Source: Alphaproteobacteria bacterium (GTDB lineage Bacteria > Pseudomonadota > Alphaproteobacteria > UBA8366). Taken from it: a stretch of DNA of 41,144 nucleotides. The stretch is from NCBI GenBank assembly GCA_050250795.1, contig JBFWNZ010000001.1, positions 1-41,144 of the forward strand, written 5' to 3'. A program made the translations under genes and the position numbers. The notes under the pieces are model-generated. The model worked only from the letters and a program-made list of their open reading frames with translations. It did no database searches and had not been told where the DNA came from. Shown piece by piece: positions 1 to 41,144 of this stretch; position 1 is the stretch's first letter, and every line of letters starts with the position of its first letter.

Positions 1-1136
1 TCGACCAGTCCGGCCGCCGTCATGCCCAGCACATCCACCGGCACCGCGCTGCCCGTCGTATCGGGCCGCAGGTGACGGCGCATCGCCTCGACAAGGTCGC
101 GGCGATGCGCCTTGTTCCGCATCGAGATGAAGTCGATCACGATCAGCCCGGTCAGGTTCCGCAGCACGATATGGCGTGCCGCCTCCTCCGCCGCCGTCCG
201 GTTGAGGGCGAATATCTGGGCGTCGGTGCGGCTCTGGCCGCGGCCGACGCCGCCGCGATCCGCCTCGCCCATGTTCACGTCGATGGCCGTCAGCGCCTCG
301 GTCTCGTCGAAGACCAGGGTTCCCCCGCCGGGAAGCGCGGCCCGGTGCGCAGCCGCCGCCTCGACCTGCTCTTCGACGCCATGCGCCTCGAACAGCGGGG
401 TCGCATCCGCATGCAGGGTCAAGGCGCCGGACAGGTCCGGCATCGTCTCCGATATCGTCGCGGCCAGCGCGGACACGACGCGCCGGTCGTCGCAGAGGAT
501 GCCGACCGCACCCTCCGCCTCGGCCCGGTCGCGCAGCACCCGCTCGGCCAGACCGGGCGCGGGCAGCAGAACGGCACCGGGTTTGACCGAAGCACCCTCG
601 GTGCGGATCGCTTCCCAAGCTGCGCGCAACCGGACCAGTTCCGCCGTCAGCACCGCTTCCTCGACGACCGCCGATGCCGGTCGCAACGTCAATCCGTCCT
701 CCGGCTCCGCATGCGCGGCAACCCAGGCTTCGAGCGCCTCACGCCGCTGGCCGCCCAGCCGGCGAGACAGCGTCACGCCCGCCCGGCCGGGCTGGATCGA
801 CAGATAGCGCCCGGACAGGACCGGCGATTGCGTCAGGCCCGGCCCCTTGCCGCCCGCGGCATCGCGCACGATCTGGACCGCCAGCCGCTTGCCCTGGTTC
901 AGCCCGCGGGCACGCGGGATGAGACCCGATTCGCCGCCGCCCAGATCGATGAAGGCCCCCGTCGCATCGACCCGCGCAACCCGCCCGGCCACCACCTCGC
1001 CGACCCGGCTCGGCCGCGACATGCGGTCGACCAGCAGCTCATACAGCGCCTGCCGGCGGCCGTCGCCGCGCAGGATGGCGACCCGCGTCTCACCGGGCGA
1101 AACCTCGATCAGGATGTCCTGTGTCGTGCCACTCAC
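1..1136 (-). CDS. rng: Ribonuclease E/G family protein (RNase G-like), 5' part only. The gene runs off the left edge of the window.
   Basis: My own minus-strand translation from a GTG at 1136 gives VSGTTQDILIEVSPGETRVAILRGDG...VGEVVAGRVARVDATGAFIDLGG (S1 domain). Further on it gives ALTAIDVNMG and LTGLIVIDFISM, which are RNase E/G catalytic-core motifs. The GTGA overlaps the maf stop. The gene is absent from the ORF track because it is open-ended. Confidence 0.75.
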   Translation of the reverse strand, partial: MSGTTQDILIEVSPGETRVAILRGDGRRQALYELLVDRMSRPSRVGEVVAGRVARVDATGAFIDLGGGESGLIPRARGLNQGKRLAVQIVRDAAGGKGPGLTQSPVLSGRYLSIQPGRAGVTLSRRLGGQRREALEAWVAAHAEPEDGLTLRPASAVVEEAVLTAELVRLRAAWEAIRTEGASVKPGAVLLPAPGLAERVLRDRAEAEGAVGILCDDRRVVSALAATISETMPDLSGALTLHADATPLFEAHGVEEQVEAAAAHRAALPGGGTLVFDETEALTAIDVNMGEADRGGVGRGQSRTDAQIFALNRTAAEEAARHIVLRNLTGLIVIDFISMRNKAHRRDLVEAMRRHLRPDTTGSAVPVDVLGMTAAGLV

Positions 1137-1735
1137 CAGCAATACCCCGCCCCGCGAAGAAGTTGCGCCACCTCGAACAGCGGCAGGCCCACGACATTGC
1201 TGTAGGAGCCGTTGATATCGACCACGAACGCGGCCGCCCGCCCCTGCACCGCATAGCCGCCGGCCTTGCCGGCCCATTCGCCGCCGGCGAGATAGCCCTC
1301 GATCTCGGTCCGGTCCAGACGCTTTACGGTGACGGTCGTGCGGACCGTTCGTTGAAGAAGCCGCCCGCCGGGACACAGCAGCGCAACGCCGCCATAGACC
1401 CGGTGCCGCCGGCCGGAGAGCAGCGCAAGGCAGCGCCGTGCGGTCTCCGCGTCCTCGGCCTTGGGCAGGATGCGCCGGCCGCAGGCAACCACGGTATCCG
1501 CCGCCAGGATGAAGCTATCCGGATGGCGTCCGGCGACCGCCGCGGCCTTGGCAACGGCCAGCCTAGCCGCATGGGGGGCGGGCAATTCGTCCTTGGCCGG
1601 CGTCTCGTCGATATCGGCCGGATCGACGGCGTCGGGACGAATGCCGATCTGCGCCAGCAGATCGAGCCGGCGCGGCGAGGCGGAAGCCAGGATGAGGCGG
1701 CGATCGGTCGCCGCGGGGAGCGGCGCGTCGGACAT
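1133..1735 (-). CDS. maf: Maf-like nucleoside triphosphate pyrophosphatase (septum formation protein Maf)
   Basis: 200-aa ORF. LILASASPRRLDLLAQIGI... and the C-terminal GAYAVQG-type motif (GGYAVQGRAAAFV) are typical of Maf. It sits in the conserved infA-maf-rng context. Confidence 0.9.
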   Translation of the reverse strand: MSDAPLPAATDRRLILASASPRRLDLLAQIGIRPDAVDPADIDETPAKDELPAPHAARLAVAKAAAVAGRHPDSFILAADTVVACGRRILPKAEDAETARRCLALLSGRRHRVYGGVALLCPGGRLLQRTVRTTVTVKRLDRTEIEGYLAGGEWAGKAGGYAVQGRAAAFVVDINGSYSNVVGLPLFEVAQLLRGAGYCW

Positions 1736-1746
1736 CGCGGCGCCGC

Positions 1747-1965
1747 TTACTTGAACCGGTACGTAACCCGGCCCTTGGTCAGGTCGTATGGGGTGAGTTC
1801 GACCGTCACCCGGTCGCCCACAAGAACGCGGATGCGGTGCTTGCGCATGCGTCCGGAGGTATGCGCGAGAATTTCGTGCCCGTTATCCAGCGCCACGCGG
1901 AACATCGCATTCGGCAGCACTTCGCTCACCGTGCCTTCCGCCTCGATCAGTTCTTCCTTGGCCAT
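1747..1965 (-). CDS. infA: Translation initiation factor IF-1
   Basis: An internal Met of ORF 1747..2064 gives [72 protein letters not shown], a canonical 72-aa IF-1. Confidence 0.95.
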
Positions 1966-2068
1966 ACCCTCTCCCTGGCTTCCCGCGAGCCCGCAGCAGG
2001 ATGCGGAGCGCCGCTCGTATACGCAAGCATTCTGATACCCTTGTTCCGCCGCGTCCGCATCCATGCGG

Positions 2069-2509
2069 TCACGGTTTCGGCTGCGGCGGGAACCGCGCCA
2101 CGATCCGCCGCATCAGGTCGTCGCGAACCTGCCGGAAGGCGTCAATCTGAGCCTCGCGGCTGCCCTCGACGAAGGTGGGATCGAAGGTGTGCCAGAATTC
2201 GACCTCCACCGCCATAACCCGCGTAAGTTCCAGCGCACGATGATGCGCTTCGGGCGACAGGGTCACGATCAGGCCGAAACTGCTGTCCTCAAGATCGTCG
2301 AAGGTCTTGGGGCGGTGCCGCGAGACATCCAGCCCGATCTCGTCCATGACGAGCAACGTGAAGGGATGGATTTCGGCCCGCCGCAGCCCGACAGAATCGA
2401 CATAGATACGCCGCCCATGCAGGTGCTTGAGGATTGCCTCGGCCATCGGCGAACGGATCGCGTTGTGCGTGCAGGCGAACAGGACCGCATGGGGAAGATC
2501 GTCTCGCAT
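2069..2509 (-). CDS. Low-molecular-weight phosphotyrosine phosphatase / ArsC-like family protein
   Basis: 146-aa ORF with the CX5R(S/T) P-loop CTHNAIRS near the N-terminus ([16 protein letters not shown]). Confidence 0.8.
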
Positions 2510-2527
2510 CGCCGCCCGCGACCGCCA

Positions 2528-3025
2528 TCAGCCCCGGATATGCAGAACGCAGACGAGCGTGAAAAGACGCCGCGCGGTTTCGCTATCCACCTCGATCTTG
2601 CCGGCGAGACGTTCCATCAGGCGGTTCGAGCCCTCGTTGTGCAGGGCGCGCCGGGCCATGTCGAGGGTCTCGATCTGCGACGGCGACAGCCGCTTGATGG
2701 CGTCGTAATAGCTTTCGCATATCTGGAAGTAGTCGCGGATCGTCCGCCGGAACGGCGTCAGCGCAAGCACCACCGCGCGCAAGGGCGTGCCGTCGGCATC
2801 GCGGATGTCGAACACCAGCCGCCGCAAATCCTCCACGCGCAGATGCAGCGTATAAGGTCCGCTCCCGACGCCGAGCGGCACAAAGCGGTTGCGTTCCAGG
2901 ATGTCGTAGATCGCCACCGTACGCTCGTGCTCGACCTCGGGACTGCGCCGGACCAGCGTGCGCTCATCGAGCCGGATATCGACGATGCGCTCCGCCGAAT
3001 CGGGCCCGGAGGAGCGCGTCGACAT
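2528..3025 (-). CDS. UPF0262 family protein
   Basis: DIRLDERTLVRRSPEVEHERTVAIYDILERNRF matches the alphaproteobacterial UPF0262 family usually found just downstream of hisD. I chose the start at the internal Met (MSTRSSG), whose ATG overlaps the hisD TGA (ATGA at 3023-3027). Confidence 0.8.
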   Translation of the reverse strand: MSTRSSGPDSAERIVDIRLDERTLVRRSPEVEHERTVAIYDILERNRFVPLGVGSGPYTLHLRVEDLRRLVFDIRDADGTPLRAVVLALTPFRRTIRDYFQICESYYDAIKRLSPSQIETLDMARRALHNEGSNRLMERLAGKIEVDSETARRLFTLVCVLHIRG

Positions 3026-4320
3026 CAGCCCAGCCGGACAGCGACCGAGAGCGCGTGCGCGCCTAACCCTTCGGCCTCGGCCAGCGCAACGGCGGCCGGC
3101 CCGATGCGGCCCAGCCCGGCCGGGTCGCAACCGACCAGCGTCGTCCGCTTCATGAAGTCGAGGACGCCGAGACCGGACGAGAACCGGGCGCTGCGCGAGG
3201 TCGGCAGGACGTGATTCGGCCCGGCGACGTAATCGCCGACCGCTTCGGGTGTGTGCCGTCCGAGGAAAATGGCACCGGCATGCCGGACCTTGGCCGCCAG
3301 CGCCGCCGGATCGGCGACCGCCAGTTCGAGATGCTCCGGCGCAATCCGGTCGGCCAGCGCCGCGGCGGCACCCAGATCGGGGACCAGGATGATGGCGCCA
3401 TTATCCGCCCAGCTGACGGCCGCGATCTCCTTGCGGTCGAGCCGCGCCAGGGTCTGATCCACCGCGGCCTCGACCGCCGTGGCAAAAGCCTTGTCGTCGG
3501 TGATCAGGATGGACTGTGCCGCGGTGTCGTGCTCGGCCTGGGACAGAAGGTCCGCCGCGATCCAGTGCGGATCGTTCTCCGCATCCGCGATCACGAGGAT
3601 TTCCGAGGGCCCGGCGATCATATCGATGCCGACCCGCCCGAAGACACGGCGCTTCGCCGCCGCGACATAGGCATTGCCCGGCCCCACGATCTTGTCCACC
3701 GGCGCGACGGTCGCGGTACCGTAGGCCAGCGCCCCCACCGCCTGCGCGCCGCCGATGCGATAGATCTCGCGCACGCCGGCGATCCGGGCCGCAGCAAGCA
3801 CCAGCGGATTGACCCGGCCGCCCGGCGTCGGCACCACCATCGCCAGACGCGGCACCCCGGCCACGCGGGCCGGAATCGCATTCATCAACACCGAGCTGGG
3901 ATAGGCGGCCGTGCCGCCCGGCACATAGAGGCCGACCGCGTCGAGCGGCGTCCAGCGCATGCCGAGATGGATGCCGTCGGCATCCGTATAGGAAAAGTCC
4001 TGGGGAAACTGCCGGCGATGGAACGCTTCGATCCGGTCGGCCGCTTTCTGCAAAGCCGCCAGCGTTTCAAGATCGCAGGCCCCTGTTGCCCCCTCGACCT
4101 CGCCGTCGGAGAAGCGCAGCGTCTCGACCGTCAACTCGCGGCGGTCGAACCGGTTGGTGTACTCGACCACGGCCGCGTCGCCGCGGGCCTCGACATCCGC
4201 CAGGATGTCGCGAACCGTCGCATCGACATCCTCCTCGAATTCCCGCTTGGCCTCCAGAAACGCGGCGAAGGCTGCGGCAAAATCCGGTGCCGACGCATCC
4301 AGCCTACGCGGCATCCGCAA
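3025..4320 (-). CDS. hisD: Histidinol dehydrogenase
   Basis: 431-aa ORF with typical HisD length and motifs ([30 protein letters not shown]). Confidence 0.95.
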
Positions 4321-4975
4321 CCTCGCGGAACCGGTCGATCCAGCCCCCGATCTCGTCGGGCCGCGTCTTGAATGCGGTGCGATTGACGATCAGCCGGCTG
4401 GACACCTCGGCAATGGTCTCGACCTCGACCAGCCCGTTCTCGGCCAGGGTGCGCCCCGTGGATACGAGATCCACGATCCGGCGGCAGAGCCCAAGCGTCG
4501 GCGCCAGTTCCATCGCACCGTTCAGCTTGATGCATTCCACCTGAACGCCGCGGGCGGCGAAATGGCGGCGCGTCACGCCCGGATACTTCGTCGCCACGCG
4601 GATATGGCTCCAGCGGCTCGGATCGTCCGTCTGCGACAGTTCCTTCGGCGCGGCAACCGCCAGCCGGCAGCGCCCGATCTTGAGATCGACCGGCGCATAA
4701 AGCTCGGGATAGTCGAATTCCATCAGCACGTCGCGGCCGGCCACGCCGATATGCGCCGCGCCGAAGGCGACGAAGGTCGCCGCGTCGAAGCTGCGCACGC
4801 GGATGACGGAGATATGCGGATGGTTGGTCGCAAAGCGAAGCTGGCGTGAATCCGGATCGTCGAACGCAGGCTCGGGCTCGATACCGGCCTTGCGGACAAT
4901 CGGCATCACCTCGCGCAGGATACGACCCCGCGGCAAGGCCAGAATCAGCGGCTCATTGGGGCTGACGGCACCCAT
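4304..4975 (-). CDS. hisG: ATP phosphoribosyltransferase, short form
   Basis: 223-aa ORF with [11 protein letters not shown] at the N-terminus, a short HisG(S)-type length, and a 17-nt overlap with hisD. Confidence 0.9.
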
Positions 4976-5082
4976 CCCAAACGCTCCCGATCAAATCGCG
5001 CGCCCTTATGACACAGGAGCCGGGATTTGGCCATCGCGCGGCAGCGCCGCACGTCCGATCCGGAAACAGCCCTAGCCCGATA

Positions 5083-5247
5083 TCAACCCTGGCGCCACAC
5101 GCTGGTGGCCTTGCAGCGCTTGCACACCCGCTCGCCGGCCCACTCGCTCTCGAACCGGTCCCCGCACATCAGGCACTTCCTGTGGCGATGGATATGCACC
5201 TGCTTGGGCTTGAATGTCTTTCGTGCCGTCGCGTTTCTTCCACTCAT
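5083..5247 (-). CDS. Small zinc-ribbon protein (54 aa), conserved-hypothetical type
   Basis: My own translation gives MSGRNATARKTFKPKQVHIHRHRKCLMCGDRFESEWAGERVCKRCKATSVWRQG. It has two CxxC pairs and is below the 60-aa cutoff of the ORF track. There is no strong SD, and an alternative in-frame ATG lies at 5256. Confidence 0.45.
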   Translation of the reverse strand: MSGRNATARKTFKPKQVHIHRHRKCLMCGDRFESEWAGERVCKRCKATSVWRQG

Positions 5248-5372
5248 GTCGCACATATGGGGAACGAAGCCCGAAAATCAAGGATTGGGCCGTGAGCGGG
5301 CACGCGGCTGTAGACGCGTCGCAGAACCCGGGCGATGCTGTGCGGAAGAAGAGCAACGGGAGGATTTCCGGG

Positions 5373-6332
5373 ATGGATTTCGGCTTCAGCGTGCCGACGC
5401 GCGGCCCCCAGGCGACGCGCGAGGCCATCGCCGCCTTGGCCCAGGCCGGCGAGAAGCAGGGCTATGCCTATGTCAACGTCAACGACCATATCGTCGTCCC
5501 CAAGACCATCGGATCGACCTATCCCTACTCGGAAAAGGGCGACTGGCCGGGCGGGCGGTTCGGCGAGGCGCTCGAGCAGTTGACGGAGCTGGCGTTTCTT
5601 GCCGCAGTGACCGAGCGTATCCGCCTGCTCACCGCCGTCATGGTGGTGCCGCACCGCAGCCCGGTCCATTGCGCCAAGATTCTGACGACCATCGACGTCC
5701 TGTCCGAAGGCCGGCTGACGGTCGGCTGCGGTGCCGGCTGGATGAAGGAGGAGTTCGAGGCCCTGCAGGTTCCGCCCTTCGAGGCGCGGGGCCGGGTGGT
5801 CGACGAATATCTGACCGTCTTCAAGAAGATGTGGACCGAGCCCGCGCCGACGGTGGAGGGCGAGTTCGTCTGCTTCGCCAATGTGTCGGTGCTGCCGCTG
5901 CCGGTGCAGAAGCCGCACCCGCCGCTGTGGATCGGCGGCGAAAGCCTGTCGGCGCTGAAGCGTGCCGTGCGGCTGGGCGAGGCCTGGTTCCCCATCGGCA
6001 ACAATCCGAAATTCCCGATGGAGACGGCGGCCCAATATGCGGCGCGGCTGGAGATCCTCAAGCGGTTGCTGGGCGAGGCCGGGCGCGATCCGGCGACCCT
6101 GACGCTCGCCTATGCTGCGCAATGGAGCAAGCTTGGCGAGGAGGTCAAGACGGCCGAAGGCGGGCGGCGCCTGTTCACCGGCAGCGCCGAAGCCATCCTC
6201 GACGATATCGGCCGCTTCGGCGAGTTGGGCGTGCGGCACCTGCTGCTGAACTTCCAGTCCCGCGACCTGTCCGAAACCCTCGACAAGATGCAGGCCTTCA
6301 CCGATCAGGTGATGTCCAAGGCCGCGGCATAG
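5373..6332 (+). CDS. LLM-class (luciferase-like) flavin/F420-dependent oxidoreductase, TIGR03619-like
   Basis: The start is an internal Met (MDFGFSVPTRGP) preceded by GGGAGGA at 5358-5364. Motifs DHIVVP, VVPHRSP, GRLTVGCGAGWMKEEFEAL and HPPLWIGGES are present. Confidence 0.85.
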   Translation: MDFGFSVPTRGPQATREAIAALAQAGEKQGYAYVNVNDHIVVPKTIGSTYPYSEKGDWPGGRFGEALEQLTELAFLAAVTERIRLLTAVMVVPHRSPVHCAKILTTIDVLSEGRLTVGCGAGWMKEEFEALQVPPFEARGRVVDEYLTVFKKMWTEPAPTVEGEFVCFANVSVLPLPVQKPHPPLWIGGESLSALKRAVRLGEAWFPIGNNPKFPMETAAQYAARLEILKRLLGEAGRDPATLTLAYAAQWSKLGEEVKTAEGGRRLFTGSAEAILDDIGRFGELGVRHLLLNFQSRDLSETLDKMQAFTDQVMSKAAA

Positions 6333-6343
6333 GAGGCTTCACC

Positions 6344-7303
6344 ATGCAGTTCGGATTCCGCATCCCGATCCGCGGGCCTCTCGCCAACCGCGCCGACATC
6401 GCCGCCGTCGCGAGGGCCGGCGACCGGCTGGGCTACAAGCTGGTCACAGTCAGCGACCATATCGTCGTGCCGCAATCCATCGCCTCCACATACCCCTATT
6501 CCGAGACCGGCGAGTGGCCGGGCAGCACTTTCGACGAATCCATCGAACAGCTGACCCTGCTCGCCTTTCTGGCGGGGGTGACGGAAACCGTGCGCCTCGT
6601 CCCGGCCGTGATGGTGGTGCCGCATCGCAGCCCGCTGCATTGCGCCAAGGCGCTGACCACCATCGACCTGCTGTCCAAAGGGCGGCTGACGGTCGGCTGC
6701 GGCGCCGGCTGGATGCGCGAGGAGTTCGAGGTGCTGGGCGTGCCGACCTATGACGACCGCGGCACCCTGGTCGACGAGTATCTGAACGCCTTCAAGAAAG
6801 TCTGGACCGAGGACACGCCGACCGTCGAGGGCAAGTATGTCCGCTTCTCCGGCGTCTCCGTCCTGCCGCATCCGGTGCAAAAGCCGCACCCGCCGCTGTG
6901 GATCGGCGGCGAGAGCGGCCCCGCGCTGCGCCGCGCGGCACGCCTCGGCGACGGCTGGTTCCCGATCGGAAACAATCCGAAATTCCGGCTGGAGACGCCG
7001 GACCTGTATCGCGCCCGCCGCGACACGCTGTTCGGATTGCTTGAGCAGGCAGGCCGCGACCCGAAGGACTTCACGCTCGCCATGTCGGCACAGTGGAGTA
7101 CCTACGGAAAGGAGCAGAAAGGACCGACCGGCGGACGGCGCATCTTCACCGGCAACGCCGATGACTTCCTTGAGGACACCGCAACCTTCGGCGATCTCGG
7201 CATCACCAGCGTCGTGATCAACTTCCAATACCCGACGCGCAGCGAGACGCTGGAGCGGATGCAGGCATTCGCCGAGGAGGTGATGGCGAAACTGCCGGGC
7301 TGA
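6344..7303 (+). CDS. LLM-class flavin/F420-dependent oxidoreductase, tandem paralog of 5373..6332
   Basis: MQFGFRIPIRGP... with AGGAGG at 6331-6336. It is collinear with the upstream paralog and shares the same motifs (DHIVVP, VVPHRSP, GRLTVGCGAGWMREEFEVL). Confidence 0.85.
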   Translation: MQFGFRIPIRGPLANRADIAAVARAGDRLGYKLVTVSDHIVVPQSIASTYPYSETGEWPGSTFDESIEQLTLLAFLAGVTETVRLVPAVMVVPHRSPLHCAKALTTIDLLSKGRLTVGCGAGWMREEFEVLGVPTYDDRGTLVDEYLNAFKKVWTEDTPTVEGKYVRFSGVSVLPHPVQKPHPPLWIGGESGPALRRAARLGDGWFPIGNNPKFRLETPDLYRARRDTLFGLLEQAGRDPKDFTLAMSAQWSTYGKEQKGPTGGRRIFTGNADDFLEDTATFGDLGITSVVINFQYPTRSETLERMQAFAEEVMAKLPG

Positions 7304-7310
7304 CGGCGGG

Positions 7311-7742
7311 TCAGTCCGGCGCGTGCTGCGGCCGGCGCAACGCCGGCCAGGGCTCGTCCATATCCTCCAGCACGCAGTCCAGCGCCGCCACCTCGAGCTG
7401 GATCGCCGCCCCCTCGGCGAAATGCAGAATCGCGGACCCCGCGTCGTGGGCGATGGCCAGCAACGACAGGACGCGTCCCGGCCGGCCGCGGTCGATGCCG
7501 CGGAAGCGCGCCTGCCCGACCCCCTCGAAGCGCAGGCCGGCATGCACGCGCTCGCCCTCTGCGGCGGAACCGGCCTCGGCTTCCCAGCGGAATCGATTGA
7601 CGGCGAGAACGAAGCGCTGCGCCTCGGGCAGATAGGCGATGTCGTGCACCGCGACCAGCGCATCCTGCACCAGCGCCGAGATGACCGCCAAGTCCTCGAC
7701 GTCCCTGGCGCGCAGGCGTAGCGGTGCCGGCGCGGCGTTCAT
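7311..7742 (-). CDS. DUF2948 family protein
   Basis: 143-aa [50 protein letters not shown] resembles DUF2948, which typically lies next to murA in alphaproteobacteria. An ATGA overlaps the murA stop. Confidence 0.75.
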
Positions 7743-9016
7743 CCCCCGCCCTTCACCCGTTCGATGGCGGCGCCGCAGGCCGCCAGCTTCGCCTCGACAC
7801 GCTCATAGCCACGGTCCAGGTGATAGACGCGGTTGACCATGGTCTCGCCCTCGGCGGCGAGCCCCGCCAGCACCAGCGAGACCGAAGCGCGCAAATCCGT
7901 CGCCATGACCGGCGCCCCGGTCAGGCGCCGCACGCCGCGCACCATGGCGGAACCGCCATGCAGATTGATGTTCGCACCCATCCGCATCAATTCGGGCACA
8001 TGCATGAAGCGGTTCTCGAAGATCGTCTCCGTGATCATCGACGCGCCGTCGCAGACGGTCATCAGGGCCATCATCTGCGCCTGCAGATCGGTCGGAAAAC
8101 CGGGATAGGGCTCGGTCATCACGTCGACGCCGGTCACCCGCTCGCCCTTCGCGCGAACCCGCAACCCCTTCGCGATGTCCGTCACCTCGACGCCGGACGC
8201 CTCCAGCGTCTCGATCATCGCCCCCAGGCAGCGCCGGTCGGCACCCGCCAGCGTGATGTCACCGCCGGTGATCGCGGCCGCGATGGCATAGGTGCCCGTC
8301 TCGATACGATCCGAGATCACGCGATGCGTCGCGGCATGCAGGCGGTCGACGCCCTGAATCGTGAGCGTGTCGGTTCCCACGCCTTCGATCCGGGCGCCCA
8401 TCGCGATCAGGCATTCGGCAAGGTCCGACACCTCGGGCTCGCGTGCAGCGTTGACCAGCCGCGTCTCGCCCTTGGCGAGCGTCGCGGCCATCATCAGGTT
8501 CTCCGTCGCCCCGACCGAGACGAAGGGGAACACGACCTGTCCGCCCGTCAGCCCCTTCGGCGCACGCGCCTCGATATAGCCGCTCTCCAGCTCGATTTCC
8601 GCGCCGAGCTGCTGCAACCCCTTGAGATGCAGATCGACCGGCCGCGTCCCGATGGCACAGCCGCCGGGCAGCGAGACCCGCGCCACCCCGACCCGCGCCA
8701 CCAGCGGCCCGAGGACGAGCACGCTCGCCCGCATCTTGCGCACGAGATCGTAGGGCGCCGTGGTCTCGCGAATCTCCCGGGCGGACAGCGCCAGGGTCCG
8801 GGCGCCGTGATCGCCGTTCATCTCGACATGCACGCCAAGCTGCACGAGCAGATTGGCGAGGGTCGAGATGTCGCCGAGATAGGGCAGATTCTCCAGCGTC
8901 AGCGTCGCATCCGTCAGCAGGCTCGCGGCCATCAACGGCAGGGCGGCATTCTTCGCCCCGCTGATCGGGATGGTGCCTTCGAGGCGCCGGCCGCCCTGGA
9001 TGCGGATACGGTCCAT
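7739..9016 (-). CDS. murA: UDP-N-acetylglucosamine 1-carboxyvinyltransferase
   Basis: I chose the start at [34 protein letters not shown], giving 425 aa. The active-site loop region [16 protein letters not shown] is present. The longer ORF to 9337 is an N-terminal artefact. Confidence 0.95.
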
Positions 9017-9117
9017 ACCGGATGTCTCGCGCGGTTGTGCCTTGATGCCGTTGTCGAGAGAGACGTCGTCCCGGGGTGCCATGCAAGTCCTTCTTCTGCC
9101 GTGCGCCGGTGCGCCTG

Positions 9118-9672
9118 TCAAAGTTTGGGCAGCGTCACGCCGGTCTGCTTCATGTATTTGCCGCCCCGGTCCGCATAGGACACCTCGCACGGGCTGTCGC
9201 CCTTGAGGAACAGGAACTGGCATGCGCCTTCGTTGGCGTAAATCTTGGCCGGCAGCGGTGTCGTATTCGAGAATTCCAACGTCACATGCCCTTCCCATTC
9301 CGGTTCCAGCGGCGTGACGTTCACGATGATGCCGCAACGGGCATAGGTCGATTTGCCGAGACAGATCACCAGCACGTCGCGGGGAATGCGGAAATACTCG
9401 ACCGTCCGCGCCAGCGCGAACGAGTTCGGCGGAATGATGCAGACCTCGGTGTCGCGTTCGACGAAACTCGCCGCCGAAAACGCCTTCGGATCGACGATGG
9501 CGTTGTCGACATTGGTGAAGATGCGGAATTCCCGGGCCGCCCGCGCGTCGTAGCCATAGGAGGACAGACCATAGGAGATGGTGCCCTCGCGATGCTGCCG
9601 GTCGACGAAGGGATCGATCATCCCCGTCGTCTGCGCCATGTCGCGAATCCAGTGGTCGGGCATTACGGACAT
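9118..9672 (-). CDS. dcd: dCTP deaminase
   Basis: [13 protein letters not shown]...[23 protein letters not shown]...[25 protein letters not shown] is a typical 184-aa Dcd. An alternative start lies 12 nt upstream at 9684. Confidence 0.9.
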
Positions 9673-9765
9673 CGGCCGCTCCATCCGGCGCGGTCGCGCC
9701 CGCGCGACCGCCGCATCGATATTTAGTAGCCGATGGAGGTGTTACCTACAAGGCAGGCCTGCGGC

Positions 9766-9939
9766 TTATTTATGGCGCGCCCCGCCGGACTCGGGATCGT
9801 CGTCGCGGGCCCGGCTCTGCGCCTTGCGTTTCTGGAGGTTGCGCCGAAGCTGTTCCGCCTGCCGCCGCTGCCGCTCGGCCTTTGCCGCTTCGCCGGCCGC
9901 CGTGAGCGTCGGCCGCCGATGCTCGTCCCGCCCCGCCAT
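9766..9939 (-). CDS. Small basic hypothetical protein (57 aa)
   Basis: My own translation gives MAGRDEHRRPTLTAAGEAAKAERQRRQAEQLRRNLQKRKAQSRARDDDPESGGARHK. A GGAGG sits 5 nt upstream of the ATG (plus-strand cctcc at 9945-9949). The ORF is below the track cutoff. Confidence 0.4.
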   Translation of the reverse strand: MAGRDEHRRPTLTAAGEAAKAERQRRQAEQLRRNLQKRKAQSRARDDDPESGGARHK

Positions 9940-10065
9940 TTCGCCTCCGTGAGTCGCACTCGCGTCACGGCGCGATCCTGCCGACGCGATTGCGGCAGCG
10001 CAAGACCGCGCACCTTCCTTGCAGGCCGCGCGTCACTGTGGCATACACCCGCCCGCGCATCCGGC

Positions 10066-10140
<75 letters not shown>

Positions 10141-10244
10141 TCTTTCCCGATATCCCCGCCGCATGACATACCCGCAATTGCCCGGACTTGTGCCACGCCG
10201 GGACGGCGCTTTAGGGTGAGGCTGGGGAGACACCGAAGGGTGCG

Positions 10245-11669
10245 ATGACCGATCCCGTTGCCGGCGGTCCGGCACAACCAGGCAAGATCGCGAGTGCGGC
10301 CAGCGCGCCGGCAGGCATGCCGACCGGCGGCCTTGCCGCGCAGGGACGCGCGCTGGAGGAGAAGCAGGCCTTTGCAGAGGCCGCGCAGCTCTACGCGCTC
10401 TGGACCGGCATGGCGCCGCGCGATCCTGCCGCCTGGGCCGCGCTGGGCCGGGCCGAAATGCGCTGCCTGCGCGGCCGGGCGGCCGCGGCAGCTTTGAGCG
10501 AAGCCGCGCGGCTGGCGCCACGCGCCTACGCCATCCATCGCGATCTGGCCGCCGTCCTGACCGCCATCGGCCGCGCCGCCGAAGGCCAAGCGATGCTGCG
10601 GGCCCATTTCGCACAGTTTCCGCTGCTCGCGCTGCCGAGCCAGGCGCCGGTCGACGCGCCGGCTATCCTCATTTTCCGCGGTTTCAGCGGTACGCGCGCC
10701 GTTCTGGTGCGCAGCCGCATGCATGGCACGCGCGCAATGTTGCGCGGGGGCCATATGTCGCTCGAAGGATTGCTGGATCAGGACCGCATGCGGTCCATCG
10801 AATATACCGTCGCCGGCAACAATCTGAATTCATCGCCGCCGCCCGCCGCCTCGGTGTGGTTCAACAGCATCGCCGACCCCGATCTCGAACGCGAGACGCT
10901 TCAGTCGCTGACGGATCATCTGGAGGCGACCGGGCGCGCCTGCGTGAACCCTCCGGCGCGGGTGCTCGCGACCACGCGCGACGGCAATGCCCGCCGGCTG
11001 GCGCGTATTCCGGACATGGTGGTGCCGCGGACCCTCCGCGTTCCCGTTGCCGGGCGACCCACCGCCGAAATTGCCGCCGAGATCGCCGAGCATGGCCTTA
11101 CTCCCCCGCTGGTCCTGCAACGGGCAGGGACCATACTGGCCGATGCGCCGGTGCTGGCGCGCAAACGCGACGACATCGACGCATTCATCGTCGCAAACGC
11201 GGGCGACGAGTTCATCTATGCCGCCACCTACATCGACAACCCATATCGCGACCGACTGTACAACCGGAAACGGATGTTCTTCATCGACGGCAAGCCTTAT
11301 CCCGCCGCCTCCCATCTCGACGAGGACTGGGCGGTGAAAAGTGCGAACCGTCGAAAGGTCATGGCCCCTCATGTCTGGATGATGGAGCAGGAGCAGGAAT
11401 TCCTGGTCGATCCCGAGGCGTCGATCGGCGGCCTTGCCTTCTCGACCCTCGCCGAACTGCCCGATGCCATCGGCCTCGACTTCTTCGGCGTCGACTTCTC
11501 CGTCCTGCCGGACGGACGGCCGCTCGTCTACGCCGTCGGCGCCGCGATGGAGCCGGGCTTCGACCAGCCGCGCAGTTTCCCCTATACGCGACCGCATCTG
11601 CAGCGTATCGCCCAGGCCTTCCGCACCATGCTCGCGACACGGGTCGCCCCGCGCCCTCCCCTGCGATAG
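10245..11669 (+). CDS. TPR-repeat protein with a C-terminal ATP-grasp-like (RimK/glutathione-synthetase-type) domain
   Basis: 474-aa ORF. The N-terminus has Ala/Leu-rich TPR-like helices (AFAEAAQLYALWTGMAPRDPAAWAALGRAE). The C-terminus has IGLDFFGVDFSVLPDGRPLVYAVGAAM, which resembles ATP-grasp ligase cores seen in TPR fusion proteins. Confidence 0.6.
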   Translation: MTDPVAGGPAQPGKIASAASAPAGMPTGGLAAQGRALEEKQAFAEAAQLYALWTGMAPRDPAAWAALGRAEMRCLRGRAAAAALSEAARLAPRAYAIHRDLAAVLTAIGRAAEGQAMLRAHFAQFPLLALPSQAPVDAPAILIFRGFSGTRAVLVRSRMHGTRAMLRGGHMSLEGLLDQDRMRSIEYTVAGNNLNSSPPPAASVWFNSIADPDLERETLQSLTDHLEATGRACVNPPARVLATTRDGNARRLARIPDMVVPRTLRVPVAGRPTAEIAAEIAEHGLTPPLVLQRAGTILADAPVLARKRDDIDAFIVANAGDEFIYAATYIDNPYRDRLYNRKRMFFIDGKPYPAASHLDEDWAVKSANRRKVMAPHVWMMEQEQEFLVDPEASIGGLAFSTLAELPDAIGLDFFGVDFSVLPDGRPLVYAVGAAMEPGFDQPRSFPYTRPHLQRIAQAFRTMLATRVAPRPPLR

Positions 11670-11758
11670 ATCGCCGCCCGAGCGGCGAAAGATCGTGCCG
11701 ATAGGCCCCCCGCCGCGTATCCTTTCGACCGGCACGCTACAGCTGCACAGGAGCCGGC

Positions 11759-13147
11759 ATGGACATCGATGCCCTGCTACTGGCGCGTATCCAGTTCGCG
11801 TTCACCGTCTCGTTCCACATCCTGTTCCCGTCCTTCACCATCGGGCTGGCCAGCTATCTCGCCGTGCTCGAAGGGCTGTGGCTATGGCGGAAGCAGGATG
11901 TCTATCTGCGCCTGTACCGCTACTGGTCGAAGATATTCGCCCTGTCCTTCGGCATGGGCGTCGTCTCCGGCATCGTCATGAGCTACCAGTTCGGCACCAA
12001 CTGGGGGCCGTTCGCGGAACGGACGGGCCCGGTGCTGGGGCCCTTGCTGGGATATGAAGTCCTGACGGCCTTCTTCCTGGAGGCCGGCTTCCTTGGGGTA
12101 ATGCTGTTCGGCATGGGCCGTGTCGGGCGCGGCCTGCATTTCACGGCCACGCTGATGGTCGCCGTCGGCACGCTGATATCGGCCTTCTGGATTCTCTCCG
12201 CCAACAGCTGGATGCAGACACCGGCCGGCCACGCGATCGTCGACGGCGTCTTCATGCCGGAGGATTGGTGGGCGGTCATCTTCAACCCGTCCTTCCCCTA
12301 CCGGCTGGTCCATATGGTGCTGGCGGCTTATCTGACGACCGCCTTTGCGGTGGGCGCAGCCGGGGCCTGGCATCTGCTTCGCGACCGCAGCGACGCCGCG
12401 GCGCGAACGATGTTTTCGATGGCGATGTGGATGGCCGCAGCGGTCGCGCCGTTGCAACTGGTGGCCGGCGACCTGCACGGGCTGAATACGCTGGAGCACC
12501 AGCCGGCAAAGGTCGCGGCCATGGAGGGGCATTGGGAAACGCGTGCCGGGCAGCCGCTGTTCCTGTTCGGCTGGCCCGACATGGCGGCAGAAGAGACGCG
12601 GTTCGCCGTCGCCGTGCCGAAGCTGGGCAGCCTTATCCTGACCCACGACAGCGAGGGCACCGTTCGGGGTTTGAAGGAATGGCCGCCGGAGGAAAGGCCG
12701 AACGCGACGATTCTGTTCTGGAGCTTCCGGATAATGGTCGGGCTCGGCCTGCTGATGATCGCGACGGGCTTGGCCAGCCTGTATCTGCGGGTGCGCCGGC
12801 GGCTTTATGAAACGCCGGCCATGCATCGGCTCGCGCTGGCCATGGGTCCTGCGGGCTTTATCGCCATCCTCGCCGGCTGGGTGACGACGGAGGTCGGCCG
12901 GCAGCCCTATCTCGTCTACGGGCTGATGCACCGGACGGAGGGCGTGTCGCCCGTCGCAGCACCGGCCGTCGCCGGCTCGCTGATCGCGTTCGTCGTCGTC
13001 TACCTCGCCGTGTTCGGCGCCGGCATCTGGTATCTGCTGCATCTGATGCACCGGCCGGTTCCGATGGCGGCCGGCCCCGTGGAGCCGGAGGACGAAGCAC
13101 CGCCGCCGGTCCTGGCAGGGCGCGATTTCGAAGGAGAGGCGCCATGA
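11759..13147 (+). CDS. cydA: Cytochrome bd-type ubiquinol oxidase subunit I (short Q-loop, CIO-like)
   Basis: 462-aa ORF with LLARIQFAFTVSFHILFPSFTIGLA, multiple TM segments and an AGGAG SD upstream. Confidence 0.9.
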   Translation: MDIDALLLARIQFAFTVSFHILFPSFTIGLASYLAVLEGLWLWRKQDVYLRLYRYWSKIFALSFGMGVVSGIVMSYQFGTNWGPFAERTGPVLGPLLGYEVLTAFFLEAGFLGVMLFGMGRVGRGLHFTATLMVAVGTLISAFWILSANSWMQTPAGHAIVDGVFMPEDWWAVIFNPSFPYRLVHMVLAAYLTTAFAVGAAGAWHLLRDRSDAAARTMFSMAMWMAAAVAPLQLVAGDLHGLNTLEHQPAKVAAMEGHWETRAGQPLFLFGWPDMAAEETRFAVAVPKLGSLILTHDSEGTVRGLKEWPPEERPNATILFWSFRIMVGLGLLMIATGLASLYLRVRRRLYETPAMHRLALAMGPAGFIAILAGWVTTEVGRQPYLVYGLMHRTEGVSPVAAPAVAGSLIAFVVVYLAVFGAGIWYLLHLMHRPVPMAAGPVEPEDEAPPPVLAGRDFEGEAP

Positions 13148-14145
13148 CGATCGACCTCCCGCTCGTCTGGGCCGTGCTCATCGCCACTGCCGTCCTGCTC
13201 TATGTGACCATAGACGGGTTCGACCTGGGCGTGGGGATACTGTTCCCCACGATCCGCAACGAAAAGGACCGCGACACGGCGATCAACAGCATCGCACCGG
13301 TCTGGGACGGCAACGAGACCTGGCTGGTGCTGGGCGGCGGCGGACTGTTCGCGGTGTTCCCGCTGGCATACTCCGTTCTTTTCACGGCGCTCTATGCGCC
13401 GCTGATCGCGATGCTGCTCGCGCTGGTATTCAGGGGCGTGGCGTTCGAGTTCCGGTTCAAGGACCCGCGGCATCGCCCCTATTGGGACATCGCCTTCGCG
13501 GGTGGCTCGATCTTCGCGACGATCTGTCAGGGCATCGTGCTCGGCGCCTTCGTGCAGGGCATCGCCGTGGCCGATGGCCGGTATGCCGGCGGGTGGTTCG
13601 ACTGGCTGTCCCCGTTCAGCCTCTTCTGCGCCGTGGCATTGCTGGCCGGCTACGCCCTGCTGGGGGCGACCTGGCTGGTAATGAAGACCGAGGCCGATCT
13701 GCGGCGCCGGATGCAGTCGCTCGTGCTGCCGCTGACGGCGGCGGTGCTGCTCGCCATCGCCGGAACCAGCCTGTGGACGCCGCTGCTCAATGCGACCATC
13801 GCCGACCGCTGGTTCGTCTGGCCGAACCTGCTCTGGCTGTCGCCGGTCCCGCTGCTGGTCCTGATATCCGGCGGGATGATCTGGCGGGCGGTCCGCCGGC
13901 AGCACGACGTGCAGCCCTTCCTGTTCGCGCTCGCCCTGTTCCTGCTGTCCTATCTCGGCCTCGGCATCAGCCTGTTCCCGAACATCGTGCCGCCGGACAT
14001 CGACATCTGGATGGCCGCCGGGCCGGATGCAAGCCTGGGCTTCCTGCTGATCGGAACCGTGGTTCTGCTGCCGACGGTCCTGGCCTATACCGGCTATGTC
14101 TACTGGATTTTCCGCGGCAAGGTGCGGGACGAGGGATACCATTGA
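13144..14145 (+). CDS. cydB: Cytochrome bd-type ubiquinol oxidase subunit II
   Basis: 333-aa polytopic ORF that overlaps cydA by 4 nt. DGFDLGVGILFP and WDGNETWLVLGGG motifs are present. Confidence 0.9.
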   Translation: MTIDLPLVWAVLIATAVLLYVTIDGFDLGVGILFPTIRNEKDRDTAINSIAPVWDGNETWLVLGGGGLFAVFPLAYSVLFTALYAPLIAMLLALVFRGVAFEFRFKDPRHRPYWDIAFAGGSIFATICQGIVLGAFVQGIAVADGRYAGGWFDWLSPFSLFCAVALLAGYALLGATWLVMKTEADLRRRMQSLVLPLTAAVLLAIAGTSLWTPLLNATIADRWFVWPNLLWLSPVPLLVLISGGMIWRAVRRQHDVQPFLFALALFLLSYLGLGISLFPNIVPPDIDIWMAAGPDASLGFLLIGTVVLLPTVLAYTGYVYWIFRGKVRDEGYH

Positions 14146-14270
14146 CGCAGGCTCGCCTGCGCCGTCTGCTCTGGTTCTTCGCCCTCTGGGCTGCCGGGGT
14201 TCTGACCGTCGGCGCCGTCGCCTATCTGCTGCGCGCGATCGTGGGTTTCGTCTACGGTCCCGCCGCATGA
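14142..14270 (+). CDS. DUF2474-like single-TM peptide (42 aa) downstream of cydB
   Basis: A TTG at 14142 overlaps the cydB TGA (TTGA). The translation is (M)TQARLRRLLWFFALWAAGVLTVGAVAYLLRAIVGFVYGPAA. The family is commonly encoded after cioB/cydB. Confidence 0.55.
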   Translation: MTQARLRRLLWFFALWAAGVLTVGAVAYLLRAIVGFVYGPAA

Positions 14271-14358
14271 CAGCCGCCGCCTATTCCTCCTAAGATGATG
14301 CCCACTCCGGCCGCCATGCCCCGGCGGACGGCAAGAACGCACAGGGAGGGACGGGCGC

Positions 14359-15147
14359 ATGCGCTGGATACGCTACGAGGCCGACGGCAAGGCCCATTAC
14401 GGCATCCTGGAAGGCAACGAGATCGCAGAGGTCCAGGGCGACCCCTTCGACGGCTATGAGACGACGAGGACGCGGCGCCGGCTCGATGCCGTCAAGATTC
14501 TGGTCCCTGTTCCCAATCCGCCGAACTTCTATGCGGCCGGCCTGAACTATCCCGAGCATGTGATGGAGATGGCCCACAAGAAGGGCGAGACCCCGAAGCT
14601 GCCGGAAGCCGCGGATATCGGCTATCGCTCCGCCAACGCGCTGATCGCCCATGGCGAATGCATCGTCATCCCCGCCGACGCGACCGAACGGGTTCAGTAC
14701 GAAGGCGAGATCGTCGTCGTGATCGGCAAGACGGCGAAGAACCTGACCGAAGAGAACGCGCTGGACTGCGTGCTGGGCTACACCATCGGCAACGATGTCA
14801 GCGAACGGACCTGGCAGCAAAACGACCGGACCCTATGGCGCGGCAAGAATTCCGACACCTTCAAGCCGATGGGACCCTGGATCGAGACCGATCTGGATGT
14901 CGATGCGGCGATGACGACGGTGCGCCTGAACGGCAAGGACGAGATCGCCTTCCGCACCAACAGCATGATCTTCGGCATCCGCACCTTCCTGGCGCGCATG
15001 TCGAAATACCTGACGCTCCACCCCCGCGACATCGTCTGGATGGGAACCGAGGGCGCCACGGGAAACATCAAGCATGGCGACGTGGTGGAGGTGGAGATCA
15101 CGGGGCTCGGCCTGCTTCGCAACCCCGTCATCCGCGACGGGCAGTAA
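14359..15147 (+). CDS. Fumarylacetoacetate hydrolase (FAH) family protein
   Basis: 262-aa ORF with EGEIVVVIGKTAKNL, LGYTIGNDVSERTWQ and KNSDTFKPMGPW motifs. GGGAGGG SD upstream. Confidence 0.85.
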   Translation: MRWIRYEADGKAHYGILEGNEIAEVQGDPFDGYETTRTRRRLDAVKILVPVPNPPNFYAAGLNYPEHVMEMAHKKGETPKLPEAADIGYRSANALIAHGECIVIPADATERVQYEGEIVVVIGKTAKNLTEENALDCVLGYTIGNDVSERTWQQNDRTLWRGKNSDTFKPMGPWIETDLDVDAAMTTVRLNGKDEIAFRTNSMIFGIRTFLARMSKYLTLHPRDIVWMGTEGATGNIKHGDVVEVEITGLGLLRNPVIRDGQ

Positions 15148-15199
15148 CGGCCGGCGGGCATCCTGCGACGCATCGCCCATTGGCGAAAACGGCCGGAAT

Positions 15200-15212
15200 T
15201 ACTAATTTAGTA
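15200..15212. promoter_or_regulatory. Perfect 13-bp AT-rich palindrome TACTAATTTAGTA, a possible operator upstream of the cupin gene
   Basis: Read directly from the sequence. It lies 41 nt upstream of the ATG at 15253, inside an otherwise GC-rich intergenic region. Confidence 0.25.
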
Positions 15213-15252
15213 CCGATAGGGGAATTTCGATCCGCGAGGAGGAGACACCGAC

Positions 15253-15771
15253 ATGTCCTACACATTGGAACAGTTCGCCAAGGACGCGCATGACGCGATT
15301 GCGGCCGATCCGGGCCCCAAGGGGCGCGAGAAGGTTCGCCAGTGCCTGTCGAAGGCGCTGATGGACGACCAGTTCATCAGCAAGCATCTCGGCGACCAGG
15401 CCACGTCGCAGCGCGAGATCCTGTACGAAGATCCCGATTTCGGCTTCGTCATCCTGGCGCATGTCTACAAGGGCCCGAAGGATTCCAGCCCGCACGATCA
15501 CGGCCATGCCTGGGCCATCTACGGCCAGGGCTATGGCGAGACCACGATGAACGTGTACCGCAAGGTCAAGGAGCCCAAGGACGGCCAGCCCGGCTTGGCG
15601 GCCGTCGAAGGCAGCTATGTGATGAAGCGCGGCGACGCCTATCTCTACAACGAGGGCGACCTCCACTCGCCGCATCGCACCTCCGAGACGCGCCTGATCC
15701 GCATCGAAGGCGTGAACATGGAGACGGTGAAGCGCGACAAGTACGAGGTTGCGCCGAAGCAGGCGGCCTGA
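15253..15771 (+). CDS. Cupin-fold protein (cysteine-dioxygenase-like / metal-binding cupin)
   Basis: 172-aa ORF with a His cluster PHDHGHAWAIYGQ followed by EGDLHSPH, which is a cupin-type metal-ligand spacing. GAGGAGGAG SD upstream. Confidence 0.6.
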   Translation: MSYTLEQFAKDAHDAIAADPGPKGREKVRQCLSKALMDDQFISKHLGDQATSQREILYEDPDFGFVILAHVYKGPKDSSPHDHGHAWAIYGQGYGETTMNVYRKVKEPKDGQPGLAAVEGSYVMKRGDAYLYNEGDLHSPHRTSETRLIRIEGVNMETVKRDKYEVAPKQAA

Positions 15772-15819
15772 TCCGCTGCCGATGGACGATCGAGCGGGGC
15801 GGCCTTGTGCCGCCCCGTT

Positions 15820-16737
15820 TCATTTTGGGCTCGGCCCGCCCGCCCCGACGATCCGCAAGCCGTGCTTTTCCTCGCGGGCCCGGAACAGATGCGCGATGAG
15901 GTCGCCGCCATGACCCATGGCGACGGCCTCCGCATAGACCGCATGCACGGCATCGTTCAGCGCAATCCGGGTTCCCACCGACTCCGCGAGGTCGCGCGCC
16001 AGCGCGGCATCCTTCATCGCGTTCGCGATCTCGAACTGATAGCCGTCCAGCCGCCCCTCGGTCACGGCCGGCATCAGCCGCTGCATGATGACGTTGCAGG
16101 CCGAACCGGCCAGCAGGACGCGCGCCAGCTTGTCCAGATCGACCCCGGCGGCGGCGGCCGTCGTCATCGTCTGCGTGACCAGGCAGGACATGCCCATGGT
16201 GATGAAGTTGTTGGCGATCTTCGCCGAATGGCCGGCGCCGCACGGCCCGAAATGCTCCACCGTCTCGGAATAGCAGTCGAGGATCGGCCGCAACCGCCCG
16301 AAGGCCGCATCCGACCCGCCGACGAGGCTGAGCAGCCGTCCCGCCTCGGAATCCTTGGGCCCGCGCGTGACCGGGGCGTCGGCCATCTCGATCCCGCGTT
16401 CCGCCAGCGCCGCGGCCAGCCGCCGGGTGGAGGCCGGATCGCTGGTCGAGCAATCGACGACCAGCAGGCCGGGCCGCGCCGCCTCGGCGACGCCGCCGGG
16501 ACCGAGCAGGACCGCTTCCACCTGCGGGCTGGCGGTCACGCACAGCATCACCACATCCGACCGTTCCGCGAGCGCGCGCGGCGTCGGCGCCTCGGCCGCC
16601 CCCTGCGCGACGAGGTCCTCCACCGGTGCCCGGTTGCGGTGCGCCATCACCGTCAGCGGCCATCCCTTGCGCAGGATGTTCTTGGCCATGCCATGGCCCA
16701 TCAGGCCCACGCCGATGAAGCCCACCCGCTCGGTCAT
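15820..16737 (-). CDS. NAD(P)-dependent oxidoreductase, 3-hydroxyisobutyrate/6-phosphogluconate dehydrogenase-like
   Basis: 305-aa ORF with an N-terminal Rossmann motif VGFIGVGLMGHGMAKN and a typical HIBADH-family length. Confidence 0.85.
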   Translation of the reverse strand: MTERVGFIGVGLMGHGMAKNILRKGWPLTVMAHRNRAPVEDLVAQGAAEAPTPRALAERSDVVMLCVTASPQVEAVLLGPGGVAEAARPGLLVVDCSTSDPASTRRLAAALAERGIEMADAPVTRGPKDSEAGRLLSLVGGSDAAFGRLRPILDCYSETVEHFGPCGAGHSAKIANNFITMGMSCLVTQTMTTAAAAGVDLDKLARVLLAGSACNVIMQRLMPAVTEGRLDGYQFEIANAMKDAALARDLAESVGTRIALNDAVHAVYAEAVAMGHGGDLIAHLFRAREEKHGLRIVGAGGPSPK

Positions 16738-16793
16738 GCTCGTGCTCCCCGTGCTGTTGCGCTAGGCTGGGCCACCCCGACCGGAGAACTGCC

Positions 16794-17138
16794 CTGCGCC
16801 TCGCGATCCTCGCCGCCGCCATCCTCTGCCTGTTGCCGGGCGCGGTCTTCGCCCATGACGGTCCGCTGGACCGGATGGGCTGTCACGCCGATGCGGTCGC
16901 CCGCAACTACCACTGCCATGTCGGCCCGCTCGCCGGCCGCAGCTTCGCCGGCCGGGAGGATGCCTTGCAGGCGCTGCGGCGTCAGCAGGCCGCCGATCCC
17001 GGCCGGACGGTGGGCGAGACGCCGCGCGGCTGCTGCATGATCTGCCGCGAGGGCAAGCCCTGCGGCGACATCTGCATACCGGCCGACCAGGTCTGCCGCC
17101 GGCCGGCCGGTTGCGCCTGCAATGCGCTGGGGCGTTAG
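16794..17138 (+). CDS. Secreted YHYH-domain protein with a Cys-rich C-terminus. Probable non-canonical CTG start.
   Basis: HDGPLDRMGCHADAVARNYHCH is the YHYH-family motif. The in-frame upstream sequence encodes a signal peptide (M)RLAILAAAILCLLPGAVFA|HDG, with GGAGA 6 nt upstream of the CTG at 16794. No ATG or GTG is in frame after the stop at 16716. The track start (TTG at 16833) would remove the signal peptide. Confidence 0.6.
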   Translation: MRLAILAAAILCLLPGAVFAHDGPLDRMGCHADAVARNYHCHVGPLAGRSFAGREDALQALRRQQAADPGRTVGETPRGCCMICREGKPCGDICIPADQVCRRPAGCACNALGR

Positions 17139-17920
17139 GACTTCACCGACCAGGCGCCGTCGATCGGCAGGGTCGCCCCGTTGATCTCGCTCGCCCCGTC
17201 CGAGCACAGGAAGGTCACGAAGGACGCCACCTGCTCCGGCTTGACGAAGCGCCGCGAGGGCTGGCGGATCGCCATCAGATTGTACTCGGCCTCCTCGAAG
17301 GTCTGGCCGGTCTTCTCCATATGCGCATTGACCACGCGCATGCTGTGCGTGCCCAGAATCCAGCCGGGGCAGACCGCGTTGCAGGTGACGCCGCTCTCCG
17401 CCACCTCCAGCGCGATGCCCTTGGTCAGGCCCAGCATGGCCGCCTTGGTCGTCACGTAGTCGATGCGGTTCGGCACCGCCAGCAGGGCATAGATGGACGA
17501 GATGTTGATGATCCGGCCCCAGTTGCGCTCAAGCATCTTCGGCATCGCCTCGCGCGCTGCGTAGAAGGCGGCCGAGAGGTTGACGCGCAAGGCGCGCTCC
17601 CAGGCGTCGTCGGGGAAGTTCTGGAACTTGTCCGAATGGCGGACCCCGGCATTGTTGACCACGATGTCGAGCGATCCCAGCGCGGTCTCGGTCTCCGCCA
17701 CCATCTTCTTGATCGCGGCCGGATCGTTCAAATCGGCGATCCGATAGTCCACCTTGACACCGTAATCCGCGATCATCCGGTCGCGCTGCTTCTCGATCTT
17801 TTCGGGATCGCGGAAGCCGTTGAGCATGACGTTGGCGCCGGCCTCGGCCAGCGCATTGGCGATGGCGATGCCGAGGCTGCCGGACGAGCCGGTGACGAGC
17901 GCGCCTTTTCCCTTAAGCAT
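17135..17920 (-). CDS. bdhA: 3-hydroxybutyrate dehydrogenase (SDR family)
   Basis: 261-aa ORF with GKGALVTGSSGSLGIAIA (TGxxxGxG). It resembles BdhA-type SDRs overall (NAGVRHSDKF..., ...YVTTKAA...). Confidence 0.8.
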   Translation of the reverse strand: MLKGKGALVTGSSGSLGIAIANALAEAGANVMLNGFRDPEKIEKQRDRMIADYGVKVDYRIADLNDPAAIKKMVAETETALGSLDIVVNNAGVRHSDKFQNFPDDAWERALRVNLSAAFYAAREAMPKMLERNWGRIINISSIYALLAVPNRIDYVTTKAAMLGLTKGIALEVAESGVTCNAVCPGWILGTHSMRVVNAHMEKTGQTFEEAEYNLMAIRQPSRRFVKPEQVASFVTFLCSDGASEINGATLPIDGAWSVKS

Positions 17921-17980
17921 TCTTGTACCTCCCTGGATTGTCCCCGATTGCGGCCCGGTCGGCCGCGCGGATGCGGTACC

Positions 17981-18868
17981 TTAGCCCTTGAAGAAGCGCA
18001 TGAACCAGCCGAAGAGTTCGTCCGGCGCATGTTCGGGAACGTAGTGGCCGCAAGCGATGGGACCGCCCGTCACCTCGCCGGCGATCCGGTCGCGCCAGAT
18101 GTCGAGAACGTCCTTGTAGACCTTGCCGGTATGGCTGTCGGCGCCCCAGACGACCAGGGTCGGGCATTTCACCTTGTTGCCGGCCTTGTAATCCGCCTCG
18201 TCCAGCTCGAAGTCGATGGTCGCGCAGGCGCGATAGTCCTCGCAGCTCGCATGGATCGTCTTCCAGTTGAAGCAGCGGACGTATTCGGCGAAGGCTTCCT
18301 TGGTGAAGGGGGCGAGGCCGATGCCCTTCTTGCCCAGCTTCTTCTCCATGTACCACTCGGCCGGAACCGCGGCCATCATCCGCTCGGGGAAGTCGTAGGG
18401 CTGGATCATGAAGACCCAGTGCCACGAGTTCGTCGCCCAGTTCTTCGAGGTATGGGTCCAGACGTGATAGCTGGGCAGGATATCGACGAAGGCCGCGCGC
18501 TGGATTCGCTCCGGATGGTCCAGGGACATGCGGTGCGCAGTGCGCGCGCCGCGGTCGTGGCCCGCGACCATGAAGGTCTTGTAGCCCAGCGCCTCCATCA
18601 CATCGACCTGGTCCTGCGCCATGGCGCGGAAGGAATAGGGTGCATGCCGCTCGTCGGTCGGCGGCGCCGAGCTGTCGCCATAGCCGCGCAGATCGGCGGC
18701 CACGACATGGAAATGCTCGGCCAGCCGGTTGGCGATCTTGTGCCAGGACACATGGCTCAGCGGGTTGCCGTGCAGCAGCAGCAGCGGCGGGCCGCTGCCG
18801 CCGTGCTTCAGGCGGATGCGCGCACCGCCGCTGGTTTCGATATCGGTCTGGGTAAACCCTTCGAACAT
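17981..18868 (-). CDS. Alpha/beta hydrolase, haloacetate (fluoroacetate) dehalogenase family
   Basis: MFEGF...LLLLHGNPLSHVSWHKIA...ADLRGYGDSS...YSFRAMAQDQ...GHDRGARTAHRM...SWHWVF...SCEDYRA...CGHYVPE is collinear with the fluoroacetate dehalogenase family as I recall it. Confidence 0.8.
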   Translation of the reverse strand: MFEGFTQTDIETSGGARIRLKHGGSGPPLLLLHGNPLSHVSWHKIANRLAEHFHVVAADLRGYGDSSAPPTDERHAPYSFRAMAQDQVDVMEALGYKTFMVAGHDRGARTAHRMSLDHPERIQRAAFVDILPSYHVWTHTSKNWATNSWHWVFMIQPYDFPERMMAAVPAEWYMEKKLGKKGIGLAPFTKEAFAEYVRCFNWKTIHASCEDYRACATIDFELDEADYKAGNKVKCPTLVVWGADSHTGKVYKDVLDIWRDRIAGEVTGGPIACGHYVPEHAPDELFGWFMRFFKG

Positions 18869-18955
18869 GCCGTCTTCCTCCCTCGGCGCCGTTGGCGCGC
18901 CTGCGGGAGGGAGACTAGCACTCGAAATTGCGTCGCGATATCGCTTCGCAACCGC

Positions 18956-20323
18956 TCAACCGGCCAGGGCGACCAGCCGCATCAGCTCGCCGACCGCACC
19001 GGCTTCCGGCAGCTCGCGGCACAGCCGCACCGCCCGCTCCGCCCCCTTCTCGCCCAGCAGGCCGGCGGCGTTGGAGCGGAACTTGTCCTCCAGCTCCGGC
19101 ACGCTCAACGGGTTCTGCGGGTCGCCCTTGGGGAACATCCAGGTCGTCTGGTGTTTCGTGCCGTCCTTCAACGTGATCGTGACGCGGGCCGGGAAATTCT
19201 TCGGGTACAGCGTGTTCAACTCGTCGTCGGCCAGGACCTCGGTCTTGGCCAGCACGCCGCGGACCGCCGGGTCCTCCACCCTGTCGGGGCGGAACTGCGC
19301 CTGTCCCAGCGTCCGGTCCACCGCCGCCACCGCCATGCAGAAGGGCACGCTGATCCGGGCCGCCATCGAGCCATGCGGATCGTAGTTGGAGAAATGCGTG
19401 GTGACGGTGCGATAGGTCTCCAGCGTCAGCTTGGCGATGTCCGCCGGCTTCACGTCGTGCCGGTTGACCAGTTCCAGCGTGGCGCCGATGGGCGCATGGC
19501 TCGCCAGGATCGACGGATAGTATTTGAACCCGTTCTCCAGGATCTCCCATTTGGTGCCCAGGCCGGCGGCCAGCACCTCCGGCCGCGGCGCCTCGGTGAA
19601 GGCGGCGAGATAGCCCTTGTTCCGCTCCAGGATGGCGGGCGGCGCGGTGCCGCCGATGGCGGCCAGCTCGGCGCCCATGATGCCGTTCATCGCCGACTTG
19701 CCGGGATGCACGCTCTTGGTCATGTCGCCGGATTCGAAGAAGGCGTTGAGGCCGGCGGCCTGGGTGCCGGCAAAGCCCAGCGCCATCTCCGTGCGGTCCG
19801 CATCGAGGCCCAGCGCACGGGCCGCGGTGGCGCCGGCGCCGAAGGTGCAGTTGGTGGCGGTGGAGTGCCACTTCTCGTAATGGCTCGGCATCACCGCCAT
19901 GCCGACCCGCGACGCGACCTCGTAGCCCGCGACCACCGAGGCGAGCATCTCGCGCCCCGAAAGCCGCCGCGCCTCGGCCATCGCCAGCGCCGCCGGGATC
20001 ACGACAGACGAGATATGCGCCAGCGCGCCCTTATGCGTGTCGTCGTTGTCGGCGGCGTTCGACAGCACGCCGTTGGCGAAGGCCGCCAGCGGCGCGCGCG
20101 AGGCCAGCCCCCTCGCCCCCACGACATGCGCCTCGCCCTTGGCACCGAAGGACGCGACATACTCGCTGGCGACCCGGGTCTTCTCGCTGTCGACCTCCCA
20201 GGCGGCCAGGCAGCAGCCGAGATCGTCCAGCACCAGGTTGCAGGCCTGCTCGACGGCAGCCTGCGGCAAATCCTCGAAACGCAGGCCCGAGACGAACTCG
20301 GCAAGGCGGCGTGTCTCATGCAT
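18956..20323 (-). CDS. MmgE/PrpD family protein (paralog 1)
   Basis: I chose the start at MHETRRLAEFVSGLRFEDLPQAAVEQA, with GGAGGA 7 nt upstream, giving 455 aa. The typical PrpD N-terminal signature (xxLAxFvxxlxxxdlP) is present. Confidence 0.85.
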   Translation of the reverse strand: MHETRRLAEFVSGLRFEDLPQAAVEQACNLVLDDLGCCLAAWEVDSEKTRVASEYVASFGAKGEAHVVGARGLASRAPLAAFANGVLSNAADNDDTHKGALAHISSVVIPAALAMAEARRLSGREMLASVVAGYEVASRVGMAVMPSHYEKWHSTATNCTFGAGATAARALGLDADRTEMALGFAGTQAAGLNAFFESGDMTKSVHPGKSAMNGIMGAELAAIGGTAPPAILERNKGYLAAFTEAPRPEVLAAGLGTKWEILENGFKYYPSILASHAPIGATLELVNRHDVKPADIAKLTLETYRTVTTHFSNYDPHGSMAARISVPFCMAVAAVDRTLGQAQFRPDRVEDPAVRGVLAKTEVLADDELNTLYPKNFPARVTITLKDGTKHQTTWMFPKGDPQNPLSVPELEDKFRSNAAGLLGEKGAERAVRLCRELPEAGAVGELMRLVALAG

Positions 20324-20504
20324 GGGGCGATCCTCCGGTTGCGACGGCCTTTGCGGCCTTTCCGCCATTAACGCACAGGCCCCGGCCACCCGCCACCCGG
20401 CCGCCAAGGATGGCGGCCGCGCCGCGAACGCATGGCTCCGAGTCGACAATTAAAAATTGATCGATAAATTGCCATAATCTACTTTTAAGAAATGCTTCCG
20501 GCAC

Positions 20505-20532
20505 TTGAATTGCAGTATTTGTTCCCTATATG
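20505..20532 (+). promoter_or_regulatory. Putative sigma70-type promoter of the A-B-C cassette (TTGAAT - 16 nt - TATATG)
   Basis: Read from the sequence within the only strongly AT-rich intergenic stretch of the window (20445-20535). It is positioned about 28 nt upstream of the preferred A1 start at 20560. Confidence 0.35.
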
Positions 20533-20559
20533 TTCACGGCCACTTCCAGGAAAACCGCC

Positions 20560-21078
20560 ATGCCCGACACGATCCCACCGCGGCAACCCGGCTTCCGCGG
20601 CTATCTAGCCGAGCTGCGGGCCGATCCTGCCATCCCGTTCTGGCTGCGGGTTCTGTGCCTCCTGATGGCCGCCGCCATGCTGGTGGACGGCCTCATGCTG
20701 GTGGACTTTGCCGTCTTCCTCCGCCCGAGCCTGTCGCCCTGCCCAGGTTACTACCTGCCTTATTTCCTGCTGCCTAAGGGGCTGTCATGGGGCGTGATGA
20801 CGGCGAGCTACCTGTCGATTGCCTGTCTGCCTCCAACCCTTCGCTGGCGCCGCCCGATTATCCTTCTGGCCTGCCTCGCCGGCTGTTTCACGTTGCCTGC
20901 AATGCTTTTTTCCGAGATTTCTTTTTTCCTCACCCTGCTCTTCGATGTCTGGGACCCTCTTCCCAAAAGCTGCGATCTCCTTTTCAGAAGCCCTGCCCTC
21001 CTGCCCGTCGGTTCCATCGCACTGGTTCTGCTGCTCTTGTATTTCCAGGTCATTTTCCTGGTGGAGCGGAAACCATGA
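20560..21078 (+). CDS. Hypothetical 4-TM membrane protein (cassette protein A, copy 1)
   Basis: I chose the start at MPDTIPPRQPGFRGYLAEL, which aligns with the N-terminus of copy 2 (MSDILEPQRSRGFRGYLAEL) and has AGGA upstream. There are four hydrophobic segments. I recognise no known family. Confidence 0.7.
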   Translation: MPDTIPPRQPGFRGYLAELRADPAIPFWLRVLCLLMAAAMLVDGLMLVDFAVFLRPSLSPCPGYYLPYFLLPKGLSWGVMTASYLSIACLPPTLRWRRPIILLACLAGCFTLPAMLFSEISFFLTLLFDVWDPLPKSCDLLFRSPALLPVGSIALVLLLLYFQVIFLVERKP

Positions 21079-21686
21079 CTGCGCGTTGGTTGCCGTTTGG
21101 CAAGTTCCGTCCGCTGATCCGAACCCTCGCAGTCAAGATCGGGGTGAAAGTAGACCGGGTCATAACCGCCCTTTCGGACACCCCGTTCGTCAGGGTTTCG
21201 GCCAGGACCGTGTCAGCACTTCTCGGCTTCGTGATCCTCGCGCAGTCGGTCAACCTCCTGCTTACGGATATGGAGCCGCTGCGGCAGATTTATACAAATT
21301 CCGTCGATCACTGCCGCGATCAAAACCTCTCGGATTTCAGAATTTTACAGGTTGCATTCTGCATCGTCTTTCCTGTCGGATATTTCGTCCTGGCATTCTA
21401 TCCAACGAACCGACCAGAATGGCGCGCCGTCACCTGGTTTTCCACAGAAATCGGCCTTCTGTCTGCACCGGCTGCGTCCGTCGTGGATCTATTAATTCGT
21501 CTCAATTTAGACTGGCTTCTTATACGCGGAAACTGCGACCTACGACCGATATACGAATCCATCGCCCTCACGGTAAACCCGATCTTCTTTTTCTGCGTCC
21601 TGCTGATCCTGTCTATCCTGCTCTGGCACAGCAGGCGAGCGGATCGCAGAAGCCAGAAACAACATCAAGGATACAAAAATGGCTGA
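21075..21686 (+). CDS. Hypothetical 4-TM membrane protein (cassette protein B, copy 1)
   Basis: MTARWLPFGKFRPLIRTLAVKIGVKVDRVITALS... The ATG overlaps the A1 TGA (ATGA). It is homologous to residues from about 173 onward of the fused copy-2 protein. There are four hydrophobic segments and a basic C-terminal tail. Confidence 0.7.
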   Translation: MTARWLPFGKFRPLIRTLAVKIGVKVDRVITALSDTPFVRVSARTVSALLGFVILAQSVNLLLTDMEPLRQIYTNSVDHCRDQNLSDFRILQVAFCIVFPVGYFVLAFYPTNRPEWRAVTWFSTEIGLLSAPAASVVDLLIRLNLDWLLIRGNCDLRPIYESIALTVNPIFFFCVLLILSILLWHSRRADRRSQKQHQGYKNG

Positions 21687-22914
21687 TAAAAATTCAAATA
21701 TACCGGCTCCATCTGGAATCTTCGATATCCACGATGCTGCCGCGGCCGAAGCCGTCGCCTCACAACTTCCAGGTCGAGAAAATGGCCCTGCCGACGCCTA
21801 TCGTCACCTTCTCGGAGCTGCCGAGTTATCCCGCCAATATAAAGAAAGAACGGCAAGATTCATTCTCGATGCGAATGAACTTTTCTTCTTTGAAAGCAAG
21901 GAAGCAAAGGAGATGGATTACCACAACAACGCCATCGGCATCGAGATCGGCAAGACGGCGAAGAACTGGGACGAAGTGATTGCCATGAGCCGGGCTGCTA
22001 TCGACGCCGCCGGTATCGACGGCAAGGGAGACCGGCCCGACGCTGTGCGCTGGTTGCCGCCGGACCAGTGGCGAAAAAACCCGAAATACGAGCACGATCC
22101 GAAGCGGGAAATGCCGACGGAAGAGACCAACTGGTACACCAACCCCAACCGCCCCGACGGGATCGATTGGATCGGCGGCTATGTTCCGAATCCTTTGCCT
22201 AGGAAGCGGCTACCGGATATTCCGACCGATATGGCGCGTTCTCGGCGAGAAACGGTGCCGCTCGCGGCAATGACCGAGGCCGAGATGCGCCGCGCGATGA
22301 AAAGCGATGCCTATTGGACCGCAGGCCATCCCGAGCATCGCGCCGCGCAGCAGGCCGTCCGGGCATGGCACGACAACCGCTACGGCACCGCGCCGTCACC
22401 TCTCGACGCCGCCGGCCGGATGCGTCCGGTACCGGCCGCAGCACCGCATATCGCCCGGACCAGCGCGCGTGCCGATGCGTCGGCGCTCGCCTTGCCCCGG
22501 CGCATGGCGGCGGCTCAGCCCCCTGCGCCGGGTGGCCTGTTTACAAATGATGACATCCAGCAAAAGGCGACGCCGGACCAGGAGAACGCGCAGGCGTTGG
22601 ACCTGCTTTTGCGCTTCGCCCGGGACGCTCTGCGGAGCGGGGATGCCAGCGGCCTTCCCGACGCGGTGGACCGCGGCCTCGGCGGCCTGTTTCCCGCCAC
22701 CCCGCCCGGCCGGCCCGCGCCTTGGCGCCAGGCGGTGCAGGACACGATCAACGACCTCGCGGGCAGCGGCCGGCACGCAACGGCGGATGCCGAGCCCCTG
22801 CGCGACGACGGCGAGATCGGGCCCAGGACCGTCGCAGCCTTCGGCCGCACGCTGACCGGCGCCGGCCCAGACCGCTTCGTCCGGCGCCTCGCCCAGAATC
22901 TCGGATTTGCCTGA
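21679..22914 (+). CDS. Hypothetical soluble protein (cassette protein C, copy 1, full length): conserved N-terminal DAYRH/MDYHNN domain, Pro/Ala-rich linker, C-terminal peptidoglycan-binding-like motif
   Basis: 411-aa ORF with AGGA 7 nt upstream and an 8-nt overlap with B1. No signal peptide or TM segment is visible. The C-terminus DGEIGPRTVAAFGRTLT resembles the PG_binding_1 core (DGxxGPxTxxAxxxFQ). Confidence 0.75.
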   Translation: MADKNSNIPAPSGIFDIHDAAAAEAVASQLPGRENGPADAYRHLLGAAELSRQYKERTARFILDANELFFFESKEAKEMDYHNNAIGIEIGKTAKNWDEVIAMSRAAIDAAGIDGKGDRPDAVRWLPPDQWRKNPKYEHDPKREMPTEETNWYTNPNRPDGIDWIGGYVPNPLPRKRLPDIPTDMARSRRETVPLAAMTEAEMRRAMKSDAYWTAGHPEHRAAQQAVRAWHDNRYGTAPSPLDAAGRMRPVPAAAPHIARTSARADASALALPRRMAAAQPPAPGGLFTNDDIQQKATPDQENAQALDLLLRFARDALRSGDASGLPDAVDRGLGGLFPATPPGRPAPWRQAVQDTINDLAGSGRHATADAEPLRDDGEIGPRTVAAFGRTLTGAGPDRFVRRLAQNLGFA

Positions 22915-22921
22915 ACCGTCG

Positions 22922-22944
22922 CCCTCCCGGCTCCGCCGGGAGGG
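22922..22944 (+). terminator. GC-rich hairpin between cassette copies (CCCTCCCGG-ctccg-CCGGGAGGG), a possible attenuator or weak terminator
   Basis: A perfect 9-bp inverted repeat, read directly, lies 8 nt after the C1 stop. It is followed only by a weak T tract (ttcctcc), so termination efficiency is doubtful. Confidence 0.3.
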
Positions 22945-22974
22945 TTCCTCCGTTCCGACCCACGGACCTGCATC

Positions 22975-24102
22975 ATGAGCGATATCCTTGAACCGCAAAG
23001 AAGTCGCGGCTTCCGCGGCTATCTAGCCGAGTTGCGGGCCGATCCTGCCATCCCGTTCTGGCTGCGGGTTCTGTGCCTCTTGATGGCCGCCGCCATGCTG
23101 GTGGACGGCCTCATGCTGGTGGACTTTGCCGTCTTCCTCCGCCCGAGCCTGTCGCCCTGCCCAGGTTACTATCTGCTGTATTTCCTGCTGCCGAAGGGAC
23201 TTTCATGGGGCGTGATGACGGCGAGCTACCTGTCGATTGCCTGTCTGCCTCCGACCCTTCGCTGGCGCCGCCCGATAATCCTTCTGGCCTGTCTCGCCGG
23301 CTGCCTCGCGATGCCCGCGATATTTCTTTCCAACGTTCTTCTAATCGGCGCGCTTTTCAGTTCCGAGTATATGCTGCCCGACACTTGCGTGCTTTTGTTC
23401 AGAAGCCCCGCCCTGCTGTCCGTCAGCTTGATCGCGCTGGTCCTGCTGCTCCTCTATTTCCAGGTCATCTTCCTGGTGGAGCGGAAGCCATCGGCCGCGT
23501 ATCGGTTGCCGTCCCGCAAGCTCCATCCGCCGACCCGAAACCTCGCCGCCAGGATCGCAGTGCAGGCAGACCGGGTCATAACCGCCCTTTCGAACGCGCC
23601 CTACGTCAGGGTTGGCATCAGAACGGCGTCCGCGCTTCTCGGCTTCGCGAGCCTCGCTCAGTCGGTCAACATCCTGCTTACGGAGTTGGAACCGCTCCGG
23701 CAGATTTATACAGATATCATCGACCCATGCCTTAACCACGAGATCTCGGACTTCCGGATCCTACAGGTTGCCTTCAGCATCGTCTTGCTTGGCGGATATT
23801 TCGTCCTGGCATTCTATCCAACGAACCGACCGGAACGGCGCGCAGTCACCTGGCTCACCACAGAAATCGGGCTGTTATCCGCGCTGGCCGCGCTCGTCGC
23901 GAACCGGTTCGTTCGTCTCGATATTGAAGGGCTACATATACGTGAAGCTTGCAAGTTTCAACCAATCTACGAAACCATTTGTCTTACGATAAGCCCGATA
24001 TTCTTCTCCGTATCTCTGCTGATCCTGTTCGTCCTTCTCTGGCACAGCAGACGCACGGAACGCAGAACCCAACAATTTCAAGGAAACGAAAATGGCCGAT
24101 AA
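22975..24102 (+). CDS. Hypothetical 8-TM membrane protein (fused A-B, cassette copy 2)
   Basis: 375-aa ORF. Residues 1 to about 172 align with A1, and the remainder aligns with B1 (SAAYRLPSRKLHPPTRNLAARIAVQADRVITALS versus TARWLPFGKFRPLIRTLAVKIGVKVDRVITALS). Confidence 0.75.
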   Translation: MSDILEPQRSRGFRGYLAELRADPAIPFWLRVLCLLMAAAMLVDGLMLVDFAVFLRPSLSPCPGYYLLYFLLPKGLSWGVMTASYLSIACLPPTLRWRRPIILLACLAGCLAMPAIFLSNVLLIGALFSSEYMLPDTCVLLFRSPALLSVSLIALVLLLLYFQVIFLVERKPSAAYRLPSRKLHPPTRNLAARIAVQADRVITALSNAPYVRVGIRTASALLGFASLAQSVNILLTELEPLRQIYTDIIDPCLNHEISDFRILQVAFSIVLLGGYFVLAFYPTNRPERRAVTWLTTEIGLLSALAALVANRFVRLDIEGLHIREACKFQPIYETICLTISPIFFSVSLLILFVLLWHSRRTERRTQQFQGNENGR

Positions 24103-24625
24103 GACTTTCGAGACAGCGACCCCATCCGGCATCTGGGGCATCAAAAGGGCTGCCGAGGCCGCAGCGGTCGCGTCGCAGTTGCCGGGCCAACAAAGCGGCC
24201 CTGCGGACGCCTATCGTCACTTGCTTGGATCCGCTGAGTTAACCCGAAGAAAGGGTGAGTATCTCGCGCGGATCATCCTCGATTTGAATGAGATCATCTC
24301 TCTCGAAAGCAGGGAAGCAAAGGAGATGGATTACCACAACAACGCCATCGGCATCGAGATTGGCAAGACCGCCAAAAGCTGGGGCGAGGTTATCGTGAGG
24401 AGTCGAGCCGCCATCGACGCCGCCAGTATCGACGGCAAGGGAGACCGGCCCGACGCTGTGCGTTGGTTGCCGCCGGACCAGTGGCGGAAAAACCCGAAAT
24501 ACGAGCACGATCCGAAGCGGGAAATGCCGACGGAAGAGACCAACTGGTACACCAACCCCGGCCGTCCCAACGGCATCGACTGGATCGGCGGCGGCATTCC
24601 GAACCCTCTCGCCCGGAACAAATGA
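24092..24625 (+). CDS. Hypothetical soluble protein (cassette protein C, copy 2, N-terminal domain only; possibly a truncated derivative)
   Basis: 177-aa ORF with AGGA upstream and an 11-nt overlap with the fused A-B gene. It aligns with C1 residues 1 to about 175 and includes a 130/132-nt near-identical block. It ends where C1 continues. Confidence 0.7.
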   Translation: MADKTFETATPSGIWGIKRAAEAAAVASQLPGQQSGPADAYRHLLGSAELTRRKGEYLARIILDLNEIISLESREAKEMDYHNNAIGIEIGKTAKSWGEVIVRSRAAIDAASIDGKGDRPDAVRWLPPDQWRKNPKYEHDPKREMPTEETNWYTNPGRPNGIDWIGGGIPNPLARNK

Positions 24626-24773
24626 GGGGATTTGGACCCTTACCGGATACTTCGGCCCATATCGCCATTCCCCCAAGAACGCCGCCGACGTCTCGCCCGG
24701 CCTCTCGGCTTCGCGTAAGCGAACGGCAATGCGGCGGGACGTCCCGATGTCGCGCGCGGCCCGCCGCGATGCC

Positions 24774-25571
24774 TCAGCGGCCGGTAAAGACCGGGCTGCG
24801 CTTTTCCATGAAGGCGGTGCGGCCTTCCTTATAGTCCTGGCTGTCGAAGCAGCGGCGGCCGAGTTCGGCCACAAGCGCCGGATCGCGGTCGGCCGGATCC
24901 TTCAGCAGGTCGGCGATGGTGAGCTTGGAGGCCAGGATCGACAGCGGCGCATTGTCCACGATGGTCGCCGCATAGTCTCGGGTCATCGCTTCCAGCTCCG
25001 CGGCCGGGACCACCCGGTTGACGAGGCCGATGCGCAGCGCCTCCTCGGCCGGAACGCGCCGGGCGCTGAACAGGATGTCGCGGGCGTAGGCCGGCCCGAC
25101 CAGCGAGATCAGCCGGCGGATATGCAGCGGCGAATAGGCGATGGAGAGCCGCGCCGCGGGGATGCCGAGCTGCGAGTCGTCGGAGACGAAGCGCATGTCG
25201 GCGACCATCGCCAGCGCCAGACCGCCGCCCAGGCAATAGCCGCGGACCATCGCGATCAGCGGCTTCTCGATGGAGGCCAGCTTCTCGCGCGAGGCATCGC
25301 TGATGCGGGCATATTCCTCGGCCGCGTCGGCGTTGGCGCGCACCTTCTCGAACTGCGAGATATCGGCGCCGGAGACGAAGGCCTTGTCGCCCGCGCCCTT
25401 CATCACCACGACGCGGACGCTGTCGTCGGCGCTGAAATCGTCGACGATCTGGGACAGCGCCTCCCACATCTCCATCGACATGGCGTTGCGGCGGGCCGGG
25501 TTGTTGAAGGTGATCCAGCCGATCCCGTTGTCCTTCTCGGCCAGCATCTTGTCGGTATTGAGCGCGAGCAT
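24774..25571 (-). CDS. Enoyl-CoA hydratase/isomerase family protein
   Basis: I chose the start at MLALNTDKMLAEKDNGIGWITFNNPARRNAMS, with AGGAGG upstream, giving 265 aa. It is crotonase-fold (GAGDKAFVSGADISQF). Confidence 0.85.
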   Translation of the reverse strand: MLALNTDKMLAEKDNGIGWITFNNPARRNAMSMEMWEALSQIVDDFSADDSVRVVVMKGAGDKAFVSGADISQFEKVRANADAAEEYARISDASREKLASIEKPLIAMVRGYCLGGGLALAMVADMRFVSDDSQLGIPAARLSIAYSPLHIRRLISLVGPAYARDILFSARRVPAEEALRIGLVNRVVPAAELEAMTRDYAATIVDNAPLSILASKLTIADLLKDPADRDPALVAELGRRCFDSQDYKEGRTAFMEKRSPVFTGR

Positions 25572-25692
25572 ATGCCCTCCTGGGTCTGCGCCATCCGCTT
25601 GCTTCGTCGGGCTCAGCATGCGGGACGAGGAACGAGGCCGCCCCGTCCCGAGCGCGACGAAGGGCGAGGCGGCAATTCTGGCGGCGTTGTTA

Positions 25693-26925
25693 TCAAACAA
25701 TGCCCGCGGCGCGAAGCCCCGCAATCTGCTCCGCGTCGTAGCCGAACTGATGCAGAACGTCGTCCGTATGCTCGCCCAGCTCGGCGGTGGGGATGCGGAT
25801 GGCGTCCGGCTCGGGCGTGCGCGACATGTTGATCGGCTGCCCGACAACCTGGGTGTCGCCGGCCTCCGGCGACTGCATCGGCCGCGCCATCTGCAGGTGC
25901 TGCACCTGGGGATCGTTGAACACCTGGTCGATGCTGTTGATCGGTCCGCAGGGAACGCCCGCCTCGTTCAGCAGCTTCACCCAGTCGGCGCTCGTTTTCG
26001 TCTTCACCATCGCCTCGATGGCGACGTTCAGCGCCTCGCGGTTCTTCGAGCGCGCCTCGAAGCTGCCGAAGCGCGGATCGGCCAGCAGGTCGCCCAGCCC
26101 CGCCGTCTTGCAGAAGCGCTCGAACAGCACCGCGCCCGAGGCCGCGATGTTGATATGCCCGTCCGCGGTCTTGAACACGCCGGTCGGAATACTGGTCGGG
26201 TGGTTGTTGCCCGCCTGCTTCGGCACCTCATGCGCCATGAGCCAGCGCGCGCCCTGGAAATCGAGCATCGCGATGATCGATTCCAGCAGCGAGGTATGGA
26301 CCCACTGCCCCTCGCCCGACACCTCGCGCTCCAGCAGCGCCATCAGGATCGCCTGGAACAGGAAATGTCCCGCGGTCAGGTCGCAGATCGGGATGCCGAC
26401 GCGCACCGGTCCCTGGCCCGGCAAGCCGGTGATGGACATCAGGCCGCCCATACCCTGGGCAATCTGGTCGACGCCCGGCCGCTTGCCATAGGGGCCGTCC
26501 TGGCCGAACCCGGCGATGGAGCCGTAGACGATGCGCGGATTGACCTTGCGGCACGCCTCATAGTCGATGCCCAGCCGGTGCTTCACCTCGGAGCGGAAGT
26601 TCTCGATCACCACATCGGCCTTGGCGACGAGGCGGAAGAACACTTCCTTGCCCTTCGGGTCCTTCAGGTTCAGCGACAGGCTGCGCTTGTTGCGGTGCAG
26701 GTTCTGGAAATCGAAATTGTTCCGCTCGCCCGTGACCCCGCCCTTGTCCTTATTGATGGCGGACGGCGCCTCGATCTTGATCACATCGGCGCCCCAATCC
26801 GCGAGCTGGCGCGCACAGGTGGGGCCGGCGCGGTGCGCGGTCAGGTCGATCACGGTATAGCGCGACAGGGGCAGCTTGCGGACCTGCGCCTCAAGGGCGG
26901 CGTTGGAAATGGGGCTCTCGGGCAT
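25693..26925 (-). CDS. Family III CoA-transferase (CaiB/BaiF / formyl-CoA transferase-like)
   Basis: 410-aa ORF with YTVIDLTAHRAGPTCARQLADWGADVIKIEAP, the typical N-terminal signature. Confidence 0.9.
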   Translation of the reverse strand: MPESPISNAALEAQVRKLPLSRYTVIDLTAHRAGPTCARQLADWGADVIKIEAPSAINKDKGGVTGERNNFDFQNLHRNKRSLSLNLKDPKGKEVFFRLVAKADVVIENFRSEVKHRLGIDYEACRKVNPRIVYGSIAGFGQDGPYGKRPGVDQIAQGMGGLMSITGLPGQGPVRVGIPICDLTAGHFLFQAILMALLEREVSGEGQWVHTSLLESIIAMLDFQGARWLMAHEVPKQAGNNHPTSIPTGVFKTADGHINIAASGAVLFERFCKTAGLGDLLADPRFGSFEARSKNREALNVAIEAMVKTKTSADWVKLLNEAGVPCGPINSIDQVFNDPQVQHLQMARPMQSPEAGDTQVVGQPINMSRTPEPDAIRIPTAELGEHTDDVLHQFGYDAEQIAGLRAAGIV

Positions 26926-27083
26926 GGGGCGTCTCCTCGGCAGCGGGGCGCGGGCGTCGCTGAATCGCGACCGTTCCTAGCGCGCCATGAATGTCGGGCG
27001 ATCATGCGGCGCGGTCCGCCCCGGGCGCAAGCGCATTGCGACCGTCGATTGTTGAGGGCGCATGCCCGTGCTAGCGTCGCCGC

Positions 27084-27992
27084 ATGCACGACCTTCTGGT
27101 CATCGGAGCCGGCCTCGCCGGACTCGCCGCCGCCCGGCATGCGGCATCCGCCGGAGCGAACACGGTCATCGTCGAGACACAGCCGCTCTATGGCGGGCTT
27201 GTCGCGAATGTCGAGCATGTGGACGGCCTCTCCGATGCGGCGGGCGAGCCCACCTCGGGCATGATGCTGGCGATGGAGCGGCTGGAAGCCGCCATGGAAC
27301 AGGGCGCGGAGCTTCTGGAAGCCGAGGTTCTCGGCCTCGCGCCCGGCACCGGGGGGTTCGCCGTAACCACCTCCGCCGGTTCGCGGCCGGCCCGCGCCGT
27401 TCTCGTTGCGACCGGCGGCAAGCTGCGCAAGCTGGACGTGCCCGGCGAGGATGCCTTCTACGGTCGCGGCGTGTCGCAATGCGCCGATTGCGACGGACCG
27501 ATGTTCCAGGACGAGGATGTGCTGGTGGTCGGCGGCGGCGACGCCGCCGCCCAGGAGGCGCTGGTCCTGGCCGAATTCTGCCGCAGCGTGACCGTGCTCG
27601 CGCGCAGCGGGCTCAAGGCACAACCGCGCTATGCCGAACGTCTTGCGGCGCTGCCCAATATCCGTCTGCTCCGCGACCGGGCCGTCGATGCAATCCTGGG
27701 CGATGCCACCGTCACGGCGGTACGCCTGCGCGCCCCCACGACCGGCGCGGTCGAGGACTTCGCCTGCACCGGCGTCTTTCCATTCATCGGGACCGAACCG
27801 GCAGCGAATTTTCTGCCGGCCGCAGTTGTGCGCCGGAACGGGTTGGTCGAGACCGATGACGATCTGATGACGACCCTGCCCGGCCTCTATGCCGCGGGCG
27901 CCGCCCGGCTGGGCTACAGCGGACGGCTCGCCGATGCGGCAGCGGAAGGCGAGGCCGCCGCCCGAGCGGCACTCGCCTTCATCGCACGCTGA
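27084..27992 (+). CDS. FAD-dependent pyridine nucleotide-disulfide oxidoreductase (thioredoxin-reductase-like)
   Basis: 302-aa ORF with DLLVIGAGLAGLAAA (FAD GxGxxG), the redox CxxC motif CADCDG, and VLVVGGGDAAAQEA (NAD(P)H site). Confidence 0.8.
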   Translation: MHDLLVIGAGLAGLAAARHAASAGANTVIVETQPLYGGLVANVEHVDGLSDAAGEPTSGMMLAMERLEAAMEQGAELLEAEVLGLAPGTGGFAVTTSAGSRPARAVLVATGGKLRKLDVPGEDAFYGRGVSQCADCDGPMFQDEDVLVVGGGDAAAQEALVLAEFCRSVTVLARSGLKAQPRYAERLAALPNIRLLRDRAVDAILGDATVTAVRLRAPTTGAVEDFACTGVFPFIGTEPAANFLPAAVVRRNGLVETDDDLMTTLPGLYAAGAARLGYSGRLADAAAEGEAAARAALAFIAR

Positions 27993-28001
27993 CCGCCGCG
28001 G

Positions 28002-29156
28002 CTACGCGGTCACTTCCTTTGCGACGATCTCGTATTTGAAGGCCGCCGGATCGAGGCTGTCGAGCCGGTTCCCGGCCGTTTCCGCCTGCGGATACATCAG
28101 GAAGGGAAGCAACGGCCCCTTGCCGCCCGGCAGCTTCAGGTCATGGGCGACGTTGTAGGCCATCCAGTTGCCTTCCCACGCGCCGAACAGCGTCCGGCGG
28201 GCATCGGCCACCTTGGCATCGGTCATCGGCAGGTTCCCGGGCGGCTCCTCCAGCATGACCTTGCGCACATCTGCCGGATCGGCCGGCACCCAGCCGAAGC
28301 CCGCGAGATAGACCTCCGACCGGCAGTGCTGCGCCTTCGTCACCGTCTCGGAATTCGCGCCGAGGCTTTTGAAGCCGAACTTCGACGGCGCCACACGCAG
28401 GCCGTAGACGTCGCGCGCCGGCACCCCGGACGCGCGGCACAGGCCGACGAAAAGCGCATTCAGGTCCGCGCATTTGCCGCGCAGATTGTCGGCCTTGAGC
28501 ATGGACGCGATATCGCCGACGCCGCAGCCCCTGGTCTTGGGATCGCGGGCCGTGCTGTCCACAACCCACTCATAGATGCGCCGCGCCTTGTCCATATCCG
28601 TCTTGGCGCCCGCCGTGATCCGCGCCGCGGTATCGCGCACGATCCCGTCGGTCGGCAGCAGCATCGTCGACGCGGTATAGAACTTGCGCTCCGTCGCCGT
28701 CAGCTTGGCGTCCGCGCCGGGCTTTGCCAGGTCGACGGCGCGGTCGCGGGTCGCGAAGCGGCTCTCCACTTCGACCAGAGGCGCGGGATCGTCCGGCCCC
28801 CATTCGGCATAGAGCATCTCCGTGTCGTATTTCGATTCGCGCCGGACATAGGCATTGCGGGCATTCGTGGACCAGACGCTGCCCATGGGCCGCATCCAAT
28901 CCGGCTCATTCAGCGAGGGAAGCGGAATCCATGCCTTCACAACACCCTTCGGTTCCGCAATCTCCAGCCGGCTTTTCACCTGAAAGGCCCGCCAGCCCGC
29001 CGGGTGCGGCTTGAAGCTGCCGGGCGCATAAGCCGGCGGTTCGGCGGGAGCGGATGCCGCAGACGGCTGCGGAGCCGCACCCTGCGCCATGGCCGTCCGC
29101 GATACGAGCGCAAGCGACAGCGCACCGCCTGCCGCAAGGAAATGCCGTCGTTCCAT
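28002..29156 (-). CDS. Tat-exported transglutaminase-like family protein
   Basis: MERRHFLAAGGALSLALVSRTAMAQG contains a twin-arginine motif. The transglutaminase-core-like Cys region GKCADLNALFVGLCRASGVPARDVYG is present. I chose the second ATG because GGGAGG directly abuts the first (29162). Confidence 0.8.
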   Translation of the reverse strand: MERRHFLAAGGALSLALVSRTAMAQGAAPQPSAASAPAEPPAYAPGSFKPHPAGWRAFQVKSRLEIAEPKGVVKAWIPLPSLNEPDWMRPMGSVWSTNARNAYVRRESKYDTEMLYAEWGPDDPAPLVEVESRFATRDRAVDLAKPGADAKLTATERKFYTASTMLLPTDGIVRDTAARITAGAKTDMDKARRIYEWVVDSTARDPKTRGCGVGDIASMLKADNLRGKCADLNALFVGLCRASGVPARDVYGLRVAPSKFGFKSLGANSETVTKAQHCRSEVYLAGFGWVPADPADVRKVMLEEPPGNLPMTDAKVADARRTLFGAWEGNWMAYNVAHDLKLPGGKGPLLPFLMYPQAETAGNRLDSLDPAAFKYEIVAKEVTA

Positions 29157-29188
29157 CGTCATCCTCCCAATTTTCCCGGTCTACGTCG

Positions 29189-29713
29189 TCATGGGCCGAC
29201 CAGCGCCGCCAGAGCGGCCGGGTCCAGCCCGTCCCAATCGACATCGCCCTCGGCCGCAAAGCGCGGCTTGAGGTCGCCATCGAGAATGAAGGTTGCGGGC
29301 AGCACTTCGACCCGCCATGCCCGCGTCGCCCGCCTGTCCGGATCGGGCAGCACCGTGAAGGCAGCCGGCCGGCCGGCGAAGAACCGGCGCAGGCGTACCG
29401 CGCCCTCGCCCACACCGACCGCCACAACGGCCAGTTGCTCGCCCCCGGCACGGCTGCGGAACCGTTCAAGGGCCGCCAGTTCTGGAATGCAGGGTTCGCA
29501 CCAGGTGGCGAAGAAATGCACCACCACGGTCCGGCCGTGCATCGAGTGCAGATCGCGCTCCACCCCCGCCAGATCGGTCAAGCCGAGCGGCGGCGGAACG
29601 TCCGCAGTCCACGGGCTCAGCGCCGTCGAGGCAACAGGCTCAGGCAGCGCACCGGATGCCGGCAGGCCGAGCAGGCACAGGGCAATGAGGGCAACCGCAG
29701 GGCGGAAGGGCAT
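29189..29713 (-). CDS. TlpA/ResA-like periplasmic thiol:disulfide oxidoreductase (redoxin)
   Basis: 174-aa ORF with a signal peptide (MPFRPAVALIALCLLGLPASGA) and the thioredoxin motif FFATWCEPC. Confidence 0.8.
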   Translation of the reverse strand: MPFRPAVALIALCLLGLPASGALPEPVASTALSPWTADVPPPLGLTDLAGVERDLHSMHGRTVVVHFFATWCEPCIPELAALERFRSRAGGEQLAVVAVGVGEGAVRLRRFFAGRPAAFTVLPDPDRRATRAWRVEVLPATFILDGDLKPRFAAEGDVDWDGLDPAALAALVGP

Positions 29714-29772
29714 CGGGCGCGGTCCGGCGATGCGGGTTGGGCAGCGTCACGCGCCGCCCGACCCGCTGCGCG

Positions 29773-31149
29773 CTACCTACGGCTTGCGCAGAGCGCAACG
29801 AGCTTGCGCAGGTCGTCCAGCCCATCCAGGCCGTCGACCGTCGCAACGATCCGAGCCGCCTGCTCGCGGCCGACGATGGGATCGACAAGGTCGTGGAACT
29901 TCTCGACCAGCTTGCCCCATTGCCGCGGCAGATCCGCATCGGGCACGCCGACATCGCCATGCTCGCGCAGGACGAGACCGCCCTTCAGCGAGACGATCAC
30001 GTCGGCCTGCGACTTGGGCATGGCGGCATCGCCGACGACGAAGATACGGTCGCGCAACGACTGGATAACCGGCTCGGCCGTCTTCTCCGCCGAATAGTTG
30101 TCCAGCTTGGCCGTGCTCTGCCCCGACAGGGCCATGGCCGAGGTGAAGCGCAGGCTGAACTTGCCCTCCAGCCCCGTGGTCGGGTGCTGGATGTTGCACA
30201 TCTTGAGATAGCGCATGCCGAGCCGTATCTCGACGCGCTCGATCTCCTCGGGCTTGAAACCGTGATCGGCGCGCAGCTTCTTCGCGGCCTCGATGGTGGC
30301 ATGCGTGCCGTAGCAGGCGGCGTGATACTTGAACAGCACACCCGGCGTGTGGAAGACCCGGCCCAGCCCATCGGCGGCCGCTGCCGCATCGAAGGCCGGG
30401 GACTGGGTATCGGAGAAGCCCTGCTCGCACTCCAGCACATCCGGCCGCGCGACGAAGCCGCGACGGGTCAGCAGCGCCGCATACAGGCCGTTCTGCGCCG
30501 CCTTGCCCGCATGCAGCGGCTTGCACATCGTCCCGAACATCGACTTGAGCCCGGCTGCCTGCGTGCCGGCGATACCGAAGGTGTTGGCGCATCGATCAGC
30601 GTCGAAGCCGAAGAAACGCGCGGCCGCCGCCGCCGCCCCGAAAGTGCCCACGGTGCCCGTGGCGTGCCATCCGGCGGTGTAGTGCCCCTCCGTCATGCCC
30701 ATGCCGACCCGGCATTCGGTCTCGATGCCGGCGGCGATGGCGGTGATGATGTCCCGGCCGCTCGCGCCATGGACCTCGGCCAGCGCCAGCAGGACCGGCA
30801 TAACCGGCACCGAGGGATGGCCCGGCATCGCCTCCTGCACGTCGTCGAAGTCGAGCGCGTGGCCCATTGTGCCGTTGACCAGCGCCGCCTGAAGCATGGA
30901 GGTCTTGCGGCCGTCGGCCAGCAACGTCGCTTGGGCATTGCCGCCCTGCTCCATCGCCTCGTCGCGCACCATGCCGACCAGTGGATCGTCGACGCCGGCC
31001 AGCGTGACGCCGATCCAGTCCAGCAGGCAATGCCGCGCATAGCCGCGAACATTCTCGGGCAGCGCCTCATAGCGGAGCGACATCGCATTCTCCGCCAGCC
31101 GGCGGGTCAGCCCCTTTGCACGCGCAAGATTGACGGCCTGTTCCGACAT
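29773..31149 (-). CDS. MmgE/PrpD family protein (paralog 2)
   Basis: I chose the start at MSEQAVNLARAKGLTRRLAENAMSLRYEALPENV, with AGGAGGAA upstream, giving 458 aa. It is collinear with paralog 1. Confidence 0.85.
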   Translation of the reverse strand: MSEQAVNLARAKGLTRRLAENAMSLRYEALPENVRGYARHCLLDWIGVTLAGVDDPLVGMVRDEAMEQGGNAQATLLADGRKTSMLQAALVNGTMGHALDFDDVQEAMPGHPSVPVMPVLLALAEVHGASGRDIITAIAAGIETECRVGMGMTEGHYTAGWHATGTVGTFGAAAAAARFFGFDADRCANTFGIAGTQAAGLKSMFGTMCKPLHAGKAAQNGLYAALLTRRGFVARPDVLECEQGFSDTQSPAFDAAAAADGLGRVFHTPGVLFKYHAACYGTHATIEAAKKLRADHGFKPEEIERVEIRLGMRYLKMCNIQHPTTGLEGKFSLRFTSAMALSGQSTAKLDNYSAEKTAEPVIQSLRDRIFVVGDAAMPKSQADVIVSLKGGLVLREHGDVGVPDADLPRQWGKLVEKFHDLVDPIVGREQAARIVATVDGLDGLDDLRKLVALCASRR

Positions 31150-31234
31150 CGCTTCCTCCTCAGCATTCCTTGCGGCTGCGCCGCTGTTGTTACCGCAACT
31201 CTCGCATGCACGGCCCGCGCGAGTCGATAGGCCC

Positions 31235-32254
31235 TCAGACCGTCGCGACGGGTGTCGCGGGCGATCCGACGGCACCGGGAAGGCGCAATGGCGGCGCGGT
31301 CAGAAGAAAGCGGCTGCGGCCGTTGGCATGCAGCCACTCCGCAAGCTCGGTCAGGTACCACATCTCGCCCAGATGCACGCCCAGCTTGAACAGGCAATGC
31401 TCGTGCAGGCTGAGATTCGGCCCCTTGTCGGTCCGGCGGTTCAACTGTCCCGTCTCATATTCCACCGCCCGGCTGTCGGCGACCAGGGCGGCCACGCCGC
31501 TGTCCGTCACCCATTGCAGCAGCTTCGGATCGGTTCCGTCGAGGGCGGGGCAGCGGCCGAACAGGGCCTGCGGATCGGGGTCGCCCGCCATCTCCACCAG
31601 CATCCGGCCGAAATTGGTGTGAAGGAGAAGCATGTCGCCCTCCTCCACCTCGACCTTGTCGGCATCCATCACCCGCATCAGCTCGTCGTAGCCGATGCCG
31701 CGTCCCTGACCGGGGAAATGGCGGTGCAGATCGATCAGCACGCCGCGGCCCTGGACACAGGTCTCGGCCATGTTCTGAATGCCGAGATGCATCGCGCCAA
31801 GCGCGCCTTGCCGGCCCCGACCCGTCGCCGGATCGACCACATGATGGCCGTTGTAGAAGACATTCTCCGGCACGCCGTCGCCGTCGGCATCGAACACGCC
31901 GCCGTAATGGGCGAAGGAATCCCACTGTGTCGAATACTGGTTGTAGAGCAGGACGCCGTCGTCGCAGGTGACGTCGGTCAGGTTGGCATGCGCCACAGAA
32001 AGCCGCAGGTTGAACGCCACCTGGCCCTCGCGCATGACCGGCTGCAATACCGGCGGCAGACGGCGCGGGTTCAGCTTTGTGCCGCCGGGCAGGTCCAGCG
32101 GCAGGCTGAGGCAGAAGGTGCGGCCGACCTTGACCTCGGCGACCGCCCGCAGCACGCGCTCCGGCGTCAGCAGGTTCATCCGGCCCTTTTCGTCGTCCGG
32201 GCCGAATTCGCCCCAATTGGACCCTTCCGGGCGGTTCTTCCAGCGTTGCGCCAC
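31235..32254 (-). CDS. Cyclase-family protein (putative metal-dependent hydrolase, kynurenine-formamidase-like fold)
   Basis: The start is a GTG at 32254, with GGGAGGA 5 nt upstream, and the translation begins (M)AQRWKNRPEGSNWGEFGPDDEKGRMNLL. The motif YSTQWDSFAHYG resembles the cyclase-family metal site. The product is 339 aa. Confidence 0.7.
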   Translation of the reverse strand: MAQRWKNRPEGSNWGEFGPDDEKGRMNLLTPERVLRAVAEVKVGRTFCLSLPLDLPGGTKLNPRRLPPVLQPVMREGQVAFNLRLSVAHANLTDVTCDDGVLLYNQYSTQWDSFAHYGGVFDADGDGVPENVFYNGHHVVDPATGRGRQGALGAMHLGIQNMAETCVQGRGVLIDLHRHFPGQGRGIGYDELMRVMDADKVEVEEGDMLLLHTNFGRMLVEMAGDPDPQALFGRCPALDGTDPKLLQWVTDSGVAALVADSRAVEYETGQLNRRTDKGPNLSLHEHCLFKLGVHLGEMWYLTELAEWLHANGRSRFLLTAPPLRLPGAVGSPATPVATV

Positions 32255-32282
32255 GGTTTCCTCCCTGTCTGGCTGCAGCGGT

Positions 32283-33824
32283 TCAGTCGTCGCCGACGGC
32301 CGCCTGCTTTTGCGGTTCCGGCGTCTGACAGCCGGCGACGCAGCAGCGTCCAGGCTGACGGCTCGGACGACCGCTGCCGGACTCGGCAGCCACGCCCCGG
32401 TCGAGCAGCCGCTCGACCAGCGCCACCTTGTCCTGTACCGGATAGTTGCGCCAGATTTCGCGCCGCATCGCCTCCGGCGAACCGCCGCCATGCAGGCTGA
32501 TGACCGAATACCAGCCCGCTTCCTTCGAGGCGGTCAGGTCCTCCAGGAAACGCGCCACCTCCATCCGCTGCGCATGCGGGACGTCGCCCCGCGCCTGCAG
32601 CATCGTGGCAAGGTCGCCGCCGGTCTCGGGGTTATGATCCTCGTCCGGTCCCGGTAGGGCGACGATGAGGCCGCCCGAGACCTCATGCGCAAGGCGATGC
32701 ATGTCGTAAATCTGCGTCGCCAGCATCAGCTTGCCGATATTGGCGAAGACCGGCTCCGGCTGGATGTTGCCGGATGGGTCGGCAAGACCGTAGACCGACG
32801 ACGCCACGCCGCAGGCGAAAAAGCCCTCCACGATCTTGATCAGGTCCACCATCGCGCCGCGCAGATGCGGCGTGCGCTCGGGCGGAAGGCCGTTGGCGTC
32901 GGCCATCAACACGCCCGCGCCGATCAGCAGGTCGCCGAAACCCGCCCGCGCCCCGATGCAGCTCTGCCGGTGATGCGTCGCATAGACGGTGGTCAGGAAC
33001 TGCGAATGCTGCCATTCCCCGGCCAGGAAAACGCGCTCCCACGGCACGAACACATCGTCGAACAGCACGACGCCGGTGGCCTGCCCGTACTTGCCGCTGA
33101 ATTTGGCCGCGCGCTCGCCCGGTCGCCCGGCCGGCCGTGCGACGATGGTAATGCCCGGGGCATCCACGGGCACGGCGCAGCATACGGCATAGTCCCGGTC
33201 GGCCTCGGTCATGTTGCGGCAGGGCATGACCAGGAACTCGTGCATATAGGGGGCGCCGGTCACGATGGCCTTGGTGCCGCGGATGACAACCCCGTCCGGC
33301 CGGCGCTGCACGATCCGGACATAGACGTCCGGGTTCGACTGCTCATGCGGGCGCAGCGAGCGGTCGCCCTTGGCGTCGGTCATCGCGATGCCGAGCGTCA
33401 GGTCCTCATCCTGCACGCGGTGCAGATAGGCCAGGAAGCGCGGGTGATACTCGCTGCCGGCCTCCGCATCCATGCGATAGGTCGCCTGATGGATGGCGTT
33501 GAGCGCGTCATGCGCAAGATAGCGCTGGGCGCAGCCGCTCTCCTGGCAGACCAGCCGCACCGCCTCCAGCTTGTCCAACAGGTCCTGCGTGCCGCGGTCG
33601 ATATGCAGCATGCGGTTGACCGTTCGGCCGGAACCCTGCTCCGTCGCCAGCATCAGGCGACGGTATTCCGGCCGGGCTGCGAAATCGTAGGTCACGCCCA
33701 CCGCCGCGATTCCGGGCGCAAAGGCCGGCGCATCGGCCACGCTATCGACCGCCTCGCCATTGCAGAAAACCCGCGGCCGGTAGCGGCGGAGGGAGTCGCG
33801 ATAGTCCGAAGCCGACATCGGCAT
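32283..33824 (-). CDS. 4-hydroxyphenylacetate 3-hydroxylase / 4-hydroxybutyryl-CoA dehydratase (HpaB/AbfD) family protein
   Basis: I chose the start at MPMSASDYRDSLRRYRPRVFCNGEAV. The length is 513 aa, and the N-terminal pattern is typical of the HpaB_N/AbfD family. A Cys-containing segment VCQESGCAQRY is present. Confidence 0.75.
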   Translation of the reverse strand: MPMSASDYRDSLRRYRPRVFCNGEAVDSVADAPAFAPGIAAVGVTYDFAARPEYRRLMLATEQGSGRTVNRMLHIDRGTQDLLDKLEAVRLVCQESGCAQRYLAHDALNAIHQATYRMDAEAGSEYHPRFLAYLHRVQDEDLTLGIAMTDAKGDRSLRPHEQSNPDVYVRIVQRRPDGVVIRGTKAIVTGAPYMHEFLVMPCRNMTEADRDYAVCCAVPVDAPGITIVARPAGRPGERAAKFSGKYGQATGVVLFDDVFVPWERVFLAGEWQHSQFLTTVYATHHRQSCIGARAGFGDLLIGAGVLMADANGLPPERTPHLRGAMVDLIKIVEGFFACGVASSVYGLADPSGNIQPEPVFANIGKLMLATQIYDMHRLAHEVSGGLIVALPGPDEDHNPETGGDLATMLQARGDVPHAQRMEVARFLEDLTASKEAGWYSVISLHGGGSPEAMRREIWRNYPVQDKVALVERLLDRGVAAESGSGRPSRQPGRCCVAGCQTPEPQKQAAVGDD

Positions 33825-33852
33825 GGAGCAGCCCTTCCCTGAGGGTGATGGA

Positions 33853-34740
33853 TCACTCCGCGGCGGCGCGGGTCTGGGCCTCGATCGCATCCATCGCCGC
33901 GACAATGCGCTGGGCCTTGTAGACGATCGGATAGTCGATGAAATAGCCGTCGAGTTGGATCGACGACGATCCGGCCTTCTCCGCCTCGGCAAACGCGGCA
34001 ACCACGCGTCGCGCATGCGCCACTTCCGCCTCGGACGGGGTGAACACGGCGTTCACCGCCGGAACTTGGGGCGGATAGATGCACATCTTGCCCTGGAAGC
34101 CCATGGCGCGAACGCGCTGCGCCGAGCGGGTCAGGTTGTCGATGTCCTTGATGTGAACCCAGACCGTGTCGATGGGCGCTTCCAGCCCGCCCAACCGCGA
34201 GGCCAGCACCATCTCGGCCCGTGCCGCATCGAGTTCCCATTCCTCCAGCGACCACTGGATATTCATGTCCAGCGTATAGTCGCCGGCACCGAAGACGAGG
34301 CGGCGGACGCGCGTGCCCGCCGTCGCGATCTCGCGCAGCTTGGCCATGCCTTTCCCGGTTTCGACGATCGGCATGAGGTCGATGCTGCCGGGCGCCAATC
34401 CCCGTTCGCGTTCCAGGTTGCCGATCAGCCAGTCGACCGCCGCCAGATCCGAGGCATCCTCGACCATCGGCAGGACGATCCCGTCGAGACCCGCGCCCAC
34501 CACCGCGACCAGATCGCCGTAGCAGAACTCGGTATTGTAGGCGTTCACGCGTACATAGGCCTTATTGGGGCGCGGGCGCTGCAGCGCCTCGGCCACCGGC
34601 TTGCGCGTCGCCACCTTCTCCACGCGCGCGACCGCATCCTCAAGGTCCAGGATCACCGCATCGGCGCCGCACTCGAACACCTTTTCGACCTTCCTCGGGT
34701 GATTCCCCGGCGCGAACATGAAGGTGCGGAAGACGCTCAT
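33853..34740 (-). CDS. HpcH/HpaI aldolase / citrate-lyase beta subunit-like (CitE-like acyl-CoA lyase)
   Basis: 295-aa ORF with MFAPGNHPRKVEKVFECGADAVILDLEDAV, the canonical CitE-family N-terminus. Confidence 0.85.
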   Translation of the reverse strand: MSVFRTFMFAPGNHPRKVEKVFECGADAVILDLEDAVARVEKVATRKPVAEALQRPRPNKAYVRVNAYNTEFCYGDLVAVVGAGLDGIVLPMVEDASDLAAVDWLIGNLERERGLAPGSIDLMPIVETGKGMAKLREIATAGTRVRRLVFGAGDYTLDMNIQWSLEEWELDAARAEMVLASRLGGLEAPIDTVWVHIKDIDNLTRSAQRVRAMGFQGKMCIYPPQVPAVNAVFTPSEAEVAHARRVVAAFAEAEKAGSSSIQLDGYFIDYPIVYKAQRIVAAMDAIEAQTRAAAE

Positions 34741-34866
34741 CGCAGTGTCCTTTCAGGCTGACGGTGTCCGCGGATCATGCCAAAGCGCGAATGCAGCGGC
34801 AACGTGTCTGGACAATTCCGGCGGCGACCGCTAACGCTCGCCAGCCCGCCCGCCCCAGGAGATGTC

Positions 34867-36054
34867 GTGAACGCCTTCCTCATTCCGCTGTTCGCCCTGC
34901 TGGGCCTGCAGTCGATCCTGTCGCTGGCCACCTTCGCGCTGCCCGTTTTCGCGCCGGACGCCGTCGCCGATCTGGGCATCCGCATCGAGCAGATCGGCTA
35001 TGTCACCGGCATGATGTATGCCGGCACGATGGCCGCCGGGCTGATGAGCGGCACCATCATCGGCCGGCTGGGTGCCGTACGCGCGATGCAGACCATGTTG
35101 ATCATCGCCGCGACCGGCATTGCCGCCGTGACGATCGGCGGGGTGCCCGCCCTGTGCATCGGCGCGGTCCTGATCGGCTTCGCCTATGGCCCCAACACGC
35201 CGGCCAGTTCGGCCGTGCTCGCCCGCTACACCCCGCCCGGCTGGCGCAATTTCGCTTTTTCGATCAAGCAGGCGGGCATGCCGCTGGGCAGCGTGTTCGC
35301 CGGGCTGGTGGTGCCGATCCTGGTTGCGCCGTTCGGCTGGAAGGTCGCCGTCTTCGCCATCGTCGGCGCCTGTCTTGCGGCCGCGCTGGCGGCAGAGGCA
35401 ATGCGGGGCCGATGGGACGCCGGCAAGGCCGAAGGACCGCCGCCGCCGGTGGCCCTGCGCGAGGTGTTCGGCAATGTCCGCTTCACCCTGGTCGACCCCG
35501 CGCTACGCCGGCTGACATTCTCGGGAATGGTCTTCATCTCGATGCAGTTCGCGCTGTCGACCTTCTTCGTGTCCTACCTCTACAAGGGCATCGGCATTGC
35601 CTTCGAAACCGCGGGCATCGTGTATTCCATCGCACATGTGGCGGGCGTGCTGTGCCGTCCCTTCTTCGGAATCGTCGCCGACCGCTGGATCCGGCCGAAC
35701 CGGCTTCTCGGCGTGCTCGGCCTCGTGATGGCCGCTGCGGGCATGGCGATTACGCAGATCGAGCACACGACGCCGCTTCCGGTGATCGTCGGGCTGGGGC
35801 TTTTGCTCGGCGGCACGGCATCGGGCTGGAACGGCGTGATGATCGCGGAGGTCTCGCGCCTCGCCGGCAAGAATGTGGCCGGCATCGTCGGCGCCCATGT
35901 CTTCACGTCGTTCGCCGCCGTGGTCGTTTCGCCGATGCTGTTCAGTGCCCTGCTGTCCGCGACAGGCAGCTATCCGACGGCCTACGGCGCCGTGTCCGCC
36001 CTTGCCGCGATGGCCGGGGTCGTCCTGCTGCTGTCTGGGCGTCGGGCCGGCTAA
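34867..36054 (+). CDS. MFS transporter
   Basis: The start is a GTG at 34867, preceded by AGGAG at 34857-34861, and the translation begins (M)NAFLIPLFALLGLQSIL. About 12 hydrophobic segments are present. The longer ATG start at 34777 adds a non-hydrophobic Arg-rich leader. Confidence 0.8.
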   Translation: MNAFLIPLFALLGLQSILSLATFALPVFAPDAVADLGIRIEQIGYVTGMMYAGTMAAGLMSGTIIGRLGAVRAMQTMLIIAATGIAAVTIGGVPALCIGAVLIGFAYGPNTPASSAVLARYTPPGWRNFAFSIKQAGMPLGSVFAGLVVPILVAPFGWKVAVFAIVGACLAAALAAEAMRGRWDAGKAEGPPPPVALREVFGNVRFTLVDPALRRLTFSGMVFISMQFALSTFFVSYLYKGIGIAFETAGIVYSIAHVAGVLCRPFFGIVADRWIRPNRLLGVLGLVMAAAGMAITQIEHTTPLPVIVGLGLLLGGTASGWNGVMIAEVSRLAGKNVAGIVGAHVFTSFAAVVVSPMLFSALLSATGSYPTAYGAVSALAAMAGVVLLLSGRRAG

Positions 36055-36809
36055 TCCGCCGGTATCGCCCATTCCCGCTGCAGGTCGATGCAATAGGTGA
36101 AGCGGTTTTCGGGGTGAATGCTGATCGACGCCTCGAACAGGCGGTCGTTCGCATCCGCATAGCGGCGGATGATGGTCATGGCCGGCGTGCCCGGCGCGAC
36201 GCCAAGCGGGGCGGCCAATTCCTCGGACGTTCCGCTGGCGAACAATTCCACCGCAACCTTGCGCGCATGCACGCCGAACCGCCGCTCGACCAGGGTCGAG
36301 ACCGGAAGGGGCTGCTTGCTGAGCAACTCCACCACCCCGGCAAAGTCGGGCAGAAGGTAGATATCGCTCCAGCAGATCGGCGCACCGGACGCTGAGACCC
36401 GCCGCACGCCGCTGATCCGCACGCGCTGTTCGCCGGCACGCCAGCCAAGCTGCCGGGCCGTGCGGCGATCCAGTTTCACGAGTCCGCTGGTGGCAACGTG
36501 CAGCCGCGTCTCGGGCGGGTATTGCAGCAGTTCCGACACCGAATGCACCGACTGCACGAAGCCGCCATAGGCCTCGGTCGCCCGCACGATCGTGCCCGAA
36601 CCCTGGCGGCGCGAGACCAGACCCGCCTCCTCCAGCCGCCGCAGTGCCTCGCGGACGGTGAAGCGGCTGACCCCGAAGCGTTCGCAGAGAACAAGTTCCG
36701 TCGGCAGCATGTCGCCGATCTTGAACTGACCCTCCGCGATATCGGCGATGATCGCGTCCGCCACCTCCTGGTAGCGCGGCGTCACCCGTCCGACCTGCTG
36801 TTTTCCCAT
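36051..36809 (-). CDS. GntR-family transcriptional regulator (HutC/UTRA subfamily)
   Basis: The wHTH segment is LPTELVLCERFGVSRFTVREALRRLEEAGLVSRRQGSGT, followed by a UTRA-like C-terminal domain. An alternative start lies at 36863. Confidence 0.85.
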   Translation of the reverse strand: MGKQQVGRVTPRYQEVADAIIADIAEGQFKIGDMLPTELVLCERFGVSRFTVREALRRLEEAGLVSRRQGSGTIVRATEAYGGFVQSVHSVSELLQYPPETRLHVATSGLVKLDRRTARQLGWRAGEQRVRISGVRRVSASGAPICWSDIYLLPDFAGVVELLSKQPLPVSTLVERRFGVHARKVAVELFASGTSEELAAPLGVAPGTPAMTIIRRYADANDRLFEASISIHPENRFTYCIDLQREWAIPAD

Positions 36810-36970
36810 TCCGGCCACCCCGTCCTCGTTTTTGGCGGCGAGTTTAGGAGCATTGCCGGACATTTGAAAGGCAGGCGCACCCGAACCGCGTCACCGCGAC
36901 TTGCGGTGGAGGCGGAAGTCGGTGGAGTATCCCCAAACTCACCTCTTCGCATGCGCCGGGAGCCGCGTTC

Positions 36971-37897
36971 ATGAGCCTCTTTCCGCCCCCCAAGGACCTG
37001 CAAGCCGAGCTCTGGACCGAGGTGCCCGAGAAGTTCCACAAGCGGAACGTGCGGACCACATGGTCGGACCGCATGAAATTCGGCGTGACCCTGCCGGCTT
37101 TCCTCGAAGGACCTTCCTTCGACCGGGATGGCAATCTGTGGTTGGTCGACATTCCGCATGGACGCGTCTTCAAAGTCTCGCCGAACCGGGAATGGTCGCT
37201 GGTCGCGGAATACGACGGCGAGCCGAATGGCCTGAAGATCCGCAAGGACGGACAGGTCTTCATCGCCGACTTCAAGCACGGAATCATGCATCTCGACCCG
37301 GCCACCGGCACAGTCAGGCCGCATTGCGACCGCAACCGGCTGGAGCGCTTCAAGGGCTGCAACGATCTGTGCTTCGGGCGTAATGGCGACCTGTTCTTCA
37401 CCGATCAGGGCCTGACCGGATTGCAGGATCCGACAGGCCGCGTCTTCCGGCTCAGCCCGGACGGCCAGCTCGAATGCCTCATCGACACCGTGCCGAGCCC
37501 CAACGGCCTTGTGCCCGACCTGGACGAGGGAAACCTGTTCGTTGCCGTGACCCGCGCCAACCAGATATGGCGCCTGCCCCTGCCCGTCGGCGGCGGCACC
37601 TTCAAGGTCGGTGCGTTCGTCCAATTGTCGGGCGGTCTGGCCGGCCCGGACGGCCTTGCCCTGGACTCGAAGGGCAATCTGCTGGTCGCCCATGCCGGCA
37701 TGGGGTGCGTCTGGATGTTCAGCCCGCTGGGCGAGCCGCTTTACCGCATCCGCTCCACCGGCGGCCTCCACATCACCAACATTGCCTTCGGCGGTCCGGA
37801 GAACCGGCACCTCTACATCACGGAATCGAACGGATTTCAGGTTCTGCGCGTGGAGCTGCCCTATCCGGGCAAGCCCATGTACTCGCATATGGACTAG
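36971..37897 (+). CDS. SMP-30/gluconolactonase/LRE-like family protein
   Basis: 308-aa ORF with EGPSFDRDGNLWLVDIPHGRVFKV, NGL..., PDGLALDSKGNLLVAH and TNIAFGG repeats, typical of the 6-bladed propeller lactonases. Confidence 0.85.
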   Translation: MSLFPPPKDLQAELWTEVPEKFHKRNVRTTWSDRMKFGVTLPAFLEGPSFDRDGNLWLVDIPHGRVFKVSPNREWSLVAEYDGEPNGLKIRKDGQVFIADFKHGIMHLDPATGTVRPHCDRNRLERFKGCNDLCFGRNGDLFFTDQGLTGLQDPTGRVFRLSPDGQLECLIDTVPSPNGLVPDLDEGNLFVAVTRANQIWRLPLPVGGGTFKVGAFVQLSGGLAGPDGLALDSKGNLLVAHAGMGCVWMFSPLGEPLYRIRSTGGLHITNIAFGGPENRHLYITESNGFQVLRVELPYPGKPMYSHMD

Positions 37898-37913
37898 CGG
37901 CGGCGCGCTTCGG

Positions 37914-38519
37914 TCAGTGGCGGAACCGTTCGGTCGGCGAGCGCGGCTCGCCGGGAAGCGTGCAGGTGAGGAACCGCACCGGTACGCCGTCGGCACAGGC
38001 AAGCGGCACGGACAGGCCGTGCCAGTCGCGCAGATCGGGCGTGATCGGGGTTCCATAATTCGTATAGAGCGGCACACGCCGCCTTGCGATCGCCCGGTAG
38101 CTGGCGATGAAGAACGATCCCAGGAAACACGGGACATCGGACGCATAGCGCCCGGTCAGGTCGTAGCCGGACCGATCCACCAGATCGGTCCCATAGACCC
38201 GATAGCGGAAGTCGAGGCCGCCATCGACCGTCTCTGCAAGTGCAAGACTCCCGAGGGCAAAGCGCATGTCGAGCGGATCGATGTCGACATAAGCTGGGAT
38301 GTCGCGTCCCTGGCACAGCGACCGCCAATAACGCAGCAGCGAACGATGCTTCGTCATGGCCAGGGTCTCCGGCGCCGGATCCCATTCGAGCCGGGGCGGC
38401 GGCAGGCCGTTTGACCGGAACAGGTCCACGAGGAGGGATTGCCCATCCGCCTCGATCGCGTCGGACAGGGAGTCGATATCGGTCGGTTCCGCCAGATTCG
38501 CCAAACGCATCATCGCCAC
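37914..38519 (-). CDS. PAS-domain protein (PAS_5 / DUF1457-like)
   Basis: 201-aa ORF. LLRYWRSLCQGRDIPAYVDIDPLDMRFALGSLALAETVDGGLDFRYRVYGTDL matches the small alphaproteobacterial PAS_5 family pattern as I recall it. Confidence 0.6.
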   Translation of the reverse strand: MAMMRLANLAEPTDIDSLSDAIEADGQSLLVDLFRSNGLPPPRLEWDPAPETLAMTKHRSLLRYWRSLCQGRDIPAYVDIDPLDMRFALGSLALAETVDGGLDFRYRVYGTDLVDRSGYDLTGRYASDVPCFLGSFFIASYRAIARRRVPLYTNYGTPITPDLRDWHGLSVPLACADGVPVRFLTCTLPGEPRSPTERFRH

Positions 38520-38605
38520 CTCCTTTCACCCGCGGCGGCATCTTGACGGAGGATTCGTTAACGAACCGCAAATGCGGCTTCGCTTCTTCGGCTTGCCGGA
38601 AAAAA

Positions 38606-38701
38606 TGGCGGAAGAGAGTGGGAGTCGAACCCACCAGGGACGTCTGACGCCCCTCAGCGGTTTTGAAGACCGAGCGCCCCACCGGGGTGCGTTTCCCTTC
38701 C
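38606..38701 (-). tRNA. selC: tRNA-Sec (selenocysteine tRNA, anticodon UCA)
   Basis: The minus-strand sequence is GGAAGGGA-AA-...-CGGT-CTTCAAA-ACCG-...-GGGGCG-TCAGA-CGTCCC-...-GTGGG-TTCGACT-CCCAC-TCTCTTCC-G-CCA. It has an 8-bp acceptor stem, a UCA anticodon, a long variable arm and a length of 96 nt. It is collinear with E. coli selC as I recall it. Confidence 0.8.
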
Positions 38702-38738
38702 ACACGCCGCACATAGCATGCGGCAGCCGCCGATGGAA

Positions 38739-39581
38739 TCAGGCCGCTGCCGCCATCGGACGGCGTTCGGCCTCGATGACCACCCGCCACATCTTGCGCT
38801 CATGGGGATAGTAATCCGCGACCGGATAATGCAGGCAGTGGCAATTCTCCCAGATCGCAAGCGTGTTCGGCCGCCAGACAAGGCGCATCTGGAATTCGGG
38901 ACGCTGCGCATGCAGGTACAACTCGCGCAGCAGGGCGTCGCCCTCCGGCGTCTCCATGCCGACGATGCTGCGGCAATAGATCGGCACGTTGACGAACAGG
39001 TAACGCCGGCCGTTGTCGGGATTTACGCCGACCAGGGGATGGCGCACCGGCGGGGCGGCCAGCATCGCGGCGAACTGCTCGTCCGTATAGCGCCGCCGCG
39101 AGTTCTGGGTCTCCGTGACCTTATGGTGCGTCTCCAACCCCTCGATCCGGGCCTTCATCTCGTTCGAGAGGCCGTCATACGCCGCCTCCAGCGAGGCGAA
39201 CAGCGTATCGCCGCCGCAATCGGGCAAAACCTTCGCATGCAGGCTCAGCACCTGTGTCGGTTTCTCGCGGAAGGAATGGTCCATATGCCAGTAATTGATG
39301 CGCTGCGGCTCGCTCTGGCGAATATGGATGGCTCCGACCTCCGGCGGCCGTCCCTCGTCGGTCACCAAGTCCTCGCGGACCGGCGTCCCGAACAGATACA
39401 TGAATGCGGCATACTCGGCGGCGGAGATCGCCTGGTCCCGAAACACGATCACCTTGCGGTCGATCAGGGCGCGGCGAATCTCCTCCTTCTGCGCCGCGGA
39501 GGGCGCGGCGAGATCGACCCCGGATATCTCGGCGCCGACAGCCGGCGTGATCGGACGAACATGGATCGATTGGTACGTCAC
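38739..39581 (-). CDS. TauD/TfdA-family Fe(II)/2-oxoglutarate-dependent dioxygenase
   Basis: 280-aa ORF with ITPAVGAEISGVDLA at the N-terminus, an HxD iron motif (WHMDHSF) and a C-terminal ...HYPVADY... region. Confidence 0.85.
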   Translation of the reverse strand: MTYQSIHVRPITPAVGAEISGVDLAAPSAAQKEEIRRALIDRKVIVFRDQAISAAEYAAFMYLFGTPVREDLVTDEGRPPEVGAIHIRQSEPQRINYWHMDHSFREKPTQVLSLHAKVLPDCGGDTLFASLEAAYDGLSNEMKARIEGLETHHKVTETQNSRRRYTDEQFAAMLAAPPVRHPLVGVNPDNGRRYLFVNVPIYCRSIVGMETPEGDALLRELYLHAQRPEFQMRLVWRPNTLAIWENCHCLHYPVADYYPHERKMWRVVIEAERRPMAAAA

Positions 39582-39743
39582 GGCTTGTTCCTCCCGATGG
39601 CGTGCGCCCGTCTTATGCGGGCTGACGGAACAGCCTAGGCCCGAGGGCAGGCGGGGGGCAAGCGGCCTGCATGCGGGCCGCTAGCCACGGGCGCGGTTCC
39701 GCAATAGGCTCGCCGAACAAGAACGCGAGGCGGGAGGAACGGC

Positions 39744-40616
39744 ATGGATCGCTGGCAGGTGGGGGATGTTTCGGTAACGCGCGTGCTGGAAATGGTCGAG
39801 CGCTACGCCAAGCCGCAGACCATGTTTCCGGACGCGACCCCCGAGGCGCTGGAGCCGCACCTTTCCTGGCTGATGCCTGAGGCCCTGTGCCCCGAAACGG
39901 GCAAGATCGTTCTGGCGATCCAGGGCTATCTGGTGCGTACCGGACGGCACACCGTGCTGGTCGATGCCTGCATCGGCAACGACAAGACCATCGCCTGGTA
40001 CGAATCCTGGAACCGCCGGTCGAGCGACACCTTCCTGACCCAGCTCGCCGCCGCAGGCGTGCAGCCCGAGGAGGTGGACTTCGTGATGTGCACCCATCTG
40101 CACGCCGACCATTGCGGCTGGAACACGCGGCTGGTGAACGGGCGCTGGGTCCCCACCTTCCCCAATGCGCGCTACATCATGGCGCGGCGGGAATACGAAT
40201 TCACCGCCACCGGCGCCGGGCATCGGGGCGACGCGACATACCTGGAAAACGTTCTGCCCGTCGTGGAGGCCGGCCAGGCGGTGATGGTCGAGGACGACTA
40301 CTCTCTCGACGATGCCCTGTGGATCGAACCGACGCCGGGGCACACACCCGGCCACATCTCGATCCGCCTGCGCTCGCGCGACAGCCATGCGGTGGTCTCC
40401 GGCGATCTGATCCACAGCCCGGTGCAATGCGCCCATCCGGAGTGGAACTTCCGCTACGATGCCGACAAGCCCCTGGCGGCCCAGACCCGGCGCCATTTCC
40501 TGGAAACCTGCGCCGAGACGCAACGCCTGGTGCTCACCTCGCATTTCCCGCTGCCCTCGGCCGGCCATGTCGCGCGCCAGGGCGATGCCTTCCGTTTCGA
40601 TTATCTGAAGGACTGA
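39744..40616 (+). CDS. MBL-fold metallo-hydrolase (lactonase-like)
   Basis: 290-aa ORF with the HxHxDH motif ([10 protein letters not shown]) and GGGAGGAA SD upstream. Confidence 0.85.
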
Positions 40617-40785
40617 CGCTCTTCGGGTTCCTGAACGTATCGGTTTATCGCAACAGCAATCGTCGCGTTCCAGCCGTCTCTGCTCGGCATCGTCGTTGCG
40701 CAATAGTCTTTTGGTTCCTCGGCGCTGCTCGACCATAGATTCACCGGCAGGGAAGGCTTCGAACGACAAGAGAGCATCGGAAGCC

Positions 40786-41144
40786 ATGGCGCTTGCGGAC
40801 ATTGATATCGCCCGGGCGGCCGAACTGGCCCCGGTCGCCGAGATCGCGGAACTTCTCGGCATTCCGCCGAAGGCGCTCATCCAGTATGGGCCCTACAAGG
40901 CCAAGTTGACGCGTTCCTATCTCGGCGACCTCGCGGCGCGTCCGGACGGCCGGCTCATCCTGGTGACGGCGATGACGCCGACCCCTGCCGGCGAGGGCAA
41001 GACGACCACGACGGTCGGCCTGGGAGACGCCCTCACCCGGCTCGGCAAGCGAACCGCCATCTGCCTGCGCGAACCCAGCCTGGGCCCCTGCTTCGGGATG
41101 AAGGGCGGCGCGGCGGGCGGCGGCTATGCCCAGGTCGTGCCGAT
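40786..41144 (+). CDS. fhs: Formate--tetrahydrofolate ligase, 5' part only (runs off the right edge)
   Basis: My own translation gives [41 protein letters not shown]...[24 protein letters not shown]...[24 protein letters not shown], which contains canonical FTHFS motifs. It is not in the ORF track because it is open-ended. Confidence 0.9.

Follow-up and report, generated by a model that had tools for sequence, protein, structure and literature searches.

One of the systems closest to the locus described here is BteO-BtiO, the Bacteroides fragilis GA3 T6SS effector-immunity pair (He et al., PNAS 2025; PMC12541434; PDB 9UU0/9UU1). BteO is a DUF6973 toxin that kills rival bacteria by disturbing the cell wall, with toxicity confined to the periplasm and neutralized by its neighbor BtiO. 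The toxin binds OmpA-C-like domains, its toxicity is abolished by R143A, H144A, H167A, E168A, D187A or D191A, and it showed no peptidoglycan hydrolase or amidase activity, acting by binding rather than catalysis (PMC12541434). The present locus likewise encodes proteins with a DUF6973 domain (C1 and C2), each adjacent to a gene for an envelope-located partner, and the expected site of action is again the periplasm. It differs in that BteO has an N-terminal transmembrane (TM) helix whereas C1 and C2 have neither a TM helix nor a signal peptide, in that BteO lies in a T6SS variable region with its immunity gene beside it within that locus whereas C1 and C2 lie among metabolic genes, and in its host, an alphaproteobacterium rather than a member of the Bacteroidota.

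The X-Tfe/X-Tfi pairs of the X-T4SS (a 2015 study as cited by Sgro et al. 2019; PMC6536674) resemble the locus in placing the toxic domain at the N-terminus and a delivery or anchoring region at the C-terminus, and in having an immunity gene directly upstream and apparently co-transcribed, immunity that faces the periplasm where the effector acts there, and a scattered distribution over the chromosome. However, the upstream proteins here span the membrane several times and are not lipoproteins, C1 and C2 have no XVIPCD, and no VirB/VirD4 genes are present on the contig.

The CDI/Rhs-type arrays, polymorphic toxin loci with orphan modules, are reportedly the subject of 2012 work by Zhang, Aravind and colleagues. 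The likeness lies in one toxin domain joined to many delivery modules across taxa, hypervariable cognate partners, tandemly duplicated toxin-immunity modules of which one is without its delivery part, and mosaic divergence suggestive of recombination. The polarity is opposite to that of these arrays, in that the toxin domain here is N-terminal and the truncated copy is without its C-terminal part; moreover, immunity genes in the arrays lie downstream, and the candidate immunity genes here upstream.

We conclude that the block is probably a chromosomal, strain-variable, duplicated effector-immunity locus for competition between bacteria.

Layout and composition of the block

The window is the whole stretch of DNA that was analyzed, 41,144 nucleotides in length. 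The block is flanked by minus-strand genes for PrpD (start at 20323) and enoyl-CoA hydratase (stop at 24774), both families being confirmed by Pfam, and the ORF listing and a check of the sequence bear out the coupled plus-strand ORFs, overlaps and borders described in the earlier note. The features are as follows.

20324-20559, plus strand: divergent PrpD/A1 intergenic region, with an AT-rich promoter-like stretch and hexamer pairs at 20443-20470 and 20450-20478
20560-21078, plus strand: A1, 172 aa, four-helix inner-membrane protein, candidate immunity protein
21075-21686, plus strand: B1, 203 aa, four-helix membrane protein, candidate second immunity protein
21679-22914, plus strand: C1, 411 aa, putative leaderless DUF6973 (BteO-like) effector
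22921-22945, plus strand: G+C-rich hairpin with an 11 bp stem, directly 3' of the C1 stop
22975-24102, plus strand: A2B2, one 375-aa ORF fusing A-type and B-type units, with eight predicted TM helices
24092-24625, plus strand: C2, 177 aa, the DUF6973 domain alone
20589-22194, no strand assigned: repeat unit 1, bounded by local alignments and repeat families
23007-24607, no strand assigned: repeat unit 2, bounded in the same way

The A1/B1 junction is an ATGA overlap (21075-21078), and the B1/C1 and A2B2/C2 junctions are overlaps of 8 nt and 11 nt respectively. The start of A1 is placed at ATG 20560, not at 20530, by the homologues P0008, P0010 and P0012 and a conserved ATGCCC.

The deviant composition previously claimed for the block is evident in both measures: its G+C is 0.53-0.60 against ~0.67 (1-kb windows give 0.527-0.59, and 0.63-0.72 elsewhere in the window), and the cassette ORFs have a GC3 of 0.57-0.74, that of the flanking genes being 0.80-0.92. 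The AT-rich region ahead of the cassette had also been described as the only strongly AT-rich promoter-like part of the window, and a promoter scan of 4.7 kb finds its two sites there and nowhere else (AT-rich spacer 20443-20478), although two sites are no more than chance would give (expected 1.1 +/- 1.1). The hairpin behind C1 may be a terminator or an RNA-stabilizing element between the modules. The fold of 22905-22980 has an energy of -29.1 kcal/mol, but its z-score relative to shuffled sequence is only -1.9; the hairpin is not followed by a T-run and is not among the calls of the terminator scan.

Tandem duplication and the fused second copy

The tandem duplication noted earlier is real. 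Five families of direct repeats have spacings of 2413-2418 nt and identities of 73-96%, giving a period of ~2,415 nt, and beyond 24607 no significant homology is found. The part of C1 encoding its tail (~22195-22914) lies outside the duplicated unit. The cassette is duplicated as proposed, except that A and B form a single fused ORF in copy 2 and C2 is shorter than C1 by the final 234 residues, its mid module and tail. Fusion results from a net 1-nt difference; the repeat spacing is 2415 nt before the A/B junction and 2416 nt after it, and copy 2 has lost the stop codon of A, with CCATCGGC in place of the CCATGAC of copy 1. A2B2 has a 4+4 helix pattern by hydropathy and AF2, and a search of 5.8 billion clusters matches it to itself alone. 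The fusion is known from one MAG assembly only, so that a recent frameshift or a mistake in assembly could account for it.

C2 is 77-78% identical to C1. Divergence between the copies is greatest in the 3' part of A, the whole of B and residues 1-72 of C, the last being the region homologous to the BteO binding groove. The dN/dS values between copies 1 and 2 (A 0.43, B 0.48, C 0.22) show that both copies were under purifying selection for most of the time since they began to diverge, and no positive selection between them is seen. This bears on whether copy 2, with its fused A2B2 and shortened C2, and perhaps also the split A1/B1 pair, are functionless products of frameshift and deletion in a decaying remnant. 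The net 1-nt difference between the split and fused states and the 234 residues absent from C2 would agree with decay, as would the A gene of the close relative L008, which has a TAG stop and frameshifts, and low GC3 could mean relaxed selection. We nonetheless hold decay to be improbable given the purifying selection. None of the five cassette ORFs is disrupted; they have Shine-Dalgarno-like sequences, and their start and stop codons are coupled. Furthermore, the split A-B junction with its overlap recurs in the independent assembly L008, and the predicted topology allows the A2B2 fusion, since it has A ending and B beginning on the cytoplasmic side of the membrane.

The DUF6973 proteins and their homologues

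Both C proteins match Pfam PF22322 (DUF6973) well above the gathering threshold of 27, C1 with 40.4 bits (E 2.6e-10) and C2 with 42 bits (E 8.2e-11). C1 has three parts: the DUF6973 domain (~aa 12-175), a mid module (aa 176-285) that jackhmmer finds to be common to many family members of 270-310 aa, and a tail (aa 286-411) that it finds in one Magnetospirillum protein only. For this tail, described earlier as cell-wall-binding, Pfam gives no match in C1 itself; of two DUF6973 homologues with sub-threshold PG_binding_3 tails, one shares the tail of C1.

A profile of 102 homologues matches PDB 9uu0_A, MBP-BteO(83-end), with E 2.6e-6, and the matched 65-aa stretch of BteO scores 43.9 bits on DUF6973. 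Similarity between C1 and BteO spans only ~65 residues (26% identity, pairwise E 0.007), a further difference from that pair. The AF2 model of C1 is confident (block-mean pLDDT of at least 83 for residues 11-170 and at least 90 for 21-170), and Foldseek of this model against PDB gives nothing at E <= 0.001 and does not return 9UU0. With a chain offset of 296, BteO residues R143/H144, E168 and D191 map to R42/H43, E67 and D80 of C1, which are invariant or more than 90% conserved among the 102 sequences and present in both C1 and C2. The profile and residue comparisons show C1 and C2 as DUF6973 family members that keep the R-H, E and D residues on which BteO depends for toxicity and OmpA binding. 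By analogy, C would itself be toxic.

Homologues elsewhere associate this domain with export and with the envelope. It is fused in Lysobacter to X-Tfes_XVIPCD (the X-T4SS signal), in proteins of ~1,900 to >2,100 aa to 12-25 RTX repeats (T1SS), and in others to LysM or to three CW_binding_2 (CWB2) repeats; in L001 an Imm11 gene adjoins the LysM-DUF6973 proteins, a further likeness to CDI/Rhs loci. At most loci with an N-terminal DUF6973, a same-strand ORF of 110-215 aa stops no more than 150 nt before the DUF6973 gene or overlaps its start, and its product usually has one to four hydrophobic segments; tandem partner-DUF6973 pairs recur in L024 and L030. These upstream partners form 31 unrelated BLAST clusters, and a small envelope-protein gene directly upstream is the rule for DUF6973 loci. 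Lipoproteins, or single-pass proteins with a ~120-aa soluble domain, are the partners at most other loci. The Lysobacter X-Tfes with DUF6973 and XVIPCD have a lipobox lipoprotein gene upstream, which fits the X-Tfi immunity-gene rule (PMC6536674).

These partners also bear on whether A and B could form dedicated machinery for export or release, in the manner of a holin or of type 10 secretion, bringing leaderless C to the producer's periplasm or cell wall for secretion or controlled lysis. Small, coupled multi-TM proteins whose genes overlap the start of a signal-less, envelope-acting protein are the classic holin-endolysin layout, also resembling type 10 secretion (TtsA, Salmonella Typhi), and the LysM, CWB2 and sub-threshold PG_binding_3 links of homologues, the small DUF6973 proteins of uncultured Caudovirales and the absence of another export route from the contig all agree with it; the C1 model also gives a weak, non-significant Foldseek match to TtsA (E 4.6). 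We nevertheless regard such a device as unlikely. Partners at most other loci are not holin-like, homologues bring their own secretion signals (XVIPCD or RTX), BteO showed no hydrolase or amidase activity on peptidoglycan (PMC12541434), and a ratio of four paralogous membrane units to two cargo proteins suits an immunity array better than a channel. A holin-like lysis pair, which the earlier note had listed, is unsupported, there being no PHROG match, phage gene or peptidoglycan-hydrolase family here.

Membrane proteins, variability of the site and a model for the locus

A1 has four hydrophobic segments, with an RWRR loop between TM2 and TM3, and no family match in Pfam, NCBIfam, PADLOC or PHROG. 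B1 matches the A-homologue P0010 by BLASTP (E 6e-12), and A and B were also joined in one HMM; the two are distantly related paralogues within a single orphan family of four-helix membrane proteins that is seen in this lineage only. The description of the cassette as a candidate novel system of no recognizable family was overstated for C, a clear DUF6973 protein in the family of the characterized BteO, and holds for A and B, which are true orphans. A and B occupy the position typical of immunity genes, and this together with their predicted topology suggests that they are immunity proteins. That they belong instead to an anti-phage defense module with a membrane-disrupting effector, as was also proposed, is barely credible. 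Variable, duplicated loci of odd composition with membrane proteins are common among defense systems, and the B2 part has very weak SLATT-like matches (PADLOC RTasSLATT E 0.0013, 16.5 bits; NCBIfam SLATT_5 E 0.034), but none of the five proteins has a convincing PADLOC score, sensor, nuclease and NTPase components are absent, and the C family holds a characterized antibacterial effector and secretion-signal fusions.

Relatives in which the PrpD DNA is 91-92% identical have an A-C pair in the corresponding position, downstream of a promoter region that they share with the window. Over 20324-20565, which includes the first two codons of A, mean column identity among the window, L007 and L002 is 91%, and the AT-rich core is mostly invariant; the rest of A is ~43% and C ~60% identical at the DNA level. 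Their A proteins are only 28-34% identical and their C proteins about 50%, against 95-98% for the flanking proteins. Because relatives keep the pair while A varies so strongly, the locus is hypervariable at a conserved chromosomal site and not a fresh insertion. The earlier island claim is half right: the composition is deviant, but the locus holds the same position in the close relatives L002 and L007, and no mobility gene or tRNA is found beside the block. Conservation of site and promoter region among core metabolic genes, purifying selection on both copies, and the action of BteO by binding would also suit a housekeeping or regulatory module, in which C binds the cell's own OmpA/Pal-type proteins to remodel the envelope, A and B are membrane regulators, and there is no antagonism. 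We give this very little weight: A and C diverge between genomes far beyond their flanks, partners are unrelated between lineages, and both the X-T4SS and T1SS module fusions and the sole characterized family member point to antagonism.

Of the three readings first offered, the evidence favors the effector with membrane immunity. By analogy with BteO, C1 would leave the cell through a secretion system whose genes lie at another place in the genome, and act in the periplasm of a neighboring cell. There its helical groove (R42/H43, E67, D80) may engage a peptidoglycan-associated envelope target, that of BteO being an OmpA-C-like domain, and so disturb cell-wall homeostasis. Against this model, C1 and C2 contain neither an XVIPCD nor an RTX signal, and the rest of the 41-kb contig likewise lacks both and has no secretion system. 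The translationally coupled A and B genes would encode N-in/C-in four-helix inner-membrane proteins, whose periplasmic loops may bind and neutralize the cognate effector, shielding the producer from its sisters. Module 2 (A2B2 and C2) retains the DUF6973 domain and the candidate immunity units without the mid module and tail, and would therefore be an orphan-like module retained mainly for immunity. The best reading is of two effector-immunity modules, the second without a delivery or anchoring tail. C belongs to a known family, so this DUF6973 locus is most likely a further instance of a system type already described, here coupled to a family of membrane proteins, A/B, not seen before.

Organization of the duplicated cassette and its position in relatives

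The window, of 41,144 bp, is an entire contig of an alphaproteobacterial MAG. Between the minus-strand MmgE/PrpD and enoyl-CoA hydratase (ECH) genes lies a plus-strand block of five coupled open reading frames, all of them present where the earlier note had placed them. A1, B1 and C1 constitute copy 1 of a tandem cassette, and A2B2 and C2 constitute copy 2; A and B are four-helix membrane proteins and C is a soluble protein. The features of the block and of the contig beyond it are:

start at 20323, minus strand: MmgE/PrpD gene, divergent left neighbour of the block
20560-21078, plus strand: A1, first ORF of copy 1
21075-21686, plus strand: B1, with an ATGA overlap with A1
21679-22914, plus strand: C1 (source locus tag AB7G39_00145), with an 8-nt overlap with B1
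22921-22945: G+C-rich hairpin with an 11-bp stem and without a T-run, directly 3' of the C1 stop codon
22975-24102, plus strand: A2B2 (source locus tag AB7G39_00150), a single 375-aa ORF
24092-24625, plus strand: C2, with an 11-nt overlap with A2B2
stop at 24774, minus strand: enoyl-CoA hydratase gene, convergent right neighbour of the block
29773-31275, minus strand: second MmgE/PrpD-family paralogue, ~5 kb downstream of the locus
38606-38701, minus strand: tRNA-SeC (anticodon TCA), called by ARAGORN

The tandem duplication and the deviant composition reported for this block are both borne out. Five repeat families are spaced 2413-2418 nt apart with 73-96% identity, and the repeat-unit boundaries fall at 20589/23007 on the left and 22194/24607 on the right; the last 234 residues of C1 are outside the duplicated unit, and residual homology past the C2 stop codon is non-significant (score 22 versus 18 +/- 2.8 for shuffles). 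The G+C content of the block is 0.53-0.60 compared with ~0.67, or 0.53-0.59 in 1-kb windows compared with 0.63-0.72 in the rest of the contig, and GC3 is 0.57-0.74 for the cassette ORFs and 0.80-0.92 for the flanking genes. The hairpin that follows C1 may serve as a transcriptional separator of the two modules; in folding energy it is ahead of shuffles by only 1.9 sd.

The remainder of the contig is replete with housekeeping and metabolic genes (RNase E/G, hisD/hisG, dcd, cytochrome bd, HpaB and others), including those for an EPSP-synthase-family protein (PF00275) and the second PrpD paralogue. The neighbours of this paralogue are a putative-cyclase-family gene, HpaB, HpcH-aldolase and MFS genes, a setting that points to catabolism of organic acids or aromatics, with two dehydratases of the PrpD type. 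Also present are very long antisense ORFs without stops, such as that at 17111-20371 (plus strand, 1086 aa) opposite the PrpD, abhydrolase and SDR genes; these are artefacts of the 67% G+C content, and codon-position G+C distinguishes them from real genes. There are no integrase, transposase, phage or secretion genes on the 41-kb contig, no Rfam families within 19500-25500, and no tRNA at the locus, the nearest being at 10066 and 38606.

Close relatives carry a related gene pair at the same position. The contigs L002-L007, on which the two external A homologues P0010 and P0012 are encoded, have an abhydrolase-PrpD segment (divergent), an A-like gene and a DUF6973 gene, with no B, and their flanking proteins are 95-98% identical to those of the window. 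Mean column identity among the window, L007 and L002 is 91% across 20324-20565 (the PrpD-A intergenic region plus the first two A codons), and the AT-rich promoter-like core of the intergenic region is mostly invariant. DNA identity between the window and L007 is 0.92 in PrpD, 0.78 in the intergenic region, 0.74 in the first 35 codons of A, 0.43 in the rest of A and 0.60 in the C N-domain. PrpD DNA identity to the relatives is 0.91-0.92 and A protein identity is 28-34%; the relatives' A genes are also low in G+C (0.51-0.53). A third close relative, L008 (JGI 3300001605), has the order A, B, C with the same ATGA junction as copy 1. Its A gene, in 1-480, is disrupted by a TAG in frame, by a deletion and by a frameshift (the gene caller's out-of-frame 97-aa product is P0011) and is either a decayed unit or a sequencing error in an old assembly; the downstream B is intact, with 87% DNA identity to B1.

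A metagenome scan with the PrpD N-terminus (80 loci) found no empty PrpD junction, although only one of these loci, L103 (on a contig shared with L004), is from a close relative, and the rest are at most ~60% identical and non-syntenic. The proposal that the block is an island is sustained as to composition, but not as to mobility: there are no mobility genes or tRNA, and an A-C pair is located at the same PrpD junction in L002 and L007. The shared site, the conserved promoter region and the divergent genes in the relatives identify a resident hypervariable locus, not a recent insertion. Extreme divergence between near-identical genomes also contradicts a housekeeping envelope module, an explanation that we consider quite improbable.

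The C proteins are members of the DUF6973 family

The C proteins had been described as lacking any recognisable family, but both pass the curated gathering threshold (27 bits) by which membership of Pfam DUF6973 (PF22322) is defined here, with C1 scoring 40.4 bits and C2 42 bits. Neither C1 nor C2 has a match in NCBIfam or PADLOC, and in PHROGs there is one match to C1, of unknown function (E 0.005), and none to C2. The literature library that was searched has no paper naming DUF6973 or PF22322. Single-sequence phmmer searches of the PDB with C1, and likewise with A2B2, were empty; a profile of 102 homologues compared with PDB sequences matched 9uu0_A (E 2.6e-6), an MBP fusion of BteO(83-end), a T6SS effector of Bacteroides fragilis GA3. 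The 65 BteO residues within this match reach 43.9 bits on the DUF6973 model, and BteO is thus a member of the family, its own description stating no homology to known proteins (PMC12541434).

BteO is toxic only when directed to the periplasm (He et al., PNAS 2025; PMC12541434), and its effects are elongated cells, blebbing and lysis. It lacks glycosidase or amidase activity in vitro, binds OmpA-family proteins via their OmpA-C-like domains, and is neutralised by BtiO, an adjacent periplasmic protein that mimics the OmpA-C-like domain; toxicity is lost in each of the substitutions R143A, H144A, H167A, E168A, D187A and D191A (PMC12541434). With a chain numbering offset of 296, which reproduces every residue listed in that paper, BteO R143/H144, E168 and D191 correspond to C1 R42/H43, E67 and D80, and all four are also present in C2. 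No exception to E67 or D80 occurs among the 102 homologues, in which R42 and H43 are each conserved at more than 90%; BteO H167 and D187 are not kept in C1, which has N66 and A76 instead.

An AF2 model of C1 (102 homologues) is mostly helical and predicts the greater part of the N-terminal domain with confidence (block-mean pLDDT >= 83 across residues 11-170 and >= 90 across 21-170); in that domain four long helices lead into a tryptophan-rich coil. A Foldseek search of the PDB with this model gave nothing at E <= 0.001, with 9UU0 not listed, and the link that we propose between C and BteO comes from sequence profiles only. The same program run against BFVD gave only other DUF6973 proteins of uncultured phages, all with E >= 1.6e-3. 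The best structural matches (A0A6J7WY85, A0A6J5T7E5 and A0A6J5KNR3; E 1.6e-3 to 6e-3, probability 1.00) are small (152-165 aa) DUF6973 proteins plus a 900-aa PcfJ-like protein, all from uncultured Caudovirales, and the domain is therefore also phage-borne.

Domain fusions, partner genes and the A/B family

The wider family was surveyed through 77 DUF6973 loci from a one-genome-per-species scan and 230 proteins from a profile search. DUF6973 is N-terminal in Proteobacteria, with varying modules after it; in Bacteroidota and certain other lineages it is C-terminal, the arrangement of classical polymorphic toxins. Its delivery or anchor partners across lineages are XVIPCD, RTX/HCBP, LysM and CW_binding_2, with BteO being a T6SS effector. 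XVIPCD (PF20410), the VirD4-recognition signal of the bacteria-killing X-T4SS, is joined to DUF6973 in the Lysobacter proteins P0057 and P0068, and in Streptomyces DUF6973 is joined to three CW_binding_2 repeats. Three loci (L014, L022 and L033) encode proteins of ~1,900 to >2,100 aa in which DUF6973 is combined with 12-25 RTX repeats, a feature indicative of T1SS substrates, and a 772-aa partial protein of L012 has two such repeats. The endosymbiont of Acanthamoeba sp. UWC8 (L001; CP004403, 410285-424276) has two LysM proteins with C-terminal DUF6973, of 1104 aa (983 aa inside the locus) and 663 aa, and downstream of each gene is a multi-TM ORF (134 aa with 4 TM, and 239 aa with 6 TM). Several transposase fragments and a gene of the Imm11 immunity family are in the vicinity, and the whole forms a polymorphic-toxin-like array carried by an intracellular symbiont.

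Many proteobacterial DUF6973 proteins share a mid module of ~100 residues after the domain, and many alphaproteobacterial members of 200-310 aa end, after this module, in an arginine-rich motif of approximately V-H-V-x-A-Y-x-R-x-G-G-K-x-x-V-x-A-x-x-R-x-x-P (P0003 and P0006, and loci L017-L019, L024, L026, L029-L031, L035, L041, L043, L046 and L049), which could be a secretion signal. Some relatives have a precomputed Pfam assignment to PF26745 that the local Pfam copy does not report. C1 consists of the DUF6973 domain, the mid module and a tail, with the end motif degenerate. Its tail is common only to a Magnetospirillum protein with a sub-threshold PG_binding_3 match, and tails with such a match are encoded by L010 and L011. 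The cell-wall-binding tail that had been attributed to C1 is thus weakly and indirectly suggested through the Magnetospirillum protein, but C1 itself has no such Pfam match. In C1 and C2 there is no PF20410 match at E <= 1 and no HemolysinCabind (RTX) match; the two proteins accordingly differ from X-Tfe effectors in lacking a C-terminal XVIPCD and from RTX/T1SS substrates in lacking calcium-binding nonapeptide repeats.

A combined ORF and HMM analysis of the 77 loci reveals a recurring pattern of partner genes. At most loci with N-terminal DUF6973 a co-oriented ORF of 110-215 aa is located upstream, ending no more than 150 nt from the start or overlapping it; C-terminal-DUF6973 genes have instead a downstream ORF of 134-239 aa, often with hydrophobic segments. 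Most upstream partners have one N-terminal hydrophobic segment and a soluble domain of ~120 residues, and in at least two (L013 and L021) a lipobox-like TAC motif closes the hydrophobic segment; multi-pass partners are found at L009, L033, L037, L038, L042 and L055. In two complete Lysobacter genomes a gene for a 119-aa lipobox lipoprotein precedes the DUF6973-XVIPCD gene, a position matching the pattern published for X-Tfi immunity genes (PMC6536674). BLAST groups the 51 partners into 31 unrelated clusters, and no partner has a Pfam family. Tandem partner-DUF6973 pairs occur at L024 and L030 as well. A different arrangement of the presumed pair is found at L169 (ENA ERZ13693099 NODE_129, 7719-11620), where two DUF6973 genes (306 and 325 aa) are ~1.4 kb apart, and after each comes a convergent ORF of 203-216 aa that has no Pfam match, with no co-oriented upstream partner.

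The A and B proteins have very few relatives. When 5.8 billion protein clusters were queried with A2B2 in a word-indexed search, the sole match was A2B2, and exhaustive phmmer searching of 1.84 billion representatives yielded, besides the window's A1 and B1, only the external A homologues P0010 (180 aa and 34% identical) and P0012 (177 aa and 28% identical), with no external B homologue. A1 and B1 compared directly give a non-significant match, and B1 matches the A homologue P0010 with a BLASTP E-value of 6e-12, which makes A and B distant paralogues within a single family of ~180 residues, of which the window's locus has four units. Each unit has four hydrophobic helices, and the topology is predicted to be N-in/C-in from the basic N-terminus and an R-W-R-R loop between helices 2 and 3, with a conserved cysteine in each predicted periplasmic loop in most members. 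Such a topology is compatible with the A2-B2 fusion. The AF2 model of A2B2 (five sequences) is all-helical with a mean pLDDT of 53 and was used for the 4+4 helix pattern only. An HMM of the A/B family has no match in the other 77 DUF6973 loci, and none of the five proteins has a meaningful match in NCBIfam, PADLOC or PHROGs. The BtiO type of immunity protein, with a signal peptide and a soluble OmpA-C-like fold, was considered for A and B and rejected; they have four hydrophobic helices and no match to OmpA or any other Pfam family. A polytopic family in the immunity position, duplicated and once fused, is new.

A role in anti-phage defence is highly improbable: what speaks for it is a SLATT-like match (PADLOC RTasSLATT, E 0.0013, 16.5 bits) covering 56 residues of A2B2, and there is no significant PADLOC match. 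The cassette layout would also fit a holin-like export or release device, which we regard as unlikely given that the partners elsewhere are lipoproteins or single-pass proteins and that homologues bear secretion signals. Neither is there a phage or hydrolase signature, with Pfam finding no hydrolase family, the neighbours being metabolic, and PHROGs giving no family beyond the single match of C1 (E 0.005), of unknown function; the block does not qualify as a phage lysis cassette.

Divergence of the two copies and proposed function

Both copies have evolved as coding sequence under purifying selection, with dN/dS between copies of 0.43 (A), 0.48 (B) and 0.22 (C domain), all values <0.6, and positive selection between them is not detected by dN/dS. 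That the block is a decaying remnant is improbable and is contradicted by dN/dS values well below 1, even though A2B2 may have become fused, and C2 truncated, only recently, and an error of assembly could also account for the fusion. The first 110 codons of A have 93% protein identity between copies and dS of 0.2, and C residues 73-175 have 89% identity and dS of 0.45, and protein identity falls to 61-63%, with dS of 0.5-1.25, in the remaining part of A, throughout B and in C residues 1-72. This old, divergent block spans the candidate immunity units and the part of C aligned to the BteO binding groove (BteO 118-191), which is what co-diverging cognate pairs would look like; dS rises along with dN, indicating a mosaic history rather than positive selection.

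We think it probable that the locus is a pair of effector-immunity modules, in which C is a BteO-like effector and A and B confer immunity. C1 is made leaderless in the cytoplasm; it would be exported by a system encoded off this contig and would act in the target-cell periplasm, its conserved groove engaging a peptidoglycan-associated envelope protein, as for BteO. A and B would reside in the inner membrane of the producer, where their periplasmic loops would block the incoming effector. In copy 2 the putative toxin domain is retained together with a fused candidate immunity protein, and the mid module and tail are missing, an organization reminiscent of orphan modules in polymorphic toxin loci. 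The analysis establishes the family membership, the domain fusions, the pattern of partner genes, the hypervariability and the purifying selection; toxicity, immunity, target and delivery are inferred from these. Other features of such loci are present too, including one domain with varied modules, an adjacent variable envelope partner, and divergence between near-identical genomes.

A more speculative proposal, which we hold to be doubtful, is that A/B represents a new polytopic inner-membrane class of immunity proteins against BteO-like effectors, or a release device for a leaderless effector acting in the periplasm, and, separately, that T1SS, T4SS and T6SS all serve to deliver DUF6973 as a pan-bacterial toxin domain whose R-H/E/D residues act catalytically. 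The near-invariance of R-H/E/D in hundreds of lineages is a hint that these residues may be catalytic and not simply engaged in binding and, if this is true, it would revise the 'non-enzymatic' model proposed for BteO.

The cassette was put forward as a candidate novel system, a view that we do not retain: effector-immunity pairs are of a well-known kind and the effector family has a characterised member in BteO, so that the window's cassette is of an ordinary kind, though unusual in some details. What is new is the DUF6973-BteO link together with the breadth of the family's delivery contexts, and the presence of a BteO-like domain in an alphaproteobacterium without a visible delivery route. 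A previously uncharacterised Pfam family, with members in Proteobacteria, Bacteroidota, Actinomycetota and phages, is now tied to a T6SS effector characterised in 2025, and the prediction is that hundreds of 'hypothetical' two-gene loci are envelope-targeting effector-immunity pairs. The at least 31 unrelated candidate immunity families, the orphan A/B family among them, would provide a natural set for understanding how one toxin groove can be blocked.

Follow-up and report, generated by a model that had tools for sequence, protein, structure and literature searches.

Split and fused forms of a paralogous membrane-protein gene pair in two neighbouring DUF6973 cassettes

The fusion of two genes is commonly taken as a sign that their products are functionally linked. 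Where the genes are still separate, an ATGA stop/start overlap with a GGAG motif upstream is the standard signature of termination-reinitiation coupling, which favours equimolar synthesis of the two products, and coupled subunits that are paralogous typically form a heteromer. Frame transitions between gene pairs have been collected in the GeneTack catalogue (PMC3711429). For membrane proteins with internal repeats, the duplication and fusion of small units with an even number of helices has been reviewed (PMC3962082), and the reverse process, natural splitting, has been described as well (PMC3464245). A further described system with which the present locus can be compared is the T6SS pair BteO/BtiO of Bacteroides fragilis GA3. 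The toxin BteO is non-enzymatic and binds the C-terminal domain of OmpA in the periplasm, with R143/H144, H167/E168 and D191 as its key residues, and it is neutralised by BtiO, a periplasmic mimic of OmpA (PMC12541434). Here, we describe a single locus in which a split and a fused state of two membrane-protein genes lie 2.4 kb apart, in paralogous copies of a cassette that also encodes a BteO-like protein.

Layout of the locus and the junction between A and B

The window, by which we mean the whole stretch of DNA that was analysed (41,144 bp), is a complete contig of a MAG of 457 contigs and 3.8 Mb, with a completeness of 93.6%. Between 20.45 and 24.7 kb it contains a block of lower GC content (about 0.51 to 0.61, against 0.65 to 0.72 in the flanks). 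Minus-strand genes for an MmgE/PrpD protein and an enoyl-CoA hydratase border the block on its two sides, and within it lie two tandem cassettes on the plus strand, each consisting of one or more membrane genes followed by a gene for a DUF6973 (BteO-like) protein. Cassette 1 comprises A1, B1 and C1, and cassette 2 comprises AB2 and C2, with the following features:

20443-20478, plus strand: AT-rich, promoter-like region 5' of cassette 1, with two sigma-70-like matches (9/12) in the sole AT-rich stretch; a consensus match only
20560-21078, plus strand: A1, ORF for a predicted four-helix membrane protein of 172 aa, with an alternative upstream ATG at 20530
21063-21066, plus strand: GGAG, Shine-Dalgarno-like, within the 3' end of A1 and 8 nt before the B1 ATG; read from the sequence
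21075-21078, plus strand: ATGA stop/start overlap at the split junction (B1 ATG at 21075-21077, A1 TGA at 21076-21078)
21075-21686, plus strand: B1, a predicted four-helix membrane protein of 203 aa, paralogue of A by an hhalign comparison of the two families
21679-22914, plus strand: C1, a DUF6973 (BteO-like) protein of 411 aa (PF22322); its first 8 nt are shared with the end of B1
22922-22944, plus strand: GC-rich hairpin (CCCTCCCGG-CTCCG-CCGGGAGGG) between C1 and cassette 2, with no T-run; read from the sequence
22975-24102, plus strand: AB2, the fused ORF of 375 aa (A2 half 22975-23490, B2 half 23491-24099)
23488-23496, plus strand: the fused junction CCA TCG GCC, with an extra C at 23492 and a G instead of an A at the former stop position
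24092-24625, plus strand: C2, a DUF6973 protein of 177 aa (PF22322), shorter than C1; its first 11 nt are shared with the end of AB2

In copy 1, the junction reads ...GTG GAG CGG AAA CCA TGA, with CCA at 21073-21075 and TGA at 21076-21078, while copy 2 reads ...GTG GAG CGG AAG CCA TCG GCC GCG TAT CGG, with CCA at 23488-23490, and its frame is open from 22975 to 24102. Both arrangements can be read directly as the initial annotation had described them: in copy 1 the stop of A and the ATG of B (21075) are embedded in CCATGA, and in copy 2 the two genes form one ORF of 375 aa. The annotation had attributed the difference to a 1-nt indel at the A/B junction, and a recount gives the same lengths: from CCA through GACCGGGTCATAACC, copy 1 has 95 nt (21073-21167) and copy 2 has 96 nt (23488-23583). 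A MAFFT alignment of the two copies places one gap, exactly at the A/B boundary (CCAT-GACTGCG versus CCATCGGCCGCG). Homology persists on both sides of this boundary in shifted frames, with stop-free amino-acid identities of 82% between A1 and A2 (171 codons) and 63% between B1 and B2 (202 codons), so that the alignment of the junction is not due to chance; the homology of B does resume after the junction, as had been claimed.

One extra base at the A/B boundary accounts for the split and fused states. C23492 splits the ATG of B and puts the stop of A out of frame, so that both signals are lost with a single nucleotide. When a C is added to copy 1 in silico, a fused ORF of 375 aa results. The reverse operation is less symmetrical than had been expected: when C23492 is deleted from copy 2 in silico, B2 regains its ATG start (MAAYRLP...), but the stop of A2 reads TGG, and A2 runs on for 29 codons into B2. 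A copy 2 without its extra C would, in other words, not equal copy 1.

In copy 1, as well as in the related contigs L005 and L016 described below, stop and start of the split form are both intact and a ribosome-binding motif is present; the GGAG is kept in both of these contigs and in copy 2. These features bear on the idea that programmed -1 ribosomal frameshifting lets copy 1, too, produce A1 and B1 as one protein. Relative to A1, B1 does lie in the -1 frame, and its frame is open upstream as far as 20787; however, no slippery heptamer of the type X XXY YYZ precedes the stop (GAG CGG AAA CCA TGA), and an ATG with a well-spaced, conserved GGAG is the signature of coupled re-initiation. With no slippery heptamer and a proper start in place, we rejected programmed frameshifting as extremely improbable.

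A second concern is that the additional C at 23492 arose as an artefact of sequencing or assembly, so that copy 2 would not truly be fused. The fused form is known from one contig only, and its source genome is a fragmented MAG. In addition, L005 has three single-base insertions within 210 nt when compared with L016, so that contigs of this locus do contain indels, either as artefacts or as true frameshifts. The site itself (CATCGG) is not a homopolymer, however, and the neighbouring genes are intact, with lengths equal to those in related assemblies (295, 455 and 410 aa), which argues against a general excess of indels in the window. Removal of the C also leaves A2 with the TGG and the run-on, which is less orderly than a clean ORF of 375 aa; a G at the former stop position agrees with a stop that no longer lay in frame, where a substitution would have been easily accepted. 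We consider an artefact to be quite unlikely.

The membrane proteins and their DUF6973 neighbours

Neither A nor B has a convincing family match in Pfam, NCBIfam, PADLOC or PHROG. Two matches, a SLATT-like PADLOC match in B2 (16.5 bits) and a match to phrog_3742 in C1 (17.7 bits), were too weak and were treated as noise. A HMMER search over 1.84 billion representative proteins returned five matches, namely A1, B1, a fragment of A (on L005), and two single-domain relatives of 177-180 aa, P0011 and P0013. By these searches, A and B belong to an almost orphan family of membrane proteins of about 175-200 aa. A, P0011 and P0013 have a common N-terminus (MPDTIPLRRPGLRGYLA...DPTVPFWLR), and the start of A1 at 20560 (MPDTIPP...) agrees with the N-termini of the two relatives. 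The position of the C-terminal stop is also common to them (...AP-stop and ...KP-stop in P0011/P0013, ...KP-stop in A). A direct BLASTP comparison of A1 with B1 by itself falls short of significance (E = 2.3). When the A and B families are compared with hhalign, the probability is 95.2% (E = 2.9e-8, 143 columns), and P0011 has matches to A1 (E = 5e-21) as well as to B1 (E = 5e-11). Given the hhalign score and the bridging of both proteins by P0011, A and B are, by profile comparison, paralogues of one domain.

Each half has three strong hydrophobic segments and a weaker second helix in a Kyte-Doolittle plot. Both termini of each half carry basic residues, as does the loop that connects helices 2 and 3 (RWRR / RPEWR), and one Cys is present in each of the other two loops, which are predicted to lie outside. 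The AlphaFold2 model of AB2 was built from an alignment of 5 rows and reached a pLDDT of 39 and a pTM of 0.25, values at which it is unusable for the packing of the halves; from its DSSP assignment, which gives four long helices per half at this low pLDDT, we took the helix count alone. An alignment that included P0011 and P0013 drew B onto the A half and was dropped for structure prediction, yet this behaviour agrees with the homology of A and B. From these predictions, the unit appears to consist of four transmembrane helices with both termini inside and the basic loop in the cytoplasm. The count of eight transmembrane helices for A and B together, as proposed initially, fits both the hydropathy and the helices predicted in the low-confidence model.

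For the C genes, both proteins score above the cut-off of 27 bits for PF22322 (DUF6973), with 40.4 bits for C1 and 42 bits for C2, and the BteO segment from PDB entry 9UU0 scores 51.8 bits on the same family. A profile of C relatives matches 9UU0 (MBP-BteO) with an E-value of 7.1e-5, and the RH, (H)E and D..NN motifs align. Compared with the key residues of BteO, C1 and C2 keep the RH (ADAYRH), the Glu, and the D of MDYHNN, and the His of HE is replaced by Asn. In a Foldseek search of the PDB with a model of C2 (pLDDT 72), no match had an E-value under 1 and 9UU0 was not recovered, and a single-sequence search of the PDB with C2 gave nothing meaningful. Since Foldseek produced no match, the link between C and BteO rests on the profile match and on the common Pfam family.

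The C proteins have neither a signal peptide nor a transmembrane helix, and the genes next to them are not of the OmpA-C-like BtiO type; they encode the predicted four-helix membrane proteins without a family match. TssC/VipB (PF05943) was not found in the genome to which the window belongs (93.6% complete). Near-identical proteins of the C2 type (177 aa) are encoded on three related contigs (L012, L013 and L015), and elsewhere in the same order DUF6973 is found at the C-terminal end of proteins of 350-500 aa. Small ORFs with 1-3 hydrophobic segments follow the DUF6973 gene at four of the nine DUF6973 loci examined, and in a distant relative (L004) an uncalled four-helix ORF of 182 aa abuts it.

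Related loci and the direction of change

Relatives of the membrane genes are rare. An alignment of the A family found no relatives in genome contigs, and neither an alignment of the B family nor an exact 24-mer found anything in metagenome contigs. No homologue was found in 60 related genomes, and the sole match of a word-based search with AB2 was AB2 itself, which is the sole member of its 90% cluster, on one contig. The single-domain genes are known from six contigs, of at least five samples. In two of these contigs, L006 (GCA_030830825.1) and L011 (SRR28842990), the left flank is identical in type to that of the window (abhydrolase, MmgE/PrpD), with one single-domain gene (P0011 or P0013) next to it and a diverged DUF6973 gene after that; a B gene is absent from both at the syntenic site. 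When both flanks are considered, the window, L006/L012 and L011/L015 share abhydrolase, MmgE/PrpD, enoyl-CoA hydratase and CoA-transferase genes, while their membrane and DUF6973 genes are just 30-46% identical, or rearranged. In other words, variable cassettes are found at a fixed site. The best homologues of the flanks reach only about 60-65% identity and are divided between Acetobacteraceae-like and betaproteobacterial MAGs.

The closest relatives of copy 1 are found on the independent metagenome contigs L005 (JGI 3300001605) and L016 (ENA ERZ27315062), whose A and B are about 93% identical to those of copy 1 and whose junction is exactly that of copy 1 (GGAGCGGAAGCCATGAC, the ATGA split with GGAG). 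At its beginning, L016 has the 3' end of a C1-type gene and then the GC hairpin, and the start of its A resembles that of A2; given these three features, we assign it to a position-2 cassette that is split. An identical hairpin lies 5' of the position-2 cassette in L012 and L015 as well as in L016. In L012, L013 and L015, an intact C2-type gene of 177 aa is present with the right flank (enoyl-CoA hydratase, CoA transferase), and the membrane gene at position 2 has become an out-of-frame deletion remnant, in which the first ~15 codons of A are joined to the last ~55 codons of B by a deletion of ~0.9 kb. Finally, L108 contains the end of a B2-like gene followed by a full-length C, on a contig that begins 3' of the junction. 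In total, this gives three split junctions, one fused junction (in the window only), and remnants in three contigs.

This survey speaks to the direction of the change, for which the initial annotation had allowed both gene fission and gene fusion. A fused ancestor, from which copy 1 would have arisen by fission, is attractive in one respect: the loss of one base from CCATCGAC makes a stop and a start together, so that the step is equally simple in both directions. The single-domain relatives, however, end at the same Pro-stop as A, so that, had the ancestor been fused, the stop must have arisen anew at its ancestral position, and three of the four junctions are split, one of them at position 2. 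A fused ancestral form is therefore very improbable, and the Pro-stop common to A and the single-domain relatives, together with the split position-2 cassette in L016, marks the split form as the ancestral state. By these sequence comparisons, copy 2 is a derived fusion, and copy 1 is not the product of a fission; of the original proposal, the fusion half stands and the fission half does not.

We also considered how strongly AB2 is constrained. Between copy 1 and copy 2, dN/dS is below 1 for all three genes: 0.43 for A (dN 0.135, dS 0.310), 0.49 for B (0.231 and 0.475) and 0.22 for C (0.159 and 0.727). By branch, copy 2 has values of 0.54-0.62 versus 0.16-0.43 elsewhere, in a three-sequence decomposition that is rough and confounded by mosaicism. 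A is indeed a mosaic, with codons 16-105 nearly identical and codons 106-150 very divergent between the copies. Purifying selection leaves no signal in codons 1-30 of B, the linker of AB2 (dN 0.34, dS 0.24). Taken together, the dN/dS values, the signal of the linker and the deletion at position 2 in the relatives make a relaxed constraint on AB2 possible, and the remnant in L012, L013 and L015, next to an intact C2, suggests that the membrane gene at position 2 may be dispensable. Judging from these comparisons, the fusion may be tolerated only through weak constraint.

Carried further, the same observations would mean that the fusion is real but that AB2 is decaying or irrelevant, the membrane gene at position 2 being no longer needed. 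The reduction of that gene to a remnant beside an intact C2, the higher dN/dS on the copy-2 branch and the truncation of C2 itself relative to C1 all fit such a decay. Nevertheless, AB2 has remained open for 375 codons, and its B2 half has a dN/dS of about 0.5 and not 1; a B2-type gene with a full-length C is present in another metagenome (L108); and a random frameshift would normally truncate the protein and not yield an exact in-frame join. We regard decay as unlikely.

Proposed course and comparison with known systems

The explanation that we favour, and that we consider probable as a whole, is a tandem duplication that led to a coupled A/B unit, followed by a one-base fusion that gave the eight-helix protein AB2. 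The ancestral cassette would have contained one membrane gene, as in the close relatives, whose single-domain proteins would act as homomers. In this lineage, a tandem duplication of the membrane gene would have produced the paralogues A and B with their ATGA overlap. The overlap would couple the translation of A and B, and this coupling suggests equimolar production of the two proteins and a heteromeric unit. In cassette 2, a C would then have been inserted inside the ATG(A), by which the start of B was lost, the stop of A was put out of frame, and B came to lie in the frame of A. The product AB2 would be a single polypeptide of eight helices, in which the cytoplasmic tail of A is linked to the long basic N-terminal tail of B; an amphipathic helix is predicted within this tail (AB2 residues 185-206, in the model with a pLDDT of 39). 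With four helices per half and both joined ends predicted in the cytoplasm, the fusion would need no change of topology. The idea that A and B work as one unit, which was part of the initial annotation, has gained strength from the paralogous halves with four predicted helices, the recurrent ATGA coupling and the single-domain relatives. We infer that A and B associate physically and that AB2 is functional, and it is plausible that the covalent fusion is functionally tolerated.

As to function, the relationship of C, a DUF6973 protein, to the toxin BteO makes an antidote or partner role of A/B plausible, and we tentatively suggest, with somewhat more doubt than confidence, that A/B may be a membrane antidote or partner of the DUF6973 protein. 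A locus of the toxin/antidote type would fit the variable cassettes between conserved flanks, among other features of the locus. L012, L013 and L015, which have an intact C2 but no intact membrane gene before it, speak against a strict one-to-one immunity. A more far-reaching and rather doubtful proposal is that A/B constitute a new four-helix family of dimeric proteins that serve as antidotes or partners for BteO-like non-enzymatic toxins in proteobacteria lacking a T6SS. If this dimer and antidote reading were true, three stages of growth would have been kept, from the homodimer of a single gene through the heterodimer of a coupled paralogous pair to the fused pseudo-dimer, and the functions of the three stages could be compared.

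Both the one-base fusion of coupled neighbours and the duplication and fusion by which membrane proteins grow are well known, and we regard this case as clear but ordinary: a tidy new instance in an almost orphan family. It resembles the ATGA-coupled pairs that are found fused elsewhere ("Rosetta stone" pairs), in that stop and start are co-located and a one-base change yields one ORF; unlike in the usual pairs, both states occur in one locus, and the fused partners are themselves paralogues. As among internal-repeat membrane proteins, single-domain, paralogous-pair and fused two-repeat forms occur in one family, and the even number of helices predicted per unit would allow a parallel fusion without an extra helix. 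Unlike the characterised internal-repeat proteins, the A/B family is tiny and known here from sequence alone. What sets the case apart is its compactness: in closely related populations, the single-domain, split-pair and fused forms all occupy the same chromosomal site, which makes a direct test possible of whether the covalent linking of paralogous membrane subunits alters their function.

The comparison with BteO/BtiO extends to the toxin-like partner. C1 and C2 share DUF6973 with the head domain of BteO; however, BteO has an N-terminal transmembrane helix and is delivered by a T6SS, whereas C has no such helix and belongs to a genome in which TssC was not found. Likewise, BtiO is a periplasmic mimic of the OmpA C-terminal domain, and the neighbours of C are predicted four-helix membrane proteins encoded upstream of it. 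An orphan membrane family tied to DUF6973/BteO-like proteins thereby offers a handle on the roles of these proteins outside Bacteroides and without a T6SS.

Mosaic similarity and cassette exchange

The two tandem cassettes of the window, A1-B1-C1 (copy 1) and AB2-C2 (copy 2, at position 2, with the A and B halves fused), are strongly mosaic in their mutual similarity. Codons 16-105 of A, which with its paralogue B encodes four-helix membrane proteins, share 93-99% DNA identity between the copies (window 20590-20890 versus 23008-23305), while codons 106-150 share only about 61% (20900-21020 versus 23320-23440). C is likewise mosaic, with codons 106-165 at 93-98%. Gene conversion and localised diversification, singly or together, are the likely sources of this uneven identity along A and C. 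In addition, contig L016 (ENA ERZ27315062) carries a position-2 cassette, preceded by the hairpin and by the end of a C1-type gene (L016 1-320), and despite this site its A/B body (319-1430) resembles copy 1 of the window. A copy-1-like body at position 2 shows that cassette bodies are exchanged between positions.

Membrane genes in related contigs

In three related contigs (L012, L013 and L015), the membrane gene at position 2 survives as a deletion remnant (about 0.9 kb), in which the start of A is fused out of frame to the end of B, with an intact 177-aa DUF6973 gene downstream. Remnants were located as follows:

L012 990-1217, position-2 membrane-gene remnant
L015 115-330, position-2 membrane-gene remnant

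Contig L005 (JGI 3300001605) is nearly identical to L016 apart from three single-base insertions in A (alignment columns 348, 508 and 552), one of which introduces a TAG. The insertions are either errors in the sequencing of an old draft metagenome or the marks of a true pseudogene.

Residues 229-284 of AB2 (window 23659-23826) weakly match SLATT-type two-helix domains (PADLOC RTasSLATT, E 0.0013, 16.5 bits; NCBIfam SLATT_5, E 0.034). Such matches occur in B2 only, with none in B1, and are probably compositional. Separately, a DUF6973-like gene on L004, in a 7.8-Mb genome, has directly upstream of it, and overlapping its start, an uncalled ORF of 182 aa (4438-4986). This ORF contains four hydrophobic segments, and its sequence is not significantly similar to either A or B.

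DUF6973 proteins and comparison with BteO

No type VI delivery system is evident for the BteO-like proteins of the window's genome, because TssC/VipB (PF05943) was not found in the whole genome examined (93.6% complete). In our DUF6973 alignment (A4), the conserved HE motif has Asn in place of its His in both C proteins:

Window 21679-22914, C1, His to Asn
Window 24092-24625, C2, His to Asn

C1 extends another ~230 codons beyond the point where C2 ends (window 24626-24775). The His-to-Asn change is shared by the C2-like proteins on contigs L012 and L108, the altered motif reading LDLNEI / LDANEL across these C proteins, and all other relatives in A4 retain HE. Given that the H167A/E168A double mutant of the Bacteroides fragilis effector BteO was assayed as an interface mutant (PMC12541434), the Asn-bearing C1, C2 and C2-like proteins may have altered binding or be weakened.

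Follow-up and report, generated by a model that had tools for sequence, protein, structure and literature searches.

The window, meaning the whole stretch of 41,144 nucleotides that was analysed, derives from an alphaproteobacterial MAG and contains a low-GC island that is flanked by genes for a PrpD-family protein and an enoyl-CoA hydratase and encloses a duplicated cassette. The features of the island are listed here by coordinates and strand.

20450..24700, no strand: low-GC island of ~4.2 kb with the entire duplicated cassette inside (GC, GC3 and flanking genes)
20443..20478, + strand: two overlapping sigma-70-like promoter matches just 5' of gene A in an AT-rich junction, a possible cassette promoter
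20530..21078, + strand: gene A, 182 aa, polytopic with about four hydrophobic segments (hydropathy), candidate immunity component
21075..21686, + strand: gene B, 203 aa, polytopic (hydropathy), candidate immunity component
21679-22914, + strand: C1, 411 aa, opening with the first start codon that follows an in-frame stop
21679..22218, + strand: C1 N-terminal domain, aa 1-180, putative BteO-family/DUF6973 toxin domain (Pfam PF22322, AF2 model, BteO profile match)
22261..22428, + strand: C1 mid-region, aa ~195-250, conserved helical module (tblastn, alignment with relative P0002, pLDDT ~90)
22429..22686, + strand: C1 Ala/Pro/Arg-rich linker, predicted to be disordered or of low confidence (pLDDT, GC)
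22687..22914, + strand: C1 C-terminal tail, aa ~337-411 plus stop, possible divergent PG_binding_3-like module (sub-threshold Pfam match, Magnetospirillum homologue)
22975..24102, + strand: gene AB, 375 aa, fused A-like and B-like halves in the second cassette copy (hydropathy, homology), candidate immunity protein for C2
24092..24625, + strand: C2, 177 aa, domain-only paralogue of C1 with a complete DUF6973 domain (Pfam) and neither mid-region nor tail
24626..24680, + strand: remnant of the duplicated unit 3' of the C2 stop (DNA alignment, repeat D11)

The island genes have a GC content of 0.53-0.60 and a GC3 of 0.62-0.74, compared with ~0.67 and 0.86-0.92 for native genes, and GC falls to 0.49 at positions 20400-20500. 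The two sigma-70-like promoter matches are weak, given that 1.2 are expected by chance. No tRNA or mobile-element gene was found at the island boundaries, no secretion system was found among the 30 genes scanned on the 41-kb contig, T6SS genes included, and a PADLOC defence-system search of C1 and C2 returned no match.

Within the island a tandem duplication of ~2.4 kb aligns positions 20589-22235 with 23007-24665 (repeat D11). A is 83% identical to the N-terminal half of AB and B is 64% identical to its C-terminal half, with a dN/dS of 0.48 for B; by analogy with AB, the true start of A may be M11 at 20560. The reading frames of both copies overlap: the ATG of B overlaps the TGA of A (ATGA), the stop of B overlaps the start of C1 by 8 nt, and the start of C2 overlaps the stop of AB. 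Divergence between the copies is unevenly distributed, with a variable block (pS 0.4-0.7), which runs from the 3' end of A through B into C for ~100 codons, between arms that are near-identical (pS 0.04-0.2). At the 3' end of the second copy the C2 stop codon lies inside a 17-nt indel relative to C1 and is followed by ~25 nt of residual homology before the duplication ends.

C1 and C2 were described in an earlier note as sharing about 175 N-terminal residues, and BLASTP indeed aligns them without gaps at 136 of 177 identical positions (77%, E=9e-96), a likeness beyond chance that follows from their position within the tandem duplication. Three of the four segments said to be invariant, namely GPADAYRHLLG, DGKGDRPDAVRWLPPDQWRKNPKYEHDPKREMPTEETNWYTNP and GIDWIGG, are the same in both proteins, while the remaining one, ESKEAKEMDYHNNAIGIEIGKTAK, differs once (ESK in C1, ESR in C2). 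The spacing described for C1 is as claimed, with D39-A-Y-R-H43 followed after 35 residues by M79-D-Y-H-N-N-A-I-G. A dN/dS of 0.22 between C1 and C2 at a dS of 0.72 reveals purifying selection on both copies, and C2 has therefore been kept by selection. C1 has no upstream alternative start, because an in-frame stop precedes its first start codon, and neither protein carries a signal peptide or transmembrane segment, the highest 19-residue Kyte-Doolittle mean being 0.69 in C1 and 0.51 in C2 as opposed to 2.6-2.85 in A, B and AB.

The resemblance to DUF6973 suggested in the earlier note is borne out by Pfam: C1 and C2 match PF22322 with 40.4 and 42 bits, respectively, at a gathering cutoff of 27. 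The family comprises at least 2,700 clusters at 50% identity, and no literature was found under the names DUF6973 and PF22322. Searches with the N-domain by tblastn gave no match in the PLSDB plasmids or in the 50,697 phage records of INPHARED. The family profile has a sole match in the PDB, the Bacteroides fragilis GA3 T6SS effector BteO (9UU0; E=1.3e-6), which forms an effector-immunity pair with BtiO (He et al., PNAS 2025, PMC12541434), and a BteO segment in turn matches the DUF6973 model with 50.4 bits (E=2e-13). On the strength of these profile matches DUF6973 is the BteO family, and C1 and C2 are proteobacterial relatives of BteO, with homology that reaches over only ~75 residues of the helical core. 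BteO, the characterised member of the domain, had been overlooked in the earlier note.

BteO kills competing bacteria by an attack on the anchoring of their envelope; it is delivered in a T6SS-dependent manner, exerts its toxicity exclusively in the periplasm and binds OmpA-C-like domains; the substitutions R143A, H144A, H167A, E168A, D187A and D191A each abolish its toxicity, and the same six residues mediate OmpA binding (PMC12541434). They correspond to R42, H43, N66, E67, A76 and D80 of C1. Four of the six, R42, H43, E67 and D80, are near-invariant in the family and kept in C1, H167 is replaced in C1 and C2 by asparagine, which 17 of the 121 family members have here, and D187 by alanine, in a variable column. 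In an alignment of 121 diverse DUF6973 sequences R42, H43 and D80 are present in all 121, E67 in 120, N84 in 119 and N83 in 118. These positions together with N66 make up the key residues of the C1 N-domain, and all of them are retained in C2.

The AF2 model of the C1 N-domain (pLDDT 90.7, pTM 0.88) consists of four long helices and a Trp-rich beta/loop subdomain; the R-H pair belongs to helix 2, the glutamate to the end of helix 2 and the D..NN motif to helix 3. Foldseek searches of the PDB with the full-length and N-domain models yielded nothing significant; 9uu0 was not returned either, its presence in the library being uncertain. Bcl-2/BAK-like and HIV capsid matches (probability <=0.23, TM <0.26) were dismissed as noise. 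The best viral fold matches are models of phage DUF6973 proteins, which agree with the N-domain model at TM 0.52-0.62.

Downstream of this domain the mid-region carries a motif, 'AYxxxGHPEHxxxxxxVxxWxxxxYGxxPxPxDAxGR', that is common to many alphaproteobacterial DUF6973 proteins; it matches six loci by tblastn (L012, L011, L004, L005, L023 and L008) and has a weak match to phrog_3742 (E=0.0054). It is followed by the linker, with a GC of 0.71-0.73 and a pLDDT below 50 at aa 254-299. The tail contains the elements VQDTINDL ... DDGEIGPRTVAAFGRTL ... RFVRRLAQNLGFA, and aa 370-393 read ...ADAEPLRDDGEIGPRTVAAFGRTL... as previously noted, where this stretch was likened to a PG_binding_1 core. The broader idea of a peptidoglycan-binding-type module finds some support through a homologue of the tail in Magnetospirillum UT-4, and the assignment to PG_binding_1 finds none: PF01471 (cutoff 23 bits) gives no match to C1 at E<=1 or to the tail alone at E<=10. 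The best Pfam match of the tail is PG_binding_3 (PF09374) at 15.5 bits (E=0.02), below the cutoff of 24.6. The UT-4 protein, which has the same architecture as C1 (tblastn E=7e-11), scores 27.1 bits with PG_binding_3, above the cutoff, and only 16.3 bits with PG_binding_1, and a three-row tail profile matches the PG_binding_3 proteins 6v3z (E=2.4e-5) and 6v40, the structures of which were deposited with a paper on the muramidase TtsA (PMC6996933). These share a 'LQ..LN ... DG.IGP.T..AL' core with the C1/UT-4 profile, but the score of C1 itself is sub-threshold and its module is joined to a non-GH108, apparently non-enzymatic domain. Searched by itself the C1 tail matched no PG-binding structure, and its core motif (aa 365-393) has an AlphaFold pLDDT below 50. 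The tail may be a divergent PG_binding_3-like module, an assignment that comes through the UT-4 homologue and the three-row profile.

The architecture of C1 differs from that of BteO, in which the toxin domain is C-terminal (aa 83-end) behind an N-terminal TM/loading region and travels as T6SS cargo. Both proteins share the helical core with its xAxRH ... (H/N)E ... D..NN.iG motifs, membership of PF22322 and an adjoining immunity-type gene. In C1, however, the domain is situated at the extreme N-terminus, without a TM segment and with no T6SS nearby (41 kb), and is accompanied by the Trp-rich subdomain (WLPPDQWRKNPK...NW), the conserved mid-region and the PG_binding_3-like tail. In its relatives DUF6973 is also N-terminal and is combined with a C-terminal XVIPCD, RTX repeats or LysM, and other members reside inside prophages. 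Two Lysobacter proteins (P0030, P0034) combine DUF6973 with XVIPCD (PF20410), the X-T4SS secretion signal (PMC8740702), and five relatives (P0133, P0135, P0129, P0145, P0154) carry RTX (HemolysinCabind) repeats. The gene for a T1SS membrane-fusion protein adjoins a DUF6973+RTX relative, and an Imm11 gene lies upstream of a LysM+DUF6973 relative. C1 itself has neither XVIPCD (PF20410) or a Gln-rich tail nor HemolysinCabind repeats according to Pfam. The prediction that C1 would need a dedicated export route is supported by these relatives with T4SS or T1SS modules and by the T6SS cargo BteO, and the lack of a signal peptide in C1 is accounted for by relatives that carry such modules or sit in prophages.

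Directly upstream of most relatives lies a small co-directional gene for a membrane-anchored protein or lipoprotein, and small 3-4-TM proteins occupy this position at six loci (L006, L022, L024, L025, L028 and L037). The 'TM + C...C' partners upstream of relatives matched no Pfam family. X-T4SS effectors have been reported from Xanthomonadales, Burkholderiales and Neisseriales, and their X-Tfi immunity genes are located immediately upstream of the effector in the same operon (PMC8740702). C1 resembles these effectors in its N-terminal toxin domain, its C-terminal delivery or auxiliary region, the lack of a signal peptide and the putative inhibitor gene just upstream, but it lacks XVIPCD, belongs to an alphaproteobacterial host and has a polytopic partner instead of a lipoprotein.

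A, B and AB have no recognisable relatives. A and B pass the cutoffs of no Pfam, NCBIfam or PHROG family, holins and transporters included, and A has no PADLOC match either; Pfam detects no OmpA-family match in A, B or AB; AB matched itself alone among 5.8 billion proteins; and tblastn of all three against 38 DUF6973 loci returned nothing. Similarity between A and B is not significant. Matches of AB to SLATT (PADLOC RTasSLATT E=1.3e-3, NCBIfam SLATT_5 E=0.034) fall well short of the cutoffs, lie on TM segments and were rejected as noise, as were sub-threshold matches of B to DUF2231 or AmaP and a likeness of B to the four-TM partners at L024 and L025 that was seen by eye only (E=0.15 in a 10-sequence database). 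The partner proteins at other DUF6973 loci are unrelated to A and B. BtiO is a soluble periplasmic mimic of an OmpA-C-like domain, whereas A and B are orphan polytopic membrane proteins. The suggestion that A and B might export C finds no sign of a transporter, and gene order, translational coupling to C, co-duplication and co-divergence are a better fit to immunity; immunity, not export, is the probable role of A, B and AB.

The explanation that is favoured here, with a rough probability of 0.6 for the whole, is that the locus is a horizontally acquired and tandemly duplicated immunity-toxin cassette, the copies of which diverged in a presumed specificity-determining block, and that C1 is a BteO-family antibacterial effector with a toxic N-terminal helical domain and A/B as cognate immunity. 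By homology to BteO, the N-domain would act on a Gram-negative target cell from within its periplasm, where a groove formed by R42/H43, E67 and D80 may bind OmpA/Pal-type proteins by the OmpA-C-like domains that anchor them to peptidoglycan. Such capture would break the link between outer membrane and wall, so that the envelope fails, and the PG_binding_3-like tail could keep C1 on the sacculus. C1 would be delivered by a one-step or contact-dependent machine encoded elsewhere in the genome, just as the family appears to use the T6SS in Bacteroides, the X-T4SS via XVIPCD in Lysobacter and the T1SS via RTX repeats in others. The upstream, translationally coupled A and B, and AB in the second copy, would serve as the cognate immunity proteins.

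A different account of the killing step, possible although unlikely, is that DUF6973 is an unrecognised envelope enzyme (metal-dependent or acid-base) that modifies peptidoglycan or lipoproteins, and that C1 kills catalytically while its tail targets the substrate as in muramidases. The invariant R42, H43 and D80 and near-invariant E67 and N83/N84, mostly common to a Bacteroidota member, are reminiscent of an active site, expression of BteO altered the muropeptide profile in vivo (PMC12541434), and fusions to PG-binding modules (LysM, PG_binding_3-like) are typical of wall enzymes, with 6V3Z and 6V40 stemming from the TtsA muramidase study. However, no sacculus-degrading or amidase activity was seen with purified BteO, which uses the same residues for OmpA binding (PMC12541434), and C1 has no recognisable hydrolase domain in Pfam, nor does its full-length or N-domain model resemble a hydrolase fold in the PDB by Foldseek. 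It is improbable that A and B instead act as a gate in the inner membrane, holin-like or dedicated, through which C1 enters the producer's own periplasm, the cassette being a self-contained, type 10-like lysis/secretion module. This would suit a protein without a signal peptide that is translationally coupled to small polytopic membrane proteins, the six loci with 3-4-TM proteins directly upstream, and a tail that resembles PG_binding_3 from work on a secretion-associated muramidase (PMC6996933). Against it, A and B match no holin or transporter family, most relatives have a periplasmic upstream partner, either single-TM or a lipoprotein, which in Lysobacter occupies the X-Tfi position, genuine T1SS or T4SS signals occur within the family, and B co-diverges with the groove-forming part of C as expected of a binding partner.

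A phage remnant as the origin of the island is quite unlikely; C would then be no interbacterial weapon but a protein associated with the virion or with lysis, where it would loosen the envelope at DNA injection or at release. An SU10-like prophage does have a DUF6973 gene between those for portal and capsid, at L024 and L025 the DUF6973 gene adjoins an ORF with a likeness to T7 gp11 that was judged by eye, and both the best viral fold matches and the weak PHROG match of the mid-region lead to phages. Yet no phage, integrase or transposase gene was found on the 41-kb contig, the phage records returned no match, and a duplicated cassette with immunity-like partners is typical of toxin loci. It is hardly credible that the cassette is decaying junk, with C2 a truncated pseudogene and the C1 tail a read-through into GC-rich DNA. 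C2 does end at the 17-nt indel with the duplication stopping ~40 nt later, and the tail has a low model confidence and a GC very unlike that of the N-domain, but the low dN/dS and intact key residues of both copies, the UT-4 homologue of the tail with the same architecture and a tail GC3 of 0.84, as coding sequences of this genome typically have, speak against decay.

The reading of C1 as a BteO-family effector with A/B as its immunity can be extended, in a speculative and rather doubtful form, to DUF6973 as a pan-bacterial toxin domain that is independent of the delivery system and kills by seizing OmpA/Pal-type anchors. The orphan four-helix inner-membrane proteins A and B could then be the immunity, or a gate plus antidote, for a peptidoglycan-tethered variant, in a self-contained module with no large secretion machine.

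If the favoured explanation is true, it would provide a function for a Pfam "domain of unknown function", DUF6973, by way of a single structure-function study from 2025. BteO was regarded as unique by its authors (PMC12541434), but OmpA-targeting, apparently non-enzymatic killing would be a widespread polymorphic-toxin module, recruited by T1SS, T4SS, T6SS and phages each, rather than a Bacteroides curiosity. The family would also represent a natural experiment in the evolution of immunity with at least three unrelated partner types, namely an OmpA mimic, a TM-anchored Cys-pair domain and polytopic membrane proteins. Distant homologues would moreover allow a direct test of the claim of non-enzymatic action, thanks to the near-invariant R-H/E/D constellation.

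Two copies of a cassette, in which membrane proteins (A and B, or their fusion AB) precede Protein C (C1) or its shorter paralogue (C2), are encoded in the window:

20530-21078, A, membrane protein of copy 1
21075-21686, B, membrane protein of copy 1
21679-22914, forward strand, C1, 411 aa, copy 1
22975-24102, AB, fused membrane protein of copy 2
24092-24625, forward strand, C2, 177 aa, copy 2

C1 begins at the first start codon past an in-frame stop, which excludes an alternative upstream start. The shared N-terminus described in the earlier note holds, as C1 and the 177-residue C2 give a gap-free alignment over the full length of C2, with 77% identity (E=9e-96); the conserved segments it quoted all occur in C1 and C2, apart from a K/R difference within the 'ESKEAKE...' block. 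This similarity lies within a tandem duplication of about 2.4 kb (20589-22235 against 23007-24665), and the C2 stop falls in a 17-nt indel relative to C1, about 40 nt beyond which homology stops. The TGA of A overlaps the ATG of B (ATGA), and the B stop overlaps the C1 start by 8 nt. The peak 19-residue hydropathy is 0.69 in the C proteins versus 2.6-2.85 in A, B and AB; C1 and C2 contain no hydrophobic stretch and thus no signal peptide or TM helix, as had been noticed for C1.

C1 and C2 are securely placed as proteobacterial members of the BteO/DUF6973 toxin family. A DUF6973-like domain had been guessed at, and Pfam matches to DUF6973 (PF22322) of 40.4 bits in C1 and 42 bits in C2 (cutoff 27) confirm it. 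The Pfam model spans only aa ~22-98 and is smaller than the conserved unit of C1's clade, which comprises about 170 aa, with four long helices leading into a Trp-rich beta/loop subdomain (WLPPDQWRKNPK...NW); the AlphaFold2 model of this N-domain has a pLDDT of 90.7 and a pTM of 0.88. HMMER, run exhaustively over 1.84 billion representative proteins, retrieves 2,729 clusters with a threshold of E<=1e-3 and 416 with E<=1e-10. Among 121 aligned relatives G36, D39, A40, R42, H43 and D80 are invariant, and conservation is 90% or more at E67, M79, N83 and N84. No paper mentioning DUF6973 or PF22322 was found in the literature searched. When all PDB sequences are searched, the single match of the family profile is 9uu0, an MBP fusion of a 'Bacteroides fragilis T6SS effector', BteO (E=1.1e-3 with 7 sequences in the profile, E=1.3e-6 with 122). 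The reciprocal comparison is stronger than this test: on the Pfam model, the 82 BteO residues that align reach 50.4 bits (E=2e-13), and BteO therefore belongs to the DUF6973 family. Foldseek searches of the PDB with both C1 models gave nothing significant and did not return 9uu0, which is possibly absent from the library searched; in a fold comparison with viral models the best matches are phage DUF6973 proteins (TM 0.52-0.62).

BteO is a T6SS-dependent effector that is toxic only when located in the periplasm, where it causes elongation, blebbing and lysis of cells, and it was presented as unique, without homologues of known function (PMC12541434). Alanine substitution of any of the six residues listed below abolishes both its toxicity and its OmpA binding (PMC12541434), and four of the six form the near-invariant core of the DUF6973 family.

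Functional residues of BteO, their C1 counterparts and conservation among 121 sequences
BteO R143; C1 R42; R in 121/121
BteO H144; C1 H43; H in 121/121
BteO H167; C1 N66; H in 93, N in 17
BteO E168; C1 E67; E in 120/121
BteO D187; C1 A76; variable column
BteO D191; C1 D80; D in 121/121

The main mechanistic rival takes the near-invariant R-H/E/D site of the domain to be catalytic; BteO shows neither peptidoglycan hydrolase nor amidase activity in vitro, and binds the OmpA-C-like domains of several OmpA proteins (PMC12541434). The mechanism, target, immunity and export proposed for C1 and C2 as BteO-like toxins would follow from this one characterised homologue and from context.

Immunity would fall to the upstream membrane proteins. 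A and B match no family in Pfam, NCBIfam, PADLOC or PHROGs beyond sub-threshold, TM-driven hits and share no significant sequence similarity with one another, and AB has zero homologues among 5.8 billion proteins. In A, B and both halves of AB (20530-21686 and 22975-24102), predicted loops 1 and 3 each contain one Cys that is kept between the copies (SPCPGYY and KSCDLL in A, DHCRDQ and GNCDLR in B); this points to a disulfide facing the periplasm and to a common 4-TM design. At 38 other DUF6973 loci the immediately upstream, co-directional gene takes one of three forms: at most loci it encodes a ~150-180-aa protein whose single N-terminal TM helix precedes a domain ending in C-x13-16-C, in Lysobacter a lipoprotein, and in L006, L022, L024, L025, L028 and L037 a small 3-4-TM protein. 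Partners of the first form, whose C-x13-16-C domain has ~120 aa, lie directly upstream at L002:7509-7967, L004:7448-7924, L007:9313-9870 and L009:2932-3399, with further examples at L010:1505-1939, L012:9387-9890, L014:2178-2516, L026:9379-9864 and others; they match no Pfam family and are probably a new immunity family for BteO-like toxins. None of the partners at the 38 loci is detectably related to A/B, and the main contextual rival regards A/B as a gate rather than an antidote; occupation of the same position by differing sequences is typical of immunity genes. Between the two cassette copies the 5' part of A and the 3' part of C are near-identical (pS 0.04-0.2), and a divergent block (pS 0.4-0.7) runs from the 3' end of A through the whole of B into C, where it takes in the first ~100 codons and with them the helices whose BteO counterparts make up the binding groove. 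Two windows have a local dN/dS as high as ~1.1-1.4, codons 121-150 of A (predicted TM3 to loop 3) and codons 1-30 of B; overall the ratio is 0.43 (A), 0.48 (B) and 0.22 (C), which implies that selection maintains both copies. We infer that the co-varying block resembles a toxin-immunity specificity unit.

The toxin domain is N-terminal in the C1 clade and C-terminal delivery or targeting modules follow in relatives, an order opposite to that of BteO, where an N-terminal TM/loading region precedes the toxin. DUF6973 is joined to RTX repeats, a mark of T1SS substrates, in five proteins of 843-1189 aa (P0129, P0133, P0135, P0145 and P0154), and at L010 a T1SS membrane-fusion protein gene (E=1.4e-40 to MFP/HlyD structures) lies upstream of the partner gene. 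In Lysobacter P0030 and P0034 the domain is followed by XVIPCD with a Gln-rich tail; XVIPCD, a signal of ~120 residues, binds VirD4 of the X-T4SS, which kills bacteria, and an immunity gene 'always' accompanies each X-Tfe gene on its upstream side (PMC8740702). An endosymbiont of Acanthamoeba sp. UWC8 encodes two LysM+DUF6973 proteins (1104 and 663 aa) in one island bordered by an integrase and transposases (L041:3638-11992), with an Imm11 (PF07791) polymorphic-toxin immunity gene directly upstream of the second, and the 2,140-aa P0148 combines a SecA-DEAD-like helicase region, LysM and a C-terminal DUF6973, recalling the 'polyvalent proteins' of phages and conjugative elements. In a Dongiaceae MAG prophage (L039:7438-16584) the DUF6973 gene sits between SU10-type portal and major capsid and adaptor genes. 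Podovirus-like prophages carry such genes at L039 and, around 9400-11700, at L024 and L025, where the gene has a 4-TM partner upstream and directly precedes an ORF that by eye resembles T7 gp11; the prophage members may be virion-associated or morons. The T4SS, T1SS, LysM and prophage settings, together with the order reversed from BteO, indicate that several delivery systems have recruited DUF6973, which in this respect behaves as a polymorphic-toxin module. Delivery by such routes would account for the lack of a signal peptide in C1. Profile searches of C1 and its tail found none of these recognisable delivery signals, and no secretion system is visible on the contig, whose 30 other scanned genes are housekeeping or catabolic.

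The C-terminal half of C1 starts with a conserved helical mid-region (aa ~195-250, pLDDT ~90) common to many alphaproteobacterial relatives, followed by a low-confidence Ala/Pro-rich linker and a tail of ~75 residues. Most relatives with this mid-region terminate in the unannotated twofold motif GGPVxVRxHxRxGxxVxxHxRSxP, as in P0002, P0005, P0012, P0014 and P0114 and at L011, L012, L017, L020, L026, L027, L030, L031, L032 and L034. The motif may act as a signal for secretion or packaging, and C1 has just a degenerate trace of it (APHIARTSARAD...). The PG_binding_1-like C-terminus claimed earlier stands as to its peptidoglycan-binding kind and falls as to its family: PG_binding_1 gives no match in the tail even at E<=10, and PG_binding_3 reaches 15.5 bits (E=0.02), under its cutoff of 24.6. 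The tail alone matches no PG-binding structure, and its motif region is modelled at a pLDDT below 50. The C1 tail is clearly homologous (35% identity across 110 aa, E=7e-11) to the C-terminus of a 540-aa protein from Magnetospirillum sp. UT-4 that is likewise built of DUF6973, mid-region and tail; the UT-4 tail contains two repeats and passes PG_binding_3 at 27.1 bits. A three-row tail profile matches the PG_binding_3 proteins 6V3Z (E=2.4e-5) and 6V40, which we take to contain the peptidoglycan-recognition domain of TtsA-type muramidases. Their deposition paper concerns the muramidase TtsA (eLife 2020, PMC6996933). By this transitive evidence the C1 tail would be a divergent PG_binding_3-like module. 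The N-domain has a GC of 0.556 and a GC3 of 0.62, and the last 146 codons are native-gene-like (0.73 and 0.84), a sharp composition break suggestive of a chimeric history, in which recombination joined a newly acquired toxin/immunity block to a C-terminal module that was resident or had ameliorated.

MmgE/PrpD-family genes at 18956-20449 and 29773-31275, both on the reverse strand and each near CoA-transferase, hydratase or aldolase-type genes, form with tRNA-SeC (38606-38701) and tRNA-Thr (10066-10140) an ordinary catabolic context unrelated to C1/C2. An N-terminal toxin domain with a PG_binding_3-like tail and orphan polytopic partners, in a duplicated low-GC island within a metabolic neighbourhood where no secretion system is seen, is a new architectural and genomic setting for BteO/DUF6973. 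The main value of the kinship is that it would provide a function for a large DUF and show the BteO strategy to be widespread.
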